Shown here piece after piece: positions 1 through 64,000 of a stretch of 64,000 nucleotides of DNA (within the stretch, counting starts at the first letter, position 1; every line of letters starts with the position of its first letter). This stretch comes from Thermoanaerobaculia bacterium. GTDB lineage: Bacteria; Acidobacteriota; Thermoanaerobaculia; Gp7-AA8. A program made the position numbers and the translations under genes. The stretch covers positions 4,771,892 to 4,835,891 of the forward strand of contig OY970284.1 of assembly GCA_963715895.1 (NCBI GenBank). The letters run 5' to 3'. The notes below the pieces were generated by a model. The model worked only from the letters and a program-made list of their open reading frames with translations, was not told the DNA's origin and made no database searches.

Positions 1-1125
1 CCCACCACCTACGGCGCGGAGCCCTTTCGCAACCGCATCCCAACGGCGGATTCCGCGGTCGTGCGCAGGCTGAATGACGCTGGTGCCGTGTTGATCGCGA
101 AGCTCTCCCTCGGCGCGCTGGCGCTGAACGATATCTGGTTCGGCGGCCAGACCATGAACCCGTGGCTGCTCGAGGAGGGAGCCTCGGGATCGAGCGCGGG
201 CCCCGGCGCGGCGACGGCGGCGGCACTGGTCGGCTTTTCGGTCGGCAGCGAGACCGGCGGCAGCATCGTCAGCCCGGCAATGCGCTGTGGCGTCACCGGT
301 CTGCGTCCGACCTTCGGCCGCGTGGCACGCACCGGTGCCATGACGCTCTGCTGGTCTCTCGACAAGCTCGGGCCGATGACGCGGAGCGTGGAGGACGCCA
401 TGCTGGTCCTCCAGGCCATCACCGGTCCCGACCCCGGCGATCCTTCGAGCCTCCCGAGCCATTTCGATTTCGACGCCTCAGCGCCCATCGCCGGTCTCAA
501 GGTCGGCTACATCGCGCAATGGATGAAAGAGAGCCCGGCCACGGACGTGGATCGCTCGGCCATGGAGACGATGAAGAAGCTGAAGCTGGAGCTCCGAGAG
601 GTGACGCTGCCTGATTGGCCGTACGACTCCCTGATGCCTGTGCTGTTCGCGGAGGGGGCGGCGTCCTTCGAGGAGTTGACGCTCACCGGCCAACTGGGCT
701 CACTCAAGGCTCAGGTGAAGGACGCCTGGCCTAACCTGTTCCGTCAGGCGCGTTTCCTCTCCGCCGTCGACTTCGTCCAGGCCGACCGGTTGCGGCGCAA
801 GGTGGCGCTGGAGATGGCCCGTCTCTTCAACGAAGTGGACATCCTGCTCGTACCGTCGTTACGCGACGAGCAGCTGACCATCACAAACTTCACCGGCCAT
901 CCATCGCTCACCATGCGCGCCGGCTTCATCGAGGTTTCGGAGGCGCGAAGCGACTGGGCTCCCGACCCGGCCCATCCCCTCCCCCGGTTCAACCCGCCGC
1001 GCCGCGTGCCCCACGGAATCACGCTCCTCGGCCGTCTCTTCGAGGACGGCATCATCGGCCAGGTGGGCGTAGCACTCGAACAGGCATTTGGCGTCGTCCA
1101 CGAGCATCCGAAAGGATTTTCGTGA
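1..1125 (+). CDS. Amidase-signature family amidase, 5' end cut by window edge
   Basis: ORF in frame from position 1; contains the Gly/Ser-rich amidase signature (GASGSSAGPGAATAAALVGFSVGSETGGSIVSPA) and a catalytic Ser-containing block; stop at 1125. Confidence 0.8.
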   Translation, partial: PTTYGAEPFRNRIPTADSAVVRRLNDAGAVLIAKLSLGALALNDIWFGGQTMNPWLLEEGASGSSAGPGAATAAALVGFSVGSETGGSIVSPAMRCGVTGLRPTFGRVARTGAMTLCWSLDKLGPMTRSVEDAMLVLQAITGPDPGDPSSLPSHFDFDASAPIAGLKVGYIAQWMKESPATDVDRSAMETMKKLKLELREVTLPDWPYDSLMPVLFAEGAASFEELTLTGQLGSLKAQVKDAWPNLFRQARFLSAVDFVQADRLRRKVALEMARLFNEVDILLVPSLRDEQLTITNFTGHPSLTMRAGFIEVSEARSDWAPDPAHPLPRFNPPRRVPHGITLLGRLFEDGIIGQVGVALEQAFGVVHEHPKGFS

Positions 1126-1481
1126 TCACGATCTTCAAGAATCTGAAACTGCGACGCAGGGTCATTGCCATCGCCATTGCGCTGCTGGGCTTTGGAAGCG
1201 CACTGGCGATTTTTCTGACTGCCCCGCCCGACGAGCCGCCCGGCTGGGATCCGATGCAATCGAAGCAGTATCTCCGGCAGTTGGAGATCATCGGGGGGAA
1301 GAGCGCGGTGTTCGGGGCTGAACTGCAGGAGTGGTTCTCCAGCCTCTGGCATGGTGAGAATCTCGCGTTCACGGTGGCCTTCCTCACGCTGGTCGTCGTC
1401 TCCGTCTATCTGTTCGCGTCCAGGCCCCTCCCACGCCAATCCCACGCGGTCCACAGCGTCAGGAGGGAGAAGGCTCCGTGA
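1122..1481 (+). CDS. Hypothetical small membrane protein
   Basis: GTG start overlapping amidase stop; one hydrophobic helix (IAIAIALLGFGSALAIFL) and a second near the C-terminus; no recognisable family. Confidence 0.35.
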   Translation: MITIFKNLKLRRRVIAIAIALLGFGSALAIFLTAPPDEPPGWDPMQSKQYLRQLEIIGGKSAVFGAELQEWFSSLWHGENLAFTVAFLTLVVVSVYLFASRPLPRQSHAVHSVRREKAP

Positions 1482-1527
1482 CGACTCCGGTTCGACGTTA
1501 GGCCGAATCACATTTCAGTGGTGCGCC

Positions 1528-1875
1528 TCAGGTGAGGCCGAGGACGAGTTTCAGACCCGAATCGACTCTGGCAATCGTTTCCGGCGAGACGCGGCCGATG
1601 CGTTCCCGCAGGAAGGTGCGATCCGCTGTGATGACTTGCGAGACGTTGACAACGGACGGCTGTTTGAGACCTGTGCCGCGCGGCGTAAGGGGAACGTTGC
1701 CGGGCAGGGTGGCCAGACGCTCGTTCGTCGTGATGACAGCCACGAGGATCGTTGCGATGCGGCTACGGTTGAAGGCGTTAGCCTGAACCACCAGGACGGG
1801 CCGGGTACCGCCGGGGTCGGATGCTACGGGATCTGGTAAGTCAGCCCACCAGATGTCGCCACGCGCTATTTCCAC
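1528..1875 (-). CDS. MazF/PemK-family endoribonuclease toxin (type II TA)
   Basis: 115 aa; GDIWWADL...RPVLVVQ N-terminal motif typical of MazF/PemK; overlaps upstream antitoxin ORF by 10 nt. Confidence 0.8.
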   Translation of the reverse strand: MEIARGDIWWADLPDPVASDPGGTRPVLVVQANAFNRSRIATILVAVITTNERLATLPGNVPLTPRGTGLKQPSVVNVSQVITADRTFLRERIGRVSPETIARVDSGLKLVLGLT

Positions 1876-2105
1876 TCGCCCTTCTTGATGGAACGTGCCT
1901 GAATGCTCTGAAGGACCGGATCGAGAGCCGATGATTCGTGGTCATAGATTTCGTTCAGTTTGGCGGTGATGGCCTCCTCGTCGTGATCCTGTACGAAGCG
2001 CTGGATCGCAACACTATAGAGGTGACTGCGCGAGACGCCCATGCGCTGCGCGAGCTTGTCGGCCGCCTGGAAGATGGGGTCGGGAATGGAGACTGCTGCC
2101 TTCAT
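1866..2105 (-). CDS. Ribbon-helix-helix / MazE-like antitoxin
   Basis: 80 aa from internal ATG at 2105 (MKAAVSIPDPIFQAADKLAQRMGVSRSHLY...); small, acidic C-terminus, immediately upstream of and overlapping the MazF-like ORF. The long 134-aa upstream extension is Arg/Ala-rich GC-frame noise. Confidence 0.6.
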   Translation of the reverse strand: MKAAVSIPDPIFQAADKLAQRMGVSRSHLYSVAIQRFVQDHDEEAITAKLNEIYDHESSALDPVLQSIQARSIKKGEWK

Positions 2106-2461
2106 GCCCTGGAGTATGACACGAGTATGACCGGCGCGTAGCGCCCTGTCCCGGATGCGCGCGAAGGCGCGCTCGGCAATCCAGCCCCGCGCTCGGCGTA
2201 GCACGAGCGCGGGGTACGAGGGTGTCGCCAATTTCCCGGCCGCGGAGGCGGCCGTGACAACGCCAGCCAATTCGCGACAGAAGCGCGATCACCGCAGCCT
2301 CTGTGGCGGCCGCCTCCGCGGCCGCACTTCACATCCCCACCGATACCCCGCGCTCGCGCTGCGCCGAGCGCGCAACCAAAAATTTCGCGGCGCGCGCAGA
2401 ACCACTGGCAAGTAGAGGACAGAGAGAAACCGCCTCCGTGTCTCTGTGGTGAACAGGCTCT

Positions 2462-3001
2462 TCAGGCCTGCGCCACGGCCGGTGTCGGCGTCGGAGTCCG
2501 TCTTCGGAGGATCGCGGCCGATACCAGCGTCACGATCAATCCGACCGGGAAGGGCTCGATGAAGGTCATGGCGACGTTCATCAGAGGGTTGTCGAGCGTG
2601 ACCTTCAGCTGATCCATCTCCTTCTTCTTCGCCGCGATGGCCGCCTCGGTCGCTCCCGTCGCGCGCATTTCACCGATCTCGCGCGCGGAGTACTTGTCGA
2701 CGAAGTCGGGCATCATCGTGAAGTAGATGATCTCCCACGAGGCCACATAGAGCACGCTCGAGATGAGGGTGATGAGCAGGCCCACCGCTGTGGCGCGGCC
2801 GAAGGTGATCGTGCCGCCGATGTTCTCCCGATACGAACGGATGCCGAAAAAGACCAGCAGGAAGGAGAGGAAGATGGCGGAGTAGCCAATGAGCTCGCCG
2901 CTACGGCTACTGATCTCTGCCTCGAGGGGGAGGGTGAGAAACATCATGGCCGAGGAGATGGCGCCGGAGAGGAGGCCGAAGACGATGACGACTTTTCTCA
3001 T
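2462..3001 (-). CDS. Hypothetical multi-pass membrane protein (DUF4199-like)
   Basis: 179 aa; 4 predicted TM helices; balanced amino-acid composition unlike the GC-noise ORFs overlapping it. Confidence 0.5.
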   Translation of the reverse strand: MRKVVIVFGLLSGAISSAMMFLTLPLEAEISSRSGELIGYSAIFLSFLLVFFGIRSYRENIGGTITFGRATAVGLLITLISSVLYVASWEIIYFTMMPDFVDKYSAREIGEMRATGATEAAIAAKKKEMDQLKVTLDNPLMNVAMTFIEPFPVGLIVTLVSAAILRRRTPTPTPAVAQA

Positions 3002-3109
3002 TTGCGTGTTTCCTTTCGCGGCCCAAGGTACGGCCTGGTCATGGCCGTTGTCGGCCTACTTTCGGGTGATTTTCGGGTCAACTAAAGTATGAATCAGGCA
3101 AAGTATGAA

Positions 3110-3745
3110 TCAGGGGATCAGCCTCAGATCCTTCCCCTTCTGCACGGCCTGGACGCGCCTGTTGACCTGCATCTTCTCGAACAGGCGGGAGGAGTGCGTC
3201 TTCACCGTATTCTCGGAGACGAAGAGCTTCTCGCCGATCTCGCGGTTGCTCAGACCCTGGGCGATGAGACCAAGGATCTCGTGCTCGCGGGCGGTGAGAC
3301 CGACTTCCTTCAGCTTCTCGGAGTTGAGGGTAAACGGACCGTCCATCCGCACCGGAACTTCCCGGATCACCACCACTTCCTTCGCGCGTGTCCATCGCAG
3401 CCCGAAGTAGATGCCGAGGGCGGTGAAGATCAGGGCGACCAGACCGCCGTAGATCTCGGAGGGGTATTCGTGGACGAAATGCTTGTACTCGATGATCTTC
3501 AGCAACGCGATTAGGACGCCGCCAACGGCTCCGTAGAGAACGACCTGTCTGACCATGGATGGAGGAAGTCTACCAATCGCCGAGGCGATTCGTCGCTCCT
3601 CCGTGAGCCAGGTCACCGCGTCCTTTTCGTTCCGAACCGAGAATGGTGCGAGACGAACCGGCAACGTCTCCCATCGCGTCTCCGCCTTGGCCACCTCGAA
3701 AAAACGACCCATAAGGAGCTTCCTCTTGCGCTGTCTGTCTGTCAT
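3110..3745 (-). CDS. LuxR/FixJ-family HTH transcriptional regulator with N-terminal membrane segment
   Basis: C-terminal LuxR-type HTH (LTAREHEILGLIAQGLSNREIGEKLFVSENTVKTHSSRLFEKM); central hydrophobic helices. True start is uncertain: Met at 3745, 3712 or about 3552. It may be shorter, because the 3745 start would overlap the divergent ATG at 3744. Confidence 0.65.
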   Translation of the reverse strand: MTDRQRKRKLLMGRFFEVAKAETRWETLPVRLAPFSVRNEKDAVTWLTEERRIASAIGRLPPSMVRQVVLYGAVGGVLIALLKIIEYKHFVHEYPSEIYGGLVALIFTALGIYFGLRWTRAKEVVVIREVPVRMDGPFTLNSEKLKEVGLTAREHEILGLIAQGLSNREIGEKLFVSENTVKTHSSRLFEKMQVNRRVQAVQKGKDLRLIP

Positions 3746-5045
3746 GCGTCATTCCGTTGTGCGGCTGTTCGTTCTTACCAGCGTTGCGGTGTTTCTCTCC
3801 ACTTCTGCAACCGCCGGGGTGGTGGGGAGCGGGACACCGACCTCCTGCACCGAGGCGGCGCTGACCGCGCAGTTCGCGGCGGGAGGCACGGTGACGTTCA
3901 ACTGCGGTGCGGGGCCGCAGACCATTCCGATCACCTTCACGATGTTCATCGGCTCGACGAACCCGAAGCTCACCGTCGACGGCGGCGACACCATCACCCT
4001 GGACGGGACCGGCATCACCTCGGGGATGCTGGCCATCAACGCCAGCGCCACGACCCTGCCGGATGTGACCTTCAAACACATCACTTTCGCCAACGGCAAC
4101 ATCAACACGGGGCTGGTGGCCGGCGGCGCCATTCAGAACTTCGGAAAGCTGACCATCGATACGGTCACCTTTACGAAGAATCAGGCGCTCGGCAGCGGCG
4201 GCGGGATCTTCCAGGAGCCGTGCACCGGCTGCCTCGACCCGTCGCTCACCGTCACGCACTCGCTTTTCCAGAACAACAGCGGCGGCAGCGGCGCGGCCAT
4301 CAGCATGGAGGGGGGATTCGCGTCGGTGGCCGATTCAACGTTCAGCGGAAACACGGCACCGTTCGCCGGCGCCATCGAGGTCTTCAGCAACTCGACCTTC
4401 AAGGTCATCATGACCATCGACCGCTCCACGTTCACCGGCAACGCCTCCACCTTCGGCGGCGGCGCGATCGGTGTCGACAATCTCAACAGCGGAAGCAGCG
4501 TCACGATCACGAACGACACCTTCACCGGCAATACCGCCACCGGCGCCGGCGGCCAGGGGTCGGCGCTGAATCTCTCCGCTTCGCCGGTGACGGTCACCAA
4601 CTGCACCATCGCCGGCAATACCGCCGCGCCGTCAGGCGGAGCCGTTGCGTTCGGTAACCGCACGCCGCTGAACGCGGTGATCAACACCATCATCGCCGGC
4701 AATACCGGCGGCAACTGTTCGTTCTCCGGCGCCAGCATCTTCGCCGGAGGACACAACATCCAGTTCGGCGATTCGACCTGCATCGGAATGACGGTGGCCA
4801 ATCCCCTGCTCGGCCCGCTGGCGAACAACGGCGGACCGACGCAGACGATGGCGATCGGCGCCGGCAGCCCGGCCATCGACGGCGGCGACACGGTCAACGC
4901 CCCCCCGACCGATCAGCGCGGCGTCCCGCGGACAGACGGCAACGGCGACGGCATCATCTCCGTCGATATCGGCGCCTTCGAGGCGCCGGCGTTTGGCGGG
5001 AGCGCCAGTCCGGCGCCGAGACGGCGTCGCGCCGTACGGCCATAG
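3744..5045 (+). CDS. Secreted right-handed parallel beta-helix repeat protein (CSLREA / choice-of-anchor-Q-like)
   Basis: ATG at 3744 followed by a signal peptide (MRHSVVRLFVLTSVAVFLSTSATA). Gly/Asn/Thr-rich repeats (TFTGNTA...) typical of pectin-lyase-fold beta-helices; C-terminal ...NGGPTQTMAIGAGSPAIDGGD...DQRGVPR...GAFE block. Confidence 0.7.
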   Translation: MRHSVVRLFVLTSVAVFLSTSATAGVVGSGTPTSCTEAALTAQFAAGGTVTFNCGAGPQTIPITFTMFIGSTNPKLTVDGGDTITLDGTGITSGMLAINASATTLPDVTFKHITFANGNINTGLVAGGAIQNFGKLTIDTVTFTKNQALGSGGGIFQEPCTGCLDPSLTVTHSLFQNNSGGSGAAISMEGGFASVADSTFSGNTAPFAGAIEVFSNSTFKVIMTIDRSTFTGNASTFGGGAIGVDNLNSGSSVTITNDTFTGNTATGAGGQGSALNLSASPVTVTNCTIAGNTAAPSGGAVAFGNRTPLNAVINTIIAGNTGGNCSFSGASIFAGGHNIQFGDSTCIGMTVANPLLGPLANNGGPTQTMAIGAGSPAIDGGDTVNAPPTDQRGVPRTDGNGDGIISVDIGAFEAPAFGGSASPAPRRRRAVRP

Positions 5046-5091
5046 AGCTGCCGCGCCGGACGCCGGGGACTTCTGATCTAATCCGTCGCGC

Positions 5092-6501
5092 ATGTCCGAT
5101 CTGAAACTGTTCAACACCCTGACACGGGAGAAAGAGACGTTCGAGCCGCTCGTGCCGGGCGAAGTGCGCATGTATTCGTGCGGGCCGACGGTCTACAACC
5201 ATCTGCACATCGGCAACATGCGCACCTTCGTCTGGGGCGACGTCCTGCGGCGCTACCTGGAGTGGCGCGGGCTGCGGGTGAAGCAGGTCATGAACGTCAC
5301 CGACGTCGAGGACAAGATCATCCGCAACGCCGCGGCGGCGGGGAAGGATCTGACGAGCTACACGGCGCCGTTCATCGAGTCGTTCCACACGTCACTACAA
5401 AAACTCCGCGTCCGCCCCGCCGACGCCTATCCGCGGGCCACGGAGTACATCCCGCAGATGGTGGCGCTGGTCCAGCAGCTCACCGAGCGCGGCCACACGT
5501 ACGTCGCCGATGGGTCGACCTATTTCAAGGTCTCGACGATGCCCGGCTACGGCAAGCTGTCGCGCGTCGAGATCGACGAGACCAGCGAATACAGCCGCGT
5601 CGAGTCAGACGAATACGAGAAGGAATCGGCGCGCGACTTCGTGCTCTGGAAGGCGAAGAAGGAGAACGAGCCGGCCTGGCAGACGCCGATCGGCGAGGGG
5701 CGTCCGGGTTGGCATCTCGAGTGTTCGGCGATGTCGATGGATCTCCTCGGCGAGACGTTCGACATCCACACCGGTGCGGTCGACCTGATCTTTCCGCATC
5801 ACGAGAACGAGATCGCGCAGAGCGAGTCCGCAACCGGAAAACCGTTCGTGCGTTACTGGGTCCACGGCGAGCACCTCAACATCGACCAGCAGAAGATGTC
5901 GAAGTCGATCGGCAACATCTACACCGTGCCGGAGATCGAGGGGATGGGTTACGACCTCCTGGCCCTCCGCTACGCGCTGCTGTCGGTCCCCTACCGGACG
6001 AAGCTCAACTTCACGACGCATTCGCTCGACGACGCCAGGAACGCGCTCTCGCGGATCGGGTCGTTCCTCATCCGCCTCGACGAAGTCTCGCGCTCCGCCG
6101 CGCATGACGCGAAACACTCCGACGGCGCCGCTGACGATTTGATCGGCAAGTTTCTCACCGATTTCGAAACGGCGATGGATGACGATCTGAATACCGCCGG
6201 CGCCCTCGGCGCACTCTTCACGCTGATCCGCGAAGGCAATACCGCCCTCGACGACGGCCGCATCCTGGCCGGCGACGCCGAGGGGCTGAAGACGGCGCTG
6301 ATGAAGATCGATCCGGTGCTGGACGTCTTTCCGAAGCGCGAAGAGAACCTCGACGCCGAGATCGAGGCACTGATTGCGGCCCGGAACGCGGCGCGGAAGT
6401 CGCGTAACTTCGCCGAGAGCGACCGCATCCGCGACGAGCTCCTCGCGCGCGGCATCCTGCTGGAAGACACGCCGGGAGGGACGCGGTGGCGGAAGAGCTG
6501 A
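5092..6501 (+). CDS. cysS: Cysteine--tRNA ligase
   Basis: 469 aa; class-I aaRS HIGN motif (HLHIGNMRTF), KMSKS motif (QQKMSKSIGN), Zn-binding Cys residues; full-length. Confidence 0.95.
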   Translation: MSDLKLFNTLTREKETFEPLVPGEVRMYSCGPTVYNHLHIGNMRTFVWGDVLRRYLEWRGLRVKQVMNVTDVEDKIIRNAAAAGKDLTSYTAPFIESFHTSLQKLRVRPADAYPRATEYIPQMVALVQQLTERGHTYVADGSTYFKVSTMPGYGKLSRVEIDETSEYSRVESDEYEKESARDFVLWKAKKENEPAWQTPIGEGRPGWHLECSAMSMDLLGETFDIHTGAVDLIFPHHENEIAQSESATGKPFVRYWVHGEHLNIDQQKMSKSIGNIYTVPEIEGMGYDLLALRYALLSVPYRTKLNFTTHSLDDARNALSRIGSFLIRLDEVSRSAAHDAKHSDGAADDLIGKFLTDFETAMDDDLNTAGALGALFTLIREGNTALDDGRILAGDAEGLKTALMKIDPVLDVFPKREENLDAEIEALIAARNAARKSRNFAESDRIRDELLARGILLEDTPGGTRWRKS

Positions 6502-6520
6502 CGGAGCGCGGTACCGAATC

Positions 6521-7117
6521 ATGATCGGCTACCTCGAAGGAACGCTCAAACAACTCGACGCCACGCGCGCGCTCGTGCTCGCCGGCGGCGTCGGCTACGA
6601 AGTGCACATCTCGCTGCAGACCTACTACAAGCTGGAGGGGCAGAAGAGCGTTGCGTTGCAGATCTTCACGCACGTCCGCGAGGATGCCCTTTCGCTCTAC
6701 GGTTTCGCCAGCGCCGAGGAGAAGTTCGCATTCGGGAAGCTGATCTCGATCTCCGGTATCGGGCCGACGCTGGCGCAGAAGATCCTCTCCGGCATCGATG
6801 CGCCGGACCTGGCGGAGGCCGTAACCAGAGGCGACGTGCGCAAGCTCTCGTCAATCCCGGGCGTGGGCAAGAAGACGGCAGACCGCATCATCCTCGAACT
6901 GCGCGACAAGCTGCTGCTCCCGGAATCCGCCCGCGAGCAGGCCACGCCTTCGGCGCGCACATCGATGGATGACGACGTCCACTCAGCCCTCATCAACCTC
7001 GGCTACAAACCGAGGGACGCCGAGGCCGCGCTCGAAATGGCCCGCAAAGAGCTCGGCAACGACGCCGAGCTCTCCGCGCTGCTGAAGGCCGCGCTGCGAC
7101 AGCTCACGCGGTCGTGA
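6521..7117 (+). CDS. ruvA: Holliday junction branch-migration complex subunit RuvA
   Basis: Internal ATG at 6521 gives MIGYLEGTL...GVGYEVHISL...LISISGIGPTLAQKILSG (HhH motifs) typical of RuvA; upstream ORF extension is Arg-rich noise overlapping cysS. Confidence 0.9.
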   Translation: MIGYLEGTLKQLDATRALVLAGGVGYEVHISLQTYYKLEGQKSVALQIFTHVREDALSLYGFASAEEKFAFGKLISISGIGPTLAQKILSGIDAPDLAEAVTRGDVRKLSSIPGVGKKTADRIILELRDKLLLPESAREQATPSARTSMDDDVHSALINLGYKPRDAEAALEMARKELGNDAELSALLKAALRQLTRS

Positions 7118-7526
7118 CCACCGGCGTCTTCCGGCGAAGAGCGTTGTCGACGCTCCAGATGCCGGCGCCGTGCGCGGCGACGAACAGCCATACGAAGCAG
7201 TAGAGCACCGCCAGCTCGCCCTGATTCTGGACAGGCCAGAAGCCGCCGTGTGCGTGGGCGATGAAATACGCGGCCGCCATCTCGCCGCTGGCGATGAAGG
7301 CGGCGATCCCGGTGAAGAAGCCGATGGCGATCAGAAAACCGCAGATCAGCTCCAGGCCTCCTGCCACCATCATCAACGGCGGCAATGAGCCGCTGCCGCT
7401 CATCCCCGCGGGCATCGGCGGGTAGCCAAGGAGTTTCTGCGTTCCATGCAGCGCGAACATCAGTCCCGCGACGATCCGAAGGATGGCAAATGTCTGGGCC
7501 GAAAAACGCCCCATAAGCTCAGCCAT
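7104..7526 (-). CDS. DoxX-family membrane protein
   Basis: 140 aa from ATG at 7526 (MAELMGRFSAQTFAILRIVAGLMFALHGTQKLLGY...); 4 TM helices characteristic of DoxX. The 505-aa ORF extending upstream to 8621 is rejected (see noticed_but_rejected). Confidence 0.8.
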   Translation of the reverse strand: MAELMGRFSAQTFAILRIVAGLMFALHGTQKLLGYPPMPAGMSGSGSLPPLMMVAGGLELICGFLIAIGFFTGIAAFIASGEMAAAYFIAHAHGGFWPVQNQGELAVLYCFVWLFVAAHGAGIWSVDNALRRKTPVVTTA

Positions 7527-7580
7527 TACTGTACCCCCGACTCGCAGGCGTTCACGTAACGGGCCAACCGGGCGCGGCGA

Positions 7581-8555
7581 TTGCTCTACCAGAGGACGAT
7601 GCGCATTTCCCAGACGACGGCTCGCATCCTCCCTCTCCTCTTTCTGCTGGCGACCTCGGCGGCCGCGCACGACACCGGCCCGACTCTGCTCGACCACGCC
7701 TGGCCGGCCATTCCCGTTCGCAGCGTGAGCACGATCGGGAGCGGAATCGGCGTCGTCTTCAGCCCCGATCTCTCCGTGGCCGACAACTGCCACTTCTATG
7801 AGGCGCTCGGATTCGCCTGCTTTCAGGGAGCGGACTGGGAGACGATTCTGGACGACGTCCATCGCCATAACGTTCTCTATCCGGAGCGGCGGGTCTTCAC
7901 CCTGATCCTGGAAACCCACGGCACGAACGGCAACGGCCTCAAGCTCCAGACGAGCTACAACCCCGACGCGGACCGCTCGTACATCGCCGCCGGTGCACTG
8001 CAACAGCGCCTCGAGCCGGAGGGGATCTATTACGTGATCATCAGCGCGTGTAACTCCGGGCGGCTCCTGCGGCCGGCGATTTACAACCAGCTCGATCCGA
8101 ACAACGGTGACAAGCTCTTCCTCCCCGCGACCAAGGGGATCGTCGATGCCTCGCCGGACTTCGTGGCGTCGCGAAGCGCCGTCACGATCATCACGCCGCT
8201 GTCGAGCCACATCGAGACGACGCTGGTCGGCAAACTGCCGGAGCTCTCCGCTTCGGCGCGCCGCGCCATCATCGAGTCGTCCAGGAACCTCGGCTTCACT
8301 CCGCCGAAGGAGTTCGCCGTCTCCGACATGATGGTGGCGATGTTGACGCGCGATTCCAAGCTCCAGCTCACCGCGGGCAGTTACGTCGATGAGCTGAACC
8401 GTCAGATGGACCCTGTCGACCGCAGCGAACAGCTCTTCCGCAAGTTCGTCCGCTACGTGAACGGCGTCGCCGCCAGGCAATATCCGCCGCCGGCGAAGAA
8501 GGCGACCGTGGCGCACAAGACCGCCAGAAAAAAGAACGCCTCCGCCGGACGTTGA
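7581..8555 (+). CDS. Hypothetical secreted protein
   Basis: N-terminal signal peptide (ILPLLFLLATSAAAHD); normal amino-acid composition, whereas the opposite-strand ORF is Arg/Gly noise; no family recognised. Confidence 0.55.
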   Translation: MLYQRTMRISQTTARILPLLFLLATSAAAHDTGPTLLDHAWPAIPVRSVSTIGSGIGVVFSPDLSVADNCHFYEALGFACFQGADWETILDDVHRHNVLYPERRVFTLILETHGTNGNGLKLQTSYNPDADRSYIAAGALQQRLEPEGIYYVIISACNSGRLLRPAIYNQLDPNNGDKLFLPATKGIVDASPDFVASRSAVTIITPLSSHIETTLVGKLPELSASARRAIIESSRNLGFTPPKEFAVSDMMVAMLTRDSKLQLTAGSYVDELNRQMDPVDRSEQLFRKFVRYVNGVAARQYPPPAKKATVAHKTARKKNASAGR

Positions 8556-8592
8556 CACTGGAGCACTTCGTGCACAACAGCCGGACCGCACC

Positions 8593-9279
8593 GTGACACG
8601 AAAGGAGATTAGACAAACCATGAGAAGGATGAAAACGCATCGCTGGATCTTCGTGCTCTTCTGCGCACTGGCGCTTATGGCATTTGCCTGTCACAAGGAG
8701 AGCACCGAAAACACAAGCACCACGGACACCTATGCCACGAGCAGCAGCAGCGCGACCGATACCTCCGCCACGGCGTCGACGATCGATACCAGCGGCACGG
8801 CGACATCGGGGACGACCAGCACCGCGAGCACCACATCGAGCTCGGTTGATCCGGGCGACCAGGACTTCATGACGAACGTAGCCCAGGGCAGCATGGCCGA
8901 GGTCAGCCTCGGGCAGTTGGCGTCGTCGAAAACGGCCAATGCCGATGTGAAGGCGTTCGCCGACCGCATGGTGACCGATCACACCAAACTGAACGACGAT
9001 CTGAAGCAACTGGCGCAGACCAAAGGAGTGACCCTTCCCGCGGACGTCGACCAGGCCAGCAAAGACGCCGCCGACAAACTGTCGAAGAAGAGCGGCAAGG
9101 ATTTCGACAAGTCCTACATCGGCGATATGGTCGCGGGCCACGAAAAAGTTGTGGCGGCGTTCGAGAAAGAGGCCAAAGACGGGAAGGATCCGGATTTGAA
9201 AACGTGGGTGACGAATTCGCTCCCGACGATCAAGGATCACCTGAAGATGGCGAAAGAGACGAAGGCGAAGTTGAAGTAA
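8593..9279 (+). CDS. DUF4142-domain lipoprotein with Ser/Thr-rich linker
   Basis: Signal/lipobox (LALMAFAC), a 60-aa S/T-rich low-complexity linker, then a DUF4142-like helical domain (DQDFMTNVAQGSMAEVSLGQLA...KAFADRMVTDHTKLNDDLKQLA...GDMVAGHEKVVAAFEKEAKDGKDPDLKTWV). Confidence 0.8.
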   Translation: MTRKEIRQTMRRMKTHRWIFVLFCALALMAFACHKESTENTSTTDTYATSSSSATDTSATASTIDTSGTATSGTTSTASTTSSSVDPGDQDFMTNVAQGSMAEVSLGQLASSKTANADVKAFADRMVTDHTKLNDDLKQLAQTKGVTLPADVDQASKDAADKLSKKSGKDFDKSYIGDMVAGHEKVVAAFEKEAKDGKDPDLKTWVTNSLPTIKDHLKMAKETKAKLK

Positions 9280-9303
9280 ACGTTCCCGGCTTCGATTGAA
9301 TGA

Positions 9304-9337
9304 AACGCGCCGGCAAATGCCGGCGCGTTGTTTTTGG
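9304..9337 (+). terminator. Rho-independent terminator after DUF4142 gene
   Basis: Perfect 11-bp GC-rich stem AACGCGCCGGC / GCCGGCGCGTT with AAAT loop followed by GTTTTTG. Confidence 0.6.
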
Positions 9338-9387
9338 CGTCAACGAATGCGGCGTGACTCCGTCATTTCCTGCAAGGAGACCTAGTC

Positions 9388-9597
9388 ATGAAACGCCTGA
9401 TCTCAATCGCAATGATCGTCGCGAGCCTCGGGGCCGCGGCATGTACAACCGCTGTCGTCGTTCGTCCGCGTCGCGCTGGATTGGTTCTCGTCAATGGCGT
9501 CTGGGTGGTACCGCCGAGGGCCGGCGCCGTCTGGATCGCACCGCATTGGGAGCGCCGCGGATATGAGAGGGTCTGGATCGAAGGATTCTGGCGTTAA
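9388..9597 (+). CDS. Small secreted/lipoprotein with W-x2-G-x-W-type Trp repeats
   Basis: 69 aa; RBS-like AGGAGA upstream; signal peptide; periodic Trp (GVWVVPP, AVWIAPHW, RVWIEGFW). Confidence 0.45.
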   Translation: MKRLISIAMIVASLGAAACTTAVVVRPRRAGLVLVNGVWVVPPRAGAVWIAPHWERRGYERVWIEGFWR

Positions 9598-9610
9598 TGA
9601 GCGCCGGACC

Positions 9611-10045
9611 TCAGCTCTTTGAGAACTTCCATCCTTGATCGAGCAGGGGCACGGTGGCGCAGGCGGGACCTCCGTCGCGCGCCGTGCCCGCGATTCCCGC
9701 CTCGATGAAACCGCCAATGACCGCTTTCGCGATCATCGGCCAGGTGATTCCAGCAAGCGGGATCTTCGCGCGGCGCGTCCAGCGCGACACCGTTTCACCA
9801 GCCATCGTGCCGGAATTGACGTAGACGAATCTGCCGTCGACCGGACCCTGCGCGAACGGCCCGAGGAAGTTTGGACTTCCATCGGGCCGGTCGTTGCGGA
9901 CTCGCATCGGGAGCTCGAACACCATCTCGCGCGCACTGGCGCGACGCGGATCGAGGAGCTCGCTCTTGCCGCGCTGAACCTTGAAGCAGACCCCAGCCGG
10001 CGGCTCCCTGACGGTGATCCTGATCGAAACTTCCTGATCGTCCAT
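9611..10045 (-). CDS. Hypothetical protein (DUF-type), co-oriented downstream of the GT39 glycosyltransferase
   Basis: 144 aa, balanced composition, no TM; begins MDDQEVSIRITV... Confidence 0.45.
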   Translation of the reverse strand: MDDQEVSIRITVREPPAGVCFKVQRGKSELLDPRRASAREMVFELPMRVRNDRPDGSPNFLGPFAQGPVDGRFVYVNSGTMAGETVSRWTRRAKIPLAGITWPMIAKAVIGGFIEAGIAGTARDGGPACATVPLLDQGWKFSKS

Positions 10046-10090
10046 GCCGGCTTCGATCTTATCTAAACGGAGCGCTGGCGTCTCGCCGGC

Positions 10091-11848
10091 CTACTCCGGA
10101 CCGAAGGAAAGGCATTTGACCGACATGCCCATCGCCGGCGGATCTACCGATAGATCGAGCATGTTCGGCATACCCTTCGGAGCGGGAGTGAGGTGGTATT
10201 CGCGGTCGTCGTCATCAATCGACGGCGTGAACCGATCGACGAGCTGCCCGTTGAGCGTGATCGAGACCGTGACATGCGCCGCAAGCAGCGCCTGCGGAAA
10301 ACGAAACTCGATGCGCAGAATCGTGGGGCCGGCCGATGGCGGAAGTCTCGTCAGCGAGTGGCCGGACATCGTACGCAGCTCCACCGATCCCTGGCCGTGT
10401 GGTGCCTCCCAGCCGGCCATGAATTGAGGCATGGCGCGCACGGGGATCAGTCCGGCGTCGAAGTAGTGCCGGCGGGCAATGTTCCAGAGGTGTCCGCGCT
10501 GGCGATGGAAGAGGAATCCATCGCGGTCGTCAGAATCGGCCTCCGCCAGGATCCAGGCGCGGCGGTTGTCGATCGAGAGCGGCAAGGCGCGCTTGTCGAG
10601 GACGTGGACGAACGCATAGTCCGGCAGCAGATACTGGAAGAACGGGTCCATGTCGCGGGCCACGAAGAGCTGGTCGGCGCGCGGGTCGAGATGCTGCGTC
10701 ACCGCTTCGACGGCGAGCAACGACGGCGCCATCGTCTCCCGAACGGATGCCAGGGCCGGCAGGGTCCAGAAAAAGAAGGAGACGATGAGCGCCGCGCCGG
10801 CGACCGGCTCCGCGCGCGGCCAGGCGCGGGTGAGCCGGCGGATTCCATCCGCGGCAAGGATGGCGAAGAGCGGACAGTAGCCGATGGAAAAACGGTTGAT
10901 GCTATAGCGGTCGAGCATCATCCAGGCGAGAACGGCAAAGGGTCCGAAACAGAGTGCGAGCCAGCCGATGGCGCGGTCGCGCGACGCAATGGCTCCGGCG
11001 ATGGCGACGGCGACGAAGATCGAGGTGATAAAGCCCAGCGCCAGCGATTCGTATTGCTTGATGAAGAAGCGGTCGAAGAGGCGCCAGAGCGGCGGGCGGG
11101 CCGGACTGCGGAAGGAGTCGACCCGGGTGATGTATTCGCCGTGCTCCTTCGCCGCGTCGAAATACGGCCGGGCGCCGCCCGTGGCCGCCATGGCGCCGCC
11201 GAAGGCGACGCCGACCGTGACCGCGCCGACCAGCGCGGCGAAGACGACATCGCGCCACGCGGCACGCGCGCGATACCACGTCGCCAATGCACCAGGGGCC
11301 AGACCGATCAGGAAGTTCTGCGGACGGATGCCGGCTGCAAGCGCCAGCAACGCCGCTCCGATGAGATAGGCGTTGGCGTCGCGGCATCCGCGAAAGAGGA
11401 AGCCTACGGCGAAGACGACCAGGACGAGCGACGGGATGTCGCTGAAGGCTCCCCCGCCGAAGAACCAGACGTTCGGGAAGAAGGCGCACAGCGCGCCGGC
11501 GATGGCCGCCGTGACGAATGGCAGGCGAAGCTCGCGCGCCAGAAAGAAGATCGCCGGAAAGACGAGCATCCCCGCGATGAGGTTGACGGCCTGCAGCGCA
11601 CGGAAATCGCTGTGGATGACGGTGCGGGCGATGCGGCCGAGGGCGATGTAGACCGGGAAGCCGGGTGGATGGGGATGGTGGCTCGTTACGTCATACGACC
11701 GCATTCCGAGGCAGAAGAGCGCCTCGTCCCAGTCCCAGAGAGTGCGCGCCATCGCCAGGAAGCGCGTCGCCGCGCAGACGAGCGCGATGAGGCCGAAGGT
11801 CCGGCGCTGGCGAGGCGTCAGAGTTGGTGGTGGTTGGGTGAGGTCCAT
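10091..11848 (-). CDS. Glycosyltransferase family 39 (ArnT/PMT-like) integral membrane protein
   Basis: About 586 aa from ATG at 11848 (MDLTQPPP...). More than 10 TM helices in the N-terminal half with the DE-containing first-loop motif (LWDWDEALF) typical of GT-C/GT39 enzymes; C-terminal soluble domain. Confidence 0.7.
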   Translation of the reverse strand: MDLTQPPPTLTPRQRRTFGLIALVCAATRFLAMARTLWDWDEALFCLGMRSYDVTSHHPHPPGFPVYIALGRIARTVIHSDFRALQAVNLIAGMLVFPAIFFLARELRLPFVTAAIAGALCAFFPNVWFFGGGAFSDIPSLVLVVFAVGFLFRGCRDANAYLIGAALLALAAGIRPQNFLIGLAPGALATWYRARAAWRDVVFAALVGAVTVGVAFGGAMAATGGARPYFDAAKEHGEYITRVDSFRSPARPPLWRLFDRFFIKQYESLALGFITSIFVAVAIAGAIASRDRAIGWLALCFGPFAVLAWMMLDRYSINRFSIGYCPLFAILAADGIRRLTRAWPRAEPVAGAALIVSFFFWTLPALASVRETMAPSLLAVEAVTQHLDPRADQLFVARDMDPFFQYLLPDYAFVHVLDKRALPLSIDNRRAWILAEADSDDRDGFLFHRQRGHLWNIARRHYFDAGLIPVRAMPQFMAGWEAPHGQGSVELRTMSGHSLTRLPPSAGPTILRIEFRFPQALLAAHVTVSITLNGQLVDRFTPSIDDDDREYHLTPAPKGMPNMLDLSVDPPAMGMSVKCLSFGPE

Positions 11849-11850
11849 GT

Positions 11851-11998
11851 AGGTTGCTGGGTTGCTAAGTTGCTGGGTTGCTTGGTCTCGCAGTCTCGCG
11901 GTTTCGCGGTCTCGGGGGTGTTTTGGCCGAATGTCACCCCGCGCGACTTCCAAACCACGAGACCTCGCAACCCAGCAACCCTGCAACGCAGCAACCCA
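11851..11998. repeat. Dispersed GGTTGC/GCAACC inverted-repeat element, copy 1
   Basis: Left arm AGGTTGCTGGGTTGCTAAGTTGCTGGGTTGCTTGGTCTCG and right arm CGAGACCTCGCAACCCAGCAACCCTGCAACGCAGCAACCCAG are reverse complements; arms are built from tandem GTTGCT(G/A)G octamers; about 65-bp GC-rich centre. Confidence 0.65.
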
Positions 11999-12005
11999 GA
12001 AACCG

Positions 12006-14141
12006 TCACCGATAAAACTTCCCATCCTTCTCCGCCAGCTTCCGCAGGGCAGCTGTGGCCAGGAAGCGCTTGCCGTGTTTCTGGGCCAGATCGTCGAGGC
12101 GCGCCAGGATGTACGGCAGGCCGAGCGTGTCGGCGTAACGCAGCAGACCACCGCGGAAGGGCGGGAAGCCGGTGCCCATGATCATGGCCAGATCGAGCTC
12201 GGCGGCCGATGCGACGATCTTCTCGTCGAGGATCATCGCTGCTTCGTTCACCATGGCGAAAATCATCCGCTCCACGACCGCCTGCGCATCGGCGGGATGC
12301 GTCGACTTGATGTTGAGGAGCTTGTACACCGAGGGATCCGGACCCTGGCGCTTGCCGGCTTCGTAGAGGTAGAGACCCTTGCCGTTCTTCTTGCCGAAGC
12401 GTCCGTCATCGTAAAGCGCCGCTACGACGTGCGACGGCTCCATCCGCTCGCCGAACGCGGCGCTGAGGATTTTGGCCACCTTCGCGGCGACGTCGATCCC
12501 CACCTCGTCGAGAAGTGCCATCGGCCCCATCGGCATCCCGAAGTCGACCATCGCTTTGTCGATCGACTCGATGGCGTTCCCCTCTTCGAGGATGAAGCCG
12601 GACTCGTTCATGTAGGGCCCGAGGATGCGGTTGACGACGAAGCCGGGTCCGTCGTTGCAGTAGACGACGGTCTTTCCGAGCTTGCGGGCGAAGTTGGCCA
12701 CCGTGACCATGGCGGCGTCGGAGGTCTTGGCGCCGCGGATGACTTCGACGAGCGGCATGCGGTCGACGGGATTGAAGAAGTGCATGCCGACGACGTTCTG
12801 CGGTCTGGCCGCCTGCGCGGCGATGTCGGTGATGGGGATGGTTGAGGTGTTCGTGGCAAAGACGGCGTTCGGGCCGGCCACCGCCTCGAATTCGCTCAGC
12901 ACCTGGCGTTTGATGTCGATGTTCTCGACGACCGCTTCCACGACGAGGCCGACCCGTTCGAAACCGTTCCAGTCGATGGCCGTCGTAATGCGGGCCAGCT
13001 TGCGCTGCATCTCACCGCGGGTCATGCGCCGCCGGTCGACTTTCTTCTTCCAGATTCGGGCGGCAGCTTTCAATCCGCCAGCGATCGCTTTCCAGTTGAT
13101 GTCGCGCATGCGCACCGCGGCGTCGGTCTTGTCGGCGATGAGCTGCGCGATCCCGCCGCCCATGATCCCCGCCCCAAGCACGCCGGCATCACGGACCTCG
13201 GCGGGCGCCGCCGCGATCCGCTCCTTCTTCGACTCCTCCATCATGAAGAAGAGGCGGATGAGGTTCTGGGCGACGTCGCCGGCCGCGCCGGTGATGAGCG
13301 GAACGACCTCCTCGACTTCCCGCGCCAGTCCGCGCTCGACGCCGTTGGACATGCCGTACTCCATGACGTCGATCGCTTTCAACGGCGCCGGGTAGTGGCC
13401 GTGTGTCGCTTCGAGAACAGACTTGCGCGCTTTGCCGAAAATGACGCGGCGCGCCAGCGGATTCCCCTCGACGTAGAACTTGGTCCGGTCGCTTCCCCTC
13501 CGTTTCGGTTTCAAGGAGAACTGTCTGGCGATGTCGAGCAGGATCGGAGCGGGGACGACTTCATCGACCAGTCCAACGCGTTTGGCCCGCTTGCCGTCGA
13601 GCGTCTTTCCCTGAAGGATGATGTCGAGCGCTCCCGGAAGGCCGATGAGGCGCGGCAGCCTGGTCACGCCGCCCCACGCGGGGAAGATGCCGAGCTTCGT
13701 CTCCGGCAATCCGATCTGCGCCTTCGGGCTGTCGGACATGACGCGGTAGTCACAACTAATGGCCAGCTCGCAGCCGCCGCCGAGCGCGGCGCCGTTGATG
13801 GCGGCAACGGTGACCTGCGGCAGTTTCGAGAAGCGATGAATGGTTTGCTGTCCGAAGCGGGTGTACTCCGCGGCCTGGTCCGCCGAGGTGACCTTGGAGA
13901 ACTCGCTGACGTCGGCGCCGGCGATGAAAATGGACGGTTTGCCTGAAGCGAGGATGATGCGTTTGACCTCGCCGTCGCGCTCGAGCTCATCGACGACGGA
14001 GGCAAACTCCACCATCACCGTCGAGGAGAATTTGTTGACCTTCTCGCCGGGGAGATCGAACCAGACGATGGCCAGGTTGCCGTCGCGCTCGATCCGGAAT
14101 GCGGACGCCGTCCGCGGGGGCGTTTCAACCAGGGTAGTCAT
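12006..14141 (-). CDS. fadB: Fatty-acid oxidation complex alpha subunit (enoyl-CoA hydratase / 3-hydroxyacyl-CoA dehydrogenase)
   Basis: 711 aa; N-terminal crotonase fold, central NAD-binding GxGxxG (GAGIMGGGIA), C-terminal 3HCDH domain; FadB/FadJ architecture. Confidence 0.9.
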   Translation of the reverse strand: MTTLVETPPRTASAFRIERDGNLAIVWFDLPGEKVNKFSSTVMVEFASVVDELERDGEVKRIILASGKPSIFIAGADVSEFSKVTSADQAAEYTRFGQQTIHRFSKLPQVTVAAINGAALGGGCELAISCDYRVMSDSPKAQIGLPETKLGIFPAWGGVTRLPRLIGLPGALDIILQGKTLDGKRAKRVGLVDEVVPAPILLDIARQFSLKPKRRGSDRTKFYVEGNPLARRVIFGKARKSVLEATHGHYPAPLKAIDVMEYGMSNGVERGLAREVEEVVPLITGAAGDVAQNLIRLFFMMEESKKERIAAAPAEVRDAGVLGAGIMGGGIAQLIADKTDAAVRMRDINWKAIAGGLKAAARIWKKKVDRRRMTRGEMQRKLARITTAIDWNGFERVGLVVEAVVENIDIKRQVLSEFEAVAGPNAVFATNTSTIPITDIAAQAARPQNVVGMHFFNPVDRMPLVEVIRGAKTSDAAMVTVANFARKLGKTVVYCNDGPGFVVNRILGPYMNESGFILEEGNAIESIDKAMVDFGMPMGPMALLDEVGIDVAAKVAKILSAAFGERMEPSHVVAALYDDGRFGKKNGKGLYLYEAGKRQGPDPSVYKLLNIKSTHPADAQAVVERMIFAMVNEAAMILDEKIVASAAELDLAMIMGTGFPPFRGGLLRYADTLGLPYILARLDDLAQKHGKRFLATAALRKLAEKDGKFYR

Positions 14142-14144
14142 CGG

Positions 14145-15971
14145 TCAGGCCCGTTTTCCTTCACGTTCATCTTCCAGGTTCTCGTCGATGAAGAGCTGGT
14201 CGATGATCTCTTTGTATTTCTTGTCGATCATCTTCCGCTTCACCTTCAGCGAGGGGGTGATCTCATCGTCGTCGATGGTGAAGTCACGCGGCAGAAGGGC
14301 GAAGCGGCGGATCTTCTCCTGGCGGTCGAGGTTCAGATTGAAGCGGTCGACCTCGGTCTGGTAGATCTGCTGAACCTTCTCGTCGGCGATCAACTCCTGG
14401 CGCGAATTGAACTGCACGCCCATGCCCTTGGCGTCGCGCTCGAGCTTGTCGAAATTGGGGACGAGCAGCGCCACAAGGTATTTGCGCCGGTCGCCGATGA
14501 GAACGGGCGTGCCGATGTACGGGGAGCTCTTCAGCAGTGCTTCCAGCGGCTGCGGCGCGATGTTCTTTCCGTAGGCGTTGATGATGATGTCTTTCTTCCG
14601 GTCGGTGATCTTGAGGAAGCCGTCGGCATCGATCTCGCCGATGTCGCCGGTGTGGAACCATCCGTCGGGATCGATGGCCTGGCGCGTGGCGTCGTCGTTG
14701 TTCCAGTAGCCCTTCATGATGTGCGGGCCGCGGCTGAGGATTTCGCCGTCTTCGGCGATCTTCACCTCCACTCCGGGGATGATGCGGCCGACAGTGCCGA
14801 CCCGGCGCGCCCCCGGCGTGTTGACGGCGATGACCGGGGATGTTTCGGTGAGACCGTAGCCTTCGTAGATATCGAGCCCGGCTCCAATGAAGAACGCGGC
14901 CAGCTCCGCCGACAAAGGAGCGCCGCCCGAGAGAACCATCTTCACACGGCCACCGAGACGGTCGAGGATCTTGCGGAAGACAAGCTTGTCGGCGATGGCC
15001 GATTTGAAGCTGAGTCCGAACGGCATCGGCTTGCCGCTGAGGCGATACGGCAGGCGCTGCTCGGCGATTCCCAGCGCCCACCGGAAGATCTTCTGCTTCG
15101 ATGCCGGCTGGACGGCCACGTTGTCCAGAATGGCCGTGCGCATCTTTTCGAAAAGGCGTGGCACGGCGGCGAAGAGGTGCGGCCGTATCTCGCGCAGGTT
15201 ATCGCTGACTTTCAGGACGCTCTCGGCATAGGCGATGGTGCACCCGCGGTAAAAGTAACAGTAGTCGCCCATCCGCTCGAGGATGTGCGAGAGCGGCAGG
15301 ATGGAGAGGCCGATCATGCCGTGCGCGATCGGCAGCACATTGCAGGTTGCCAGCACGTTGCTGGCGACGTTGCCGTGCGTCAGCATGGCCCCCTTCGGAT
15401 TGCCGGTCGTCCCCGAGGTGTAGACGAGCGTTGCTACGTCGCCGGGCGCCGGCTTGGCGCGCAGATCGTCGAAGCGGGCCCGGGCGGCGGCATCATCGGC
15501 GCTCCGGCCGGTGCCGACGACCGCTTCGAAGCTGAGCACGCCGTCCGGCAGCGTCGCCGGCCGGTCGCAGACGATGACGTTGTGGATGTGCGGGCAGTGG
15601 TCGCGGATGCCGGCCACCTTCTTCATCTGTTCTTCGTTCGAGCAGATGACGGCCACGGCGCCGGAGTCGTTGAGGATGTACTCGATCTGCCAGCCGAGCA
15701 GCGTCGGGTAGACCGGAACGGTGATGGCCGCGCTGGCCAGGATGGCGAAATCGGCCATCGCCCACTCCGGGCGATTCTCCGAGAGGATGGCTACGCGGTC
15801 GCCGGGCTTGAGACCGAGATGGAAAAGGCCGGTTGCGAAGTAGCGAACGGTGTCACGGAACTCGTCGACGCTGGTGTCGACCCAGCGACCGCCGCGTTTG
15901 TACTTGGTCGCCGCCGGCCGCTCCAGCGCGCAGGTGACGGTATAGATGTCGTTGAGAGTCTTGATCTCCAT
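14145..15971 (-). CDS. fadD: Long-chain fatty acid--CoA ligase (AMP-dependent synthetase)
   Basis: 608 aa; AMP-binding signature (YTSGTTGNPKGAMLTHGN), long-chain FACS-type linker; directly downstream of fadB-like gene. Confidence 0.9.
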   Translation of the reverse strand: MEIKTLNDIYTVTCALERPAATKYKRGGRWVDTSVDEFRDTVRYFATGLFHLGLKPGDRVAILSENRPEWAMADFAILASAAITVPVYPTLLGWQIEYILNDSGAVAVICSNEEQMKKVAGIRDHCPHIHNVIVCDRPATLPDGVLSFEAVVGTGRSADDAAARARFDDLRAKPAPGDVATLVYTSGTTGNPKGAMLTHGNVASNVLATCNVLPIAHGMIGLSILPLSHILERMGDYCYFYRGCTIAYAESVLKVSDNLREIRPHLFAAVPRLFEKMRTAILDNVAVQPASKQKIFRWALGIAEQRLPYRLSGKPMPFGLSFKSAIADKLVFRKILDRLGGRVKMVLSGGAPLSAELAAFFIGAGLDIYEGYGLTETSPVIAVNTPGARRVGTVGRIIPGVEVKIAEDGEILSRGPHIMKGYWNNDDATRQAIDPDGWFHTGDIGEIDADGFLKITDRKKDIIINAYGKNIAPQPLEALLKSSPYIGTPVLIGDRRKYLVALLVPNFDKLERDAKGMGVQFNSRQELIADEKVQQIYQTEVDRFNLNLDRQEKIRRFALLPRDFTIDDDEITPSLKVKRKMIDKKYKEIIDQLFIDENLEDEREGKRA

Positions 15972-16013
15972 CCGCGGACCCCCCGATTGTGGAGTAAGCC
16001 CGGATCATAGCTC

Positions 16014-17339
16014 CTAAGCGACTTTGATCCATCGCCACAATTCGGGAATGGTCGGACGCTTTCCGTAGGAGAGGATGCCCACCCGGAAAATCTTGGCCGT
16101 GACGTAGAAGAAAACGGCGATGGTGGCGATGGAAACGCCGATGGAAACGAGAATGTGCCATATCGGCGGCTCGGAGACCAGCGTCCGGACGAACATCGTG
16201 ATCGGTCCGTAGACCGGCGCCATCGAGAGCGCGACGGAGAGAGGCGAGTCAGGGTTGGTGATGATGGCGAACATGATGAACCACGGCAGCATCATCACCA
16301 TCTGGATCGGCGCGACGAGTTGCTGCGCCTCCTTGTCGGTGTTGCAGGCCGCCCCGGCGATGGCGTAGATGCAGACGAAGGTCAGGTAGCCGAGGATGAA
16401 GAAAAGGGCGAAGTAGACAAAGACCATCGGCCGCAGGAACTGGGAGATGTCGAACCCGGCCATCATGGCGCTGGCGGCGCCAAACGCGCCCACCGCGGCG
16501 ATGAGGGTCAGCCAGACGGTGACCTGGGTGAGGCCAACCGCGGCCACGCCAAGGATCTTGCCCGTGAGCAGCTCGCGCGGCGACATCGACGAGATCAGCA
16601 CTTCCACGATGCGCTCGCTCTTCTCCTGCACGATGCCGCGCATCGTCTCCAGTCCATAGATAAAGGAGGGGATGATGAGAAGGGCGGCGAAGATGAAGCC
16701 GATGATGAAATTGGCCTCGCTCCCCTTCTTCTGCTGGCCGCTTCGCGAAAGCTGCACGCTGTCGAATGGAACTTCGCGCGTCAGGGTGTCGACGACATTG
16801 GGGTCGATGCCGCGCCCCGTGAGCCGCTGACGCTGGATGGAACGGTTGGCGACGGAGGCCAGCCGCTCCTGCGTGAAGAGATCGGTTGACGACCGGCTGT
16901 AGAAGGTCATCTTTGCATCGCTGCCGTCGAAGGCGTTGGCAGGAATCACCAGGACGGCGTCGAGTCCGTTGTCCGCCTTCTTGTCGACGTAGAGGCGGTC
17001 GAGATAGGGCTTCGAGGCCGCGGTGAGATCGGACAGCCGGTGCGCATCTTCATAGACGACGTCGATCGACTGGGGCAGTTGTCCGCGGTTGCCGCCGGAG
17101 AGCGCCTTCTTCGGATCGGGGGCGGCCGGCTCGAGTTGGTGTGAAAACGAGCCGCGCAGCTCGCCGGTTCCATCGATGACCGCCACCTTCTTGCCGCCCA
17201 GACCCCGCGCCACCATGAGGCCCGGCACGATGAAAAGCGCGGCCATCAGGACCGGAAAGAAGAGGGTCATGAAGATGAACATCTTCTTCCGGACAGCCTG
17301 GAGATACTCGCGCTTGATGACTGCCAGCATTTTGTTCAT
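16014..17339 (-). CDS. ABC-2 family transporter permease
   Basis: 441 aa; N-terminal TM, large extracytoplasmic loop, then 5 C-terminal TM helices; start overlaps the ATPase gene stop (ATGA). Confidence 0.8.
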   Translation of the reverse strand: MNKMLAVIKREYLQAVRKKMFIFMTLFFPVLMAALFIVPGLMVARGLGGKKVAVIDGTGELRGSFSHQLEPAAPDPKKALSGGNRGQLPQSIDVVYEDAHRLSDLTAASKPYLDRLYVDKKADNGLDAVLVIPANAFDGSDAKMTFYSRSSTDLFTQERLASVANRSIQRQRLTGRGIDPNVVDTLTREVPFDSVQLSRSGQQKKGSEANFIIGFIFAALLIIPSFIYGLETMRGIVQEKSERIVEVLISSMSPRELLTGKILGVAAVGLTQVTVWLTLIAAVGAFGAASAMMAGFDISQFLRPMVFVYFALFFILGYLTFVCIYAIAGAACNTDKEAQQLVAPIQMVMMLPWFIMFAIITNPDSPLSVALSMAPVYGPITMFVRTLVSEPPIWHILVSIGVSIATIAVFFYVTAKIFRVGILSYGKRPTIPELWRWIKVA

Positions 17340-18253
17340 CGAATGGACTCCATCGTCTCGGCGCCGACCTGCTCGATGAAGATTTCCTCGAGAGAGGGCG
17401 AGGCAATCTCGAATCTGCGGATCCGCAACCGCCCCATCGTCGCTTCCAGGATGTGCTGGGGATCGGCGCCTTCCACGAGGCTCAGTTCGGCGCCATTGTT
17501 GCCGATCATGGCGCGCTTGACCTCCGGAAGATTCTCGAGGAAGGCGCCATCGCCTTCGTAGTCGATGTGCAGCGTGTTCTTACCGAAGGAGTTGCGGACC
17601 TCGTCGAGACCTCCGGAGAGGACGATCTTCCCTTTGTGAATGAGGATGATGTCGTCAGCCATCCGCTCGGCTTCCGCCATCATGTGAGTGGAGAGAAGGA
17701 TCGTCCTCCCCTCCTCCTTCAGTTCACGAAGAAGGTCGCGGACGAGAAGCATGTTGACGGGGTCGAGACCCGACTGCGGCTCGTCGAGGATGATGAGGTC
17801 GGGATCGTGCAGAAGGGTACCGATGAGCTGGACTTTCTGCTGGTTGCCCTTCGACAGCTCTTCTACCTTGGCGTCCCGCTTGTCCCACAACTCGAAGCGT
17901 TTGAGCCATCGCTCCGCTGACGGGGCGACGGAACTGCCGCGGCACCCTTTGATCTCGGCGAGAAAGAGAAGGTGCTCCTTCACTTTCATCTGCCGGTAGA
18001 GCCCGCGCTCTTCCGGAAGGTAGCCGATGCGGTCCCGCGCATCCCTTTCGCTGCCGAGCCACTCGATCGATCCGGCATCGGGGAAGAAGACACCGGTAAT
18101 CATCCGGATGGTCGTCGTCTTCCCGGCGCCGTTGCGGCCGAGCAACCCGGTAATCGTGCCGCGCTGGACGGTGAACGAGATTCCGTCCACCGCCCGCACG
18201 GCGCCAAAAGTCTTCACTACGTCCCGCACGGACAAAACGACCGACATACGCAA
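17336..18253 (-). CDS. ABC transporter ATP-binding protein
   Basis: Walker A (GRNGAGKTT), ABC signature (LSKGNQQKV), Walker B (ILDEPQSGLD), H-loop. Confidence 0.9.
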   Translation of the reverse strand: MRMSVVLSVRDVVKTFGAVRAVDGISFTVQRGTITGLLGRNGAGKTTTIRMITGVFFPDAGSIEWLGSERDARDRIGYLPEERGLYRQMKVKEHLLFLAEIKGCRGSSVAPSAERWLKRFELWDKRDAKVEELSKGNQQKVQLIGTLLHDPDLIILDEPQSGLDPVNMLLVRDLLRELKEEGRTILLSTHMMAEAERMADDIILIHKGKIVLSGGLDEVRNSFGKNTLHIDYEGDGAFLENLPEVKRAMIGNNGAELSLVEGADPQHILEATMGRLRIRRFEIASPSLEEIFIEQVGAETMESIR

Positions 18254-18309
18254 TCTCCCTGGAGGCTGAGGTCGGCGTATTGTACGAGAGGGCGGAGAGT
18301 GGGTTCTGA

Positions 18310-18492
18310 TCAGGGATGCGGGAATGACGGATCTTCGGTCACCACCGGCATGAAGATCTTCTTGAGCTTCAGGATGATCCGCTCAATCGGACCTGTCGGC
18401 GAATCGCTCTTCGGCGCAGCAAAAGCTGGAGCGACCGCAAGGAAAACAGTCAGAACGAGAACAGAAATGCGAAGTGCACCACGACGATACAT
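18310..18492 (-). CDS. Possible small secreted peptide
   Basis: 60 aa with clean signal peptide (ISVLVLTVFLAVAPAFAAP); in a 360-bp gap; weak support. Confidence 0.25.
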   Translation of the reverse strand: MYRRGALRISVLVLTVFLAVAPAFAAPKSDSPTGPIERIILKLKKIFMPVVTEDPSFPHP

Positions 18493-18612
18493 ACACCCTC
18501 CTCGGGGGCTCGTATGAGCCGATTAGTTTGAGGGCGCCCTACAAGGAGGAGTGTTTGAGCGAGACTTTTCCCTACCCTAAACTTTGAAGAAACTTGCCCG
18601 ACGCCGGCGGAC

Positions 18613-19956
18613 TCAGCTTGGCAGGCTGGCGAACATCGTGTGCGGGCCGCGGGGCAGGCACTCGAAATACGCACGCGAATCCCGGATATCGGCAAGCGTG
18701 AGCGTGCTGCGGGCAGCAGCCTCCCTGAGCGTCGCCAGGGCCGTCAAAGCTCCTTCCGTGAAGGCCAGATTCGCCGAATGGAAGTAATCCATGGCCACTT
18801 TGCAGGCGTCGGGAATCTCGGCGACCCGATCGAGCGCGAGCAGCGACTCGGCCATGTCGACGGCGACGAGCGCGACGTCGACCTCCATGCCGAGGTCGCG
18901 GAACTCGTCCTGAATCTCCGGGAGGATCTTGAGCGCTTCGACGTGGCGCTGTTGCGCCGCGAGAAGCCGCGCCAGGTTCCAACGCGATTTGACCCGATGC
19001 GAAACCATCTGCTGGCGGTCGAAGGCGTCGATGGCCTTCATCGTGTACTGAATCGATTCATCGAAGGCACCGAGCTCGCGATAGCACAGCGCGGCGTTGT
19101 GCATGGACGAGGCGCGCCAACGCGGGTCGACACGGTGGTCGTCGGCCAGAGCCGTGTGGATGGCCACCGCCTCCTGATAGCGGCGGGCGTGGTACAGGAT
19201 GATCGCTTCGGCCGATCGGGCCGCGGCATGACGGCCGAAATCGTCGTACTCCTCGAATACCCGTCCGGCATCGTGAGCGATGAACAGAGCCTCGTCACGC
19301 CGCTCCAGCGTCCGGTACACCAGAACGCGCACGAGATTGAGACGTGCCCGGTCGAATTCCGATCCGATGGTCGGCTCGAGAGCATCGGCCGCGGCAAGCG
19401 CCCCCATGGCCTCCGTATACGCTCCGGTGCACATGAGCGCATACGCCCGCTCCAGAAGAGCGGCGAAGCGGAGACGCGCCACGAATGTGGCCGGGTACTC
19501 GGCGATCAGCAGACCGTCGGCGATCTCGACCGCCAGGCGGGTGATTTCGACGGCATCGGCCGGCATCATGTCGATGGCCCGGTCCGTGGCCGCGATCAAC
19601 TTCCTGACCACGCCCGCCGTCCGCCACTCGGGATGCTGCGCCAGCCGAGGCGCCCAGGTGTCGCGCGATCCGGCCAGAAGCTGCCTGGCGTAGAGGTCCG
19701 CGGCGGCGTCTTCGCTTTTCATCGCTTTCTGGACACCGCGCAGGAAGGCCAGGCTCTCCGCGCGAGGGGTATTCGAAAACGACTGCGGCTCCCACACATC
19801 GCCGTGTTTCAGGAGCGTGGCCGTGCCGCGGAGGGAATCGAGTGTCCGCTTGCAGAGCGAACAGCCGGCGAGATGCTTGTCCCGCGCCGCGGAATCGATC
19901 GGCTCGCCGAGGAACCCGGCAAGCACTTCCTCATCGTAGTGCTGTTCGATCATCAT
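18613..19956 (-). CDS. Anti-sigma factor with zf-HC2 zinc finger and TPR-like helical domain
   Basis: N-terminal H-x3-C-x2-C motif (HLAGCSLCKR) typical of zf-HC2 anti-sigma factors; long all-alpha, TPR-like remainder; start overlaps ECF sigma stop (ATGA). Confidence 0.65.
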   Translation of the reverse strand: MMIEQHYDEEVLAGFLGEPIDSAARDKHLAGCSLCKRTLDSLRGTATLLKHGDVWEPQSFSNTPRAESLAFLRGVQKAMKSEDAAADLYARQLLAGSRDTWAPRLAQHPEWRTAGVVRKLIAATDRAIDMMPADAVEITRLAVEIADGLLIAEYPATFVARLRFAALLERAYALMCTGAYTEAMGALAAADALEPTIGSEFDRARLNLVRVLVYRTLERRDEALFIAHDAGRVFEEYDDFGRHAAARSAEAIILYHARRYQEAVAIHTALADDHRVDPRWRASSMHNAALCYRELGAFDESIQYTMKAIDAFDRQQMVSHRVKSRWNLARLLAAQQRHVEALKILPEIQDEFRDLGMEVDVALVAVDMAESLLALDRVAEIPDACKVAMDYFHSANLAFTEGALTALATLREAAARSTLTLADIRDSRAYFECLPRGPHTMFASLPS

Positions 19957-20525
19957 CGCTTCACCGCCGTAATACTGAGATAGATCTCCCGAACGCGTTT
20001 GAGGCAGTTATGGATCAATTTCTCCGCGTAGCGCGACGTCGTGTCGAGCGAGACCGCAACATCGTTCGCGGAGCGGCCCTCGTAGTAGTGGAGGTAAAGC
20101 GTCTCGCGGCAGCGCGGCTGCAGATAACCCAGCGCCTGCTGCATCGTGATGATCATGGCCATCTTTTCGGCGATACCGCTCGACGAAGGATCTGTGTGCT
20201 CGTCGAAATCCTCGGGCAACCCTTCGGTGCGTCCCTGGCCGCGCCAGTAGTGGCGGCTGGCGTTGCACATCGCCGCCACCAGCCAGGCCCGGATGTTCTC
20301 GACCCTGGTCGTCGTGGTCATGAACGAGAGGAAGACTTCCTGGATCAGCGACTCCGCTTCCGATTCAGGGATACGGAACTTACGGCAGCCGACGTGAAGC
20401 AGCAGCGGCCGGTGCCGTACATAGAGCTCGCCGATGTCCTCCGGCTGAGGCTCCTCGAACGGCCCGAGCGGCGGCAGAGCGGCATCCACGTCCGTGACCG
20501 GAAGTGTGGCCGGGGAACCTGTCAT
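19953..20525 (-). CDS. ECF (sigma-70 family) RNA polymerase sigma factor
   Basis: 190 aa from ATG at 20525; sigma-70 region 2 (ELYVRHRPLLLHVGCRKFRIPESEAESLIQEVFLSF) and region 4 HTH (YYEGRSANDVAVSLDTTSRYAEKLIHNCLKRV). Confidence 0.8.
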   Translation of the reverse strand: MTGSPATLPVTDVDAALPPLGPFEEPQPEDIGELYVRHRPLLLHVGCRKFRIPESEAESLIQEVFLSFMTTTTRVENIRAWLVAAMCNASRHYWRGQGRTEGLPEDFDEHTDPSSSGIAEKMAMIITMQQALGYLQPRCRETLYLHYYEGRSANDVAVSLDTTSRYAEKLIHNCLKRVREIYLSITAVKR

Positions 20526-20829
20526 CGTTTCCAACACATTCGGATCGAGCACGACCGCTTCCCTCTTCCTCTCTCTCGGAAGTTGCGAGTCGATAATTAT
20601 GGACGCGTTCTCACGAAGATACCATGAAACGTGAAAAGAGCGACATTCCTTCGGTACGTCAGTTTTCTTGAACCCGGACCCGTCTGGGTAATGCCAAGCA
20701 TACCCGATGTAGTAGCGGAAAGGTGTCGGTAATCTGTTAGACGGCCAGACAGCCCGTTTTTCCCTCGAAGTTCGGGATCTGATGCTATCCTCCGCCGTCG
20801 CAAAATGCCGCCCGACAGAAGGTAAGTCG

Positions 20830-22239
20830 ATGAAATCAGAACAGATCGCCACGAGCGTCGGTCAGATTTGGGACTCGTCCATCGTCCCGACACTCGAGCG
20901 ATACATCCGCATCCCCAGTCAATCTCCCCTCTTCGATCCGGATTGGAAGCAGAACGGTCATATAGACCAGGCGGTTGCGCTTGCGCGCGCCTGGGTCGAG
21001 GAACAGCAGATCGAGGGGCTTCGGATCGAGACATGCGAGATCGAGGGCCGCACGCCGCTGATCTTCATCGAAGTCGACGGCGACGATTCATCCACCGTAC
21101 TGATGTACGGGCATCTCGACAAGCAACCGGCCATGGTTGGTTGGGATGCCGGCCTCGGCCCCTGGACGCCGGTGCTTCGCGACGGCAGGCTCTTCGGACG
21201 CGGCGGCGCCGATGACGGGTACGCCATCTTCGCCGCGGTCTCCGCCATCCGCGCCGTCAAGGAGCAGAACGCGCCGCACTCACGCATCGTCGTCATGATC
21301 GAATGCTGTGAAGAGAGTGGCTCGGTCGATCTCCAGGCATACATCGACCTGCTTTCCGAGAGGATCGGCACACCGCGACTGGTCATCTGTCTCGACAGTG
21401 GCTGCGGCAACTACGATCAACTCTGGATGACGACGTCGCTCCGCGGCTCGATCGTCGGCAATCTCACGGTCGAAGTGCTGAGCGAGGGGGTCCACTCCGG
21501 CGACGCCAGCGGCATCGTCCCCTCGAGCTTCCGCATCATCCGCATCCTGCTGGACCGGCTCGAAGAGGCAAGCACCGGCCGGATCATCCCGGAGTGGCTG
21601 CACGCCGAGGTCCCGCCGGATCGCATGGCCGAGGTCCGCGAAACCGCCCGCATCCTCGGCGACGAGATCTACAACAAGTTCCCGTTTCTGCCAGGCATGC
21701 GTCCGATGACCGACGATCCGGTCGAACAGTTGCTCAACCGGACCTGGCGCCCGATGCTGTCCTACACCGGTCAGGCCGGCCTCCCCGATCTCGTGCAGGG
21801 CGGCAACGTCCTCCGTCCGAAGACATCGATCAAGCTCTCGCTCCGCGTTCCGCCGACGCTCGAAGCCTCGAGTATCGACCGGAAACTGAAGGAGCTGCTG
21901 GAAAGCGACCCCCCCTACGGCGCCCGCGTCGAATTTGAACCGGAAAAGGGTGCCGGCGGTTGGGAAGTCCCGAAGGTCGATGCCTGGCTGGAGAAATCGA
22001 TCGACTCCGCCTCGAAAACCTACTTCGGCAAACCCGCCACCACCTGGGGCGAAGGCGGCTCGATCCCGTTCATGGGGATGCTCGGCCAGCGCTTCCCGAA
22101 CGCGCAGTTCCTCATCACCGGCGTCCTCGGACCACACAGCAACGCCCACGGACCGAACGAGTTCCTCGACATCCAGACCGGGAAGAATGTGACCGCGTGT
22201 GTGGCGCAGGTGCTTGCGGACGAGAGAAGCTCGGCGTAA
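20830..22239 (+). CDS. M20-family metallopeptidase (dipeptidase/deacylase-like)
   Basis: ATG at 20830 preceded by AAGGTAAG; metal-binding blocks HLDKQP...GRGGADDGY...CEESGS and dimerisation domain. Confidence 0.85.
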   Translation: MKSEQIATSVGQIWDSSIVPTLERYIRIPSQSPLFDPDWKQNGHIDQAVALARAWVEEQQIEGLRIETCEIEGRTPLIFIEVDGDDSSTVLMYGHLDKQPAMVGWDAGLGPWTPVLRDGRLFGRGGADDGYAIFAAVSAIRAVKEQNAPHSRIVVMIECCEESGSVDLQAYIDLLSERIGTPRLVICLDSGCGNYDQLWMTTSLRGSIVGNLTVEVLSEGVHSGDASGIVPSSFRIIRILLDRLEEASTGRIIPEWLHAEVPPDRMAEVRETARILGDEIYNKFPFLPGMRPMTDDPVEQLLNRTWRPMLSYTGQAGLPDLVQGGNVLRPKTSIKLSLRVPPTLEASSIDRKLKELLESDPPYGARVEFEPEKGAGGWEVPKVDAWLEKSIDSASKTYFGKPATTWGEGGSIPFMGMLGQRFPNAQFLITGVLGPHSNAHGPNEFLDIQTGKNVTACVAQVLADERSSA

Positions 22240-22241
22240 CC

Positions 22242-22316
22242 GGTTGCTAGGTTGCAAAGTCTCGCCGTCTCGACCCCGAGACCTTGCAACTCAGCAACCC
22301 AGCAACCTCGCAACCC
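22242..22316. repeat. Dispersed GGTTGC/GCAACC inverted-repeat element, copy 2
   Basis: GGTTGCTAGGTTGCAAAGTCTCG ... CGAGACCTTGCAACTCAGCAACCCAGCAACCTCGCAACCC; fills the whole gap between convergent stops (22239 and 22316). Confidence 0.65.
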
Positions 22317-23206
22317 TACCCGTGCCCGCCCGCGTACTTCTTCTCCCCTGCTTCGATCCGGATCGGCAACCGGTTCTGCGGCGGAGGCAACGGGCAGGTC
22401 GCATACGGCGTGAACGCGCACGGCGGGTTGTAGGCTTTGTTGAAGTCGACGATCGTCTTCCCGCTGGCGTCGGGCGGATGGGCGTAGAGGTAGCGCGCCG
22501 CACCGTAGGTCTCTTTCCCGCTCGTAGCGTCTTTGAAGATGATGAAGTAGTCGGTCTCCCCCTGCTCGAGAATCGGATCGATGCGGAACTCCTGGCCCTG
22601 CAGCGTGAAGACGAGCGCGCCCGGCGAGACCTCGTCGCTGGTCATGCCGAGGACGTTCGTGATCGGGATCTTTTTGGGAGGGTTGTACGGCTCGAACCGC
22701 GCTTCGACGCGTGATCCTGCATCGACCGGAAAGTACTCCAGTCCCAGGAAGTGCTTGCGCGCCTCGGCGTCCGTATCGCGCACGCGAATCCCGAAGCGCG
22801 GTCCGTGCGTGGCGTCTTCGCGCCGGATGGCGACGAACGACAGCGTCCCCGTGCGGACGACGGTCGGCTTCGGCTCCGTATCGTTGCTCAACGCAACCGC
22901 CGCGGTCACCGGCTTTCCCTCGATCGTCAACGACGGGTTCGGCTGGAGGTTCACCTTTCCGTCCTGGAGAACGAACTGCGCCTGAACGGGTGGTTTCGCA
23001 GGAAGGGAGACATCATTGTTCCCGTCGCTGAGCCAGTAGAGACCGGCCAGAGTCAGCCAGCCGTCCGGCGCTTTCAGCCGTTCAGCACGGTGCGCACGCC
23101 ATGCCTCGACATCTTTTTGCAGCGATGAGCCGTCTATCGATCCGGCGGGAGGTTCATAGCGGCAGGCGGCGAACAGGAGGAGGAGGATGGCGACGGAACG
23201 TTTCAT
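22316..23206 (-). CDS. DUF1684-domain protein with signal peptide
   Basis: 296 aa from ATG at about 23206 (MKRSVAILLLLFAACRYEPPAG...); conserved C-terminal block ...YNPPCAFTPYATCPLPPPQNRLPIRIEAGEKKY typical of DUF1684. Confidence 0.7.
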   Translation of the reverse strand: MKRSVAILLLLFAACRYEPPAGSIDGSSLQKDVEAWRAHRAERLKAPDGWLTLAGLYWLSDGNNDVSLPAKPPVQAQFVLQDGKVNLQPNPSLTIEGKPVTAAVALSNDTEPKPTVVRTGTLSFVAIRREDATHGPRFGIRVRDTDAEARKHFLGLEYFPVDAGSRVEARFEPYNPPKKIPITNVLGMTSDEVSPGALVFTLQGQEFRIDPILEQGETDYFIIFKDATSGKETYGAARYLYAHPPDASGKTIVDFNKAYNPPCAFTPYATCPLPPPQNRLPIRIEAGEKKYAGGHG

Positions 23207-23266
23207 CGGTCGGATAGGATACTCAAACCTTGGTTTCCAAATGTCGCAGAGCCGTGTCCAATCAGG

Positions 23267-23881
23267 GTGAGCAATGTTGCACCCTTCCCCGCCCGGCTGC
23301 GGGAGCTTGATGCGGTGATCCCCACTTTTAATGAGGAGCACCGTCTTCTTGCAGCCATTCGCGGCGGCGATCGCAGCGCCGCGGAGGAGCTCGTCGATCG
23401 AACCTACTCCTCGGTCTTCGCATCGCTCTTCCGCCTTTGCGGCGACCGCGACCTGGCCGCCGATCTGACACAGGAAACGTACCGGAAGGCGTGGGAAGCA
23501 CTTCCCGGATTCGACGGCCGGTCGCAGTTTTTCACCTGGCTCTACCGCATTGGCTACACGACGTTTCTCAATCACATCCGCCGGCCGCGGCTGATGAAGT
23601 CGCTCGACGACGAGAACGCGCCGGAGATGCCGGACGACGCACCCGCCGCCGACGAGGTGCTGAGCAACGCCGAGGAGGGCGAACACCTTCGTGCAGCCGT
23701 GCTTTTACTCCCCGAAGATCTGCGTTTTACAGTGACCGCCCATTTCTGGGGCGGTCTGGCAGTCAAAGAGATCGCGGCCATCGAAGAGATCACTACCGTC
23801 GCGATCCGAAAACGGCTGCACAAGGCGTTCTCCCTGCTGGAAGAAGCCCTCGGCGGGAACGTTGAGGAAGAAAGACAATGA
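23267..23881 (+). CDS. ECF (sigma-70 family) RNA polymerase sigma factor
   Basis: 204 aa; region 2 (ELVDRTYSSVFASLFRLCGDRDLAADLTQETYRKAWEAL...FFTWLYRIGYT) and region 4 (FWGGLAVKEIAAIEEITTVAIRKRLHKAFSLL). Confidence 0.85.
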   Translation: MSNVAPFPARLRELDAVIPTFNEEHRLLAAIRGGDRSAAEELVDRTYSSVFASLFRLCGDRDLAADLTQETYRKAWEALPGFDGRSQFFTWLYRIGYTTFLNHIRRPRLMKSLDDENAPEMPDDAPAADEVLSNAEEGEHLRAAVLLLPEDLRFTVTAHFWGGLAVKEIAAIEEITTVAIRKRLHKAFSLLEEALGGNVEEERQ

Positions 23882-25122
23882 CACGGAACCGCAAAGCTGA
23901 CCTGCAGCGGAAGCTGACCATGGCGCCGGTGGCGACACCTCCCGCCGGGCTGGCCGACCGCATCAAGAGCGAAATCCCTTCCCATCTGGGATTCGAATCC
24001 GAACGAACGCAATCGCGGAAGTCCGCGATGTTCAATCTCCGCATCGCCGCATCGATCATCCTGCTGGTCTCATCGCTCTACCTCGTGCTGCATCTTCTCT
24101 CGCCGACCGATGCGAACCTGCGATCGATGCCGAACCTGGCCGACAAGACTGCTGCCACGACGCCCCGCGCGGCGGTAGCGCTCCCGAACTCACCCCCGGA
24201 ACCGGGAAGCGCCCGCGAGCAGCCTCGCACTGATCTTCCGGTGATGCCGAGCACGCCGCCGCCGACAAGTGTGGCCGCCATTCCGAACCCCCGGATCGCG
24301 GAAGCGAAGCGGAGAGAAGTGGTCGACGGCTTGTCGACCCCCAACGCCTCCTACACCAGCTCCGTTGAGAACGAAGCGCCGGCCATCAAGCCCCAACCAA
24401 TCGTCGCGGAGGCGGCGCCGGCCGCCGCCGCCACGCCTCCGCCTCCCCCTTCCCTCGCTCTGGATCAGGCAGCGCCGGCGGGTGCCTACGCCGAGGGGCG
24501 CTTTGCACCGGAACGCTCGGTCGCCAAGGCTGAGGCTCCTCAGGAGCGCCGCGCCGCGCGCGACGACGCTCCGGTCAGGAACTTCGTGGCCATCCAGGAG
24601 GCAATTTCCCACGGCGCCACGCTGCGTCATCTCGACACCTCGGCGATCGTGCAGCATTTCGCAGCGCCCGAGCGCCCTCCGGCCGATCTACGGGTCGAGC
24701 TCGAAGCGTCCGCGGCACCTCTCAATGCCTCGAAGTGGCTGCTGCGCGTATCCGTGGATGGTCCCGCCACGAACACCTCGATCGATCTCGAGTTCGGCGA
24801 CGCGGTCGCCGCGCATCACGCGCTGACAGGCTCGCCCGCTGCCAACGAGACGGCGTTGTACGAGATCGAATTCAAACCGAGCGCAACGCTCGACCAGACC
24901 ATCGCCACCGTCCGGGCTGGTAAAGCCGAGGGCATCGTCCGCGTAACCGATCTCCGTCGCTGGAACGCCGCCTCGACGAGGATGAAACGCGCCTCGCTGG
25001 CGGCAACGTGGGCGCGCACGCCGCAGTCACACACGCAATCCGAGGCGATCGTAGCCAAAGCGCGCGAGGCGCACATCGACGACCTGGCGGACATCGTTGA
25101 GCGCGTCGAGAGGAATCAGTGA
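23878..25122 (+). CDS. Putative membrane-anchored anti-sigma factor (Pro/Ala-rich)
   Basis: ATGA overlap with sigma gene; short cytoplasmic N-terminus, one TM (IAASIILLVSSLYLVLHLL), then long Pro/Ala-rich low-complexity extracytoplasmic region and a structured C-terminal domain; no family recognised. Confidence 0.5.
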   Translation: MTRNRKADLQRKLTMAPVATPPAGLADRIKSEIPSHLGFESERTQSRKSAMFNLRIAASIILLVSSLYLVLHLLSPTDANLRSMPNLADKTAATTPRAAVALPNSPPEPGSAREQPRTDLPVMPSTPPPTSVAAIPNPRIAEAKRREVVDGLSTPNASYTSSVENEAPAIKPQPIVAEAAPAAAATPPPPPSLALDQAAPAGAYAEGRFAPERSVAKAEAPQERRAARDDAPVRNFVAIQEAISHGATLRHLDTSAIVQHFAAPERPPADLRVELEASAAPLNASKWLLRVSVDGPATNTSIDLEFGDAVAAHHALTGSPAANETALYEIEFKPSATLDQTIATVRAGKAEGIVRVTDLRRWNAASTRMKRASLAATWARTPQSHTQSEAIVAKAREAHIDDLADIVERVERNQ

Positions 25123-25123
25123 G

Positions 25124-25198
25124 GGGTTGCTGAGTTGCTTGGTTGCTTGGTTCGGCGGCGGTACTCAGCAACCTTGCAACCGAGCAACCCCGCAACCC
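25124..25198. repeat. Dispersed GGTTGC/GCAACC inverted-repeat element, copy 3
   Basis: GGGTTGCTGAGTTGCTTGGTTGCTTGGTTCG ... CTCAGCAACCTTGCAACCGAGCAACCCCGCAACCC; again fills a convergent intergenic gap (stops at 25122 and 25200). Confidence 0.65.
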
Positions 25199-25199
25199 T

Positions 25200-25454
25200 T
25201 CACCTCGGCCGTCCCCCACCAAAGTTACGTACCGACTGAAAGTGCACGTCGAAGTAACGCGCCGCGGCGCGGACCGCGCGGGAAACGGTCCAGGCGTCTT
25301 TCGATGGGATCCGCTCCAGCGCCAGGCGCATGTTTTCGGGCAGCTTGGCCCGGCAACTGCGGCAGAGGGCGGTGCCGATGGTCTTGTTGAGGTCGCAACG
25401 GGGACAACGCGGCGTCCTGGCGAGCCCGGAGACCTGCTCCTTCGTCAATGTCAT
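25200..25454 (-). CDS. Small zinc-ribbon protein (CxxC...CxxC)
   Basis: 84 aa from ATG at 25454 (MTLTKEQVSGLARTPRCPRCDLNKTIGTALCRSCRAKLPENMRLALERI...); purine-rich stretch upstream; the 3' end runs into repeat copy 3. Confidence 0.4.
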   Translation of the reverse strand: MTLTKEQVSGLARTPRCPRCDLNKTIGTALCRSCRAKLPENMRLALERIPSKDAWTVSRAVRAAARYFDVHFQSVRNFGGGRPR

Positions 25455-25579
25455 CGTATCCCTCTCTCTTTCTCCGGGCAGGTTATTGTTACATGAATAC
25501 GAGCCCGCCACACCATCAGTTACTGGCAGCGGTTCCCGGTGCATTAGAATCCGCGCCGATTTCCGAGGAGGACATCGGC

Positions 25580-26242
25580 ATGGGCGAGCGCATCGAATTC
25601 CCATCGAACGGTCACACCTGTCAAGGGTATTTCGCCGGCAAGGGGCCGGGTATCGTCGTCATTCAGGAGTGGTGGGGGCTGGTGCCCCACATCGAGCAGA
25701 TCGTCGATCGTTTCGCCGGCGAAGGATTCTCCGCCATCGCTCCCGACCTCTTCCACGGCAAGACCACCACCTCCCCTGACGAAGCGGGACGGCTGCTGAT
25801 GGAGCTCGATGCCGAGCGCGCCGAAAAAGAGATCGCCGCCGCAGGCGACAATCTCCTCGGCCGTCCCGAATGCACATCGAAGTCGTACGGCGTCATCGGT
25901 TACTGCATGGGCGGCGCGCTGGCGCAGTTCACGGCGACGAAGGAGAAGAACGTCGGCGCCGCGGTCAGCCTCTACGGCGGGTTCAAGAAGACCGACTTCC
26001 CGTGGGAAAACCTGGCCGCGCCGATCCTCCTGATCTATGCCGAGGACGACCAGGGCGTTCCGGTCGAGAAAGGGCGCGCGCTGGCTAAACGGCTGGAAGA
26101 GATGGGGAAGAACGTACAGCTCGTGAGCTACCCCAACACCAACCACGCCTTTTGCAATGACACCGGCAAAAACTACAACGCCGAGGCGGCGGCCGACGCC
26201 TGGAAGAAAGCAGTGACCTTCTTCCGCGCCAACGTGACGTAG
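25580..26242 (+). CDS. Dienelactone hydrolase family protein
   Basis: ATG at 25580 after GAGGAGGAC RBS; alpha/beta-hydrolase nucleophile elbow (GYCMGG), DLH-type blocks (IVVIQEWWGL, ILLIYAEDD, H near C-terminus). Confidence 0.85.
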   Translation: MGERIEFPSNGHTCQGYFAGKGPGIVVIQEWWGLVPHIEQIVDRFAGEGFSAIAPDLFHGKTTTSPDEAGRLLMELDAERAEKEIAAAGDNLLGRPECTSKSYGVIGYCMGGALAQFTATKEKNVGAAVSLYGGFKKTDFPWENLAAPILLIYAEDDQGVPVEKGRALAKRLEEMGKNVQLVSYPNTNHAFCNDTGKNYNAEAAADAWKKAVTFFRANVT

Positions 26243-27165
26243 TGCAGGCGCTTCGCGTAGTCGTCTTCGTTTCGCTGCTCGTCTTCTGCGTCACCCCGTG
26301 GGGATCGCCGCCGGTCGCGCTGGCGCTCGGACTGGCTCTGGCGCTGACGCTCGGCCATCCATTCCCGGCGCGCAATTCGAAGGCGACGAAGCTGCTGCTC
26401 CAGGCCTCGGTGGTGGCTCTCGGTTTCGGGATGAATCTGCAGAAGGTCGTCGAAGCGGGACGCACCGGCATCGTCTTCACCGTCATCACCATCACCGGCA
26501 CGCTGCTCCTCGGCTTCCTGCTCGGGCGGGCCATGGGCATCAACCACACCACGGCGCATCTCATCTCGTCGGGAACCGCCATCTGCGGCGGAAGCGCCAT
26601 CGCCGCCGTCGGCCCGGTCGTCAATGCCAGCGACGAGGAGATGTCCGTCGCCCTCGGCACGGTCTTCATCCTCAACTCGATCGCGCTCTTCATCTTTCCG
26701 ATGATCGGCCACCGCCTGGGACTGACGCAGCCGCAGTTCGGCGTCTGGGCGGCTATCGCCATTCACGACACCAGCTCCGTCGTCGGCGCCGCCGCGAAGT
26801 ACGGCGCGGACGCGCTGCAGATCGCCACGACGGTCAAACTGACGCGCGCCCTCTGGATCGTCCCCCTGACGCTGGCGACGGCATTCTTCTTCAAGCGCAA
26901 GTCGGCGCGCGTGGCCATCCCCTGGTTCATCGGCGGCTTCGTCATCGCCTCGGTGATCCGGACCTACGTGACCGCACCACCGGAGGTGTGGTCGACGCTG
27001 ACGATGCTGGCCCGCATCGGCCTGACCATCACCCTCTTCCTCATCGGCGCCGGCCTCTCCCGCAAGTCGATCGCCGCCGTCGGCGCACGGCCGTTGATCC
27101 TCGGCGTCGTGCTCTGGATCGTAATCTCGTGCGTATCGCTGTTCGCCGTGATGCGGACGCTGTGA
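26242..27165 (+). CDS. YeiH/UPF0324-family putative sulfate-exporter-type membrane protein
   Basis: 307 aa, about 9 TM helices; family-typical blocks (LISSGTAICGGSAIAA, GVWAAIAIHDTSSVVGAA). Confidence 0.8.
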   Translation: MQALRVVVFVSLLVFCVTPWGSPPVALALGLALALTLGHPFPARNSKATKLLLQASVVALGFGMNLQKVVEAGRTGIVFTVITITGTLLLGFLLGRAMGINHTTAHLISSGTAICGGSAIAAVGPVVNASDEEMSVALGTVFILNSIALFIFPMIGHRLGLTQPQFGVWAAIAIHDTSSVVGAAAKYGADALQIATTVKLTRALWIVPLTLATAFFFKRKSARVAIPWFIGGFVIASVIRTYVTAPPEVWSTLTMLARIGLTITLFLIGAGLSRKSIAAVGARPLILGVVLWIVISCVSLFAVMRTL

Positions 27166-28371
27166 TTACTCCTTCTCCACCAGCAGATCCCCCGAGTGGA
27201 ACGACCTCCCGTGGTTCTCGCGGCCCAGTAGCAGGATGATCGTCAGCACCACCATCACGAAGATCTCGAAGCCGGCCAGGGCCCAGGAGTAGCCGAAGCG
27301 GTCGCGTAGCGCGTCTTCAATCGAGTTCGTCGGGGAGGCGAAGAGGATTCCGAACTGGTAGGCCAGACCGGGCATCAGGCCGCGGACGGCGTCAGGAGCA
27401 AGCTCGTTGAGATGGATCGGGATGATGCCCCATGCGCCCTGCACGCCGACCTGCATCAGGAAGGCGCCGGCGGCCAGGATCACCAGCGATCCGCCAAAGG
27501 CCCACATCGGGATGACCAGCAGCGACACCACCAGGGCCGCGATCATGCTGTAGCGCCGGCCGATCTTCTGCGAGAGCTGGCCGAAGATGATCGCCCCGAT
27601 CACGGCACCGACGTTGTAGAGCATGGCCACGTACGGCACCGTCGTCGCGGCGATTCCATGCGCGTGTTTGAGGAAATCGGGATAGAGATCCTGCGTCCCG
27701 TGCGAGAGAAACATCATGAACGTCATCAGCAGCACCAGGTAGAGGAAGCCGCGCGCGTGTCCCTTGGCCGCGCGGAACATCGCCGCGAAATTGGCGACGC
27801 GATGCTCTTTCCATGCAGCCGACTCCGGCACGTTCCTGCGGATGTAGAGCGCCAGCAGCGCCGGCAGCGCGCCGATCCAGAACATCCACCGCCAGCCGAA
27901 ATGCGGCAGCACGGTGCGCGTGGCGATCGCCGCCAGCAGATAGCCGACCGAATAGCCGCTCTGCAGGAGTCCGGAGAGAACGCCGCGCCATTTCCGCGGC
28001 GTGTTCTCCAGCGCCAGTGACGCGCCCACCCCCCACTCCCCCCCCATCCCGATGCCGAACAAGGCCCGCAGGATGAGGAACTGCGTGTAGGTTGACGAGA
28101 AGCCGGAGAGCAGTTCGATGATGGAAAAGTAGACGACGTTCGCCATCAACGGAATGCGCCGGCCGTACCGGTCGGCAAGCATGCCGAAGATGATCGCGCC
28201 GACCGGACGCAGCGCCAGCGTGGCCGTCAGCGTGGCGATGATCCTCGTCTTGGGGACGCCGAACTGCAGCGCCAGCGTGTCGAGCAGGAAGACGACCACG
28301 AAGAAGTCGAAGGCGTCGAGCGTCCATCCGAGAAAACCGGCGGCGACGGCGTGTCGCGAGTTCGATTGCAT
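27166..28371 (-). CDS. MFS transporter
   Basis: 401 aa, 12 TM helices; MFS motif A (GMLADRYGRR, GQLSQKIGRR). Confidence 0.9.
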   Translation of the reverse strand: MQSNSRHAVAAGFLGWTLDAFDFFVVVFLLDTLALQFGVPKTRIIATLTATLALRPVGAIIFGMLADRYGRRIPLMANVVYFSIIELLSGFSSTYTQFLILRALFGIGMGGEWGVGASLALENTPRKWRGVLSGLLQSGYSVGYLLAAIATRTVLPHFGWRWMFWIGALPALLALYIRRNVPESAAWKEHRVANFAAMFRAAKGHARGFLYLVLLMTFMMFLSHGTQDLYPDFLKHAHGIAATTVPYVAMLYNVGAVIGAIIFGQLSQKIGRRYSMIAALVVSLLVIPMWAFGGSLVILAAGAFLMQVGVQGAWGIIPIHLNELAPDAVRGLMPGLAYQFGILFASPTNSIEDALRDRFGYSWALAGFEIFVMVVLTIILLLGRENHGRSFHSGDLLVEKE

Positions 28372-28418
28372 GAGGGCGGCGATTGTAATGGAGCCCGCGC
28401 GCTACAATCGGCGCTTCG

Positions 28419-29645
28419 ATGAACGAGCCCTCTCTTCGCGGGAGTCTTGCATCCTTTCGCTTGCCGGATGTCCTGACCTTTCTGGCATCGACGCGGAAGA
28501 GCGGCACGCTGACGCTCACCAACGGCTCCAGCGAGGCCACCGTCTACTTCGACGCCGGCGCGGTCGTCTACGCCGGCTCGAACCAGGAGACGCTCCGCCT
28601 GGGCGCCGTCCTACTGCGCAAGAAGCACATCTCGGTCGCGCAACGCGATGCCATCGATGAGCTGATGAAGGCCGAGGGCGGCCGCTTCGGCCAGCTCGCG
28701 GTGAACCAGGGTTTGCTGACCGACGAGCAGCTCCGGGACTTTCTCAAGGTGCAGGTCTCCGAGATCCTCTACGACTGCTTCGTCTGGCCTGGCGGGACCT
28801 TCGTCTTCATCGACGGTACCGAGCTCCCTCCGTACGCGGTCACGATCTCCGTCGATCTCGCCAACCTGATCATGGAGGGGGCGCGGCGCATCGCCGAATG
28901 GGAAGAGTGCGTCCGCCTGCTCCCCGACAGCACCACCGTCTTCCGCGTCGTCTCCAACCCCGAGACGGAGAAGATCACGCTGTCGCTCGATGAGTGGAAG
29001 ATCCTCTTTCTCATCAACGGCCGGCGCACGCTCGCCGAGCTGCCGCCCGACGCCGACGACGATCCGCTCCACGTGTATCGCGTCGTCTACGGTCTCTTCG
29101 CGAACAAGCTGATCGAGGCGGTCACGCGCACGCTCTCGCCAGACGACACGGGCCGCTCCCGTCCGGCCACGGCGCTCATGGAAGATACGATGCGCCAGAA
29201 GCCGGCCACGTTCAGCGCCGACTCCACCGTCCGCGAGGTCGGCGACGACACCAACCTCCTGGTCTCGGTCGAGGCGAAACTCTCGTACAAGGACATGGTC
29301 AAGCCGACCATCGCCCAGCTCACCATCGTCAGCGGCGAGGATACGGGCCTGATGTTTCCGCTCACCGAGGCCGAGTATCTGATCGGGCGGCAAAGCGACA
29401 ATCAGATCTCGCTCGCGGACCTCGGCGTTTCCGGTCACCACGTCCGCATCTATCGCGGCCCCGAAGGCTACGCCATCGAGGATCTCAAGAGCCGCAATGG
29501 CACGTGGCTCAACGGCGCGCGCACGTTCCACGCCCTCCTCCGAACCGGCGATCAGATCCGCCTCGGCGCCACCGAGCTGCGTTACGAGGTCCTCTACGAC
29601 GGCGGGACCACGCCAGCCTTCCCGGTCGAGCCGCCGGCGTCGTAG
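28419..29645 (+). CDS. DUF4388 (PATAN-like) domain + C-terminal FHA domain protein
   Basis: N-terminal GSLASFRLPDVLTFLASTRKSGTLTL (DUF4388 signature); C-terminal FHA (YLIGRQSDNQISLADLGVSGHHVRIY...SRNGTWLNG...GDQIRLG). Confidence 0.8.
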   Translation: MNEPSLRGSLASFRLPDVLTFLASTRKSGTLTLTNGSSEATVYFDAGAVVYAGSNQETLRLGAVLLRKKHISVAQRDAIDELMKAEGGRFGQLAVNQGLLTDEQLRDFLKVQVSEILYDCFVWPGGTFVFIDGTELPPYAVTISVDLANLIMEGARRIAEWEECVRLLPDSTTVFRVVSNPETEKITLSLDEWKILFLINGRRTLAELPPDADDDPLHVYRVVYGLFANKLIEAVTRTLSPDDTGRSRPATALMEDTMRQKPATFSADSTVREVGDDTNLLVSVEAKLSYKDMVKPTIAQLTIVSGEDTGLMFPLTEAEYLIGRQSDNQISLADLGVSGHHVRIYRGPEGYAIEDLKSRNGTWLNGARTFHALLRTGDQIRLGATELRYEVLYDGGTTPAFPVEPPAS

Positions 29646-29681
29646 AATCCCCTCAATCCGGTCACTTTTTGAGGAGGCAAC

Positions 29682-31301
29682 ATGCGTATGCTCCGCGTTC
29701 TCCTTCTTTCGTTGGTCGTGGCGATGCCGGTGCTCGCCCAGCACGACATGCCGCAAGGCACCGCCAAGCCGATCACCCTTGAGCCGGGCCTGGGCAATGT
29801 GCACTGGCCCGTCTCGACGAAGAACGTTCAGGCCCAGCGCTTCTTCGATCAGGGGATGAAGTACGTCTACGGCTTCAACCACGAATCGGCGGTCAGCTCC
29901 TTCGGTCGCGCCACGCAGCTCGATCCCGATCTGGCCATGGGCTACTGGGGCGCCGCGCTGGCACTGGGGCCGAACATCAATCTCGACGTCGATCCCGACC
30001 GCGAGAAGCAGGCTTACGAGAGTGTTCAGTCGGCGCGCGCACACGAGGCGCACGCCAGCGCCAAGGAGCGCGGACTGATCGCCGCGCTGTCAAAGCGCTA
30101 CAGCAACGATCCGAAGGCCGATCTGAAGAAGCTCGCCGTCGACTACAGCGAGGCCATGGGAGCGTTGACGAAGAAGTACCCGAACGATCTCGACCTCGCC
30201 ACGCTCTACGCCGAAAGCCTCATGGACCTCCATCCCTGGAAGTTCTGGTCGCACGACGGAAGGCCGAACGAAGGGACGACGAAGATCGTCTCGGTCCTTG
30301 AGTCCGTCCTGCGCCGCGACCCCAACCACCTCGGCGCGAATCATTACTACATCCATGCGGTCGAGGCGTCGTCCCATCCCGAGCGCGCGCTTGCCAGCGC
30401 CACCCGTTTGAAGACGCTTGCCCCGATGTCCGGCCATCTCGTCCACATGCCGGCGCACATCTACCAGCGCACCGGCAACTACGCCGGCGCGGCGCTGGCG
30501 AACACGAAGGCCGCCGAGACCGACCGCGTATTCATCAAGCATCACGGCGGCGAAGGCGTCTACGCGGCGATGTACTACAACCACAATCTCCAGTTCGGCC
30601 TCACGTCGTATTCGATGATGGGACGCTTCGCCGAGGCCAGGAAGATGGCGGACGAGTTCTCCTCCAACGCCGCGGCGATGGCGAAGGAGATGCCGCCGGT
30701 CGAATACGCCGCCGCAAGCACGCTGCTGCTCTTCCTCCGCTTCGGCCGCTGGTCCGACGTGCTGCACGAGAAGCCTGCCGAAGCCGGCCCCCTCTCGACG
30801 ACGTTCACCCACTTCGCGCGCGGCTCGGCGTTCGCGAAGCTTGGCAACATCGCCGGCGCGGAGTCGGAACAGAAAGCCTTCGAAGCCGCCCGCGCGAACG
30901 TCCCCGACGATCCCGGGATCTTCCAGAACTCGCAGAAAGCCGTCGCCGAAGTGGCCACCCACCTCCTGGCCGGCCGCATCGCCGAAGCGCGCGGCGATTC
31001 CAAGCAAGCTATCGCCGAGTACACAAGAGCCGTGGCGCAGGAAGACACCCTCGACTACGACGAGCCCACCGACTGGTTCTACCCCACCCGCGAAACCCTC
31101 GGCGCCGCGCTGCTCCGTTCTCACCTTTATTCGGACGCCGAAAAAGTCTTCCGGGCCGACCTCGCCCGCAACCCCCACAACCCCCGCTCCCTCTTCGGCC
31201 TCGCCGCCGCCTTAGGCGCACAGAAGAAGGATGCGTCGTCACCGACAGCGGAGTTCGGGCGGGTTTGGAAGGGAGGGAAGTTGAATTTAGCAGCCTATTA
31301 G
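29682..31301 (+). CDS. Secreted all-alpha (TPR-like) protein of unknown function
   Basis: GAGGAGG RBS; signal peptide (MRMLRVLLLSLVVAMPVLAQH); helical-repeat composition throughout; conserved His-rich block (HYYIHAVEASSHPE...LVHMPAHIYQR). Confidence 0.6.
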   Translation: MRMLRVLLLSLVVAMPVLAQHDMPQGTAKPITLEPGLGNVHWPVSTKNVQAQRFFDQGMKYVYGFNHESAVSSFGRATQLDPDLAMGYWGAALALGPNINLDVDPDREKQAYESVQSARAHEAHASAKERGLIAALSKRYSNDPKADLKKLAVDYSEAMGALTKKYPNDLDLATLYAESLMDLHPWKFWSHDGRPNEGTTKIVSVLESVLRRDPNHLGANHYYIHAVEASSHPERALASATRLKTLAPMSGHLVHMPAHIYQRTGNYAGAALANTKAAETDRVFIKHHGGEGVYAAMYYNHNLQFGLTSYSMMGRFAEARKMADEFSSNAAAMAKEMPPVEYAAASTLLLFLRFGRWSDVLHEKPAEAGPLSTTFTHFARGSAFAKLGNIAGAESEQKAFEAARANVPDDPGIFQNSQKAVAEVATHLLAGRIAEARGDSKQAIAEYTRAVAQEDTLDYDEPTDWFYPTRETLGAALLRSHLYSDAEKVFRADLARNPHNPRSLFGLAAALGAQKKDASSPTAEFGRVWKGGKLNLAAY

Positions 31302-31359
31302 CGTTGGAAAAGGCTTCCACCACAGCTTCTTGGACGCAAGCGCCGTCCCAAGGCGCTTC

Positions 31360-31680
31360 TCAAGGTGTCTTCGCACCTACAACCCGTCCGAGATCGCGCC
31401 GGTTAGCTCCCGCTGCTAGCAGCGAACGAACAAGGAGGTCCACACTTACCGTAGGGTCGGCCGCCTCCATCTTTGCTACTCGTGACTGGCTGGAGCCAAC
31501 GTGCTTTGCCAGCTCGGCTTGTGTCCAATGATGTTGCTCTCTCAGCGCACGCAGGCGTCGCGCGAGAGCAAGTTTGATTTCCACGAACTCGGCTTCCTCC
31601 GGCGTGAGAGCGAGAAACTCGCGCACCCCGCCAACACTCCAACCCGCCGCTTCGAGCTTTTTCTTTTTCTCTGCCTTCAT
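31360..31680 (-). CDS. HigA-like XRE-family HTH antitoxin
   Basis: 107 aa from ATG at 31680 (MKAEKKKKLEAAGWSV...LRALREQHHWTQAELAKHVGSSQSRVAKMEA); starts 3 nt after the upstream toxin stop. Confidence 0.7.
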   Translation of the reverse strand: MKAEKKKKLEAAGWSVGGVREFLALTPEEAEFVEIKLALARRLRALREQHHWTQAELAKHVGSSQSRVAKMEAADPTVSVDLLVRSLLAAGANRRDLGRVVGAKTP

Positions 31681-31682
31681 TT

Positions 31683-32024
31683 TCAGTCCTCCTGGACGAT
31701 CCGCAAGTACCCTTTCAATCGTCGTTTCGCGGCTGTAGCCACTTTGGCCGGCAGCGTCCGCGTTTTCTTGCTGAATACCTCGAGCACCACGATTGCATCC
31801 TCGGCGACGTGATACACGATGCGCCAAGTGGCTTCGCGATCGATGACGCGAAGCTCGTGACAATTCGCTCCGATTTCAGGAAGCGGACGAGAAGCCGGCA
31901 TCCCGAGCAGTTCGCCACCTTGCAACCGGCGAAGCAGGAAACCTGCTTCGAGACGCGCTCCATGCGAGAACGGGGGCGTCTTGATCTCGCCCTGCAACCA
32001 AACGAGCGGCTTCGACACAAGCAT
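31683..32024 (-). CDS. HigB/RelE-ParE superfamily toxin
   Basis: 113 aa; toxin-first order with XRE antitoxin downstream (HigBA arrangement); conserved ...ELRVIDREATWRIVYHVAEDAIVVLEVFSKKTRT block. Confidence 0.7.
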   Translation of the reverse strand: MLVSKPLVWLQGEIKTPPFSHGARLEAGFLLRRLQGGELLGMPASRPLPEIGANCHELRVIDREATWRIVYHVAEDAIVVLEVFSKKTRTLPAKVATAAKRRLKGYLRIVQED

Positions 32025-32135
32025 CGAATGACAGCATATGCCGAAACAGACATATCGACAAACGAACTGTCAGGCCACTGGACGGAGCGGAACCCGCCGC
32101 TCCAAACTCCGGCTGATGTACCATCCCCTCCACCC

Positions 32136-32816
32136 ATGAAACGCCTCGGCGCCGCCCTGCTCCTGCTTTCGACTGCACTTCCGGCAATGGCGTGGACGAG
32201 GGCGGCGGATCAGCGCATCGCCGCGAAAAGCGCGGAGCTGGCGCCCCCCGATCTGCGGCTCATCATCAGCAAGTACAACAAGGAATACCTTCACGGCGTC
32301 GATGACGCGCTGGCCAGCGAAGGGACCGACATCCATCGCCGGCGTCTTCGCGAGCGCATCGACGCGCAGGCGCGCGGCATCGTGAAGATGATCCGTACCA
32401 ACGAGCCGATGAGCGCCGTCGTCGGGGAGCTCGGCAACCTTTCTCACCTCGTCGGCGACGCCAACAACCCCTTCCACATCGGCGACGACGATGCCGCGGA
32501 GCGCATCGACTTCGAGCAGTACTTCGAGCGCCGGCTGGCCCGTTTCGCGCCGGTCTTCTACGGCCTCGACACGAACCTGGTCCTGAGCACCTATCTCGAC
32601 AAGATGTTCGCGCGCACGACGCGCTTTTCTCCGCTGATGGCCGAGGAGTATTCGCGAGGGAGCGGCGCAACGTTCGACGATCGGTCGACCGCCTTCGGCG
32701 TGGCCTCGGTCTGTTACTCCCACGCCATCACCGACAACGTCAACATCTTTTACTTCATCTGGAAGGCGGCGGGCGGCAGCGTACGCACCCCGCCGCGCCT
32801 CACGCATGCGAATTGA
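32136..32816 (+). CDS. Secreted protein with Zn-dependent phospholipase C / S1-P1 nuclease-like His/Asp motif
   Basis: ATG at 32136; signal peptide (MKRLGAALLLLSTALPAMAWT); HLVGDANNPFH motif resembling the H-x3-D-x3-P-x-H zinc site of the PLC/P1 nuclease fold. Confidence 0.45.
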   Translation: MKRLGAALLLLSTALPAMAWTRAADQRIAAKSAELAPPDLRLIISKYNKEYLHGVDDALASEGTDIHRRRLRERIDAQARGIVKMIRTNEPMSAVVGELGNLSHLVGDANNPFHIGDDDAAERIDFEQYFERRLARFAPVFYGLDTNLVLSTYLDKMFARTTRFSPLMAEEYSRGSGATFDDRSTAFGVASVCYSHAITDNVNIFYFIWKAAGGSVRTPPRLTHAN

Positions 32817-34362
32817 GCGAGCGATCCTCTCCGTCTCCGACAAGACCGGCATCGTCGACCTGGCCCGCGCGCTTCGGGCAAAGGACGTCGAGATCCTCTC
32901 CACCGGCGGCACCGCCAGGCACCTGGCCGACAACGGCATCGACGTCACGCCGATCTCCCGTTGGTCCGGCGCTCCGGAAATCCTGGGCGGCCGCGTCAAG
33001 ACGCTCACCCCGCGCGTCTTCGGTGCGATTCTCTTCAATCGGGACGAGGATTCCCACCGCGCCGACGTCGAACGGCTCGACATCCCGCCGATCGATCTCG
33101 TCGTCGTCAACCTCTACCCCTTCGAAGCGACCATCGCCAAAGAAGGGGTAACGATCGCCGAGGCCATCGAACAGATCGACGTCGGCGGCCCGTCGATGCT
33201 GCGGGCGGCGGCGAAGAACCATCGCTACGTTCTGCCGCTGTGCGATCCGTCGCTCTACGCCGATTTCCTGCGCGAGCTCGAAGCGGGCGAGATCAGCGAT
33301 GCCTTCCGTCTTCGCTGCGCCATCGAAGTCTTCCGCAAGACCAGCGACTACGACAACACGATCGCCAACTTCCTCGCCAACCGACAACCGATAACCGATA
33401 ACCTCGTTTTGAATCTCACCAAGTTCCAGGACCTCCGCTACGGCGAGAACCCGCAGCAGACCGCCGCCTTCTACGTGCCGAAAGGGAAGCACCCGTTCGA
33501 ACAGGTCCAGGGGAAAGAGCTGTCGTACAACAACATCCTCGACCTCGACTCCGCCATCCGCCTGGCGCACGCGTTCGCAACGCCTGCCGCGGTGATCATC
33601 AAGCACACCAACCCCTGCGGCGTGGCACGGCGCGACTCACTAGCCGAGGCCCTGCGCGCCGCCATCGAATCCGACCCAGTCTCCGCCTTCGGCGGCATCA
33701 TCGGCAGCAACCGCGAATTCGATGAGGAGAGCGCCCGCATCGTCGAGTCGATGTTCCTCGAAGTGATCGTGGCTCCGTCGTTCAGCGATGCTGCCCGTGA
33801 GGTATTGGCGAAGAAGAAGAACCTCCGTCTGATCGTGGCCCCGCCGCTGACCACCGCCACCGAATGCCGCAGCGCGGCCGGCGGCATCCTCGAACAGAGT
33901 GTCGACCGCGTAACGTCAAGTGCACAGGCCGAGCTCGGAGGGACCAATGTGGCACAGACACTCTTGTCTGTGCCCGGCGCTTGGAAGATCGTCACCTCCC
34001 GCCACCCCACCGCCGAGGAGCTTGACGGCCTCGAGTTCGCCTGGATCGTCTGCGCCTACGTGAAATCGAACGCCATCGTCCTGACCAATCAGTGGCAGTC
34101 CGTCGGCATCGGCGCCGGCCAGATGAGCCGCGTCGACGCGGCGAAGGTGGCCATCATGAAGTCGATCCTCCCCACCGCCGGCACCTACGCCGCCTCCGAC
34201 GCCTTCTTCCCCTTCCGCGACGGCCTCGACATCCTGGCCGATTCCGGCATCCGCGCCATCATCCAACCCGGCGGATCCGTGCGCGACGCCGAGGTGATCG
34301 AAGCCGCTAATGAGAGGGGTGTGGCGATGGTGTTCACAGGGGAGAGGCACTTCCGGCACTGA
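32806..34362 (+). CDS. purH: Bifunctional AICAR transformylase / IMP cyclohydrolase
   Basis: 518 aa; MGS-like N-terminal domain ([17 protein letters not shown]...ILSTGGTA) and AICARFT domain; full-length. Confidence 0.95.
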
Positions 34363-34398
34363 GTCACGCGGATTCCGTTTCGAAGCATCCCGAACTGG

Positions 34399-34630
34399 TA
34401 CCAGAAGGCCGTTAACAGCCTTTCAGAGGCAGTTAACAGCCTTCCAGAGGCAGTTAATAGCCTTTCAGAGGCAGTTAACAGCCTTTCAGAGGCAGTTAAC
34501 AGCCTTCCAGAGGCAGTTAATAGCCTTTCAGAGGCAGTTAATAGCCTTTCAGAGGCAGTTAACAGCCTTCCAGAGGCAGTTAACAGCCTTCCAGAGGCAG
34601 TTAACAGCCTTCCAGAGGCAGTTAACGGTA
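34399..34630. repeat. 21-bp tandem repeat (minisatellite), about 11 copies
   Basis: Consensus GCAGTTAACAGCCTT(C/T)CAGAG with AACAGC/AATAGC and TTCCAG/TTTCAG variants; between purH stop and next gene; reads as (LTAFQRQ)n in one frame. Confidence 0.85.
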
Positions 34631-34802
34631 TTCAACTGGTTGTAGCGCTACCGCACATGGTCGCGATGCCGCCAAGAATGACGCCGAAACCCAACGAATG
34701 CGGACCTCGTAAAGATCCTTTCGACACACCAACCAGCGAGTGGCCCCAACGTGTCCGGATTTTAGACGCTTGGGCCGGGCCGGAATGATTGGAGAACGTC
34801 CG

Positions 34803-35618
34803 ATGAAGAGATTTCTCAGCCTGCTCGCTCTGGCGCTCGGCGCTGCACTTCCCGCCATCTCGCAGCCATCACCCGCGGAGAAGCCTGCCCGCGCCGAAGT
34901 GCTGGTGCTCGGCGTCTACCACATGGCCAACCCCGGACACGACATCTTCAACACCCAGGCCGACGATGTCCTCGCACCGAAGCGCCAGGCCGAGATCGCG
35001 CAGCTCACGGCGGCTCTGAAGAAATTCAATCCCACGAAGATCGTGGTCGAAGGCGACGTCTTCGACAGCCGCAGCACAAAGAACTACGCCGACTACCTGG
35101 CCGGCAAGCACGAGCTGACGCGCAACGAGATCGAGCAGATCGGCTTCCGCCTGGCCAAAGAGCTCGGCCACAAGACCGTCTACCCCGAGGACTCCGACGG
35201 TGAGTTCCCGTTCCAGCGCATCGTCGACTACGCCAAGGCCAGCGGCCGCTCGAAGGAGCTCGACGCCCTCCTGGCCGAGGTCGGTGACATGGTCAAGGCG
35301 CAGAACGCGTACCTCCTCTCCCACACCGTCCTCGAGACGCTTCTCTACATGAACGCCGACGACAAAGTCACCCAGGACGTCGGCTTCTATTACCGCGAGG
35401 CTCACTTCGGCGAGCCCGGCGACTGGTCCGGCGCCGACCTGGTCGCCGACTGGTTCCGCCGCAACATGCGCATCTACAGCAACGTCGTCCGTCTGGCCGA
35501 CTCCCCGAACGAGCGCCTGCTGGTCATCTTCGGCGCCGGCCACCTCGGCTGGCTGAGGCACGATTTCGCCAGCGACCCGAGCATCCGTCTGCGCAAGCTC
35601 GCCGAGTTCGCGAAGTAA
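34803..35618 (+). CDS. Secreted protein, DUF5694-like
   Basis: ATG at 34803; signal peptide (MKRFLSLLALALGAALPAISQP); conserved VLVLGVYHMANPG block. Confidence 0.5.
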   Translation: MKRFLSLLALALGAALPAISQPSPAEKPARAEVLVLGVYHMANPGHDIFNTQADDVLAPKRQAEIAQLTAALKKFNPTKIVVEGDVFDSRSTKNYADYLAGKHELTRNEIEQIGFRLAKELGHKTVYPEDSDGEFPFQRIVDYAKASGRSKELDALLAEVGDMVKAQNAYLLSHTVLETLLYMNADDKVTQDVGFYYREAHFGEPGDWSGADLVADWFRRNMRIYSNVVRLADSPNERLLVIFGAGHLGWLRHDFASDPSIRLRKLAEFAK

Positions 35619-35625
35619 GTTTCAT

Positions 35626-35689
35626 GCGGAGACGCGGAGGCGCGGAGAGGAAATGCGTAATCCCTCTCTCCGCGCCTCCGCGTCTCCGC
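35626..35689. repeat. Long near-perfect hairpin (25-bp stem) 8 nt after gene stop
   Basis: GCGGAGACGCGGAGGCGCGGAGAGG / loop AAATGCGTAATC / CCTCT(CT)CCGCGCCTCCGCGTCTCCGC; no downstream T-tract. Confidence 0.6.
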
Positions 35690-35730
35690 GTGAAACAATG
35701 GTGTACTCTTTGTAGAAACAAGGAGAAGCC

Positions 35731-35973
35731 GTGAAGGCACGCATCCAGAAGTGGGGTAACAGCCTGGCTCTTCGCATCCCGAAGCCATTCGCGGAGGAAG
35801 CGAGTCTGCGTGAGGACTCTGCTGTCGATGTGACGGTTCTAAGCGGAAAGCTTGTCGTCGTCGCGATCGAGGAGCCGCAGCTAACACTGGAGGACCTCGT
35901 CGCGAAGATAACACCGAGCAACCGGCACGCCGAGGTCGAGACGGGGAAGGCCGTTGGCAACGAAGTCTGGTAG
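35731..35973 (+). CDS. MazE/AbrB-SpoVT-family antitoxin
   Basis: GTG start with AAGGAGAA RBS; MKARIQKWGNSLALRIPKPFAEE... swapped-hairpin motif typical of MazE/PemI. Confidence 0.75.
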   Translation: MKARIQKWGNSLALRIPKPFAEEASLREDSAVDVTVLSGKLVVVAIEEPQLTLEDLVAKITPSNRHAEVETGKAVGNEVW

Positions 35974-36316
35974 TGGCAACTACGTTCCCGATCGCGGGGA
36001 CCTCGTCGCGCTCACGTTTGATCCTCAGGCGGGCCATGAGCAGGCTGGCCGGCGTCCGGCGGTGGTCCTTTCGCCGGCGATCTACAACGCCAGGTCCGGT
36101 CTGGCGGTGTTCGCTCCTGTCACCAGCCAAGTCAAGGGCTATCCGTTCGAGGTGCTGATTCCGCCGGGCCTCGCGGTTGGCGGTGTGGTGCTCGCGGATC
36201 AGTTGAAGAGCTTGGATTGGCGAGCGCGCAACGTGCACTACATTGCGTCGTTGCCACCCGAGGTGCTTTCTGCGGTCCTGCAGAAGACGGGGCTGCTCCT
36301 GTCAATCCGGAGTTGA
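35954..36316 (+). CDS. MazF/PemK-family endoribonuclease toxin
   Basis: YVPDRGDLVALTFDPQAGHEQAGRRPAVVLSPAIYN... canonical MazF N-terminus; overlaps antitoxin by 20 nt. Confidence 0.8.
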   Translation: MATKSGSGNYVPDRGDLVALTFDPQAGHEQAGRRPAVVLSPAIYNARSGLAVFAPVTSQVKGYPFEVLIPPGLAVGGVVLADQLKSLDWRARNVHYIASLPPEVLSAVLQKTGLLLSIRS

Positions 36317-36460
36317 TGGCGCAGGCGAGCTCTCATCTGCGTACATCTGCGTCATCTGCGGATGAAAGCTTTTCCGCAGATTGCGCCATGAAAACAGTCA
36401 CTTGGCGGACTGAACTCTGCCCCAATGACTCGGTGGTAACCTCTTCCCACCAGAAACGTC

Positions 36461-38839
36461 ATGACCTCCTTCGACCTGATCATCGTCGGTTCCGGGCCGG
36501 CGGGGCTTGCGGCGGCGTCCCACGCGCAGAGCAATGGGCTCTCCTACGCGCTGCTGGAGCGGACCGACCATCTGGCGGACACCATCGACGCCTACCAGGC
36601 CCGCAAGTACGTGATGGCCGAGCCGATGCTGATTCCGGCTCGGGGGGAGGTGCCGTTCCAGGCGGGGTCGCGCGAATCGATCCTGGCGGCGTGGGGTGGG
36701 CACGTCAAAGAGAAGAAGCTCAACGTCCTCTTCAACGCCGAGGTCAAATCCATCAAGAAAGATGCTGGGCGGTTTCAGGTCGCCACCGCGAAGGGCGACA
36801 AGTTCGACGCCGCCAACGTCATCCTCGGCATGGGGACGCAGGGAAATCCGCGCAAACTCGGCGTACCGGGCGAAGACCTTCCCCACGTCCGCTACCGGCT
36901 CGTCGATCCGGCGGAGCATCGCGACCAGGACCTCCTCGTGGTCGGTGCCGGCGACTCCGCGCTCGAAATCGCTATCGCCCTGGCTGCTGAAAACCGCGTC
37001 GGACTGATCGTCCGAGGGACGGAGATCACCCGCGCCAACGACGTCCTGATCAAGGAGGTGCTCAGCCGGCAGGCCACGGGACAGATGACCGTCTACTTCA
37101 GCGCCAGCGTGAAGCAGGTCTATCCCGGCTATGCCGACCTCACCGTGCGCGGTGACGTCACGCGCGTGGCGGCGGAGCTGATCTTCCTCAAGCTCGGGGC
37201 CGACGCGCCGCGCAAATTCTTCGAGTCGATCGGCATCACCTACAGCGGCAGCGGCAAAGACTCGCGTCCCATCCTCAGCCAGGTCCACGAGTCGAGCGTG
37301 CCCGGGCTCTTCCTCATCGGCGCCGCCAGCGGGCGCGATCTCATCAAGCTGGGGATGAATCAGGGCTACGAGGTGGTCGAGCATCTGATGGGACGCGAGG
37401 TCGAGCCGGCCGACGAGGCGGTGCTGAAAGAGCGCCTGCCGTTCTGGGAAGGGACGGTGCGCGAGCGCATCGCCTTCCTGCGCACGCGCGTGCCCCTGCT
37501 GGCCGCGGCGGACGAGCAGCAGCTCCGCGAGACCTTCCTCTCCGCGCGCGTCCGCGAGTATGCGGACGGCGAGATCATCATCCGGCAGAACGACTACACG
37601 AACGACTTCCTCATCATCGCCGCCGGCCGCGTCGAGCTGTGGAAGAAGCCGGAGAAGACAAACACCGAGATCAAGATCGTCGAGCTGACGGCCGGCAACT
37701 TCTTCGGAGAGATGAGCCTCATCTCCGGACGCCGCCGCACCGCCACGGCCCGCGCGGTCGGAGCGACCCGCTTGATCGAGATCCCCCGCAAGGCAATCCT
37801 CAAGCTCCTCGGCGCAGCGCCGAGGGCCAAGGCACTCGTCGATCAGGCCTTCCTGCTGCGCGCCTTCGGCGGCTACCTCTTCCCCGGCATCCCCGAGTCG
37901 CAGCTCGGCGAGCTGGTGGAGCTGGCGGTGGTCAACAGCCTGGCCAAGGATGCGGTGGTCTTCCAGGAGGACACTCCGGCGGATGCCTTCTATCTCATCC
38001 GCAACGGCATGGTGAAGATCTCCAAGAAGTCGGGCGAGAAAGAGGTGGTGCTGTCGTACCTCGTGGCCGGCAACTTCTTCGGCGAGGCGGCCCTTTTCTC
38101 CGACACCGACCGGACGGCCACGGTGACGACGATCTTCCCGTCCGATCTGATCAAGCTCTCCAAGCGCGACTTCAACAACTTCCTGGCCGCCCATCCCGAG
38201 CTGCGCGAGGCGCCGCTGCGCAAGCTCGAGGAGCGCCGCATCGCCTCGCTCATCGCCGACGCCACCCCCGGCTCGGGCAACATCCTCAACGATCTGATCC
38301 GCGAGGAAGTGGTGATGGGGACGCAGACGCTCATCATCGACGAGCACAAATGCATCCGCTGCGGGAACTGCATCGCCGGCTGCGAAGGGGTTCACCGGGA
38401 CGGACAGGCGCGCCTCTCTCTAACCGGGATCAAGTTCTACAACCTGCTGGCGCCGAATTCCTGCTGGCAGTGCGAGAACCCGATGTGCATGCTGGACTGC
38501 CCGCCCGACGCCATCGTGCGCGACCCGCGCGGCGAGGTGTACATCAAGAGCAATTGCATCGGCTGCGGCAACTGCGAGCGCAATTGTCCTTATGGCAACA
38601 TTTTCATGATCCATAAGGAGCCCAAGAAGACGATTTTCTCCTGGGTGGCCTCGCTGTTCGGCAAAGGCCATGAGAACGAGATCGAGCAGACCGTGGCGGT
38701 GAAGTGCGACCTCTGCCGCGAGATCTCCGGCGGGCCGGCGTGCGTGCGGAGTTGTCCAACGGGAGCGGCCATCCGGTTGACGCCGGAGGAGTATCGGTCG
38801 ACGTTGGAGGAGTTGGTGATTACGCGCGGGGAGAGGTAG
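36461..38839 (+). CDS. Multidomain redox protein: FAD/NAD(P)-binding oxidoreductase + 2x cyclic-nucleotide-binding + 4Fe-4S dicluster ferredoxin domains
   Basis: N-terminal dinucleotide-binding GxGxxG (IIVGSGPAGLAAA) and second NAD(P) site (LLVVGAGDSALEIA). Two CAP-family cNMP-binding domains (GEIIIRQND...NFFGEMSLISGRRRTATARA and KDAVVFQED...NFFGEAALFSDTDRTATV). C-terminal Cys clusters (CIRCGNCIAGCEG; CWQCENPMCMLDCPP; CIGCGNCERNCPYG; CDLCRE...CVRSCP). Confidence 0.85.
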   Translation: MTSFDLIIVGSGPAGLAAASHAQSNGLSYALLERTDHLADTIDAYQARKYVMAEPMLIPARGEVPFQAGSRESILAAWGGHVKEKKLNVLFNAEVKSIKKDAGRFQVATAKGDKFDAANVILGMGTQGNPRKLGVPGEDLPHVRYRLVDPAEHRDQDLLVVGAGDSALEIAIALAAENRVGLIVRGTEITRANDVLIKEVLSRQATGQMTVYFSASVKQVYPGYADLTVRGDVTRVAAELIFLKLGADAPRKFFESIGITYSGSGKDSRPILSQVHESSVPGLFLIGAASGRDLIKLGMNQGYEVVEHLMGREVEPADEAVLKERLPFWEGTVRERIAFLRTRVPLLAAADEQQLRETFLSARVREYADGEIIIRQNDYTNDFLIIAAGRVELWKKPEKTNTEIKIVELTAGNFFGEMSLISGRRRTATARAVGATRLIEIPRKAILKLLGAAPRAKALVDQAFLLRAFGGYLFPGIPESQLGELVELAVVNSLAKDAVVFQEDTPADAFYLIRNGMVKISKKSGEKEVVLSYLVAGNFFGEAALFSDTDRTATVTTIFPSDLIKLSKRDFNNFLAAHPELREAPLRKLEERRIASLIADATPGSGNILNDLIREEVVMGTQTLIIDEHKCIRCGNCIAGCEGVHRDGQARLSLTGIKFYNLLAPNSCWQCENPMCMLDCPPDAIVRDPRGEVYIKSNCIGCGNCERNCPYGNIFMIHKEPKKTIFSWVASLFGKGHENEIEQTVAVKCDLCREISGGPACVRSCPTGAAIRLTPEEYRSTLEELVITRGER

Positions 38840-38845
38840 GGATGC

Positions 38846-38943
38846 AATGTTGAATGTTGAATGTTCAATGTTGAATGTTGAATGGACGGGAGACGGTCGC
38901 CTCCATTCAACATTGAACATTCAACATTCAACATTCAACATTC
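38846..38943. repeat. AT-rich heptamer-repeat palindrome (about 33-bp stem)
   Basis: Left arm (GAATGTT)x5-like CAATGTTGAATGTTGAATGTTCAATGTTGAATGTTGAATGG, 16-nt spacer, right arm its reverse complement; in the gap between the multidomain redox gene and the next gene. Confidence 0.75.
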
Positions 38944-38962
38944 GCCTTTCTCAGAGGCGTAC

Positions 38963-39796
38963 ATGCCAATAGCACGAAGCGGCGTCCTCTGGCGCCGGAT
39001 CTTCTTTCTTCTGCTCCTCGCCTTCACCGCGACCTTCATCTGGTACAAGAACCACGAATATCCGCACGGCGGCTCGCGATGGGGGTTGTTTTACGGGATC
39101 GTCGGCTTTTTCCTCTGCTATCTCCTGGCGTTCTTTGGAATCCGCAAGCGCTGGTACCGCTCGACGTTCGGCACCCTCGAACAATGGATGCAATCACACA
39201 TTTACCTCGGCATCCTGGTGCTGGTCATCCTCATTTATCACACGGGCGGACGATTTAACGACAAGATCGCCGTTGCCACGTTGATTCTGGTGGCCATTGT
39301 GGTATCGAGCGGGGTGTTGGGCGCGATTCTCTATGTGACCGTGCCGCGATTGTTAACCGAGGTTGAATCGAACCTGACGGTGGACGAGATATCGGAGCAG
39401 CTCAATCAACTCGCCAAACAGATGGCCCGTATTGCGTCGGGACGGTCGGCGCCATTTCAACGCATTTACAGCCAATTGATCCGCGAAGGCGAGCCGGGAT
39501 GGCTGGCCGGCTGGCGTCTGCTCTTCGCGCGGATGCGACGCGGTCCCGCGCCTATGGCTGGAGAGTGGACCAACCTCCTCAGCCTGGTGCAGAAGGACGA
39601 ACAGGAAGAGCTTCGTCAGCTGCTGGTCGTATCGCGGCAGCGAAAAGAGCTGCTGATCCGACTCATTTACCAGCAGCGCTACAAGAACGTCCTGGAGTTC
39701 TGGCTCTACATTCACATCCCATTCACGATTCTGCTGTTGCTGTTCGCGATCATCCACGTCGTGGCGGTGTTTTACTACGGGAGGGTCGCGTGGTGA
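38963..39796 (+). CDS. Polytopic membrane protein with two H-x13-H helices (putative di-haem b-type cytochrome)
   Basis: ATG at 38963; 5-6 TM helices, two of which carry His pairs spaced 13 residues apart (HIYLGILVLVILIYH; HIPFTILLLLFAIIH), as in bis-haem ferric-reductase/cytochrome-b-type domains. Family not recognised. Confidence 0.5.
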   Translation: MPIARSGVLWRRIFFLLLLAFTATFIWYKNHEYPHGGSRWGLFYGIVGFFLCYLLAFFGIRKRWYRSTFGTLEQWMQSHIYLGILVLVILIYHTGGRFNDKIAVATLILVAIVVSSGVLGAILYVTVPRLLTEVESNLTVDEISEQLNQLAKQMARIASGRSAPFQRIYSQLIREGEPGWLAGWRLLFARMRRGPAPMAGEWTNLLSLVQKDEQEELRQLLVVSRQRKELLIRLIYQQRYKNVLEFWLYIHIPFTILLLLFAIIHVVAVFYYGRVAW

Positions 39797-39928
39797 GGGA
39801 CTCTCTACGATTCCGCCCTCTAAATCCATCCGTTCCATTCCCTCTCGACGGAAGGGCGTGGCAAGAAATTCAACTGCACCGTGAGATTTCTCATACTCTG
39901 ACTGGAATCGTCGGCACCCTGTTACACG

Positions 39929-40112
39929 TCGAGAGCCTTCTCCCCCGCGGTTTTTTGCGGGGGAGAAGGTGCCGACAGGCGGATGAGGGGGCGCTTGGCA
40001 GGATGAGTCGCTATTTCCAGAGGAGTAACAAGGCATGCTGCTCAGCGCCCCCCTCATCCGCCTTCGGCACCTTCTCCCCCCGCAAAAAACCGCGGGGGGA
40101 GAAGGCTCTCGA
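39929..40112. repeat. Large nested inverted repeat (about 66-bp arms, about 50-bp spacer) upstream of the FHA-cytochrome gene
   Basis: Left arm TCGAGAGCCTTCTCCCCCGCGGTTTTTTGCGGGGGAGAAGGTGCCGACAGGCGGATGAGGGGGCGC; right arm its near-perfect reverse complement. Each arm also contains an internal 13-bp-stem hairpin (CCTTCTCCCCCGC ... GCGGGGGAGAAGG). Confidence 0.75.
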
Positions 40113-40199
40113 TGAAAAAGCCTGGGTAGAGGCTCAACAGGACCACGAGAAAGGTAGGGGCCAGCTACACCGGGCCGAACACCCGCGGGTGGCCACCCC

Positions 40200-42431
40200 A
40201 TGAGTTTCGTCATCCAGCGCGCTTCGGGGCGCGGGCTGGCGCTGACGCAGGTGCGGCGCGATCTGCTCCGCATCGGGCGGGGGACGAATGCCGAGCTGCG
40301 CTCGGAGAATCCTGCCGTGGCCCTCGAGCATGCCGTCATCGAAGGCGACGCCAACGGCTTCACCGTCACCGACAAAGGGAGCATCACCGGCACGTACGTC
40401 AATCGCCGGCCGGTGGAGACGGCGCGGCTGGCCAGGGGCGACGTCATCGAGATCGGCGACCTGCGCATCGAGGTACAGGTTCTCGAGCCGGGCAAGCCGC
40501 TCTTCGTCCGCGTCAGCACGACGTCATCCGTGGCGGGGGTATTCGCCGGCGATGACGAGGAGATCGTCCAGGGCGCGGGAGCCCGCGGCGGCGCGGTCAA
40601 GGCGCGGAAGATCGACTACGCCGACGCCTTTCGTCTCAAGCGCGCCTGGCTGACCAAGCTCTCGCTCATCGCCATCCTTCTGATCGTCGCGTTCCTTGTT
40701 GTGGCCGAGGTCACCAAACCGGAGAAACAGAACGCGTTCATGCCGGGAGGGATCTCGTCGGCGCACGCGCGGGCGAAAGATCCCAGAACCGGCGAGTTGA
40801 TCGGCAACAACTGCCGCGCATGTCACAACCCGTGGCGCGGCGTTTCCGACACGAGCTGCACCGAATGTCACGGCAGACTGCCGCATGCGGAGAACCAGAT
40901 CGGCGCTCCGGCATGCGCCGACTGCCACTCCGAGCATCGCGGCTTCGCCAAACTGGCCGCGGCCGCGGACGCCACCTGCATCTCCTGCCACGGCGACATC
41001 GCCGCTCATGTCAAGGATCCGGCCGCCCTGGCGACGAAACCGAAAGAGATCCTCCACATCCTCTCCTTCGGCGGCCAACATCCCGACTTCACGCCGCGGA
41101 GCGATCCCGACACCCTTCTCTTCAACCACGCCCTCCACCTCAAGGCGGGTGGCGTGTTCAACGGAGAAGGACGCCGCGAAGAACTTCAGTGCACGCAATG
41201 CCACAAGCTCGTCGAGACGAAGGGGAAAGTCGATCCCGCTCCGATCAGCTTCAAGAGCCACTGCCAGCGCTGCCACAAACTGACGTTCGATCCGCGCTTC
41301 CCTAACGTCGAAGTGCCGCATGGAGGCGATCCCGCCGACGTCTACGGCTTCGTCCTGGCCACCTACGCCGGCAACCGCGACATCATCGGCAAGAGTCCGG
41401 AAGAGGTCCGGCGCATTCTGACGCTGCGGCCGCCGTCGACTCCCGACCAGGGAGCGGTGCTCAACGCCGAGCAGGTCGTCAAGGTCAAATGCAGCAAGTG
41501 CCACATCCTCCAGCGCTCCGGCACCCGTCTGGCCGCGAAGACGCCCGAGATCCCGGCGCGCTGGTTCCTGAAGGCGAAATTCACGCACACGCCGCACCGC
41601 ACCCTTTCGTGCGAGTCGTGTCACGAAAATGTCCGTCAGAGCACCAATACGTCAGACGTGCTGATGCCTGTGCGCAAAGATTGCACCGGATGCCACGGCG
41701 GGCAGTCGGCCAAAACATCCAGTAGCTGCGCGACCTGTCATGAGTATCATGAGCATTCGAAGGTCTTGTTGACGAAATTGGGGGCTTCCTCCGGGAAAGG
41801 AACGCCTCTTGCCCCGAAGGAACATGGAGGCGGATCCCGGATGATCGAGACGGTTCTTCTGTGGGCCATCGTCCTGTTACTGCTGGTGGTGCTCGTGCCG
41901 GCAGGGTTGGCGCTGGTCCAGCGTATCCGGGCCGGCGAGCTCGATCGCGCCGCGGGCGTGCGCGCCGCGGCCGCGCAGCAGGCGCCGACAGCGAAGATTC
42001 CGCCGCTGCAGGGTTCCGAGACGCCGTCGGCTCCGCCGCCCGCCGCGCCGGCGAAGGCGCCGGACATCACGAAGATGGCTCCCGTCCCCACCGCCCCGGC
42101 GGAAGGATCGACGGTGATGGTGCAGTGGTATGGCCTCCTGCAGTGCACCGGCGGCGCGCTGGAAGGACAGCGCTTCGTCATCGAAGAAGGCGGCCTCTAC
42201 ATCGGCCGCGATCCGGCCATGTCGCAGGTGGCCATCTCGGACAAACGCATCTCCAAACGGCACGTGCGGATCATTCCGCGTGATGGTAAGGTAATGGCCA
42301 TCGATCAGAACTCGACGAACGGTACGTTCCTCGGCAAGGCCGGCGGCGAGCGGATCACCGAGGTACAGCTCAAACGGGGAGACGTTCTCGTCCTGGCCGA
42401 CAACGCGGCCACGTTTGTGTACCAGATATAG
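40200..42431 (+). CDS. FHA - TM - decahaem c-type cytochrome - TM - FHA protein
   Basis: 743 aa. N-terminal FHA (LLRIGRGTNAELRS...GSITGTYVN...GDVIEIGDLRI), TM1 (LSLIAILLIVAFLVVAEV), ten CxxCH motifs (CRACH, CTECH, CADCH, CISCH, CTQCH, CQRCH, CSKCH, CESCH, CTGCH, CATCH), TM2 (VLLWAIVLLLLVVLVPAGLALV), Pro/Ala linker, C-terminal FHA (LYIGRDPAMSQVAISDKRISKRHVRI...STNGTFL...GDVLVLAD). Confidence 0.85.
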   Translation: MSFVIQRASGRGLALTQVRRDLLRIGRGTNAELRSENPAVALEHAVIEGDANGFTVTDKGSITGTYVNRRPVETARLARGDVIEIGDLRIEVQVLEPGKPLFVRVSTTSSVAGVFAGDDEEIVQGAGARGGAVKARKIDYADAFRLKRAWLTKLSLIAILLIVAFLVVAEVTKPEKQNAFMPGGISSAHARAKDPRTGELIGNNCRACHNPWRGVSDTSCTECHGRLPHAENQIGAPACADCHSEHRGFAKLAAAADATCISCHGDIAAHVKDPAALATKPKEILHILSFGGQHPDFTPRSDPDTLLFNHALHLKAGGVFNGEGRREELQCTQCHKLVETKGKVDPAPISFKSHCQRCHKLTFDPRFPNVEVPHGGDPADVYGFVLATYAGNRDIIGKSPEEVRRILTLRPPSTPDQGAVLNAEQVVKVKCSKCHILQRSGTRLAAKTPEIPARWFLKAKFTHTPHRTLSCESCHENVRQSTNTSDVLMPVRKDCTGCHGGQSAKTSSSCATCHEYHEHSKVLLTKLGASSGKGTPLAPKEHGGGSRMIETVLLWAIVLLLLVVLVPAGLALVQRIRAGELDRAAGVRAAAAQQAPTAKIPPLQGSETPSAPPPAAPAKAPDITKMAPVPTAPAEGSTVMVQWYGLLQCTGGALEGQRFVIEEGGLYIGRDPAMSQVAISDKRISKRHVRIIPRDGKVMAIDQNSTNGTFLGKAGGERITEVQLKRGDVLVLADNAATFVYQI

Positions 42432-42454
42432 CGAAGGGTGGAGGGAGACCGCGG

Positions 42455-44278
42455 ATGCGCTCCGGTGTCACGTCGATCCTCATGATTCTCGTCGCCACGG
42501 CCTGCCTGGCGCAGGGCCGCACGATCGGACGGCGCGACAGGGCGTTGGCGACCACTCCCGATCCCCCTTCGTGCGCCATCCCTCTGAACGCGGCCCTTCC
42601 CGACGTCTGCACCGACGGCGCGATCGGCCTCGGGACGCCGGAGCCATTCAGCGCCATTTCGAAAGCCGAGGCGATTGAGATCGTCAAGGCGGCGGCGACG
42701 GCGCTTGCCGGCGACACCGCCACCATCGCCATCGTCGACCGTACCGGCCGTCCGGTGGCGTTGTTCCGGCAAGCCAACGCCAACCCTGCCAACGATGACG
42801 TCGCCCTCGGCGTGGCCCGCACCGCCGCCTTCTTCAGCAACAGCCAGGCGCCGCTTTCCTCGCGCACGGTGCGCACCATTTCTCAAGTGCACTTCCCACC
42901 AGGCGTGGTCAACACGCCGGTCGGCGCTCTGTACGGGATCGAACAGTCGAACCGCGGATGCGATGTAAACGTGCTGTGGAACACGAATCAGTGCGTTCCG
43001 CGAGCGAAGTCGATCGGACAGTTCGCCGCCTTCACCGGCGCGCCGAAGCCCTGCCCGATCACTGATCGCTCCGGCTGCGGCCCCGGTCTCATCACCGGGA
43101 AAATCCTGCCGGACGATGCGCCGTATCCGCAGGAAGTCGATACCCGTCCCGTCAACGCCGGCGGCATCCCGCTCTACCGCGTTCTCGACACCAGTGCCGT
43201 CAAGCAGGGGATCGCCCGCACCGGAAAGCTGCTCGGCGCGATCGGCGTCACCGGCATCCCCGGCGATCCACAGCTCGCCGAATTCGCCGCCGTTACCGGC
43301 GCCTTTGGTCCGCTCAACGCCGGCGTGGCGCCGATCATCCCGCTGCCGAACTATCCGCTGCCGCAGCCGCAGAACGTCTTCATCGACGGAATCCGCCTGC
43401 CGTTCATCGGGCCGGATCAACAGCTGAAGTTCAATGCAGACGGACTGCCGATCGGTCTCCAGCAACTGCCCGGCACCTCGCCAGGTTCAGCCGCGGGATT
43501 TACCGCGGGCACCTTCGTCTACGGACCCTTTAACGGCGGCTGCCCGCCGAACGGCTATCTCGTCGGTCCCAACGCCAGCGTGCTGCCGGGCGGGCTGACG
43601 GCATCGGCGGTCGACGCCATCGTGCAGCGCGCCGTCGCGGCGGCCAGGCGCACCCGCGCTCAGGTGCGCCTCCCACTCAACAGCTACACCCGCATGATCA
43701 TCTCCGTAGCCGACACCGACGGAACGATCCTGGCGCACTACCGGATGCCCGACTCCCTCTTCGACGCCGTCGACGTCGTCCTGGCGAAAGCGCGCAACGT
43801 CGCCTACGTCAACGGCAGCGATCCGAACGTCCGCAACGATCTTCCCGGCATTCCCGCCGGCTATTGGGTAACCGGGCGCACGATCGGTTTCGGTGCGCAG
43901 CCGCTCTATCCGCCGGGCATCGATTCGCAGGCATTCGATGTCGGTCCCGGGCCGTGGTACTCCACTCTCTTTCTGCCAAACATCGCCAAGCCGTGCAGCC
44001 AGGGATCGCAGGCGCCGAACGCCAACCAGAACGGCGTCACATTCTTCGGCGGATCCACGCCGCTCGTCGACAACGGCAAACTCGTCGGTGGTCTCGGCGT
44101 CAGCGGCGACGGTATCGAGCAGGACGACTATGTCACCTACCTCGGCGCGGGCCCTCTCCTTCCGCCGACCGACAAATGGGCCGATCAGCTCAATGTCAAC
44201 GGCGCCCGTCTGCCGATGTTCAAGTTCCCCCGGAGCCCCGAAGGAGTCACGGAGTGCGGGGGGAAGCCGTGTTCGTAG
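42455..44278 (+). CDS. Secreted tandem GlcG/HbpS-like (DUF336) haem-binding protein
   Basis: Signal peptide; two DUF336-like modules (SKAEAIEIVKAAATALAGDTATIAIVDRTGRPVALFRQ... and SAVDAIVQRAVAAARRTRAQ...MIISVADTDGTILAHY...GGSTPLVDNGKLVGGLGVSGDGIEQDD). Confidence 0.7.
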   Translation: MRSGVTSILMILVATACLAQGRTIGRRDRALATTPDPPSCAIPLNAALPDVCTDGAIGLGTPEPFSAISKAEAIEIVKAAATALAGDTATIAIVDRTGRPVALFRQANANPANDDVALGVARTAAFFSNSQAPLSSRTVRTISQVHFPPGVVNTPVGALYGIEQSNRGCDVNVLWNTNQCVPRAKSIGQFAAFTGAPKPCPITDRSGCGPGLITGKILPDDAPYPQEVDTRPVNAGGIPLYRVLDTSAVKQGIARTGKLLGAIGVTGIPGDPQLAEFAAVTGAFGPLNAGVAPIIPLPNYPLPQPQNVFIDGIRLPFIGPDQQLKFNADGLPIGLQQLPGTSPGSAAGFTAGTFVYGPFNGGCPPNGYLVGPNASVLPGGLTASAVDAIVQRAVAAARRTRAQVRLPLNSYTRMIISVADTDGTILAHYRMPDSLFDAVDVVLAKARNVAYVNGSDPNVRNDLPGIPAGYWVTGRTIGFGAQPLYPPGIDSQAFDVGPGPWYSTLFLPNIAKPCSQGSQAPNANQNGVTFFGGSTPLVDNGKLVGGLGVSGDGIEQDDYVTYLGAGPLLPPTDKWADQLNVNGARLPMFKFPRSPEGVTECGGKPCS

Positions 44279-44290
44279 GGCGTAACGCAA

Positions 44291-44466
44291 CGCTACGTAG
44301 GTCGGACTCACGTAGGTCGGACTCACGTAGGTCGGACTCACGTAGGTCGGACTCTCTAGTCCGACCGGCGCTTGGGAGATCGGTAATTGATAACCCGCCT
44401 GTAGTTCAGAGCCGCGCAAGAACCGGTCGGACTAGAGAGTCCGACCTACGTGAGTCCGACCTACGT
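44291..44466. repeat. Composite tandem + inverted repeat element (MITE-like)
   Basis: Four tandem copies of ACGTAGGTCGGACTC (44295-44354), palindrome GGTCGGACTCTCTAGTCCGACC, about 57-bp spacer, second palindrome GGTCGGACTAGAGAGTCCGACC and two inverted copies GAGTCCGACCTACGT ending at the OMP start codon. Confidence 0.75.
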
Positions 44467-46454
44467 TTGGCTTCGCTCGTCTTTCTCATCCTCCTGTTCG
44501 CAACCTCGGCATTCGCGCAACCCGCAACCGCGCCCATCACCATCAACGACGACCAGCCCGTTTACGCCGAGGGTGTGCCGTTCCTGCTCACGGGAACATC
44601 GCTGCCCGGCGCTATCGTCACCATCGCCATCGAGAAATCGGGCAACGGCCAGACCACAGCCGATGCTTCGGGATATTGGACATTGATCTGGACACCGCCG
44701 GTAAAAACCGGCACGTGGACCATCACCGCCAGCTCGGGGGGCGTGACGGCGACGCAGCTTCTGCGCGTACAGATTCAGGGCAACGTACAGCGGCAGCCGA
44801 TCGTCGAGCCGGTCGTGCGCTACGGGACGCCGGAGATTCCGCATCCCGAGGCGTATCAGGAGATGACGGATCGGTGGCGCATCACGCCGCCGCCGTACGA
44901 GCTGACCGAGAAATCGAAAGGCCGCCCCATCGGCGACAAAGGCGCCTCGATCGATCCGTACAACCAGAACCTGATCAAAGGCGACCTGCCGATCTTCGGG
45001 AAGGACTGGTTCCTCGACTTCACCGGCATCAGCGACACCCTCGCCGAGTCGCGCACGCTGCCGACGCCGTCGGGCGTCAGCGCCGTCAAGCCGACCTCGA
45101 TCACCGTCTTCGGCAAAGACAACCAGAACCTCTTCAACGAGAACCTGATCGCCTCCTTCGACCTCTTCCAGGGCGACACCGCCTTCAAGCCCATCACGCA
45201 GCGCTTCAAGATCACGCTGATCGAAAACATCAACTACGTACACCTGCGCGAGAACGCTCTCGTCAAGCCTGACGTCCGCCGCGGAACGTCGCGCACCGAT
45301 GGGTATCTCTCGCTGCAGGAGATCTTCTACGAGCGAAAGATCCGCGATGTCTCGCCGAACTACGACTTCATGTCATTCCGCGTCGGATCGCAGCCCTTCA
45401 ACAGCGACTTCCGCGGGTTCATCTTCAACGACACGAACCTTGGCGCCCGCCTTTTCGGCAACTTCGCGTCCAATCGCTATCAATACAACGTCGCCGTGTT
45501 CGACCGGCTGGAAAAAGACACCAACTCCGGCCTCAACACAATGGAGCTCCGCGATCAGCAGGTCGGCATCGCCAATATCTACCTGCAGGACTTCCTCGTC
45601 CGCGGCTACACCCAGGAGTTCAGCGTCCACTATCTACGCGACGGCGCCACCTTTCACTACGACCGCAACGGCATCCTGGTGCGCCCTGCGCCGGTTGGGG
45701 TCTTCACGCCGCACGAGATCCGCGCCACGTACATCGGCGAGGCGGGCCTGGGACACATCGGCCGCTTCAACGTCGACCACGCCATCTACTACGTCTTCGG
45801 CACCGACGAGTTGAATCCGATCGCCGGCCCCGATCCGAATCTAAAGAACGGGAACGCCGTGAAGATCGGAGCCGGCAGCGCGGCCCTCGAGGTCTCCTAC
45901 GACCACGATTGGTATCGGCCGCGGCTGGCCCTTTTCTACGCCTCGGGCGACCGCAATCCGCGCGACCGCAACGCCCGCGGCTTCGACTCCATCTTCGACA
46001 GTCCTAATTTCGCCGGCGGCGGTTTCTCTTCTTCAACCGCCTCGGCATCCGCCTTCCGACGACCGGCGTCGCGCTCGTCGAGCGCGGCTCGCTCCTGACC
46101 AGCCTGCGCAGCTCGAAGGATGAAGGGCAGCCGAACTACGTCAATCCCGGCGTGCAGATCGCCAGCACGGGAATCGATGTCAACGTCACGCCGCGGCTGA
46201 CGGCAATCTTCACCGGCAACTACATCCGCTTCGACGCCGTCGAGTCGGTCGAGGCCATCCTCTTCCAGGGCAACATCCACAAGACGCTCGGCACCGATCT
46301 CTCCGCCGGCCTTCGCTACCGGCCGCTCCTCAACCAGAACATCGTCATCGTCGGCGGCACCGCCGTCCTCCTCCCCGGCCGAGGATTCAAAGACATCTAT
46401 GAAAAAGACCGGCCGCTCTACCACGTCTTCACGAACGTAATCCTGACCTTCTGA
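44467..46454 (+). pseudogene. Outer-membrane beta-barrel (porin-like) protein, interrupted by a -1 frameshift at about 46021-46025
   Basis: TTG start; signal peptide (ASLVFLILLFATSAFAQP); alternating-hydrophobic beta-strand composition; C-terminus ...HVFTNVILTF ends in Phe (OMP sorting signature). The reading frame switches at GGCGGCGGTTTCTC (3-T run): frame 1 ends at 46098, frame 0 continues as FLFFNRLGIRLP... to 46454. This may be a sequencing error rather than a true pseudogene. Confidence 0.6.
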
Positions 46455-49400
46455 TGAAACGGATAACGATCGCTCTCGCCGCAGTGCTCATCGTCACGCT
46501 GGCCGTGATCAGAATCCGCGCGCAGACATCCCCCGACCTCCCGCCGCTGATGCGCCAGACACAGGCCGAGGCCGATGCGAAGAGTGCCGGATGCCTCTCG
46601 TGTCATAACGGGATCGAACCGATGCACGCCTCGGCGGCGGTGAAGCTGGCCTGCACCGACTGCCACGGCGGCGACGGTTCGGCGCGGACGAAAGAGGCCG
46701 CGCATGTCAAGCCGCTCCATCCCGAGATCTGGAAGACCTCGGCCAATCCGCAGCGCAGCTACACCGCCCTTCTGAAAGAGACGCCGGAGTTCGTGAAGTT
46801 CGTCAATCCAGGCGACCTTCGCGTCTCGCAGGAGACCTGCGGCGGCTGCCATCAGCGCCAGGTCAACGCTGTACCGCGCAGCACCATGACGACGTCCGCC
46901 GTCTTCTGGGCCGCCGTCAGCTACGCCAACGGTCTCGTCAGCCGCAAGCAGGGACTCCTCGGCGAGAGCTACAACCGCGCCGGCAACGCCACGTCCATCA
47001 AACCGGCAACGCCGCCGACACCCGATCAGATCGCCAAAGGCGCGCTGCCGATCCTCGTCCCACTGCCGCGCTGGGAGGTCTTTCAGCCGGCCGAGTACTT
47101 CCGCGCTTTCGAGCGAGGCGGCATCTCGGGAAGCAGCTCCTTCCCGGATATCGGCAATCCCAGCCCCGAGGGGGAAGCGGGTAAGCCTGACATCCGCCTC
47201 GGCAACCGCGGACGCGGTACCGGCCTGCGCATCTCGCCCGCGCTCATCAATCTCAACAAGACGCGGCTCAACGATCCCCATCTCTCGTTCCTCGGCACGA
47301 ACGATCATCCAGGCGACTACCGCTCCTCCGGATGCACGGGATGCCACGTCGTCTACGCCAACGATCGCGATCCATTGCATTCCTCTAGCTACGCTCAGTA
47401 CGGCAACACCGGCCTCTCCATCACCGGCGACAAATCGATCCCGAAGAATGAGCAGGGACACCCGCTACGCCACCAGTTCACGCGCGCCGTACCAACGAGC
47501 CAGTGCATGACGTGTCACATGCATCAGCCGAACTCCTTCGTGAACACGTATCTCGGCTACACGATGTGGGACTACGAGTCAGACGCCGAGCTGCTCTGGC
47601 CGAAGAAACAGAAGTATCCGACCGAGGCCGAGAAGCGCGCCTCGCTCGACGCAAATCCAGAAGGCGCTGCGCCGAGGGGATTGTGGAGCGATGAGAAGTT
47701 CCTCGAAAACGTCTCCGGCCTCAATTCGCAGGCGAAGAACACCCAGTTCGCCGACTACCACGGGCACGGCTGGAACTTCATGGCCGTCTACAAACGCGAC
47801 CACAAAGGCAACCTGCTCGACGCCGACGGCAGAATCGTTTCGTTCGATGATCCCGCCAAGTTCAGCAAAGCCGTTCATCTGCAGGACATCCACCTCGAGA
47901 AAGGGATGCACTGCGCCGACTGCCACTTCTCGCAGGACGAGCACGGCAACGGCCAGATCTACGCCGAGTACGGCAACAACATCGAGATCGAATGCCAGGA
48001 CTGCCACGGCAACGTCGACGCCTACACCAACCTGCGCACCTCCGGCCCCGCCGCGCCGCCGGGAGGGACCGATCTTCGGCTCGGAACCACACCGTTCGGT
48101 CAACGCCGCTTCATCTGGGTCAACGGCAGGCTGTATCAGAGGTCGATGCTGAACCCCGGCATGCAGTGGGAAGTCATCCAGGTCAAAGACAGCATCACGC
48201 CCGGTAACGCGCATTACAACGAGCGCTCCGCGTATGCGAAGACGATCCAGCGCGACGGTACGACCTGGGGAACGTCATCCAGCGCGAATTTCGCCCACGC
48301 CGACGCCAGGATGACTTGCTATGCGTGCCACACCTCGTGGATGACCTCATGCTCCGGCTGCCATCTGCCGCAGGAGCAGAACGCCAAGACCGAGGTCCAT
48401 CACTACGAGGGGGGCGAGACGAGAAACTACGCCTCGTACAACCCCCAGGTCATCCGCACCGACGTCTTCATGCTTGGTGTCAACGGCACCACCAAAGGGC
48501 ATCGCCTAGCGCCCGTTCGGTCATCGTCCGCGCTCGTGATCAGCTCGACGAACGCATTGCGCGACCGCATCTACATCCAGCAGCCACCCATCTCCTCGCC
48601 CGGATATTCGAGCCAGGCCTTCAACGCCCACGTCCCGCACACCGTCCGCACCCGCGAAACGCAGGGGTGCGGAAGCTGCCACATCACCAAAGAGAACGAC
48701 AACAACGCCTGGCTCGCCCAGCTCCTGCTGCAAGGAACCAACTTCGTCAACTTCGTCGGCCGCTACGCCTACGTCGCGGAAGGAAAGGGCGGGTTCGAGG
48801 GCGTCTGCGTAACCGAGTGGGACGAGCCGCAGGCGGTCATCGGATCGTCGCTGCACAAGATCGTCTATCCCGACTACTACGCGAAGCACCAGGCCAACAA
48901 GCTGGAGCTGCAGACCGCGCACGAACATCACGGCGACTCGCGCTCACTGCAGATGCGCGGTGAGTTCATCTACAGCGCGAACGGCGAGGAAGGCTTCAGC
49001 GTCTACGACATCGCCAACATCGACAACAAAGACTTCTCCGAGCGCATCGTCTCCCAGCCGGTCTCCCCGCTAGGCCAGCGTACCTTCGTGAAGACGAAGT
49101 TCGCCTCGGCCGTGGCGCTGCCGACGACGATGCCGGTGGCCCCCACGCGCCAGACGCAGTTCATCAAGGAAAACGAAGAGCAGACGATTCACCCGCTGTA
49201 CAAATACGTCTACGTCGCCGACCGCGAAGAGGGGCTGATCCTCATCGACGTGACGACGCTGTCAGACGCCAATCCGTCGAACAACTTCCTCACGCGCGCC
49301 GTGACCTTCAATCCCGGCGGCGCGCTCAACGGTGCCCGATCGATCTACGTCGCCGGACGCTGGGTCTTCATCGGCGCAGCGGGTGGCTTGGTCATCGTCG

Positions 49401-50065
49401 ACGTCGACAAACCGCTCGAGCCGAGGATTGTCGCCACGATTCCTGAATTGAAGGATGCCACCGGCATCGGCGTGCAGTTCCGCTATGCCTTTGTCACCAC
49501 GCCGGAAGGATTGGCCAGCGTCGACATCACCGACCCGTCGCATCCGCGCGTGGCCGCGCGCCTGGCCGTTCCCGACGCCAGAAGCGTCTATGTCGCTCGC
49601 ACCTACGCCTACATCGGCGGAGGCGCCCGCGGGATGGTCATCGTCGACGTCGAGCACCCGGAGAAGCCGGCAATCCTCCCGTGGAGCGACGAGCTCCCGC
49701 ATGACGCCAACGACGTGAAAGTGGCCTCGACCAACGCATCGACCTTCGCGTACGTCGCCGACGGCAAGTACGGTCTCAAGGTCTACCAGTTCCTCTCCCC
49801 CGAATGGACGCCCGGATACGCCGGCTTCAGCCCGCGTCCCGAACCGCGCCTCGTCGCCACCCGCCGCACGCACGGCCCGGCGCTGGCGGTCTCGAAGGGC
49901 CTCGACCGCGACCGCGCCGTCGACGAAGGCGGCAATCAGGTTTCGATCTTCAACCGCATCGGCGCGCGCCCGATGACGCTCCCCGAGATGCAGCGGCTCT
50001 ACCTCCGCGACGGATCGCTCTACACCGTCAGCGAGACGCCGACTACGAAGCCGGTCACGAGGTGA
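46454..50065 (+). CDS. Secreted multihaem (about 10 CxxCH) c-type cytochrome fused to C-terminal LVIVD-repeat beta-propeller
   Basis: ATG overlaps OMP stop (ATGA); signal peptide. CxxCH motifs: CLSCH, CTDCH, CGGCH, CTGCH, CMTCH, CADCH, CQDCH, CYACH, CSGCH, CGSCH. C-terminal about 350 aa contain LVIVD-type repeats (LILIDVT, LVIVDVD, MVIVDVE, YAYIGGG). Confidence 0.85.
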   Translation: MKRITIALAAVLIVTLAVIRIRAQTSPDLPPLMRQTQAEADAKSAGCLSCHNGIEPMHASAAVKLACTDCHGGDGSARTKEAAHVKPLHPEIWKTSANPQRSYTALLKETPEFVKFVNPGDLRVSQETCGGCHQRQVNAVPRSTMTTSAVFWAAVSYANGLVSRKQGLLGESYNRAGNATSIKPATPPTPDQIAKGALPILVPLPRWEVFQPAEYFRAFERGGISGSSSFPDIGNPSPEGEAGKPDIRLGNRGRGTGLRISPALINLNKTRLNDPHLSFLGTNDHPGDYRSSGCTGCHVVYANDRDPLHSSSYAQYGNTGLSITGDKSIPKNEQGHPLRHQFTRAVPTSQCMTCHMHQPNSFVNTYLGYTMWDYESDAELLWPKKQKYPTEAEKRASLDANPEGAAPRGLWSDEKFLENVSGLNSQAKNTQFADYHGHGWNFMAVYKRDHKGNLLDADGRIVSFDDPAKFSKAVHLQDIHLEKGMHCADCHFSQDEHGNGQIYAEYGNNIEIECQDCHGNVDAYTNLRTSGPAAPPGGTDLRLGTTPFGQRRFIWVNGRLYQRSMLNPGMQWEVIQVKDSITPGNAHYNERSAYAKTIQRDGTTWGTSSSANFAHADARMTCYACHTSWMTSCSGCHLPQEQNAKTEVHHYEGGETRNYASYNPQVIRTDVFMLGVNGTTKGHRLAPVRSSSALVISSTNALRDRIYIQQPPISSPGYSSQAFNAHVPHTVRTRETQGCGSCHITKENDNNAWLAQLLLQGTNFVNFVGRYAYVAEGKGGFEGVCVTEWDEPQAVIGSSLHKIVYPDYYAKHQANKLELQTAHEHHGDSRSLQMRGEFIYSANGEEGFSVYDIANIDNKDFSERIVSQPVSPLGQRTFVKTKFASAVALPTTMPVAPTRQTQFIKENEEQTIHPLYKYVYVADREEGLILIDVTTLSDANPSNNFLTRAVTFNPGGALNGARSIYVAGRWVFIGAAGGLVIVDVDKPLEPRIVATIPELKDATGIGVQFRYAFVTTPEGLASVDITDPSHPRVAARLAVPDARSVYVARTYAYIGGGARGMVIVDVEHPEKPAILPWSDELPHDANDVKVASTNASTFAYVADGKYGLKVYQFLSPEWTPGYAGFSPRPEPRLVATRRTHGPALAVSKGLDRDRAVDEGGNQVSIFNRIGARPMTLPEMQRLYLRDGSLYTVSETPTTKPVTR

Positions 50066-51420
50066 TGACGATGAAGCGAATGAAACGAATGATGATTCTC
50101 TTCGTGCTGATGACCGCGGCCGCTGCGATCGCGCAGCAACCGAGCAACCCGGCAACCCAGCAACCTCAAACCCCAGCCCCGATGCAACCACCGTCTGTTC
50201 CCAACCACTACGACGGCGTCGCCTCCTGCGCCAACTCCGGCTGCCACGGCTCGACCCAGCCGCTCAACGCCGCGCACGTCCTGCAGAACGAGTACTACAC
50301 GTGGCTGAGCAAAGATCGCCACGCGCAGGCCTACAACGTCCTCTTCAGCGACCGCTCGGCGCGCGTCGCGCGCAACATGCGCCTCAAAGGAAAGGCTTAT
50401 CAGGAGACCGTCTGCCTCGATTGTCACACTACGAACGTCCCCGCGCGCCTGGTCTCCGGCAAAATGGACGTCGAAGACGGCGTCCAGTGCGAAGCCTGCC
50501 ATGGCCCCGCCAGCGGCTGGCGCGCCGAGCACACGCAGGCCGGCTGGACGCACGAGCAGTCGGTGGCGCGCGGGATGACCGACCTCCGAAACCTCCCCGT
50601 CCGTGCCTCGGGCTGCCTCTCCTGTCACCTCGGCAACGACAAGAAGGAAGTCGATCACGAGCTGATCGCCTCCGGCCATCCCATCCTCGCCTTCGAGCTC
50701 GACAACTACACCGAGACGATGCCGCCCCACTGGCGCCGAGACAAAGACGCCGTGGCCGCCGACACCCACGGCGCGCGTGCCTTCGCCGTCGGCCAGGCCG
50801 CCGCATTCAGCCAATCGCTCGACAATCTGGCCCGCCACGCCCGCGGCGATAAGTGGCCGGAGTTCTCCGACATGAGCTGCATCAACTGCCACCATTCGCT
50901 CGAGGGCAGCGGATGGCGTCAGGAGCGCGGCTGGCCCGGCCGGGCCGGCCTCCCTGCGTGGAGCCCGCAGCATTGGGCCGTCCTCCGTCTCCTGGTCGGG
51001 CGCGCCAATCCTTCCGCACGCGCGACGCTCGACAACGCCGTGGAGATCCTCGCCGTACGCGTCTCACGGATGAACGACTCCAACGGCGTTCTGCAGGCAG
51101 CCAACGAAGCCCGCCGCACCATCGACAGCGTCACGCCGCAGATCGCCGCCCTGAGCTGGCGCGATGACGATGTCCGCTCCATGATGCGCACTATCGCCGG
51201 CGACACCGACTTCCTCCTCAATTCCGACGTCCACTCCGCCGAGCAGACCGCGCTGGCGCTGCAGAGCCTTGCCTCCGCCCTCACCCGAAGCAACCCGCGC
51301 CTGCTCAAGAGCCCGATGACCGAAGCGATCGATGCTCTCTTCGAAGAGGTCAAGAGCCGCGAACGCTACGAACCGTCACGATTCGTGCAGAAGCTGGCGG
51401 CGGTGCGGGCGGCGTTGTAG
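50065..51420 (+). CDS. Secreted pentahaem c-type cytochrome (4x CxxCH + 1x CX4CH)
   Basis: ATG overlapping upstream stop (TGATGA); signal peptide (MKRMMILFVLMTAAAAIAQQ); haem motifs CANSGCH (CX4CH), CLDCH, CEACH, CLSCH, CINCH. Confidence 0.8.
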   Translation: MTMKRMKRMMILFVLMTAAAAIAQQPSNPATQQPQTPAPMQPPSVPNHYDGVASCANSGCHGSTQPLNAAHVLQNEYYTWLSKDRHAQAYNVLFSDRSARVARNMRLKGKAYQETVCLDCHTTNVPARLVSGKMDVEDGVQCEACHGPASGWRAEHTQAGWTHEQSVARGMTDLRNLPVRASGCLSCHLGNDKKEVDHELIASGHPILAFELDNYTETMPPHWRRDKDAVAADTHGARAFAVGQAAAFSQSLDNLARHARGDKWPEFSDMSCINCHHSLEGSGWRQERGWPGRAGLPAWSPQHWAVLRLLVGRANPSARATLDNAVEILAVRVSRMNDSNGVLQAANEARRTIDSVTPQIAALSWRDDDVRSMMRTIAGDTDFLLNSDVHSAEQTALALQSLASALTRSNPRLLKSPMTEAIDALFEEVKSRERYEPSRFVQKLAAVRAAL

Positions 51421-51515
51421 CCGCTTTGAGCGGCGATGGGAACCGATGCGTTACTAACCATTTCTGCCTCTTTTCTTCTGGCAAATACCGAGGTACCCTC
51501 GGTTGAGAGGCAGCC

Positions 51516-51725
51516 ATGAAAGAGCTCAAAGTCAAAGTCATTGTCATGGATGACGGCAGAATCGTCATCGATGATATCCCTGTGACCCAGGGCCAGCAGA
51601 TCGAGGTCACGATCGCGATCGAGGATCCCGTGTTGCCGAGATTTCCGCTTCGGGGCCTTCCCTTCCGGCTCGACGATCCGTTTGGTCCGGCCGTTGACCC
51701 ATCGGAGTGGAACGTTTTGAAGTGA
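51516..51725 (+). CDS. VapB-like (AbrB/SpoVT-type) antitoxin
   Basis: 69 aa; MKELKVKVIVMDDGRIVIDDIPVTQGQQIEVTI; directly upstream of and overlapping the PIN-domain gene. Confidence 0.6.
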   Translation: MKELKVKVIVMDDGRIVIDDIPVTQGQQIEVTIAIEDPVLPRFPLRGLPFRLDDPFGPAVDPSEWNVLK

Positions 51726-52132
51726 TTCTGCTGGACACGCATGTCTGGGTCTGGTGGGTTCACGGCGATCCGATACCATTCGAATTGAGTCAGGCCATCG
51801 AGTTGAGGGAGCACGAGGGGTTTGCCGTGAGTGCGATCTCCTGCTGGGAGGTCGCCAAACTCGTCGAGTACGGCCGACTGAAACTGCCGGTTTATATCGA
51901 CGACTGGTTCGATCAGGCACTCGGAGAATCCGGCATACGCCTGATTCCTCTCACACCACGCATCGCTACCGAAAGCGCCTCCCTGCCTGGAGACTTTCAT
52001 CGCGACCCGGCGGATCAAATCATCGTCGCGACCGCGCGCATCCTCAAACTCCCTCTCGCAACCTGCGATGAGAAGATCAGCCAGTATCCCTATGTGGACC
52101 TTCTCCAGGGTATGCAGATCAACGATCGCTGA
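51707..52132 (+). CDS. VapC PIN-domain ribonuclease toxin
   Basis: GTG start; acidic PIN residues in ILLDTHVWVWW ... DPADQIIVATA ... CDEK context. Confidence 0.8.
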   Translation: MERFEVILLDTHVWVWWVHGDPIPFELSQAIELREHEGFAVSAISCWEVAKLVEYGRLKLPVYIDDWFDQALGESGIRLIPLTPRIATESASLPGDFHRDPADQIIVATARILKLPLATCDEKISQYPYVDLLQGMQINDR

Positions 52133-52168
52133 GCGCTTCCGAGTACAGAAATTGCAGTAAGCGCCGGC

Positions 52169-52762
52169 ATGACGACAAAGACGTACGCCATAGCCTCGTT
52201 CGCGCTTCTTTTTGCAATCACATCTGCCGGCCCCGCAATGGCCCGCACCATCGTTCTTCCCGCGGGGACGCCGATCCGATTCAAGCTCCTGCGAACGATC
52301 TCCACCGCCACGGCAAAAAGCGGCCAGTCGGTACCGGCTGAATTGACGGCTCCGATCGTCATCAACGGCAACACCGTAGCCAGCGCGGGCGCGCCAGCCG
52401 TCGTTCACATCCGAAGCGTCGAAGCCTCGGGACGGATCGGCGGATCGGCCAGTCTCAACTTCTCTCTCAGCTCGATCAGGCTCGCCAACGGCAGCACCGT
52501 CGCCGTTCGAACATCGCACTACGCACGCGAGGGGAAAGCGCACGCCAAGCACAACGCCACCGTCATCGCTGCCGGTGGAATCCTCGGGGCGCTTGCCGGT
52601 CAGGCCATCGGCCACGATCGCGATGCCACAGCGAAAGGAGCCGCCATCGGAGCCGGCGTCGGGATCGCCGGGGCCGCCGCCACCGGCAAGTTCGACTTCC
52701 AGGTCCCGGCCGGAAGCCACTTCCGCCTGACCCTGAGGTCGCCCGTCCAGGCGACATTCTGA
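52169..52762 (+). CDS. Secreted protein with C-terminal glycine-zipper segment
   Basis: Signal peptide (AIASFALLFAITSAGPAMA); beta-rich N-domain; C-terminal GxxxG-rich stretch (AAGGILGALAGQAIG...GAAIGAGVGIAGAAATG). Confidence 0.5.
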   Translation: MTTKTYAIASFALLFAITSAGPAMARTIVLPAGTPIRFKLLRTISTATAKSGQSVPAELTAPIVINGNTVASAGAPAVVHIRSVEASGRIGGSASLNFSLSSIRLANGSTVAVRTSHYAREGKAHAKHNATVIAAGGILGALAGQAIGHDRDATAKGAAIGAGVGIAGAAATGKFDFQVPAGSHFRLTLRSPVQATF

Positions 52763-52805
52763 GGCGGCACCTAAACGCGGCGCCATCCGCGTCGTCTGAT
52801 CGTTG

Positions 52806-53615
52806 ATGGCCCGCCACCCACCCTCCCTCGCCGGAATCGCGGCGGCGCTGCTGGTACTGGCGCTGCTCTTCGGTATCATCGAGCGCATCGCGCCGGCGAT
52901 CCGAGGATCGTCGATCTGGCGATGGCACCGCCGGATCGATTTCCTCTACTGGTTCTTTACGCCCATGGTCACACGGACCGTGTCCACGATCGCCGTCGCC
53001 GCGACCGCCTTCGCGGTCATAGCCATGACGGGACGCGCCGGCCTGCTGCACGGCGCCGTGGCGGGCCAACCGCGTCTCGTGCAACTGCTCGGGCTTCTGC
53101 TCCTGGCTGATCTCGCCGGCTACTGGAGCCACCGGGCCTTTCACAAACAGCCGCTCTGGCGCATTCACGCCATCCATCACAGCTCGACGGATCTCGACTG
53201 GCTGGCTGCCTCCCGCGTTCATCCCCTCAACGAGATCCTCACCCGCTCCGTTCAGGTGATCCCATTCCTGCTCCTCGGCTTCCGCGGCGACGTCGTCGCA
53301 GGTCTCGTCCCTCTGCTCACGCTCTACGCCATCTTCCTCCATGCCAACGTGACATGGGACTTCGGCCCGCTTCGCTATCTTCTTGCCAGTCCCGCGTTCC
53401 ATCGCTGGCATCACACCTCGGAGGAAGCAGGCCTCGACCATAATTTCGCCGGCATGTTCCCCTGGCTGGACCTCCTCTTCGGGACGCTCCACCTCCCGAA
53501 AGGAAAACAGCCAACGACATTCGGCGTGGCCGGCGATGTGGTTCCGGCGACGTTCCTGGGGCAATTGCTCTACCCTCTGCGCCCCGCGCAACGCGAACGC
53601 GCCCGACCGGCGTAA
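52806..53615 (+). CDS. Sterol desaturase / fatty-acid hydroxylase superfamily membrane enzyme
   Basis: Histidine boxes HRAFH, HAIHH and HRWHH in a 4-TM context; TTG at 52803 is an alternative start. Confidence 0.85.
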   Translation: MARHPPSLAGIAAALLVLALLFGIIERIAPAIRGSSIWRWHRRIDFLYWFFTPMVTRTVSTIAVAATAFAVIAMTGRAGLLHGAVAGQPRLVQLLGLLLLADLAGYWSHRAFHKQPLWRIHAIHHSSTDLDWLAASRVHPLNEILTRSVQVIPFLLLGFRGDVVAGLVPLLTLYAIFLHANVTWDFGPLRYLLASPAFHRWHHTSEEAGLDHNFAGMFPWLDLLFGTLHLPKGKQPTTFGVAGDVVPATFLGQLLYPLRPAQRERARPA

Positions 53616-53888
53616 CCGGGCGCCCCTCGGCGCTCGACCGTCCCGATTCTCCAACCGCACGACTGCCAAACTGAACGACTCGCATTGTTGTCATTTTTGG
53701 TGGTGTGGGTTTCCGCTAATCCCAACACTCCTTAACTAATAAGACACCGATCGGCATTAGTTCCGTGACAACGGATGGGGCTGCTCGACGGCTCCTTCCG
53801 CTCTTCCATTGGCGTACCCCAGGCGAAGGGTCGCGTCGGCCTTTCGCTTCGTTTTCGTCTTTCTCTCAACCTTTTTGGAGGAGATGCC

Positions 53889-55301
53889 ATGACCACCAGA
53901 CGAGTCATCCCGGTCGCGTTGTTTCTCTCGTTATTCGTTGTCCTTCAGGTATTTGCGCAGACAGATCCAGGGGTCCGCGGTGGAGGAGCGGCCGCCGGAT
54001 CGCCGCTCACTTCCGTCGCTGCCAATAGTCCCGTCACGATCCTCGACTTCTTCAACGATGGCAAGTCCCGGTTCCAGGAGATCGACTCGGTCCAGGGAAC
54101 GATCAGTGGCGAGAACGGCGTAGGCCTTGGACCGCGCTTCAACTCGCGGAGTTGCGCGGCATGCCACGCCCAGCCGGCCGTGGGCGGAACTGCTCCGGCC
54201 ACGAATCCTCAGGTCGGCGACGCCACCGCTCACGGGGCACAAAACACCGTTCCATCGTTCATCACCTCGACCGGGCCGGTGCGCGAGGCAAGGTTCGTCT
54301 ATTTCACGAACCCGAACGGCACTCCCAACACCAACGCCCCGAATGGCGGCGTGGAGGATCTCTACACGATCACCGGCCGCACCGACGCCGGCCCCTGCTC
54401 CATCCAGCAGCCCAGCTTCGCAACGCAGTTGTCCAACAACAACGTCATCTTCCGCGTCCCAACGCCGACCTTCGGCACCGGTCTGATCGAGACCATCGCG
54501 GACGAGACACTGCTCGTCAACCAGCAGAACGCCTTCAACAATAACCAGGGCATCACGGGCACGTTCAACCACAACGGCAACGACGGTACGATCAGCCGTT
54601 TCGGATGGAAGGCGCAGAACAAGTCGCTGGAGCTCTTCACCGGAGAGGCCTATAACGTCGAGCAGGGCGTCACGAACGAGATCTTCCCGCAGGAGCGGCC
54701 GTTGCCAGGCGAGGACATGGGCATCATCGGCGGTCAGTCAACGACGAACGGTCTCCCCGCGAACTGCCGAGGGAATGCCACCCCGGAGGATCACACCAAC
54801 TTCAATACGACGGCCATCGGCACGCTGAGCGACCTCGCCCAGTTCGCGATGTTCATGCGTTTGCTGGCTCCGCCGACACCCTCAACCACGGTACCGGGCG
54901 GTGCCACCTCGATCACCAACGGCCGCAACCTCTTCATCTCCATCGGCTGCGCCATCTGCCACACGACGACCCTCACCACCGGGACGTCCTCATTTACTTC
55001 CAGTCTCAGCAACGCTTCCGCGAACCTCTACAGCGATCTCGAGATTCACCACATGGGAACCACGCTTGCCGACAACGTCTCCCAGGGCGGCGCCGGCGGC
55101 GACCAGTTCCGCTCCGCGCCGCTGTGGGGAGCCGGACAGCGCATCTTCTTCCTGCATGATGGGCGGACCAAGGACATCCAGGCCGCCATCCTTGCGCATA
55201 ACGCCAGCGGCTCCGAGGCCAACGGGCCGTCCTATACGTTCTTCGTCAACCTCAGTACCGGGCAGCGGCAGGACATCCTCAACTTCCTGAGATCTCTCTA
55301 A
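53889..55301 (+). CDS. DUF1111-family di-haem (2x CxxCH) putative peroxidase/oxidoreductase
   Basis: ATG at 53889 after GGAGGAG RBS; signal peptide; CAACH and CAICH motifs; RFGWKAQ block characteristic of the DUF1111 di-haem family. Confidence 0.75.
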   Translation: MTTRRVIPVALFLSLFVVLQVFAQTDPGVRGGGAAAGSPLTSVAANSPVTILDFFNDGKSRFQEIDSVQGTISGENGVGLGPRFNSRSCAACHAQPAVGGTAPATNPQVGDATAHGAQNTVPSFITSTGPVREARFVYFTNPNGTPNTNAPNGGVEDLYTITGRTDAGPCSIQQPSFATQLSNNNVIFRVPTPTFGTGLIETIADETLLVNQQNAFNNNQGITGTFNHNGNDGTISRFGWKAQNKSLELFTGEAYNVEQGVTNEIFPQERPLPGEDMGIIGGQSTTNGLPANCRGNATPEDHTNFNTTAIGTLSDLAQFAMFMRLLAPPTPSTTVPGGATSITNGRNLFISIGCAICHTTTLTTGTSSFTSSLSNASANLYSDLEIHHMGTTLADNVSQGGAGGDQFRSAPLWGAGQRIFFLHDGRTKDIQAAILAHNASGSEANGPSYTFFVNLSTGQRQDILNFLRSL

Positions 55302-55321
55302 CCGCGGTGGTTTACTAAGCC

Positions 55322-55357
55322 GGCCGCTGACGCGAACGCGTCAGCGGCCGGCTTCTC
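55322..55357 (+). terminator. Hairpin after DUF1111 gene (weak T-tract)
   Basis: GCCGGCCGCTGACGCG-AACG-CGTCAGCGGCCGGC followed by TTCTCG. Confidence 0.4.
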
Positions 55358-55370
55358 GAAGGAGGTACAC

Positions 55371-56291
55371 GTGTTCCGTTACCGGTTCGTCTGTCTGCTT
55401 TTGTTCCTCTGCTCAACCTCATCCCTGCTCGCGCAGTTGCCGGCCAACACCATTCTCATCAAGGGAGCGGAACCGAGCGCCAGCGATTCGAAAACCCCTC
55501 TGCCCGAAACAGGCAAGCTCGCCGGCAACGTCTACGAAAATCGATACTTCGGCTTTTCCTATCACCTGCCGGCCGACTGGTCAGAACCGTATGACGGTCC
55601 TCCCCCATCGGACAGCGGCAGCTACGTGCTCGCTGAATTCGTGCCGTCGAAGTCGTTCAAGGGCCCGATCAAAGGAACGATGCTCATCACGGCACAGGAT
55701 CTCTTCTTCTCGCTCGTTCCCCAGCGCGGTGCGAAAGAGATGATCAAGTACTCCAGCGATCACCTCCCGTCGTACTACACCCTCGAGCATCCGCCATCCG
55801 AATTGATGCTGGCCGGCCAGCCGTTTGCGCGGTTCGATTACATGTCGCCGGTGGCCGGCCTGCACTGGTACACGCTGGCCACACAGGTCCGTTGTCACGT
55901 CATTCAGTTCGTGCTCAACAGCCGCGATTCCGGTCTGCTCGACGGCCTCGTGCACGACATGGATCAGATGAAGCTGGGCGCGAACGACTCACCCCCGTGC
56001 GTGGCCGGCTACGCGGAGCAGAACGTGATCAGCAAGGTCGATCCCGTAATCAACGACCGTAAATTCAACTCCATCCCCGTCCGCATCATCATCGGATCCG
56101 ACGGCAAGGTGAAGCACGTTCACGTCATCAGCGCCTTTCAGGAGCAGGCCAGGATCATCACCGATGCCCTCCTGCAATGGAGGTTCAAGCCGTATCAGCA
56201 GAACGGGAAGGCCGTCGACGTCGAGACCGGCATCCTGTTCGGCTATTCGCCCCCTCGGCCACAAACGGCGTCGCAGTCGCCGTCACAGTGA
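55371..56291 (+). CDS. Secreted protein with C-terminal TonB_C-like domain
   Basis: Signal peptide (MFRYRFVCLLLFLCSTSSLLAQ); C-terminal about 80 aa (IPVRIIIGSDGKVKHVHVISAFQEQARIITDALLQWRFKPYQQNGKAVDVETGILFGY) resemble the TonB C-terminal fold. Confidence 0.45.
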   Translation: MFRYRFVCLLLFLCSTSSLLAQLPANTILIKGAEPSASDSKTPLPETGKLAGNVYENRYFGFSYHLPADWSEPYDGPPPSDSGSYVLAEFVPSKSFKGPIKGTMLITAQDLFFSLVPQRGAKEMIKYSSDHLPSYYTLEHPPSELMLAGQPFARFDYMSPVAGLHWYTLATQVRCHVIQFVLNSRDSGLLDGLVHDMDQMKLGANDSPPCVAGYAEQNVISKVDPVINDRKFNSIPVRIIIGSDGKVKHVHVISAFQEQARIITDALLQWRFKPYQQNGKAVDVETGILFGYSPPRPQTASQSPSQ

Positions 56292-56299
56292 GACCCCTC

Positions 56300-57121
56300 T
56301 CAGCGATGAGAAACCGCTCGCCGCCGGGTGGCGTCACGACAGACGCCGCCCGGTATCGGTGGCATGGAGGCCACCGGCGGTCTGGTGGCGCAGAAGCGGG
56401 GCGGGAAGGTCGTGTTCACCTGCGCCAGGAAGAACGACGCCGAGTCACTGAGATCGGCCGGCGGCTCGCAACCGATGCCGACGTCGATCGTCCCATCGAG
56501 CCACAACTTATTGAGCCACCATTGCAGCCCGTACGGCGAGAGATTGGCCTGATCGAAGGTGTCGTCGCAGCCATTCGTAGCGCCGCAACACGATGAATGC
56601 GGGAACCCGTCGACGTGCCGCGCCTCGTGCGCGTACACCGCCACGATGACCGATAGATAGATCCACTTCTTCTGCAATTCACGCGTGGCATCATCGTGCG
56701 CGCCGATGTTGATAAACGGCCTGCCATTGATCGTCGTACAACAACTCGGTCCGCCGCCGCTGCTGATGATGTTGACACCACCCACTTTCGACTTCATCCA
56801 GTCATAGAGATCACCCGGCGTCCACGGCAGATGGCCGCTCATTCCCTGATCCATGTAGTACGCCACCCGGAGCGCCTGCAGCAGCATCAACTCGTCCGTG
56901 TAGGCGTTCGACGGCATCTGCGACACCGGCTCGGAGCAGGATGGGAGCGCGGTCGGAGCCCCGTCACGCCGGATCTCGAAGTCACCGCGAATCCGGGCAA
57001 TCGCCGGATCGCTGGTCGGACATTGATCGAGGAACTTGTTGATGTTGCGAATCTCTCCCGATACCGGGGGGATGACGAGAAAGCTGATGCAAATCAGCGA
57101 AACAAGGACGATCGGGCGCAT
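56300..57121 (-). CDS. Secreted Cys-rich protein with HEXXH motif (putative zinc metallopeptidase)
   Basis: Signal peptide; YAHEARHVDGFPH contains HEARH; multiple Cys pairs (SCC, CC) suggest disulfides. Confidence 0.45.
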   Translation of the reverse strand: MRPIVLVSLICISFLVIPPVSGEIRNINKFLDQCPTSDPAIARIRGDFEIRRDGAPTALPSCSEPVSQMPSNAYTDELMLLQALRVAYYMDQGMSGHLPWTPGDLYDWMKSKVGGVNIISSGGGPSCCTTINGRPFINIGAHDDATRELQKKWIYLSVIVAVYAHEARHVDGFPHSSCCGATNGCDDTFDQANLSPYGLQWWLNKLWLDGTIDVGIGCEPPADLSDSASFFLAQVNTTFPPRFCATRPPVASMPPIPGGVCRDATRRRAVSHR

Positions 57122-57327
57122 GTAGGTCGAAGGTTGAGTATAGGCTCAATCAAAGCCATGGCCGTTCCGCCACGCCCTCAGCTCGTGATGAGCTGGTAGC
57201 CCTCAGAAATCCGGCCGATTCCGACCAATAACTGTCGGACCGAGCAAGAGTCGATATTAGAGAGTTCTAAGTATCTACCCATCAGCGGTTTAGCGTTAGC
57301 AAAAAAACGAAGGCCTGACACTCGCCA

Positions 57328-57436
57328 GATCTGAACGTCAGACGTCAGGCTCCTGAACCTGAACGTCACGGCCGCGAACCTGAACGTCAGGCTCCTGAGC
57401 CTGAACTTCACGTCAATGAACCTGAACGTCATGTCG
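57328..57436. promoter_or_regulatory. Array of about 5 direct repeats (CTGAACGTCA core, about 22-25-bp spacing) upstream of the M50 protease gene
   Basis: CTGAACGTCA at 57331, 57356, 57380, 57422 and the variant CTGAACTTCA at 57401, each embedded in (GAAC)CTGAACGTCAGGCTCCTGA-like units. Confidence 0.5.
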
Positions 57437-57472
57437 GTCGATCTGGGGCACCCACGTATACTCCCCCACCTC

Positions 57473-58141
57473 ATGGGCCGCATCCACCTCGGGACGATCT
57501 TCGGCACAACGATCACCCTCGACTTCAGCTTCCTCATCCTCATCGTCTTTTTCGTCATGATGAACGCTCAGTCGTCCGGGATGCCGTACGCCCTGATCTG
57601 GGCACCGGTACTGTTGATCAGCGTTCTCTTTCATGAGCTGGCGCATGCGTCCATGATCGGCAGCCTCGGGTTCGGATCGAGCGCGATCATCCTTCAGGGC
57701 ATGGGAGGCGCCACCTACAACGATCGGCGCGCCCGTCCGTGGCAGGACCTTCTCATCAGCGCCGCCGGACCGCTGTCGAACTTCCTGCTGGCATGGATCG
57801 TTACGCTGATCGCCGTCAATGTTCCGGCCGCGTCGCACGACCCATTCTTTCGCGCCCTTCTGCCGCTCCTTGCGTACGCGAACTGGTTCTGGGGCGTTCT
57901 GAATCTCCTGCCACTCGGCCCTCTCGACGGCAACAGCATCCTTCGGAACTTCTTCAGGCTGTTCCTGAAAGAGCGGCCGGCGTTCATCATCTCCATCTGG
58001 ATTTCGTTGGTGGTCGGCCTCGGCATCTTTGTCTTTTGCCTCGTCACACGGCAGATCTTCATCGCCATTCTCGTTGCCTGGTACGTCTGGACGAGCTGGA
58101 CGCAGTGGCAATTCTTCCGCTCCCACAACCGCACCGACTGA
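57473..58141 (+). CDS. M50-family (site-2 protease-like) membrane metallopeptidase
   Basis: HELAH zinc motif (FHELAHASMIGSLG) and NLLPLGPLDG motif in a multi-TM protein; start chosen at ATG 57473 because the 57416 start lies inside the repeat array. Confidence 0.75.
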   Translation: MGRIHLGTIFGTTITLDFSFLILIVFFVMMNAQSSGMPYALIWAPVLLISVLFHELAHASMIGSLGFGSSAIILQGMGGATYNDRRARPWQDLLISAAGPLSNFLLAWIVTLIAVNVPAASHDPFFRALLPLLAYANWFWGVLNLLPLGPLDGNSILRNFFRLFLKERPAFIISIWISLVVGLGIFVFCLVTRQIFIAILVAWYVWTSWTQWQFFRSHNRTD

Positions 58142-58183
58142 CGACAGGACGGAAACTCACCTAAAATAGCCCCCGAAGCCTTC

Positions 58184-61100
58184 ATGGAAGTTCAACCTCC
58201 CCCGCATCTCGCCAACGCTCGAAGCGCGCTCGCGCGCTGGCTTCGAGGCGGCCGGACACGCGCGTCGCACGAGTCGCTCCGTACCACCGTGGCTATTCTG
58301 CGTGCCCAGCAGGAAGCGACACTCGACGGAATCCTCGTCGTCGACGACCGCGGCTCGGTCCTCTCCTACAACCGCCGTTTCCTGGAGATGTGGGGCATCC
58401 CGGAGGAGACAGCCAGAGCCGCCGACGACAACGAGCTCCTCGGCTTTGCCTCGGAGAAAGTGGTCGACTGGGACGAATTCATCGAGCTCGTCAATCACCT
58501 CTACACGCATCCCGACATCGTCCGAAGCAACGATACGGTCGTGATGAAAGACGGCCGCGTGCTCTCGCGCGCCTCCGTACCGATCGTCTCGGGCAAGAAG
58601 ATCCGAGGGCGCGCCTGGTACTTCCGCGACGTCACCGACAGCGTTCGCAACGAGACCATGCAGTCGGCGCTCTTCCGCATCGCCACGCTCAGCCGCGACG
58701 CCCGCAACCTCGACGAGTTCTACGGCGCCGTGCATGGCATCGTCAACGGGTTGATGGAAGCGACGTACTTCTACATCGCCGAGTACGACGCCGCGCACGA
58801 CATCCTCACCTTCCCCTACTTCGTCGACAAATATGACCCGGCTCCCATCGGACGGTCGCCCGGCCGCGGGCTGACCGCGTACGTCCTGCGCACCGGCAAG
58901 CCGCTGCTGGCCACACCCGAGGAATTCGACGATCTGAAAAAGAGCGGCGAGGTCGAATCGATCGGCGCGCCCTCCGTCGACTGGCTCGGCGTGCCCCTAT
59001 CGACCGGCGACCGCACCTGGGGCGTCATCGGCGTACAGACGTATGACGAAGGCGAGCGCTACACGGAGCGCGACCGTGACCTCCTCGTCTTCGTAGCCCA
59101 GCACGTGGCCTCGGCCATCGAACAGAAGCGCCAGGAAGACGCTCTGCGCGAGAGCGAACGCCGTTACCGGCAGATGTTCGAGAACAACCGCGCCGTCCAG
59201 CTCCTCATCGACCCGGGCAGCGGCCGCATCGTCGACGCCAATGTCGCCGCCGCCGAGTTCTACGGATGGGACATCGACACCCTGCGCACGATGCACGTCT
59301 GGCAGATCAATACGCTCGACGAGGCAGCCGTCCGCTCCGAGATGACCAACGTGGCCAGCCAGGAGCGCAGCTACTTCGTCTTCCGGCATCGGCTCGCCAA
59401 CGGCGAGTTCCGCGACGTCGAGGTGCATTCCGGCCCGATCATCGCCAGCGGACGCACGCTCCTCTATTCGATCATCCACGACATCACCGAGCGAAAGCAC
59501 GCCGAGGAGGCGCTGCTTCTATCGGAACAGAAGTACCGCAACATCGTCGACTACGCCTCGGTCGGCATCTACCGTTCCAAGCCGGACGGCACGATCCTGA
59601 TGGCCAATCCGACCCTGGCCCGCATTCTCGGCTACGAATCGATCGAAGAGCTGCAGCGGCGCAACCTCGCCACCGACGTCTACGTCACCGAGGGCGAGCG
59701 CACCGATGCGCTGGAACGCTTTGCCGCCAACGGCTACGCCATCGAGGAAGAGTTGTTATGGCGCAGGAAGGACGGCACCCCGATCTGGGTCCAGCTCAAT
59801 GCCCACGCCATCGATCTTCACGCCGGTGCCGAGGTCTTCGAAGGCTTCGTCTTCGACATCACCGAGCGGAAGCTGGCCGACCAGCAGGTCGCGGCGGCGA
59901 ATGCGCAACGAAAAGCGGTGCTGGACGCCGCCACGCGCGTCTCCATCATCGCCACCGATCCCCTCGGCGTCATCACGGTCTTCAACGCCGGCGCGGAGAA
60001 GATGCTCGGCTATGCCGCATCCGACGTCATCGGCATCCGCAACGTCACCGAGCTGCACCTCGACACCGAGCTCGTGCAACATGCGCGGCGCTTGGCCTTC
60101 GAGCTCAGCGAGAGGCTGAACGGCTTCGACGTCCTCGTCCGGCGCGCCGCGAGCGAGGGACTCGAAGAGCGCGAGTGGACCTATATCCGCAACGACGGCG
60201 AGCCGGTCATCGTCCTCCTCTCCATCACCGCGTTGCGCGACGAGCTCGGCAATCTCACCGGATACCTCCACGTCGGCACCGACGTCACCGAGCGCAAACA
60301 CGCCGAGGAAACGCTGCGCCAGCAGACCGCGGCCATGACCGCGTCGATGGACGGCATCGGCATCCTCGACGGACGGCTCGACTTCTCCTACGTCAACGAC
60401 GCGCTGGCGAAGCTGTTCGGCTATCCGACCGCGGAGGAGCTGGTCGGCCGTTCGATCTGCGATCTCTACGAACCGCCCGAACAGGTCCGCTTCATCACCT
60501 CGGTCGTCCCTCTCGTGCAGCAGCGCGGTCGGTGGCGCGGCGAGGCCACTGGCCTGCGCAACGACGGCTCGCTCTTCCCGCAGGAGATCTCGCTCACCGC
60601 CATCGAAGGAGGCGGGATGGTCTGCGTCGTCCGCGACATCACCGAGCGGACCTACGCCGAGGAGCAGATCAAGCACCTCGCCTACCACGACGCCCTGACG
60701 ACGCTGCCGAACCGGCTGCTGTTCAAAGACCGCGTCAGCGTGGCCATCTCTCACGCGCAGCGCCATGAGGCGCGCGTGGCCGTGCTCTTCCTCGACCTCG
60801 ATCGCTTCAAGGTCATCAACGACTCCCTCGGCCACAACATCGGCGACCAGTTGCTGCAGGCCGTGGCGGCCCGTGTTCAGTCCTGCGTGCGCGACAGCGA
60901 CACGGTGGCCCGCCTCGGCGGCGACGAATTCACCCTTCTCCTGCCCGAGCTCAGTCACCCCGAGGACGCCGCACTCGTCGCGCAGAAGATCCTCGAAGCC
61001 GTCCGCTATCCGTTCCATATCGAAGGGCGCGAGTTCTACATCACCACTTCGATCGGCATCAGCATCTTCCCGGAGGACGGCATCGATGCCGAGACGCTCA

Positions 61101-61984
61101 TCAAGAGCGCCGACACCGCCATGTACCAGGCCAAGGAGCAGGGCCGCGACAACTACCAGCTCTTCAACGCCGTCGTCAATGCCAAGGCCCTGCAGAGGAT
61201 CGCCCTCGAGCACGGCCTTCGCCGCGCGCTCACCCATCACGAGCTGGCCGTGCATTACCAGCCCATCTTCGACTTCCGCACCGGCCGTATCACCGGCATG
61301 GAGGCGCTGATGCGCTGGACGCACCCGGAGATGGGCCCGATCCCGCCGGCGACGTTCATCCCGCTGGCCGAAGCGATCGGCGTGATGATCCCGATCGGCA
61401 CATGGGCTCTGCGTACGGCCTGCGCCCAAGCGAAGGAATGGCACGACGCCGGATTCAACACCCTATCGCTCGCTGTCAACCTCTCGGTCTGCCAGCTCCA
61501 GCAGCCCGACCTGGTCACCCTCGTCCGTGAGATCCTCGCCGAGACCGGCCTTCAGGCGCGCCTGCTGGAGCTGGAGATCACCGAATCGACGGCCATGCAG
61601 AGTCCGGAGGCCAGCATCCGCACGCTCTACGACCTCAAGAAACTCGGCATCCGCATTTCGCTGGACGACTTCGGCACGGGCCACTCCTCGCTGGCCTACC
61701 TGAAGCGCTTCCCCATCGACACGCTCAAGATCGACCAATCCTTCGTCCGCGACATCACCCGGGACCCCGACACCGCCGCCATCGTCACCGCCATCATCGC
61801 CATGGGCCACAGCCTGCGGCTGAAGGTGATCGCCGAGGGCGTCGAGTTCACCGACCAGGCCACGTTCCTTAAACGCCACAGTTGCGACCAGATGCAGGGC
61901 TACCTGATCAACGCCCCCATGCCCGCGGCCGAGCTCGGCGCGATCCTGGCGGCGGGAGAGGTGCGGGTGTTGGACGGGGCGTAG
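58184..61984 (+). CDS. Multi-PAS/GAF sensor diguanylate cyclase / phosphodiesterase (GGDEF-EAL)
   Basis: 1266 aa; several PAS/GAF modules. GGDEF domain (...RLGGDEFTLLL...); EAL domain (QPIFD..., ELEITES, DDFGTGHSSLAYLKRFPIDTLKIDQSFV). Confidence 0.9.
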   Translation: MEVQPPPHLANARSALARWLRGGRTRASHESLRTTVAILRAQQEATLDGILVVDDRGSVLSYNRRFLEMWGIPEETARAADDNELLGFASEKVVDWDEFIELVNHLYTHPDIVRSNDTVVMKDGRVLSRASVPIVSGKKIRGRAWYFRDVTDSVRNETMQSALFRIATLSRDARNLDEFYGAVHGIVNGLMEATYFYIAEYDAAHDILTFPYFVDKYDPAPIGRSPGRGLTAYVLRTGKPLLATPEEFDDLKKSGEVESIGAPSVDWLGVPLSTGDRTWGVIGVQTYDEGERYTERDRDLLVFVAQHVASAIEQKRQEDALRESERRYRQMFENNRAVQLLIDPGSGRIVDANVAAAEFYGWDIDTLRTMHVWQINTLDEAAVRSEMTNVASQERSYFVFRHRLANGEFRDVEVHSGPIIASGRTLLYSIIHDITERKHAEEALLLSEQKYRNIVDYASVGIYRSKPDGTILMANPTLARILGYESIEELQRRNLATDVYVTEGERTDALERFAANGYAIEEELLWRRKDGTPIWVQLNAHAIDLHAGAEVFEGFVFDITERKLADQQVAAANAQRKAVLDAATRVSIIATDPLGVITVFNAGAEKMLGYAASDVIGIRNVTELHLDTELVQHARRLAFELSERLNGFDVLVRRAASEGLEEREWTYIRNDGEPVIVLLSITALRDELGNLTGYLHVGTDVTERKHAEETLRQQTAAMTASMDGIGILDGRLDFSYVNDALAKLFGYPTAEELVGRSICDLYEPPEQVRFITSVVPLVQQRGRWRGEATGLRNDGSLFPQEISLTAIEGGGMVCVVRDITERTYAEEQIKHLAYHDALTTLPNRLLFKDRVSVAISHAQRHEARVAVLFLDLDRFKVINDSLGHNIGDQLLQAVAARVQSCVRDSDTVARLGGDEFTLLLPELSHPEDAALVAQKILEAVRYPFHIEGREFYITTSIGISIFPEDGIDAETLIKSADTAMYQAKEQGRDNYQLFNAVVNAKALQRIALEHGLRRALTHHELAVHYQPIFDFRTGRITGMEALMRWTHPEMGPIPPATFIPLAEAIGVMIPIGTWALRTACAQAKEWHDAGFNTLSLAVNLSVCQLQQPDLVTLVREILAETGLQARLLELEITESTAMQSPEASIRTLYDLKKLGIRISLDDFGTGHSSLAYLKRFPIDTLKIDQSFVRDITRDPDTAAIVTAIIAMGHSLRLKVIAEGVEFTDQATFLKRHSCDQMQGYLINAPMPAAELGAILAAGEVRVLDGA

Positions 61985-62106
61985 TCAATCCAGCACTTAT
62001 CATGGCATTTGGATACCGCGGGAGGTCAGAGTTGCCCGTGGACAGCGGCTCGCGCCCGCCATATGCTCGCCTTCCCGACAATCGAAACAGTGGAAAAAGG
62101 AAGGTT

Positions 62107-62586
62107 ATGAATCCTGTCCGGCGTCTTCTCCCACTCATCGCCTGTCTCATTGCCACCGCTGTTCTCGCCGCAACGACCAGCAACCTGCCCAAAACGAACA
62201 CACGCGATGCCATCAAGGCGTACGTAGAGAACGCAGCGAAGATCGTCAAGAAGAGCGGACCATCCTGCGCCACGTTCTCATCGCCGGAATGGCGGGGAGG
62301 TGACTATTACATCTTCGTCCTCGGGCCAGACGGCGCGCTCATCTGCCATCCCACGGCCAGCATGATCGGCAAGCCGGCCGCGACCATCGTGAACGCCAAA
62401 GGAGACAAAGTCGGGGAGTTGATCGCCGCGAAGGGGAAGGGAACGGGCACAGGCTGGCTTGAGTACCACTGGCCACAGCCGGGCAAGACCACCGAACAAC
62501 CGAAGAGCACCTACGTCATGGGCTTGACCGGTCCTGACGGGAAGCACTACGTCGTCGGCAGCGGCGGCTGGAACGTGAAGAAATAG
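62107..62586 (+). CDS. Secreted cache-like (sCache_2-type) small sensor-domain protein
   Basis: ATG at 62107 after AAAAAGGAAGG; signal peptide; GDYYIFVLGPDGALICHP...GWLEYHWPQPG pattern typical of single-cache domains. Confidence 0.55.
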   Translation: MNPVRRLLPLIACLIATAVLAATTSNLPKTNTRDAIKAYVENAAKIVKKSGPSCATFSSPEWRGGDYYIFVLGPDGALICHPTASMIGKPAATIVNAKGDKVGELIAAKGKGTGTGWLEYHWPQPGKTTEQPKSTYVMGLTGPDGKHYVVGSGGWNVKK

Positions 62587-62600
62587 CGTCCGGGAATGTG

Positions 62601-63914
62601 TTAGTGGAGCAACTCCAGCACCCCCAACGTCATCGCCTTGATCCCCCCGCGTAGCGTCGGGTCGGGGAGCGGCTGGAAGCCTGACGAATGCAGCGACGGC
62701 AGGCGCTGGCCGCTGGCGATTTTGGCGGGGTCGACGGCGCCGAGGTTGATCATGGAGATGGGGATCTTGCGGTCGAGGCCGAAGCGGCCGAAGTCTTCGC
62801 TGACCATCAGAGGGTCGATGCGGATGACGTTCGCGGCTCCCATGCCTTTGGTCAGCGCGGCGGCCAGGCGCTCGGTGAGCGCGGGATCGTTGTAGGTCGA
62901 CTCGACCGATTCGCCGGCGAGAAGTTCGAAGATCGGGGCGCGATCGTCGGGGACGCCGGCGGTCATGGCGATGCCGCGGGCGATCCGTTCGATCGATGCC
63001 AGCACTCGCTTGCGCACCTCGGGTTTATACGTGCGCACGGTCATCTGGAGCTGGACTTCGTCGGGGATGATGTTTCGCTTCGTCCCGCCGTGGATCGAGC
63101 CGACGGTGACGACGACCGGATCGAGCGGCGAGTCTTCGCGGCTGACGATCGTCTGCAACGCATTGATGAACTGTGCCGCCATCACCACCGGATCCTTCGT
63201 CGACTGCGGCGCCGCGCCGTGGCCTCCCATGCCGCGGATGGTCACGTTGACCGAGTCGGCGCTGGCCATGAAGTAGCCGGGCGTATAGCCGATCTGGCCG
63301 GCGGGCATGCTGGCGTTGTCGTGAAGGGCGATGATGAAGTCGGGTTTGGGAAAACGTTCATAGAAGTGGTCGCGGAGCATCCCCTCGGCGCCCTTGACCA
63401 CCTCCTCCGCCGGCTGGCCGATGAGCATCACCGTGCCGTGCCACTGCGACTTGAGCTGCGCAAGCATCTTGGCCGTGCCGAGGAGCGTGGTCATGTGGAT
63501 GTCGTGTCCGCAGGCGTGCATCACCGGCACGTCATCGCCCGAGGGGCTCTTCGCCCGGACGCTGCTGGCGTAAGGCAGGCCGGTCTGCTCCAGCACCGGC
63601 AGCGCGTCCATGTCGCTGCGCACCAGAACGGTCGGACCGGCGCCGTTCTTCATGATGGCGACCACGCCGTAGCACGTCGTCCCCGGCTCGGTGTATTGGC
63701 CGACGGGATAGGTGACCTCGTAGCCGAGCTCGCGCAGGCGCGACGCCACCAGCGCCGAGCTGTTCTTCTCCTGCATCGACAGCTCCGGCGCGGCGTGGAG
63801 CTGCTTGTAGGTCGCGACCAGCGAGGGGATCTCGCGGTCGATCATCTGATCGAGAGAAGACTGTGCGAAGGCTGACGATGCGATGAGAAGAGTGAGGATG
63901 GCGATTCGCTTCAT
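62601..63914 (-). CDS. M20D-family amidohydrolase (hippurate-hydrolase/aminoacylase-like), secreted
   Basis: ATG at 63914; signal peptide (MKRIAILTLLIASSAFAQS); metal-binding blocks HACGHDIHMT, GQPAEE, dimerisation domain. Confidence 0.85.
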   Translation of the reverse strand: MKRIAILTLLIASSAFAQSSLDQMIDREIPSLVATYKQLHAAPELSMQEKNSSALVASRLRELGYEVTYPVGQYTEPGTTCYGVVAIMKNGAGPTVLVRSDMDALPVLEQTGLPYASSVRAKSPSGDDVPVMHACGHDIHMTTLLGTAKMLAQLKSQWHGTVMLIGQPAEEVVKGAEGMLRDHFYERFPKPDFIIALHDNASMPAGQIGYTPGYFMASADSVNVTIRGMGGHGAAPQSTKDPVVMAAQFINALQTIVSREDSPLDPVVVTVGSIHGGTKRNIIPDEVQLQMTVRTYKPEVRKRVLASIERIARGIAMTAGVPDDRAPIFELLAGESVESTYNDPALTERLAAALTKGMGAANVIRIDPLMVSEDFGRFGLDRKIPISMINLGAVDPAKIASGQRLPSLHSSGFQPLPDPTLRGGIKAMTLGVLELLH

Positions 63915-64000
63915 GGGGTGATTATGCGGCTTCGCCGCGTTGTCCACGCTCCGCGCATCGTCTGCGATGACCTTCGCGGCGCCGCGATCGATCACTCTGT

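Follow-up and report, generated by a model that had tools for sequence, protein, structure and literature searches.

Gene content and conservation of the cluster

We analysed a 64,000-nucleotide stretch of DNA from a Thermoanaerobaculia bacterium (the window) that carried a unit of seven genes, here called A, B, C1, C2, C3, C4, and C5, at positions 36461-51420 of the plus strand. The original prediction treated the last five as an operon and placed a flavo-iron-sulfur protein (A) and a di-haem-b membrane protein (B) upstream of it. Synteny comparison extended this unit, since all seven genes were conserved together and A and B belonged to it. The predicted co-directional, tightly packed arrangement was observed. 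Namely, all cluster genes lay on the plus strand according to the ORF calls in the window, and the stop and start codons overlapped by one base in the TGATG sequences at 46452-46456 (C3/C4) and 50063-50067 (C4/C5).

The proposed synteny comparison showed that relatives kept A-B-C1-C2-C3-C4-C5 together: no fewer than 595 species-level genomes from about ten phyla had the block in synteny. Some 60 independent loci, drawn from many phyla, showed the same gene order, and this recurrence put the cluster far beyond chance. In Thermoanaerobaculia, the A-to-C5 synteny was accompanied by a C1 identity of 52-80%. Among 80 loci from about ten phyla, nearly all of the longer ones had the core block, with A or C5 relocated in some loci and A, B, or C5 undetected in some. 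The hosts included Nitrospira, Methylobacter, Halieaceae, Steroidobacteraceae, Bdellovibrionota, Bacteroidota, and others, and there were aerobic isolates among them (Parahaliea and Fontimonas). Thus, the cluster could not be taken as a mark of metal-respiring anaerobes. The number of haem motifs was nearly constant, with ten in 55 of the 57 complete C1 homologues, ten in 73 of 75 for C4, and four plus one in 47 of 50 for C5. This corresponded to 25 haems per cluster (10 in C1, 10 in C4, and 5 in C5).

Cytoplasmic and inner-membrane proteins

The A gene (36461..38839, plus strand) encoded a cytoplasmic flavo-iron-sulfur protein of 792 aa that was characterized by Pfam, NCBIfam, and its sequence. 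It consisted of a TrxR/YpdA-like FAD and NAD(P)H domain, two cNMP-binding domains, and a ferredoxin module similar to HydN that contained four Cys clusters; a signal peptide was not found in the sequence. The Pfam matches were Pyr_redox_3 (128 bits), cNMP_binding (138 bits, two stretches), Fer4_7, and others, in agreement with the cNMP-binding flavo-iron-sulfur protein originally described. The NCBIfam matches to YpdA (139 bits) and HydN (67 bits) were each under the cut-off. There was a GxGxxG motif at residue 9 and no Cys in residues 1-330, and the phosphate-binding cassettes (FGE...RTA) were intact in both cNMP domains, which could have a structural role only. The gene was located beside B and C1 in most loci (identity 31-94%), and the Parahaliea protein combined FAD/NAD(P)H, ferredoxin, and two cNMP domains in the same architecture.

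The B gene (38963..39796, plus strand) encoded a membrane protein of 277 aa, as judged from alignment and hydropathy. The alignment placed its start at 38963 (MPIARSG) and the ORF start at 38882 was not used. Five hydrophobic segments were seen by eye, four of which were resolved in a hydropathy scan, and a basic loop of ~100 aa lay between the fourth and the fifth. An H-x13-H motif was present in the third helix and again in the last one, and the four His residues were invariant across 17 sequences from many phyla. In line with the earlier description, B can be considered a putative di-haem b transmembrane electron carrier. Its family relationships were weak: Ni_hydr_CYTB gave sub-threshold matches in five of five members (E 3e-5 to 0.5), and DUF4405 and Ferric_reduct (E 0.22, one member) were matched weakly as well, all under every curated threshold.

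The C1 gene (40200..42431, plus strand; 743 aa), analysed by Pfam, motif scan, and hydropathy, encoded in order a divergent FHA domain, a transmembrane helix (residues 154-172), a periplasmic decahaem domain, a second helix (552-570), a Pro/Ala linker, and a canonical FHA domain. Ten CXXCH motifs were located at residues 205-510 (about 32 aa per haem), and together with the two hydrophobic segments they bore out the membrane decahaem named earlier. The two cytoplasmic FHA domains flanking the decahaem had been overlooked. The Pfam matches were FHA (PF00498, 93 bits, two stretches), Cytochrome_C7, and Cytochrom_c3_2. There were 508 homologues of C1, with a cross-phylum identity of 23-29%. The N-terminal FHA-like domain was likewise seen in loci from Nitrospira, Bdellovibrionota, and Methylobacter, and the fusion of the C-terminal copy was lineage-specific.

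The HbpS-like protein and signalling genes

The C2 gene (42455..44278, plus strand; 607 aa) encoded a secreted protein with a signal peptide and, as predicted, two HbpS/GlcG-like (DUF336) domains (PF03928, 83.7 bits, two stretches). No haem c motif was present in its sequence. The PDB sequence matches were GlcG/EfgA and the C-terminal domain of PduO. Most loci had C2 between the C1 and C3 genes (24-86% identity; 24-33% across phyla).

Regulation had also been anticipated for the locus, and this part stood, with an apparatus more elaborate than stated: cNMP cassettes, FHA domains, PP2C phosphatases, and Ser/Thr kinases. FHA domains occurred as stand-alone proteins in other phyla, where genes for PP2C phosphatases and Ser/Thr kinases lay close by. 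PP2C genes were present near the cluster in 15 or more loci, Ser/Thr kinase genes in 11 or more, and genes for separate FHA proteins in 26 or more. Apart from a PP2C family and the core genes, neighbour clustering of the loci found no widely shared gene. A further possible regulator was a protein with DUF4388/PatA_N and FHA domains identified by Pfam (28419..29645, plus strand). Its gene was immediately upstream of A in three relatives (L001, L002, and L004) and ~7 kb away in the window.

It would be very improbable that the whole cluster served as a sensor, in which the C1 haems and C2 reported the redox state of the envelope and the FHA domains, the kinase/phosphatase pair, and A signalled to the cytoplasm. 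Streptomyces HbpS plays such a sensing role for SenS/SenR. The membership of C2 in the HbpS-like family, the fusion of C1 to FHA domains, the recurrent PP2C, kinase, and FHA genes beside the cluster, and the two cNMP domains of A were all consistent with this function. On the other hand, 25 haems, four iron-sulfur clusters, a flavin, a barrel, and a 1200-aa protein with more than 50% identity would be excessive for it, the C-terminal FHA fusion was lineage-specific, and a transcription-factor output domain was not conserved in the cluster.

The outer-membrane barrel and the state of the local copy

The C3 gene (44467..46454, plus strand), examined by sequence and fold comparison, encoded an outer-membrane protein of 662 aa once repaired. 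A signal peptide (MASLVFLILLFATSAFA, followed by QP) preceded an Ig-like sandwich at the N-terminus and a barrel with about 18 strands. The C-terminus ended in VILTF, and the sequence contained neither Cys nor a haem motif. The barrel fold was nearest to AlgE/OprD. An MtrB-like barrel was considered and rejected given this fold, and MtrB_PioB was absent from the precomputed Pfam domains of the homologues listed. The expected outer-membrane barrel was thus predicted for C3, but the single ORF assumed for 44467-46454 was not retained. Namely, one nucleotide was absent between 46028 and 46029 in comparison to 12 of 12 aligned relatives, within the invariant motif FAGGGFSFFNRLGI, so that the region was not one intact ORF: frame 1 ended at a stop at 46098 and the remainder continued in frame 0. 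The downstream fragment had a coding-type GC3 of 0.87 and was perfectly conserved, suggesting that the lesion was very recent or an assembly error.

Three spacers of the cluster contained giant hairpins, identified by RNA folding and, for A/B and C2/C3, by TRF. The A/B hairpin (38840..38946; TRF arrays at 38845-38884 and 38904-38943) consisted of (AATGTTG)n followed by the reverse complement (CATTCAA)n, with a folding energy of -60.2 kcal/mol (z = -10.3). The same heptamer hairpin recurred in L001, in the B/C1 spacer. In the window, the B/C1 spacer of 400 nt contained a near-perfect palindrome of 180 nt (39931..40110; -153.5 kcal/mol, z = -16.4) that had no second copy in the window and was not found in related loci. 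More distant relatives had no such spacer, and B and C1 overlapped in L002, L004, and L005. The C2/C3 hairpin (44295..44466) was formed by four copies of ACGTAGGTCGGACTC followed by two reverse-complement copies and ended one base ahead of the C3 start codon (-121 kcal/mol, z = -12.1; main stem 44325-44466).

The C3 frameshift and these three very stable hairpins might break co-transcription in the window, where the copy of the system may be defective or affected by an assembly error. It is possible, though we consider it doubtful, that the locus is decaying, with the barrel gene a pseudogene, hairpins having invaded the three spacers, and the local copy non-functional irrespective of the family. 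The deletion within an invariant C3 motif and the hairpins at A/B, B/C1, and C2/C3 pointed to such decay. Moreover, the remaining window genes that were checked looked intact, and therefore nothing suggested that the assembly was error-prone in general. However, the other six cluster genes were intact with complete sets of haem motifs, the conserved downstream C3 fragment would fit a very recent lesion or an assembly error, and the intact relative L001 likewise had hairpins in its B/C1 spacer.

The secreted cytochromes and the direction of electron flow

The C4 gene (46454..50065, plus strand; 1203 aa), analysed by motif scan, Pfam, and modelling, encoded a Sec signal, a decahaem domain of ~740 aa with one haem per about 74 aa, and a beta-propeller of LVIVD repeats. 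The ten CXXCH motifs, the LVIVD match (72 bits), and a confidently modelled propeller agreed with the cytochrome-propeller fusion of about ten haems described at first; the cytochrome domain was modelled with pLDDT below 50. Among the proteins of the cluster, C4 was the best conserved, with 52-56% identity over its full length (~1200 residues) across phyla and an identity floor of ~41% among full-length relatives, and its cytochrome half was better conserved than the propeller. No relative was found in the PDB, and similarity to the HAO, NrfA, and OTR enzymes was not significant (best E 0.15). No open-coordination or catalytic haem was identifiable in the cytochrome part modelled at pLDDT below 50. 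The C4 protein of the window, like most of its homologues, had a plain Sec signal and no lipobox, and thus a surface location was not indicated; a possible lipobox was seen in a few lineages (L021 and L030). Weak matches to the MtrC/MtrF domain family were found in C1 and in 12 of 22 C4 homologues.

The C5 gene (50065..51420, plus strand; 451 aa) encoded a secreted pentahaem protein, as shown by motif scan and Pfam. Its four CXXCH motifs, one CX4CH motif (CANSGCH), and match to Cytochrome_C554 (PF13435, 44 bits) corresponded to the predicted 5-haem cytochrome. The N-terminal part was c554-like, and the C-terminal ~200 aa were helical. Signal peptides were present on each of C2-C5, in line with the earlier expectation for the cytochromes.

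The original prediction compared the locus to a porin-cytochrome conduit. Of this logic, the conservation of a barrel, three secreted or membrane-anchored multihaem cytochromes, B, and A as one set was retained, but the surface location of C4 and a metal-respirer signature were not. Such a conduit, with C5 or C1 inside the C3 barrel and a surface C4 reducing or oxidising insoluble Fe/Mn oxides, humics, or electrodes, seems unlikely. Its genes for barrel and multihaem cytochromes were adjacent and translationally coupled, one paper describes LVIVD repeats as typically carried by cell-surface proteins, and metal reducers are known among Thermoanaerobaculia from the literature. The weak MtrC/MtrF matches and the few possible lipoboxes also argued for it. 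However, the 18-stranded AlgE/OprD-like barrel, the missing MtrB_PioB domain among the homologues listed, the plain Sec signal of most C4 proteins, and the failure to reach DmsE/MtrA membership (24 bits vs a cut-off of 192) did not fit. In addition, many hosts were obligate aerobes and one was a nitrite oxidiser, and the conservation of C4 across phyla was unlike that of the fast-evolving Geobacter outer-surface cytochromes (PMC12977616).

Inward electron flow is also conceivable, although we regard it as quite improbable: C4/C5 would oxidise a reductant that is periplasmic or imported, such as a reduced N, S, or metal species, and the electrons would pass through C1 and the b haems of B to A. 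Such a system would resemble NarGHI or Tmc/Hmc and would gain energy via a redox loop or reduce a cytoplasmic acceptor. Cytochrome c554 is the electron acceptor for hydroxylamine oxidoreductase, and C5 was a genuine relative of it (E 1.8e-9). The C-terminus of A paired with B was similar to the inward carriers NarH/NarI and FdnH/FdnI, and the cluster was present in Nitrospira and Methylobacter. Moreover, a related module lay beside nirK in Ferrigenium (bioRxiv 10.64898/2026.01.22.701106), and another was co-transcribed with nod in Alphaproteobacteria of oxygen-deficient zones (bioRxiv 10.1101/2023.11.21.568154). On the other hand, reduction of NAD(P)+ against the membrane potential would require a donor of very low potential, neighbour clustering showed no conserved N- or S-oxide gene, and C4 was not significantly similar to HAO, NrfA, or OTR.

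Comparison with known systems

The cluster was outside the Mtr, Pcc, and Ext systems, and its nearest published descriptions were the ptdABCDEFG operon and the Ferrigenium 'NHC' trio. The earlier statement that its parts were not Mtr/Pcc orthologues was consistent with the lack of family-level matches. Like MtrCAB of Shewanella and Pcc (OmaB-OmbB-OmcB) of Geobacter, the cluster had a barrel gene adjoining genes for periplasmic and large multihaem cytochromes, which in principle allows a trans-envelope path. In contrast to them, it had about 18 barrel strands rather than the 26 strands of MtrB (6R2Q), no lipoprotein outer cytochrome, and a predicted input other than quinol oxidation of the CymA/ImcH type. 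In the Ext cluster of Geobacter (ExtHIJKL-MNOPQS, selenite/tellurite reduction), a porin-like protein is thought to work alongside periplasmic cytochromes. The best NCBIfam match of C4 was cytochrome ExtM, but at 79 bits vs a cut-off of 800 with about 50 residues well aligned, and the rhodanese-like ExtH was missing.

NarGHI and FdnGHI transfer electrons across the membrane with a four-cluster ferredoxin subunit on a di-haem b subunit, and Desulfovibrio Tmc/Hmc connect periplasmic multihaem cytochromes to a cytoplasmic iron-sulfur protein with no free quinone. The ferredoxin module of A and the putative di-haem b protein B resembled this arrangement across the membrane. However, there was no molybdopterin subunit, the ferredoxin module shared a polypeptide with an NAD(P)H flavoprotein and with cNMP domains, and B was weakly similar to Ni_hydr_CYTB. 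Proteins of the NOX/FRE/MsrQ family export electrons from cytoplasmic NAD(P)H and flavin through two stacked b haems, which are held on two helices by two His pairs with a spacing of 13 residues. The cluster would share the NAD(P)H/flavin input, and B had the same spacing of the His pairs. It differed in that A and B were separate polypeptides, an iron-sulfur chain was interposed, the Ferric_reduct match was poor (E 0.22 in one member), and the acceptor would be a multihaem network instead of O2 or Fe(III) directly.

Elbon et al. (bioRxiv 10.1101/2023.11.21.568154) described the ptd operon by bioinformatics and transcriptomics and reported it from Nitrospirales and from Alpha- and Gammaproteobacteria. 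By description, PtdC (an FAD/NAD(P) oxidoreductase) and PtdE (cNMP-binding, 4Fe-4S) were similar to A, the ferric-reductase-like membrane protein PtdF to B, and the periplasmic decahaem PtdG to C1; a porin and a pentahaem cytochrome were also present. In contrast, the description had an additional tetrahaem but no LVIVD decahaem (C4) or HbpS-like protein (C2), the flavoprotein and cNMP/FeS protein fused in A were separate genes, and FHA domains went unmentioned. The ptd pentahaem was said to be c552-like (5ZE8), whereas the C5 family profile matched c554 (1BVB) far better (E 1.8e-9 vs 0.04). The 'NHC' trio of Ferrigenium straubiae, in which a multihaem cytochrome anchored in the membrane and bearing a cytosolic FHA domain is encoded next to an unannotated 5-TM protein and a cytosolic [4Fe-4S] protein, resembled C1, B, and A (bioRxiv 10.64898/2026.01.22.701106). 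However, its cytochrome had nine haems and one TM helix, and the trio was beside nirK without the C2-C5 genes. Its authors proposed a link between Fe(II) oxidases and quinone, whereas the invariant His pattern of B pointed to b haems.

Proposed function

We propose, at about even odds, that the cluster is a quinone-independent, NOX/Nar-like NAD(P)H route to periplasmic multihaem cytochromes. Quinol oxidation had been suggested as the supply, but the input looked like cytoplasmic NAD(P)H via iron-sulfur clusters and b haems. NAD(P)H would be oxidised at the FNR/TrxR-like FAD domain of A, which lacks redox cysteines, and electrons would move on through the HydN-type chain of four [4Fe-4S] clusters. 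This chain would dock on B, where two b haems bound by the four invariant His on two helices would carry electrons across the inner membrane and bypass the quinone pool, similar to NarH/NarI or the NOX ferric-reductase domain. In the periplasm, C1 as a decahaem wire anchored in the membrane would receive the electrons and pass them to the soluble c554-like pentahaem C5 and to the decahaem/beta-propeller C4.

Because of its extreme conservation, C4 would be the catalytic or substrate-contacting end, and a catalytic role is likely as far as sequence can indicate. The C3 channel of 18 strands and AlgE/OprD type would more probably serve a small substrate, product, or shuttle than act as a cytochrome sheath. 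The tandem HbpS/GlcG protein C2 may be an accessory with a cofactor-binding or sensing role, and the system could be gated by cNMP on A and by phospho-threonine signalling via the FHA domains of C1. The data showed which domains the proteins have, their topology signals, the invariance of ligands and haem counts, the fold of the barrel, and the synteny and distribution of the cluster. The protein contacts, the outward flow, and a catalytic function of C4 are inferred. Flavoproteins of the FNR type can work in both directions, and modules of the NarI type carry electrons inward. In this reading, the cluster in the window is one copy of a widespread and so far unnamed seven-gene envelope redox system that is distantly ptd-like.

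Gene content and conservation of the cluster

The original prediction described a five-gene operon at 40200-51420, but the conserved unit comprised seven genes in the order A-B-C1-C2-C3-C4-C5. These encoded the flavo-iron-sulfur/cNMP protein A (36461-38839, 792 aa), the membrane protein B (38963-39796), the FHA/decahaem protein C1 (40200-42431), the HbpS-like protein C2 (42455-44278), the outer-membrane barrel C3 (44467-46454), the decahaem/LVIVD-propeller protein C4 (46454-50065) and the c554-like pentahaem cytochrome C5 (50065-51420). The observation was real, with important corrections. The genes from 36.4 to 51.4 kb were indeed co-directional on the plus strand, with coding-type GC3, and the two proposed overlaps were exact, since the stop codons TGA of C3 (46452-46454) and C4 (50063-50065) ended in the A that was the first base of the C4 and C5 ATG, respectively. 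There were 10 CXXCH motifs each in C1 and C4, as had been counted, and four CXXCH plus one CX4CH (CANSGCH) in C5. Moreover, Pfam bore out that C2 has two HbpS-like stretches and C4 has LVIVD repeats, and that C5 belongs to Cytochrome_C554; in A it matched Pyr_redox_3/2, cNMP_binding (twice) and several families of the 4Fe-4S dicluster type. B started at 38963 (MPIARSG), and the part of its ORF located 5' of this start was a translated hairpin repeat. None of the seven proteins had an equivalog in NCBIfam or an informative name in the sources compared. Promoter and terminator consensus sites were no more numerous than in shuffled sequences.

Contigs carrying C1 relatives at 52-77% identity shared one common order: A (791-792 aa), B (274-277 aa), C1, HbpS-like C2, C3 (641-669 aa), a LVIVD cytochrome C4 of about 1200 aa and a C554-type C5. 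We then searched a single genome of each GTDB species for two C4 peptides that are invariant (CHMHQPN and GHGWNFM), which yielded at least 595 confirmed loci. The best 80 of these included Thermoanaerobaculia, Vicinamibacteria and Ca. Sulfotelmatobacter as well as Nitrospira, Ca. Binatia, Myxococcota/Polyangiaceae, Bdellovibrionota, Bacteroidota and Alpha-, Beta- and Gammaproteobacteria. They included two isolates, Parahaliea maris HSLHS9 and Fontimonas sp. SYSU GA230001, as well as MAGs of Methylobacter, Halioglobus, Haliea, Steroidobacter, Arenimonas, Nevskia and Rhodoferax. When the seven window proteins were compared with the best 80 loci by tblastn, the entire block was present in nearly all loci that were long enough, with A or C5 at times relocated to its opposite side. 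In all-against-all clustering of neighbouring ORFs, the only further widely shared family was a PP2C phosphatase.

Conservation across phyla was strikingly uneven among the seven proteins. Cross-phylum identity to the window protein was 52-56% for C4 and 32-51% for C3, followed by A (31-42%), C5 (29-35%), B (25-35%), C2 (24-33%) and C1 (23-29%), while the haem motif counts were essentially invariant (10 in C1, 10 in C4, 4+1 in C5). Two Bacteroidota loci, L036 and L042, had the rearranged order C3-C4-C5-A-B-C1; their A spanned about 47% of the query, and their C5 was shorter with three haem motifs.

The putative input module: A and B

Protein A had no signal peptide, and its N-terminus began with a GxGxxG Rossmann motif. 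Its residues 1-330 contained no cysteine, and therefore A was not a disulfide reductase; judging from NCBIfam and its sequence, it resembled TrxR-type ferredoxin-NADP reductases and YpdA. The FGE...RTA phosphate-binding cassette was kept in both cNMP domains, and the C-terminus gave a 150-residue alignment to the four-cluster ferredoxin HydN.

B contained five hydrophobic segments with a basic loop of about 100 residues between the fourth and the fifth. Histidine pairs of the form H-x13-H were found on two helices (SHIYLGILVLVILIYH and IHIPFTILLLLFAIIH), the arrangement expected of a di-haem cytochrome b, and all four histidines were invariant in 17 of 17 diverse sequences from all phyla sampled. 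The matches to PF01292 (Ni_hydr_CYTB) were weak in five of five members (10-24 bits, cut-off 30.1), and single members matched PF01794 (Ferric_reduct, E 0.22) and DUF4405; all three families fall within the clan of di-haem b cytochromes. Positive-inside topology would put one histidine pair near each membrane face, which is the classical layout for two stacked b haems. The first steps of the proposed path resemble those of NarH/NarI, FdnH/FdnI and Tmc/Hmc and, functionally, those of NADPH oxidases.

C1 and phospho-threonine signalling

C1 carried FHA domains at both ends (PF00498, 93.4 bits, two stretches), a feature absent from the original prediction. Its hydrophobic segments at residues 154-172 and 552-570 flanked the haem motifs (205-510), and the FHA domains lay outside them; therefore, C1 would run FHA (inside), transmembrane segment, decahaem domain (outside), transmembrane segment, FHA (inside). 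By sequence, the C-terminal FHA retained the phosphothreonine-binding residues (GR, SKRH, NG), and the N-terminal one was divergent, with GR present but ALEH and TG at the other positions. This N-terminal FHA-like domain was also found in distant phyla, whereas the second transmembrane segment and the canonical C-terminal FHA were confined to the Thermoanaerobaculia subclade. C1 had 508 homologues of this FHA-cytochrome-FHA layout, all from Thermoanaerobaculia/Acidobacteriota metagenomes.

In Parahaliea maris, the genes for a PP2C phosphatase and a two-FHA protein came after C5 (L055, 14934-17068). PP2C occurred in this and at least 14 further loci, and the pair of PP2C and two-FHA protein lay 3' of C5 in Gammaproteobacteria and Bacteroidota. 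The phospho-threonine module was retained there as separate genes, with Pfam detecting no FHA in C1 (checked in Parahaliea). At least 26 of the loci carried FHA proteins as separate genes; Ser/Thr kinases were encoded in at least 11 and PP2C in at least 15. Thus, the phospho-threonine link belonged to the system and not to this genome alone. In relatives, a DUF4388/PatA_N + FHA protein often preceded the block, and a Ser/Thr kinase did so twice. The window also encoded such a DUF4388/PatA_N + FHA protein, at 28419-29645; its counterpart was directly 5' of A in L001, L002 and L004, and here a TPR protein, an ORF of no assigned function, purH and a DUF5694 protein lay between. This displacement suggested a local rearrangement or insertion.

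The envelope proteins and the C3 frameshift

C2 matched the HbpS-like/GlcG family PF03928 in two stretches (83.7 bits, gathering score 25), with putative haem binding, and its relatives by match were GlcG/EfgA/PduO-C-type proteins.

The LVIVD family (PF08309) was found in C4 with 72 bits and in 22 of 22 homologues. An AlphaFold2 model built on 42 sequences was confident for the propeller, which resembled 7-8-bladed propellers, and had pLDDT below 50 for the cytochrome half; Foldseek with this model returned only generic propellers. Sequence and profile searches of the PDB gave nothing significant, the top match being a 50-residue NrfA/TvNiR-like haem-pair motif (E 0.15), and the cytochrome-type Pfam matches of the 22 homologues (E <= 1) were limited to generic c3/c7/c554 families. 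The cytochrome half was the better conserved one, with a mean column identity of 0.62 vs 0.56 for the propeller. After clustering of the library at 50% identity, the full-length C4 family collapsed to about 15 representatives, all at about 41% identity or more.

C5 matched PF13435 with 44 bits (cut-off 20.8), and its family profile matched the solved cytochrome c554 1BVB with E 1.8e-9. C5 was a true cytochrome c554 relative with a helical C-terminal half. It was rejected as an equivalog of the Nitrosomonas c554 (25.8 bits vs 400).

The barrel had been predicted as one ORF at 44467-46454, but it was split between two frames. Frame 1 opened with TTG at 44467 and met a stop codon at 46098; the last 140 residues, which are conserved, were encoded in frame 0. 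Joining the frames at ...NFAGGGFS|FFNRLGI... brought back a motif invariant among relatives, and a DNA alignment with 12 related loci showed exactly one base absent between 46028 and 46029, GGTTTCTC-TTCTTC. In relatives, C3 was intact (641-669 aa) and had no Pfam family. The deletion was either an assembly error or a fresh pseudogene. General sequencing sloppiness was only a possible cause of the frameshift, as the other window genes that were checked appeared intact.

Repeats and neighbouring genes

Several intergenic regions contained inverted tandem-repeat hairpins, in which a short unit in tandem was followed by its reverse complement in tandem. The units were 7, 8 or 15 nt and differed between sites, and the near-perfect stems measured 45-80 bp. 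Three hairpins lay within the operon, at 38840-38946 (-60 kcal/mol), 39931-40110 (-153) and 44295-44466 (-121), with z from -10 to -16; further ones were located at 35626-35691, 11852-12004 and 25125-25198. The (AATGTTG)n hairpin of 38840-38946 recurred in the related genome L001 but sat elsewhere, in its B/C1 spacer (9598-10000). The pattern suggested that hairpin-forming elements of one family are dispersed in Thermoanaerobaculia. The B/C1 palindrome was rejected as a repeated mobile element because a second copy was absent from the window and the loci.

An octamer family (CAGCAACC / GCAACCCA / GGTTGCTG) formed short intergenic tandem arrays at 11852-12004, 22286-22316 and 25125-25198, and inside the C5 coding sequence (50134-50165) it encoded a Gln/Pro-rich linker after the signal peptide. 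Just 3' of purH, 10.7 tandem copies of the 21-mer CCAGAGGCAGTTAACAGCCTT occupied 34401-34626 with 94% matches. An imperfect 21/42-nt tandem repeat (ACGTCAGGCTCCTGAACCTGA...) at 57342-57431 covered the predicted start (57416) of an M50-peptidase-like gene and overlapped a minus-strand ORF (57178-57558). On the 3' side of the cluster, 53775-56291 encoded a di-haem oxidoreductase/peroxidase (DHOR, PF06537) and then a TonB_C-domain protein, a pair that was not conserved beside the cluster in relatives. A 1266-aa PAS/GAF-GGDEF-EAL signalling protein was encoded at 58184-61984.

Comparison with known electron-transfer systems

The original prediction likened the cluster to porin-cytochrome conduits of the Pcc or Mtr type. 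This logic was partly right, since a barrel and multihaem cytochromes were encoded together, but the comparisons below did not place the cluster in either family. MtrCAB has a MtrB/PioB-type porin of about 26 strands (Pfam MtrB_PioB), which the cluster lacked; C3 had about 18 strands and may be related to the monomeric 18-strand channels of the AlgE/OprD type (Pfam Alginate_exp or OprD). For the porin-threading MtrA/DmsE decahaem, TIGR03508 gave 24.4 bits vs 192 with C5 and no match with C1 or C4. As to the surface lipoprotein decahaem MtrC/OmcA, the window C4 had neither a lipobox nor PF22113: its signal peptide was of the SPase I type, ending in IRA|Q with no cysteine. The lipobox was likewise absent in most C4 homologues, with one Binatia and one Nitrospira locus as possible exceptions. 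PF22113 was sub-threshold in C1 (27.5 vs 30). The Geobacter Pcc system (OmaB/OmbB/OmcB) combines an octahaem periplasmic cytochrome, a porin-like protein and a dodecahaem lipoprotein; compared by these features rather than by family models, the cluster differed in its 10/10/5 haems and its lack of a lipobox. C4 was also well below the equivalog cut-off of the Geobacter Ext family NF040943 (cytoc3_ExtM, 78.9 bits vs 800). The size of the barrel, the missing lipoprotein cytochrome, the range of hosts and the family tests that failed weakened the porin-cytochrome explanation, leaving it a less likely alternative. The cluster was not a member of the Mtr family or, by the features compared, of Pcc, and was probably not a dedicated metal-respiration conduit.

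A closer likeness was found in two preprints. Elbon et al. described ptdABCDEFG, encoding a pentahaem cytochrome, a porin, a FAD/NAD(P) oxidoreductase, a tetrahaem cytochrome, a cNMP/4Fe-4S protein, a ferric-reductase-like membrane protein and a decahaem cytochrome (bioRxiv 10.1101/2023.11.21.568154). All six component types compared by description were present here, with the FAD/NAD(P) and cNMP/4Fe-4S parts fused in A; the window cluster had no PtdD-like tetrahaem gene. In contrast, ptd as described lacked C2 and C4 and had A split in two. The L036/L042 arrangement may be nearer to the split PtdC/PtdE. In Ferrigenium, a FHA-nonahaem protein was reported with a 5-TM protein and a [4Fe-4S] protein, FHA-multihaem fusions being previously unreported according to the same preprint (bioRxiv 10.64898/2026.01.22.701106). 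Neither preprint assigned a function. Our cluster was a far wider-spread form of this class of clusters, noticed only recently, in which NAD(P)H-flavo-FeS, cytochrome b and multihaem parts are combined.

Four other candidates proved to be different clusters: the Acidobacteriota cluster of Flieder et al. (multihaem cytochrome, NHL-repeat protein, cytochrome, PPIase and barrels), the peatland EET1-4 of Terriglobales/Bryobacterales (propeller and FHA unmentioned), the Tenderiales uet cluster (LVIVD protein separate and haem-free) and Desulfovibrio ferrophilus DFE_0448-0465 (NHL propellers as separate proteins).

Proposed mechanism

The best-supported reading was a quinone-independent transmembrane electron path. 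Electrons from NAD(P)H would enter the FAD of A, pass through its four [4Fe-4S] clusters to the two b haems of B and continue into the decahaem wire C1, from which the periplasmic proteins C5 and C4 would receive them. The conserved C4 would form the end at which a substrate is bound or turned over, with C3 as a solute channel and C2 as an accessory protein. We favoured outward flow on account of the strongly reducing NAD(P)H and of the membrane potential, which assists electron movement in that direction. An inward or N-oxide-related role was still a live alternative, in keeping with the c554 kinship of C5 and with related modules that lie beside nirK in Ferrigenium (bioRxiv 10.64898/2026.01.22.701106) and are co-transcribed with nod in ODZ Alphaproteobacteria (bioRxiv 10.1101/2023.11.21.568154).

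In its fullest form, the outward reading describes a previously uncharacterised, horizontally spread machine that exports cytoplasmic NAD(P)H electrons across the inner membrane without quinones. They would pass a flavin, four FeS clusters and two b haems and enter a periplasmic network of 25 haems, at the end of which stands a highly conserved decahaem-propeller enzyme. Cyclic nucleotides and the phosphorylation of threonine would switch the machine, and its hundreds of host species would include strict aerobes. On this reading, the cluster could provide bacteria with a so far missing enzymatic origin of extracellular reductant or superoxide, reduce metals for assimilation, or be an N-oxide-transforming enzyme of a new type. 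We put this version forward as a speculative proposal that is rather unlikely to hold.

Implications

Multihaem porin-cytochrome clusters are routinely taken as metal-respiration markers in metagenome practice, and this cluster shows the risk. It ranked among the best conserved and most widely distributed multihaem gene sets of this analysis, with at least 595 species genomes and a cross-phylum C4 identity of at least 52%; its hosts included aerobes, nitrite oxidisers, methanotroph MAGs and predators, and each of its four largest envelope parts was without a named family. The putative input module suggested that bacteria possess a counterpart to the transmembrane electron export of NADPH oxidases, tied to cNMP and FHA/PP2C/kinase signalling parts that, according to one recent preprint, were previously unreported with multihaem cytochromes. 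The conservation pattern was unusual, and the function is directly testable because Parahaliea maris HSLHS9 and Fontimonas sp. SYSU GA230001 are in culture.

Follow-up and report, generated by a model that had tools for sequence, protein, structure and literature searches.

A REPIN with amplified outer half-units near the start of an outer-membrane protein gene in a Thermoanaerobaculia bacterium

The composite repeat described here lies between a GlcG-type gene and an outer-membrane protein (OMP) gene in a 64,000-nt stretch of Thermoanaerobaculia DNA, the whole of which is referred to below as the window. It is a known kind of element, a REPIN of the REP/RayT type, with unusual local features, namely its in-frame placement and the amplification of its outer half-REPs. 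Its left and right REPs form a head-to-head dimer, i.e., a REPIN, and the conserved functional unit is the 112 nt at 44340-44451. We consider it very likely that the reading holds as a whole: the element is one REPIN copy of a REP family specific to Thermoanaerobaculia (Acidobacteriota), it is placed within the OMP gene, and it carries additional 15-nt duplications. The features of the region are listed below with the evidence for each in parentheses; here and throughout, a slash within a sequence marks a junction or a cleavage position.

42455..44278, + strand: upstream gene, 607 aa, HbpS-like/GlcG, with stop codon TAG at 44276-44278 (open reading frame list; Pfam PF03928, E 1.5e-23)
44241..44271, + strand: likely true start region of the OMP gene (sequence, open frame, orthologue starts)
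44254..46454, + strand: OMP gene (open reading frame list, orthologue comparison)
44295..44339, + strand: three orphan half-REP units, 3 x ACGTAGGTCGGACTC (TRF, repeat finder, partial nhmmer matches, translation)
44340..44366, + strand: left REP, AC-GTAG-GTCGGACT-CTCT-AGTCCGAC-C (regular-expression and profile matches, DNA fold)
44367..44424, + strand: REPIN spacer or core, containing GTAATTGATAAC (blastn at unrelated loci, alignment of copies)
44425..44451, - strand: right REP, inverted, with its GTAG foot outward (repeat finder, tolerant pattern, fold, nhmmer)
44452..44466, - strand: one right-hand orphan half-REP unit, GAGTCCGACCTACGT (TRF, tolerant pattern, nhmmer)
44467..44520, + strand: TTG (44467-44469), signal-peptide hydrophobic core and cleavage motif, LASLVFLILLFATSAFA/Q (sequence, translation)

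All parts of the composite repeat that the sequence-only reading had described were recovered by TRF and a repeat finder. TRF found 4.0 exact copies of ACGTAGGTCGGACTC at 44295-44354 and 2.0 exact copies of its reverse complement at 44437-44466, while the repeat finder returned two 22-nt palindromes, GGTCGGACT-CTCT-AGTCCGACC at 44345-44366 and GGTCGGACT-AGAG-AGTCCGACC at 44425-44446, within inverted arms of 50 nt that are 96% complementary. Between the palindromes is the 58-nt core, whose claimed AT-richness was borne out (57% GC vs ~63% in the window). The interval itself needed a small correction: the element is there, but the array starts at 44295 and not at 44291, and positions 44291-44294 belong to no unit. 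Its position inside an operon between the GlcG and OMP genes also stands, as it is located between the TAG at 44276-44278 and the signal-peptide codons. Folded as RNA, the region of the element gave -126 kcal/mol (z = -11.4); the left REP, which has a GTAG foot, an 8-9 bp stem and a 4-nt loop, folded as DNA into a hairpin of -10.6 kcal/mol (z = -4.4). Each orphan unit on the left runs from AC through GTAG and the 5' stem arm to the first base of the loop and lacks the 3' arm. With 0 mismatches allowed, the 15-mer ACGTAGGTCGGACTC had no occurrence elsewhere in the 64-kb window; at up to 3 mismatches there were 9 matches in the window vs 2.1 expected, a number reached in 0 of 100 shuffles. An nhmmer search of the window with a profile of 137 family members matched 2 full palindromes and 4 partial units, all within the element, and found no second REP copy outside it in the 64 kb.

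Copies of the REP are abundant in related genomes. A scan for the 15-mer in one genome per species returned at least 113 stretches, 86 of them from Thermoanaerobaculia MAGs. TCY-AGTCCGAC almost always comes directly after the 15-mer at these 86 loci, and the unit in the loci listed is therefore AC-GTAG-GTCGGACT-CTCY-AGTCCGAC. With a tolerant pattern, 155 full REPs were counted among the matches listed, in 578 kb of the 86 Thermoanaerobaculia loci (~12 MAGs), and 0 in 202 kb from other phyla (27 loci), where the 15-mer matches were single, in unrelated sequence and without a hairpin. Neighbouring REPs in the 86 loci were arranged head-to-head, with GTAG outside, in 60 pairs, tail-to-tail in 10 and in tandem in 5 (tolerant pattern). 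Spacers of REP pairs group at ~10-18, 25-32 and 58-60 nt; that of the window's REPIN measures 60 nt by the tolerant pattern and 58 nt as annotated (44367-44424). AC and GTAG are kept in 150-152 of 153 REP copies. The family is dispersed, with at least 10 loci of one 5.9-Mb chromosome carrying the REP among the matches listed, and it is reiterated as clusters together with flanking DNA in L010, L017 and L022. High copy number and dispersal were thus seen across relatives, the source genome being viewed through this 64-kb window only.

The core recurs as well. An 82-nt blastn probe comprising the inner arms and the core detected copies of 86-94% identity in L090, L061 and L002 (one MAG), in L075, L052 and L016 (another MAG) and in L060, which places this subfamily at no fewer than 7 non-orthologous loci in at least 3 genomes; the orthologous locus L085 also carries it, at 86-94% identity. 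When 8 copies of the 112-nt unit were aligned, column identity was 89%, and RNAalifold found 0 compensatory pairs in the core, with a positive covariation term. Since compensatory changes are absent, the core is conserved by descent and not as a folded RNA. The search of related genomes with the 15-mer and the core, which had been proposed as a check of the original interpretation, therefore came out in favour of a multi-copy element present at many unrelated loci.

Starting from homologues of the downstream protein, we located the same operon, which also encodes FHA/multihaem-cytochrome and LVIVD/cytochrome proteins, at seven loci. The HbpS-like/GlcG gene precedes the site in all seven. They are listed here in order of the amino-acid identity of the mature protein to that of the window.

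L114, 96.2%: no REPIN
L117, 90.0%: REPIN whose left REP carries a second, inserted palindromic element in its loop
L085, 88.8%: REPIN with the same core as in the window
L118, 88.1%: no REPIN
L120, 87.9%: REPIN with a 14-nt spacer
L122, 85.6%: no REPIN
L121, 84.8%: remnant only

REPINs are thus present at three of the seven sites (L085, L117, L120), reduced to a remnant at one (L121) and absent from three, including the closest relative (L114). The right junction, ..CCTACGT/TTB.., is common to the window, L085, L117 and L120, and in the L121 remnant the arm at this junction is mutated, CGACCTGCGT/TTG. In related genomes the same site holds REPINs with three unrelated spacers. The sites in L118 and L122 have GCAGGCG..CGCCTGC hairpins, which are found at other places too, and at L114 the signal peptide is a different one, with a (GGTCTCGC)n...(GCGAGACC)n hairpin after it. 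Comparison of the orthologous operon, suggested earlier as a way to find an empty site, accordingly revealed a presence/absence polymorphism but no clean empty site; since the REPIN-free sites hold other palindromic sequence, the insertion boundaries are unreadable. The pattern that would have spoken against a mobile element, a single copy conserved in all relatives, is not the one observed: the element is multi-copy and is missing from the site in 3 of 7 orthologous loci.

We next consider where translation of the OMP gene begins. The element had been thought to supply the only available start, the TTG at 44467, and this part of the sequence-only reading is not supported. An AAGGAG at 44241-44246 lies 7 nt before GTG 44254-44256, and a second GTG is found at 44269-44271; from either GTG, both of which overlap the 3' end of the upstream gene, the frame runs through the whole element into the downstream open reading frame. 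The OMP frame is open from far upstream through the element, and the other two frames each contain at least 4 stops. Orthologues begin at the position of the first GTG (MRGEAV-type) in 55 of 120 cases and at that of the second (MLV/MFV-type) in 32 of 120, together 87 of 120. L085 and L120 have TTC in place of the TTG, carry stop-free REPINs and offer no other usable start before the hydrophobic core. We regard TTG 44467 as a possible alternative start only, and place the REPIN within the coding sequence, lengthening the n-region of the signal peptide.

Most likely the REPIN is translated and gives the signal peptide a long N-terminal extension rich in arginine. The predicted N-terminus reads MRGEAVFVGRNATL(RRSDS)4LVRPALGRSVIDNPPVVQSRARTGRTRESDLRESDLR-LASLVFLILLFATSAFA/Q, in which the left half-REP units are translated as RRSDS in the frame of the OMP gene. 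Arginines stand just before the hydrophobic core in all orthologues, and in the window the last codon of the REPIN supplies this arginine. The REPIN would have landed between the OMP start codon and the hydrophobic core of the signal peptide, and would owe its persistence there to the lack of stops in precisely that frame. REPs are by name extragenic; the window copy is intragenic and stop-free in the gene's frame. It is not the only one, as REPINs of the same family are in frame within an RmlD-like gene in L128 and L130, with the left REP in the RRSDS-LVRP frame. Both translation through a -126 kcal/mol hairpin and a signal-peptide n-region of ~75 residues would be unusual. The element is also the reason why gene callers give inconsistent starts for this gene. 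OMP orthologues are 640-710 aa long and end in FTNVILTF. Relative to L114 and L117, the gene in the window has a 1-nt deletion between 46028 and 46029, so that the listed open reading frame ends at 46098 and the remainder continues in another frame to TGA 46452-46454. The gene may be a pseudogene, or there may be a sequence error at 46028/46029; if it is a pseudogene, the frame of the element is without selection in the source genome.

The same REPIN could instead be intergenic, with the OMP starting at TTG 44467 and the element forming an untranslated hairpin between cistrons, where it would modulate mRNA stability, processing or translational coupling, for example if RNase III cut the ~58-bp duplex and freed the TTG. 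We rate this arrangement as possible but doubtful. The TTG comes one base past the element and immediately ahead of the hydrophobic core, and is also present in L117 and L121; in L117 the frame is interrupted by the second element, so that a downstream start is used there; and REPs are described as affecting mRNA stability and the expression of flanking genes (PMC3733652, available text). Against this, the TTG lacks a Shine-Dalgarno sequence, and the region for ribosome binding would be locked in the stem. The TTC codons of L085 and L120 leave those genes with no other usable start ahead of the hydrophobic core. A signal peptide begun at the TTG would also lack the positive n-region seen in all orthologues, and the element is open in the frame of the gene only.

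The arrays at the two ends had been taken for terminal inverted repeats that are themselves tandem arrays. The comparison of copies does not support this: the conserved element is 44340-44451, and the extra 15-mers, three on the left and one on the right, are duplicated outer halves of the REPs and not element ends, local duplications of a kind found at other loci. In the window the extra units are perfectly identical, which shows that they are recent. Half-REP duplications of 15 nt occur at eight other loci (L033, L124-L130); seven of these came from a metagenome scan for the unit-to-unit junction and have two or three units on the left, in several cases with additional or incomplete right-hand units as well. 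Divergence is seen in older units (ACGTGGG.., ACGCAGG.., ACGTAAG..). As the 15-nt duplication recurs at independent loci, we conclude that it is a structure-driven by-product of the hairpin and not a functional terminal repeat. Selection for reading frame, at one time argued from the lengths of 15- and 24-nt units, both multiples of three, was dropped, because the 15-nt unit also recurs where it is probably non-coding and its divisibility by three is then no evidence of such selection.

The units may have been made by slippage or template switching at the hairpin, by nested insertion, or by aberrant RayT cutting and rejoining. Microhomology-mediated duplication is disfavoured by an array of exactly 4.0 copies whose borders show no microhomology. 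An origin by RayT is speculation: unit-to-unit junctions are C/A and unit-to-loop junctions C/T, which fits the cleavage of characterised TnpAREP enzymes at C/T or C/A (PMC8266576), but single-copy REPs mostly have A or T, rather than C, immediately before them. Under nested insertion, the REPIN inserted in the centre of a long hairpin, ACGTAGGTCGGACTC/GAGTCCGACCTACGT, and so acquired mirror-image outer units; this we find unlikely. It would account well for L033, where there is one extra unit per side and the two are exact reverse complements including a variant base. Long single hairpins of this kind exist in L013 and L006, flanks of head-to-head dimers are complementary at 3.98 of 10 positions vs 2.99 +/- 0.19 in shuffled pairs, and the unit junctions are free of microhomology. 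The window itself is asymmetric, with 4 left vs 2 right units, so that at least 2 left units would have had to arise in some other way; in L129 the units on the right are out of phase with the mirror image by 3 nt; and in L125, L127 and L128 just one side has an extra unit.

A structure that evolved in place for this operon, such as an attenuator, a terminator or a protein-binding palindrome, is very improbable. Every orthologous locus does have some hairpin between the start codon and the signal peptide, be it a REPIN, GCAGGCG..CGCCTGC or an GGTCTCGC/GCGAGACC array. Yet the same sequence, core included, is present at many unrelated loci, the core is without covariation, and no Rfam family matched at gathering thresholds anywhere in the window. 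There is no T-run: we found 0 terminator-like sites in 43800-44800, with only TTT after the stem, and a scan around the element detected no sigma-70 promoter. Two individual candidates were rejected. A sub-threshold hit to mir-1307 (35.5 bits vs 69; E-value scan of 44200-44560) reflects a generic likeness to long hairpins, and the best IHF site in the core by eye, reverse-strand TATCAATTACCGA, departs from the consensus WATCAANNNNTTR at two positions.

A candidate transposase for the REP family was identified in relatives. In L022 an open reading frame of 162 aa (657-1145) scored 102 bits, above the cutoff of 80 bits, with the NCBIfam model NF047646 (REP-associated tyrosine transposase), matched Pfam Y1_Tnp and contained the motifs HVH, WQ and YIxxNP. 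Its gene has REPs of the family on both sides, including three consecutive REPINs downstream. L123, from an unrelated metagenome, encodes a homologue 77% identical to the L022 RayT, with a REPIN upstream of the gene and REPs at and beyond its 3' end. Several of 915 RayT homologues are labelled in their sources as RayT of Thermoanaerobaculia. A tblastn search detected no RayT gene in the 64-kb window; a cognate RAYT flanked by the same REP is thus found in the relatives L022 and L123 and not within the window. The distribution of the family argues for its mobility, and activity in the source genome itself is putative.

By analogy with characterised REP/RayT systems, each REP would form a hairpin in single-stranded DNA. 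The Y1 (HUH) transposase RayT/TnpAREP, encoded elsewhere in the genome, would recognise this hairpin together with the GTAG foot, then cut and rejoin the strand, moving or copying the REP pair. The expected single-stranded substrate for binding and cleavage by the cognate RayT would be ACGTAGGTCGGACTCTCYAGTCCGAC. If the REPIN reading is true, the source genome would contain between tens and hundreds of copies, together with a single RayT that has ACGTAGGTCGGACT..AGTCCGAC at its flanks.

No direct repeat or target-site duplication was found flanking 44295-44466 or 44340-44451 (flanks ...AACGCAACGCT / element / TTGGCTTCGC...), nor in the other copies compared, so a search for such duplications, also proposed at the outset, came back empty. 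Their absence fits IS200/IS605-type single-strand chemistry and not a classical MITE. The original likening to a MITE-type mobile element is right in that the element is small, non-autonomous, multi-copy and polymorphic at its site, and falls short in that it is a REPIN linked to RayT and without target-site duplication. That it is a MITE in the strict sense, derived by deletion from an insertion sequence with a DDE transposase and bounded by terminal inverted repeats and target-site duplications, is scarcely credible. It does share small size, multiple copies, inverted ends and polymorphism at orthologous sites with such elements, but its ends are GTAG-footed, self-complementary hairpins without target-site duplication; the only transposase found adjoining the repeats is Y1/RayT, and the loci examined showed no DDE-type insertion sequence with the same ends.

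REP/RayT systems have been characterised mainly in Proteobacteria. The REPIN concept is that of Bertels & Rainey 2011 (PMC3116915), and REPINs/BIMEs are inverted REP doublets mobilised by RAYT (TnpAREP) (PMC3116915; Ton-Hoang 2012, PMC3333891; Corneloup 2021, PMC8266576). Like them, the family described here has two short inverted palindromes which, with a spacer between them, form a single long hairpin. It also shares with them dispersal in many copies, GTAG as the 5' foot, a Y1 transposase gene with the same REPs on either side and the lack of target-site duplications. Unlike those described, its hosts belong to the Acidobacteriota, class Thermoanaerobaculia, and the window copy lies inside an open reading frame with its outer half-REPs tandemly amplified. 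GTAG REPs, head-to-head dimers with conserved spacers and intragenic REPs have been catalogued across prokaryotes (Di Nocera et al. 2013, PMC3733652). In the available text of that paper, the families resemble ours in their GTAG terminus, 8-bp stem, 4-nt loop and predominance of head-to-head dimers with conserved spacers; some units there are at the N-terminal ends of open reading frames, encoding 20-80 residues, and clusters are reiterated with flanking DNA. The same text, the family-consensus figure apart, does not contain the stem motif GTCGGAC, and exact 15-nt half-unit arrays are a difference from the families as it describes them. A literature search combining Thermoanaerobaculia with 'repetitive extragenic palindromic' found no paper.

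Two other groups of elements invite comparison. MITEs such as Correia/NEMIS and ERIC are likewise small and non-autonomous, with inverted ends, a hairpin when transcribed and locations within operons; the REPIN differs from them in having no target-site duplication, self-folding GTAG-footed ends and an HUH Y1 rather than a DDE transposase. Rickettsia palindromic elements (RPE) are selfish palindromes inserted in frame in protein-coding genes, without an associated RayT. PMC3733652 cites the RPE as well. As in the RPE, a palindromic repeat appears to be tolerated in frame and to add a hydrophilic peptide, here at the OMP N-terminus and in the RmlD-like gene of L128 and L130, but the sequence is unrelated, there is a link to RayT, and the insertion is in a signal-peptide n-region.

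Hairpins with tandem-array arms are not confined to the studied element. The window has five more, at 11852-12004, 22240-22316, 25125-25198, 35619-35696 and 38846-38943. By a TRF-based count there are 49 tandem-armed hairpins in 644 kb of Thermoanaerobaculia loci, ~7.6 per 100 kb, and none in 202 kb from other phyla; by the same count the window has 5, the studied element and four of those just listed, 22240-22316 being below the automated filter. The arms are arrays of a 7-8 nt unit, and the same unit families (among them GGTTGCNN, AATGTTG, ACGCGAAG and AGTGGATT) turn up again at loci whose flanks and loops are unrelated. Variant units were mirrored between the arms in the two window hairpins inspected directly. 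In a mirror-register test, mismatches were 7% in the best register vs 20% in shifted ones, a result that is suggestive only, as the best register was picked post hoc. The tandem half-REP arms of the REPIN might be one instance of hairpin growth peculiar to this lineage, in which both arms are extended one unit at a time, an idea we put forward as improbable but worth stating, and this wider tandem-arm habit may explain the iterated REPIN arms here. If the tandem-armed hairpins are a new class of mobile palindromes, they are possibly driven by the many RayT-like Y1 enzymes of Thermoanaerobaculia.

Taken with the RayT found in relatives, our results document a well-populated GTAG-REP/REPIN family in uncultured soil Thermoanaerobaculia. 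They suggest that a REPIN is tolerable in frame inside the n-region of a signal peptide, and inside an RmlD-like enzyme of relatives. They also show that one chromosomal site can host REPINs with three unrelated spacers in related genomes, and that 15-nt duplication repeatedly takes the outer half of the REP as its unit. The lineage-wide tandem-armed hairpins are potentially a more original observation than the REPIN itself: if they are a new class of self-nesting or hairpin-templated mobile palindromes, the element studied here would link them to classical REPINs.

The 5′ end of the outer-membrane protein gene is a hotspot of palindromic-element turnover. Between the window (44279-44520) and its closest relative, the orthologous operon locus L114 (3025-3150), the segment coding for the N-terminus has been wholly exchanged; nucleotide identity is 92% downstream and 89% upstream of it. 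L114 has another signal peptide there (KRKSAAVFVLALAVV); a hairpin, (GGTCTCGC)4...(GCGAGACC), comes next, in frame. In orthologues free of the REPIN, a head-to-head pair of GTAG-type REP hairpins, its site is filled by a small palindromic family (GCAGGCGTCYCGCCTGC, with GGGCGTCYCGCCC close by), copies of which are also found at loci beyond this site.

Copies of the GCAGGCGTCYCGCCTGC palindromic family (L-numbers are loci from other genomes or metagenomes)
L118:3030-3075
L122
L031:3698
L103:4108

Upstream of the operon, the window carries a second palindromic repeat, whose core is TCGAGAGCCTTCTCCCCCGCGGTTTTTTGCGGGGGAGAAGG and whose outer ends form the inverted pair GGGCATTTCTCAC/GTGAGAAATGC; at the three other loci listed it has inserted into a REP belonging to the family of the window REPIN, within the CTAG loop. 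At five loci from two MAGs, TCTAGCGAGGCTCTGCCTCAAACCGACGAGATGTAAGCAAAGC.. adjoins a half REP directly after the loop CTCTAG, and looks like the terminus of a larger element whose insertion sites are REP loops.

Sequences associated with REP loops, and the window copy
window 39870-40150, TCGAGAGCCTTCTCCCCCGCGGTTTTTTGCGGGGGAGAAGG-core repeat
L117:2875-3010, TCGAGAGCCTTCTCCCCCGCGGTTTTTTGCGGGGGAGAAGG-core repeat
L075, TCGAGAGCCTTCTCCCCCGCGGTTTTTTGCGGGGGAGAAGG-core repeat
L001, TCGAGAGCCTTCTCCCCCGCGGTTTTTTGCGGGGGAGAAGG-core repeat
L005:7069-7150, TCTAGCGAGGCTCTGCCTCAAACCGACGAGATGTAAGCAAAGC.. next to half REP
L015:7333-7420, same
L036:6393-6470, same
L096:1-105, same
L111:1-108, same

REPINs of the window family are also carried in frame by an RmlD-like (dTDP-4-dehydrorhamnose reductase) gene, where they lie between ..HISTDCVF.G and YY(T/S)E.D.P. 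The site is identical in two metagenomes, with differing spacers and one additional 15-nt half-REP unit apiece.

In-frame REPINs of the RmlD-like gene
L128:9245-9664, reverse strand
L130:910-1329, reverse strand

Another type of hairpin has arms that are both tandem arrays of one 7-8 nt unit, inverted between the arms. Besides those in the window, 49 were found across loci L002-L107, giving a density of 7.6 per 100 kb of Thermoanaerobaculia DNA versus 0 in 202 kb from other phyla. Units include GGTTGCNN/NNGCAACC, GGTCTCGC/GCGAGACC, GCGGAGNN and AATGTTG/CATTCAA; unit families are shared between unrelated loci, with unrelated loops. An in-frame-looking stop triplet lies no more than about 10 nt from where three of the window hairpins (25125, 35619 and 38846) begin. 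We found no description of such hairpins in the literature searched.

Tandem-armed hairpins in the window
11852-12004
22240-22316
25125-25198
35619-35696
38846-38943

The window also contains 10.7 copies (94% match) of a 21-bp unit, CCAGAGGCAGTTAACAGCCTT, at 34401-34626, each unit holding a near-palindrome around GTTAAC, and about 4 copies of a 21/42-bp tandem repeat (ACGTCAGGCTCCTGAACCTGA..) at 57342-57431.

Relative to L114 and L117, a single-base deletion at 46028/46029 (GGTTTCTC-TTCTTC in place of GGCTTCTCCTTCTTC) shifts the frame of the outer-membrane protein gene, and the ORF ends at 46098; the conserved C-terminus ..FTNVILTF, with its TGA at 46452-46454, lies in a different frame. Either the gene is a pseudogene or the base was missed in sequencing. 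The operon (40200-50065) codes for an MtrC/MtrF-like protein that combines FHA with a multihaem cytochrome, an HbpS-like protein, the beta-barrel-like outer-membrane protein, which ends in F, and an LVIVD and cytochrome protein; overlapping start and stop codons are seen in relatives. The operon may be an extracellular electron-transfer module of the porin-cytochrome type.

Follow-up and report, generated by a model that had tools for sequence, protein, structure and literature searches.

A one-base frame break and a translated-repeat candidate in the outer-membrane barrel gene of a Thermoanaerobaculia multihaem-cytochrome operon

The barrel gene of a multihaem-cytochrome operon in an uncultured soil Thermoanaerobaculia bacterium raises two questions, namely whether the change of reading frame near its 3' end belongs to the organism or to the record, and where the gene starts relative to a palindromic repeat element in its 5' part. 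We examined both in a 64,000-nt stretch of genomic DNA (the window) and by comparison with orthologous loci, following up an earlier note on the same DNA.

The operon and the fold of the barrel protein

The barrel gene (44254-46454, + strand) is part of a tightly packed operon of five genes. The first of these (40200..42431, +) codes for a 743-aa protein of the order FHA - TM - decahaem - TM - FHA, with a Pfam FHA domain at each end, a cytochrome c7/c3 domain between them, and hydrophobic segments near residues 150-170 and 545-570 that enclose 10 CXXCH motifs; the gene is syntenic in relatives. It is followed by a gene for an HbpS-like protein of 607 aa (42455..44278, +, stop TAG 44276-44278; PF03928, Pfam E 1.5e-23), whose position is kept in all close relatives. 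Downstream of the barrel gene lie the gene of a 1203-aa decahaem cytochrome with LVIVD beta-propeller repeats and 10 CXXCH motifs (46454..50065, +; Pfam and NCBIfam matches), whose ATG overlaps the normal stop of the barrel gene (TGATG), and a tetrahaem cytochrome c554-like gene (50071..51420, +; PF13435, 4 CXXCH). Scans of 43900-46600 found neither promoter nor terminator, and in Rfam nothing but a sub-threshold miRNA-hairpin look-alike.

The earlier note had called this an outer-membrane barrel gene, and structure prediction bears this out. An AF2 model from 46 sequences (pLDDT 72.8), which superseded a poor one from 23 close sequences (pLDDT 54.7), has about 18 long strands, five of them after residue 521. 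Its best PDB match in Foldseek is AlgE (E 2e-16, TM 0.67), and the top 50 matches are outer-membrane barrels or engineered derivatives throughout. The protein has an N-terminal signal peptide (...LLFATSAFA/QP) and, reached only once the frame is repaired, a C-terminal signal (...TNVILTF, then the stop codon). The protein thus models as an AlgE-like outer-membrane barrel of about 18 strands. It resembles the 18-stranded AlgE/Alginate_exp (PF13372) and OprD/Occ barrels in its best predicted-fold match, its signal peptide and its C-terminal Phe, but it shares just 10-12% identity with them, has an additional Ig-like domain at its N-terminus as well as a long loop, invariant in sequence, at residues 493-562, and stands among cytochrome genes and not in a context of polysaccharide export. 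Alginate_exp gave no above-threshold match in the window protein, and weak matches in 9 of 46 family members (best E 9.6e-4). The family is very large, with at least 8000 candidates at E 1e-10 or better in the profile search; Pfam has no model for it, and a decahaem cytochrome is its consistent partner.

The frame break and its origin

The frame as recorded (44254..46098, +) comprises a pre-sequence, the Ig-like domain, most of the barrel and an out-of-frame tail of 23 codons (46030-46095, +) that ends at TGA 46096-46098. The remainder of the barrel is encoded one base back, in the -1 frame (46029..46454, +; 141 codons plus stop), and supplies the conserved loop and the final five beta-strands; this frame ends at 46454, after the C-terminal ...VILTF signal. 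A switch of frame near 46025, close to the C-terminal quarter of the protein, is therefore real, as the earlier note had seen. Its placement of the switch at 46021-46025, in a run of three T's, does not hold. The T run is 46023-46025, and the absent base falls outside it, between 46028 and 46029, where the Ser521 codon is cut to TC (46027..46029, +). By codon comparison the site reads GGY TTC TCN TTC TTC (AAC) in orthologues and GGT TTC TC- TTC TTC in the window, so that the third (wobble) base of an invariant Ser codon is missing. This codon is TCN in all of the 41 orthologous loci (32 genome loci, 5 ENA loci and 4 JGI contigs) and TCC in the closest relatives, and both F520 and S521 are invariant across the 46-sequence alignment. 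The deletion allele is carried by none of the 41 loci; the 4-T run that the note expected among orthologues was found in none of them either, and the site shows no length variation. The intact reading of 46024-46034 is TTCTCNTTCTTC, and its deletion-bearing counterpart is TTCTCTTCTTC.

When one base is added, a continuous protein of 662 aa results, counted from TTG 44467, which agrees with the roughly 660 aa and the C-terminal Phe predicted in the note. Restoring a T, as proposed there, is the wrong repair, since it would give GGGFLFF and lose the invariant S521. The repaired protein is colinear with more than 4000 full-length homologues, with 63-95% identity in the best 120.

The surroundings of the lesion are intact. 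When 38075-52132 was aligned with L001, L006 and L007 (14 kb), the barrel lesion was the sole frame-breaking coding indel, and in 20 other genes of the window Pfam domain matches were near-complete or no split was seen. Other overlapping ORF pairs of the window had raised the suspicion of further frameshifts, which checking dispelled. Window-specific substitutions in the barrel gene are mostly synonymous, 17 against 3 non-synonymous overall. Before the lesion the counts are 15 and 3, and after it 2 and 0, the latter few in number and fitting a very young lesion as well as an artefact. Invariant orthologues, a sole indel and mostly synonymous substitutions together point to a non-programmed, very recent 1-nt deletion.

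Two explanations that the earlier note had offered, recent pseudogenisation and sequencing error, survive this comparison, and they cannot be separated by sequence alone. We consider it an even call that the sequenced population truly carries a null allele, the explanation we slightly favour; a consensus error is somewhat less probable, and a small remainder goes to everything else. This apportioning rests on rates, assumed and roughly estimated, for genuine frameshift pseudogenes and for indel errors of short- and long-read assemblies.

If the null allele is genuine, translation would stop at TGA 46096-46098. The truncated product would be without the conserved loop, the last five strands and the C-terminal Phe signal, and because of this loss it would presumably be unable to assemble in the outer membrane. 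Ribosomes would halt 356 nt ahead of the decahaem gene's ATG, and since this ATG normally overlaps the barrel stop, the early stop would probably also cost the decahaem gene its translational coupling. The gene resembles a young single-nucleotide-deletion pseudogene in having one frame-breaking lesion against intact orthologues, no secondary decay and intact neighbours, but it differs in that no relaxed selection is detectable and that the organism's DNA carries the lesion only putatively. A majority null allele in a natural population requires relaxed selection or a paralogue, and no barrel paralogue was seen within the window. It counts against a null allele that an invariant motif was struck while the operon is intact elsewhere and evolves under purifying selection, and an artefact would look identical.

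A consensus error would mean that the organism's gene is intact and that the consensus skipped one base of the pyrimidine tract TTCTCCTTCTTC. The barrel gene is otherwise perfect, with low dN/dS on either side of the lesion, every operon partner is intact, the lost base lies within an invariant motif, and the deletion is confined to the window among all loci compared, all of which speaks for an error. Indel errors in consensus sequences concentrate at long homopolymers, however, and the lesion site is not one; nor does the aligned operon contain a second frame-breaking indel, and the 20 other genes look intact. Independent copies were sought in JGI metagenomes by scanning for either allele in its window context. 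The scan returned four contigs, all intact and of at most 90% identity, so they supply no independent copy of the deletion. The nearest genome locus has 92% DNA identity to the window, and exact-sequence matches for two flanking proteins were found for neither in the assembly collection.

The third alternative of the note, slipped-strand phase variation, in which a reversible change in homopolymer length would turn the porin on and off, fails its defining tests and is very improbable. Outer-membrane proteins are classic targets of such switches, but no result of the analysis favours one here. Like the contingency genes of Neisseria, Haemophilus and Campylobacter this gene codes for an outer-membrane protein that a 1-nt length change inactivates. 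Unlike them, it has no homopolymer, short tandem tract or length polymorphism at the lesion. Contingency tracts described so far have about 7 nt or more, whereas no run at the site exceeds 3 nt and the absent base lies outside the longest one, and neither T4 nor any other length variant occurs among the orthologous loci. The sole unstable repeats in the gene are 15-nt units (see below), which are unable to shift the frame.

Programmed -1 ribosomal frameshifting or transcriptional slippage, which would give back the full-length protein, also fails its defining tests, and we consider it even less probable than phase variation. A -1 shift after TCT (46027-46029) would yield F-S-F-F-N, the ancestral peptide, but 46021-46034 contains no X XXY YYZ heptamer (GGT TTC TCT TCT TCA) and no long A/T run. 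Known programmed frameshifts are conserved among orthologues, and here all orthologues are in one frame and none needs a shift. That the gene naturally ends near 46098 and that 46152-46454 is a separate small gene is hardly credible: the two ORFs of a mechanical ORF list are all that suggests it, while the homologues, which the note had allowed might end near 46098, are all colinear across the junction to ...VILTF, and the 100-aa ORF lacks a signal peptide and matches the last four barrel strands.

A real deletion would mean that the strain has only just been deprived of the outer-membrane part of a module putatively serving extracellular electron transfer, and probably of efficient translation of the next gene as well; gene loss in an uncultured lineage from soil would then have been caught at an early moment. 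Should the deletion be an artefact, the record must be corrected by one base, else the barrel gene will be annotated as a pseudogene. As a frameshift the lesion is ordinary. The side results on the start, the inserts and the family size are of modest interest, and they weigh more for annotation than the frameshift does.

The start codon and the palindromic element

The repeat element lies between the HbpS-like gene and the signal-peptide core (44295..44466, +) and consists of tandem units and inverted arms around a 42-nt loop (44375-44416). Four tandem 15-nt units ACGTAGGTCGGACTC occupy 44295-44354 and two inverted units 44437-44466; the sequences that mark the element are GGTCGGACTCTCTAGTCCGACC and this 15-mer. 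The arms (44325-44374 and 44417-44466) are 50 nt each and 96% complementary, a 13-mer occurs 6 times against 0.07 expected by chance, and the fold energy is -126 kcal/mol (z = -12), which confirms the composite repeat described in the earlier note. Elements of varying unit number occupy the same site in L007, L009, L010, L012, L013, L022, L041 and L047, with a remnant in L048; the short form in L012 is still predicted to fold into a hairpin (z -11.4).

The note had taken the TTG at 44467..44469 (+), which follows the 3' arm of the hairpin without a gap, as the sole plausible start. There are, however, in-frame GTG codons at 44254..44256 (+) and 44269, and the comparison favours the former, which overlaps the HbpS-like gene by 25 nt. 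At the position equivalent to 44254 an ATG or GTG is present in 22 loci. Over these loci, the reading frame from start to mature N-terminus contains no in-frame stop, whereas the two alternative frames have 47 and 34. The spacer occurs in 18 different lengths, every one 2 mod 3. In the window itself, the used frame has no stop over the element, against 4 and 9 in the others. No usable start exists between insert and hydrophobic core in several relatives, among them L008, L027, L017 and L014, and in L001-type relatives the core directly follows the overlapping start. On this comparative evidence, the barrel gene most likely starts at GTG 44254 and not at TTG 44467.

Some features near GTG 44254 are constrained by the upstream gene. 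The codon is forced by a conserved Glu-Cys of the HbpS-like protein, so its conservation by itself proves nothing, and the Shine-Dalgarno-like GAAGGAG (44240..44246, +), 7 nt before the GTG and within the HbpS-like gene, also encodes a conserved Glu-Gly of that protein and is therefore not independent evidence for the start. The pre-sequence of 88 residues that results is unusually long, which counts against this start.

The alternative, that the element is a non-coding 5' leader and translation begins at TTG 44467, is unlikely. The mature N-terminus anchor comes 23 codons after the TTG, whose spacing to the hydrophobic core ASLVFLILLFATSAFA (44470..44517, +; from the translation and the homologue alignment) fits a start; cleavage is expected after AFA and before the Q at 44518, and the resulting 17-residue signal peptide would be of normal length. 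The same TTG is present in L047 and L048. The frame from the overlapping start is closed in L047 by a stop that a nested insert brings in, and an ATG comes after it, which shows that downstream starts can be used. Beyond the window, L047 and L048, however, the codon was not found; it is TTC in 6 of 9 other element-bearing relatives (L007, L009, L010, L012, L022 and L041), which is why it is probably not the start. The 50 nt before it are locked in the hairpin, no Shine-Dalgarno-like motif was seen there, the signal peptide would be without a charged n-region, and the frame across the element is open and in register in the 22 loci. The TTG may possibly serve as a secondary start.

With GTG 44254 as the start, the palindromic element is probably translated as part of the export signal, since the sequence leading to the signal peptide contains no stop and keeps its frame in 22 loci. 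Its in-frame translation is RRSDS x4 ... ESDLR x2, so that the signal-peptide core would be preceded by a long stretch rich in Arg, and changes in the number of 15-nt units would preserve the frame. Because palindromic inserts lie within the signal-peptide coding region, start-codon callers disagree on this family.

Palindromic elements inside reading frames are known from Rickettsia, and these and in-frame MITE-like repeats have been reviewed (PMC10969869). The window element is like them in being a palindrome of ~170 nt in an ORF, in frame, stop-free and in a permissive protein region, but it is single-copy in about 0.57 Mb and sits in the n-region of a signal peptide. Clustered copies are confined to the barrel locus (in the 64-kb window and about 0.5 Mb of related loci), and no target-site duplication was seen at the element. 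An exhaustive phmmer search with the element peptide against 1.84 billion representatives returned one irrelevant repeat protein and no carrier, a word-index protein search, insensitive to such short queries, gave no candidates, and the 21-nt hairpin had no match in viral contigs. With one copy and no other protein that carries the peptide, dispersal or mobility of the window element lacks demonstration.

The few codons that separate the overlapping start from the core of the signal peptide may be a permissive hot spot, where unrelated palindromic elements (the window type, the L001 type, the L015 type and the 'SEAKDL' type of L023) inserted time and again in separate lineages and are translated. 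Such a hot spot would be, by analogy, RPE-like 'selfish DNA inside a gene' outside Rickettsia. The hairpins might tune translational coupling or export.

The cytochrome neighbours and a putative electron conduit

The earlier note had spoken of a conduit porin. The gene context agrees, with decahaem genes flanking the barrel gene on both sides in the window; membership in the MtrB/PioB family (PF11854) does not, as neither Pfam nor NCBIfam gave a match in the barrel protein, a PDB profile search with it found no barrel protein, and MtrB is absent from the top 50 Foldseek matches of the AlgE-like model. The porin-cytochrome conduits MtrAB and MtrCAB and the OmbB-OmaB-OmcB Pcc of Geobacter (PMC4282303, PMC4245776) likewise have a barrel gene among multihaem cytochrome genes, and in the window the decahaem gene is translationally coupled. 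The window barrel differs from them in lacking detectable MtrB/PioB homology, in having ~18 strands against 26 in MtrB, and in its partner, a 1200-aa cytochrome with a beta-propeller; electron transfer by this pair is putative. The model, of moderate confidence and without a resolved structure for loop 493-562, has ~18 strands against the 20-26 for sheathing a cytochrome. A literature search on this cluster in Thermoanaerobaculia found nothing specific, and a 'novel porin-MHC' of Verrucomicrobia (PMC5615132) may or may not belong to the family of the window barrel.

A decahaem neighbour follows the barrel gene in nearly all loci that extend far enough, in four phyla, and the pairing was seen in Thermoanaerobaculia, Nitrospirae, Verrucomicrobiota and Ignavibacteria. 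The barrel-decahaem pair may be an uncharacterised electron conduit over several phyla, with an AlgE-like and not an MtrB-like barrel. Taken jointly with the permissive hot spot at the start of the gene, this multi-phylum reading is tentative, and we hold the two together to be rather unlikely. In one locus (L029), a tetrahaem domain is fused to the barrel.

The frameshift and its origin

The frame switch reported by the earlier note in the barrel gene (44467-46454) is borne out in outline by both reading frames: one is open from far upstream to the TGA at 46096-46098, and the other, offset by -1, is open from a TAA at about 46005 through to ...TNVILTF* at 46454. With one base inserted near 46025, the protein has 662 residues counted from the TTG at 44467. 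In a search of 5.8 billion proteins the repaired protein had 4168 homologues at E <= 1e-5, the best 120 of which (63-95% identity, nearly all 640-720 aa) cover 94-100% of the repaired query. Because full-length homologues span both frames, the two halves are one gene, and a gene ending at 46098 is ruled out by homologues colinear with the whole repaired query.

Every aligned homologue reads NFAGGGFSFFNRLGIRL at the junction of the two frames. The closest relative, locus L001 (92% DNA identity), has the codons GGC TTC TCC TTC TTC AAC, versus GGT TTC TC- TTC TTC AAC in the window. Across 32 genome loci, 5 ENA loci and 4 JGI contigs (the latter recovered with a pattern allowing either allele), the site reads TTC TCN/AGY TTY in 41/41, and neither a 4-T run nor the 1-nt deletion of the window occurs in any of these loci. 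This codon alignment places the loss in the Ser521 codon, which lacks its third base (between 46028 and 46029). The 3-T run (46023-46025), where a T was formerly thought to be missing, is intact; restoring a T there would yield GGGFLFF, contradicting F520 and S521, which are invariant in a 46-sequence alignment reaching down to about 40% identity.

Phase variation requires a mutable tract, and slipped-strand variation is rejected since the longest run at the lesion is 3 nt, the indel lies outside it, and site length is constant in the 41 loci. Slippage of the ribosome by -1 after TCT could theoretically give back F-S-F-F-N, but programmed frameshifting and transcriptional slippage are likewise rejected because the lesion has no X XXY YYZ heptamer and no long homopolymer, and none of the orthologues compared needs a frame shift. 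The frameshift is thus an ordinary single-base deletion, not a switch. Among the three alternatives first raised, recent pseudogenisation and sequencing error both fit the data.

We give about an even chance to a very young null allele, towards which we lean slightly, and a lesser but substantial one to a consensus artefact, in which one base was dropped from the assembled sequence. This division derives from how often we assume genuine frameshift pseudogenes to occur and indel errors to arise in short-read and long-read assemblies; both rates are our rough estimates, not measurements. Against the artefact, the lesion is the sole coding indel that is not a multiple of three when window 38075-52132 is aligned with three relatives (L001, L006 and L007), and 20 further window genes, including every suspected pair of overlapping same-strand ORFs, have almost complete matches to Pfam domains or show no evidence of a split; therefore, the assembly is not generally indel-prone. 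Substitutions unique to the window lineage, counted only where four relatives agree, number 15 (synonymous) and 3 (non-synonymous) upstream of the lesion and 2 and 0, respectively, downstream. By these counts, purifying selection acted on the barrel gene until very recently and the gene shows no decay, which is compatible with the artefact as well. No exact-sequence record existed for two source-genome proteins that flank the barrel. Two contigs of MAG SMAG_U13202 (L010 and L041) each carry a barrel gene copy with the palindromic element described below, which could reflect paralogy or strain mixture and is relevant to possible buffering of a null allele by a second copy.

Start codon and palindromic element

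The repeat element at the front of the barrel gene is real, and its units and arms were confirmed. It comprises four perfect tandem 15-mers (44295-44354) and two inverted copies (44437-44466), with 50-nt arms that are 96% complementary, a 42-nt loop and a fold energy of -126 kcal/mol (z = -12). Four observations argue that the element is within the coding region and not in front of it. First, an in-frame GTG or ATG overlaps the upstream gene end in 22/22 loci (in the window GTG 44254, with GAAGGAG 7 nt upstream); from there to the mature N-terminus the used frame contains 0 stops in the 22 loci, versus 47 and 34 in the other two frames. Second, the spacing between the upstream stop and the mature N-terminus has 18 values (59-281 nt), all 2 mod 3, with the distant L025 as the only exception. 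Third, the overlapping start is directly followed by an ordinary signal peptide in the loci of shortest spacing (L018, L019 and L024) and by a different hydrophobic core in L001-type relatives; L008, L027, L017, L014, L022 and others have no further start codon ahead of a complete hydrophobic core. Fourth, the position of the TTG at 44467 is TTC in 6 of the 9 other element-bearing relatives, the TTG lies directly against the 3' arm of the hairpin, and no Shine-Dalgarno-like motif was seen before it.

The TTG, held by the earlier note to be the only plausible start, is not the only candidate, and initiation there in this organism appears unlikely to us. There are caveats, though: the overlapping start codon is itself forced by the conserved Glu-Cys of the upstream protein, and the pre-sequence that results, 88 residues, is of unusual length. 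A nested insert in L047 brings an in-frame TGA, immediately followed by an ATG that is called as start, so downstream initiation is possible.

The element occurs at the same site in L007, L009, L010, L012, L013, L022, L041 and L047, in copies that vary in unit number or have a shorter core, and L048 retains a remnant. Read in frame it gives RRSDS x4 ... ESDLR x2, and changes in the number of 15-nt units cannot shift the frame. Such a putatively translated palindrome in a signal-peptide coding region deserves modest interest. Unrelated palindromes occupy the same place in the L001 type (z -2.5), L015 (z -3.6) and L023 (z -4.9), and none is present in the shortest forms, L018, L019 and L024. The inserts of different relatives (L001:6026-6165, L015:2370-2517, L023:5928-6027, L012:5895-5995; window 44279-44466) are all in frame and stop-free and lie after the overlapping start but ahead of the signal-peptide core; these few codons look like a permissive hot spot for inserts. 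The nested insert of L047 (L047:2830-3110; JGI Ga0599163_0000298, protein P0002) forms a second hairpin inside the element. The element and the other inserts resemble the in-frame palindromic insertions on record from Rickettsia (review PMC10969869). Clustered copies were found at this locus only in about 0.57 Mb of sequence scanned; viral contigs gave no match, and among 1.84 billion representatives no other protein carries the element peptide.

Predicted barrel fold and cytochrome neighbours

Pfam and NCBIfam detect only a weak Ig-like domain (residues 25-104) in the barrel protein, and a profile search of PDB sequences gave no barrel protein. The AlphaFold model, built from 46 diverse sequences (pLDDT 72.8), starts with a beta-sandwich, which a disordered linker joins to a barrel of about 18 long strands. 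Structurally, the 18-stranded alginate exporter AlgE matches it best (E 2e-16, target TM 0.67), followed by OprD/Occ porins, with MtrB absent from the top 50; Pfam Alginate_exp matches weakly in 9 of 46 relatives. Residue 521 lies inside a highly conserved, poorly modelled long loop (493-562). Since five strands and the C-terminal Phe lie past it, the recorded product would, by the established rules of outer-membrane protein assembly, be an open barrel that cannot assemble. A profile search gave at least 8000 family candidates at E <= 1e-10; the members listed (L026, L029-L037 and proteins P0121-P0240) are unnamed or 'hypothetical protein', with no recorded Pfam domain. This very large, unnamed AlgE-like family tied to decahaem cytochromes deserves modest interest.

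The barrel gene (44254-46454) belongs to a densely packed five-gene operon, the order of which is the same in close relatives. It is preceded by genes for an FHA - TM - decahaem - TM - FHA protein (40200-42431, + strand, 743 aa) and an HbpS-like protein (42455-44278, + strand, 607 aa), and followed by those for a decahaem protein with LVIVD repeats (46454-50065, 1203 aa) and a tetrahaem c554-like cytochrome (50071-51420). Downstream of the barrel, loci of Thermoanaerobaculia, Nitrospirae, Verrucomicrobiota and Ignavibacteria encode a protein of about 1000-1300 aa that has nine or ten CXXCH motifs, and nearly all loci with sufficient sequence on that side share this neighbour. One family member, L029:5356-7584 (MAG MFD05674.bin.2.95), has an N-terminal tetrahaem domain instead of the Ig-like one (CXXCH at residues 107, 126, 157 and 181 of the open frame starting at L029:5260) and is a natural cytochrome-barrel fusion. 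This fusion and the conserved cytochrome neighbours support a putative functional link between barrel and cytochromes. The name 'conduit porin' is thus a reasonable hypothesis from context; as in the known MtrB and OmbB conduits the barrel is linked with cytochromes, but this does not make it a member of either family. Because the normal barrel stop shares bases with the decahaem gene's ATG (TGATG at 46452-46456), a stop at 46098 would also uncouple translation of that gene.

The 743-aa protein has two predicted TM segments (about 150-170 and 545-570) with ten CXXCH between them, and looks like an inner-membrane decahaem cytochrome whose cytoplasmic ends are phospho-threonine-binding FHA domains, an unusual architecture that is conserved in relatives and deserves modest interest. 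The HbpS-like protein, encoded between this cytochrome and the barrel, has two stretches matching the haem-degrading/sensing HbpS-like family, and the barrel gene overlaps the 3' end of its gene translationally. Where the tetrahaem gene starts, at 50071-50092, it carries a 9-nt tandem duplication (AAGCGAATG / AAACGAATG) that adds Lys-Arg-Met to its signal peptide relative to L001, L006 and L007.
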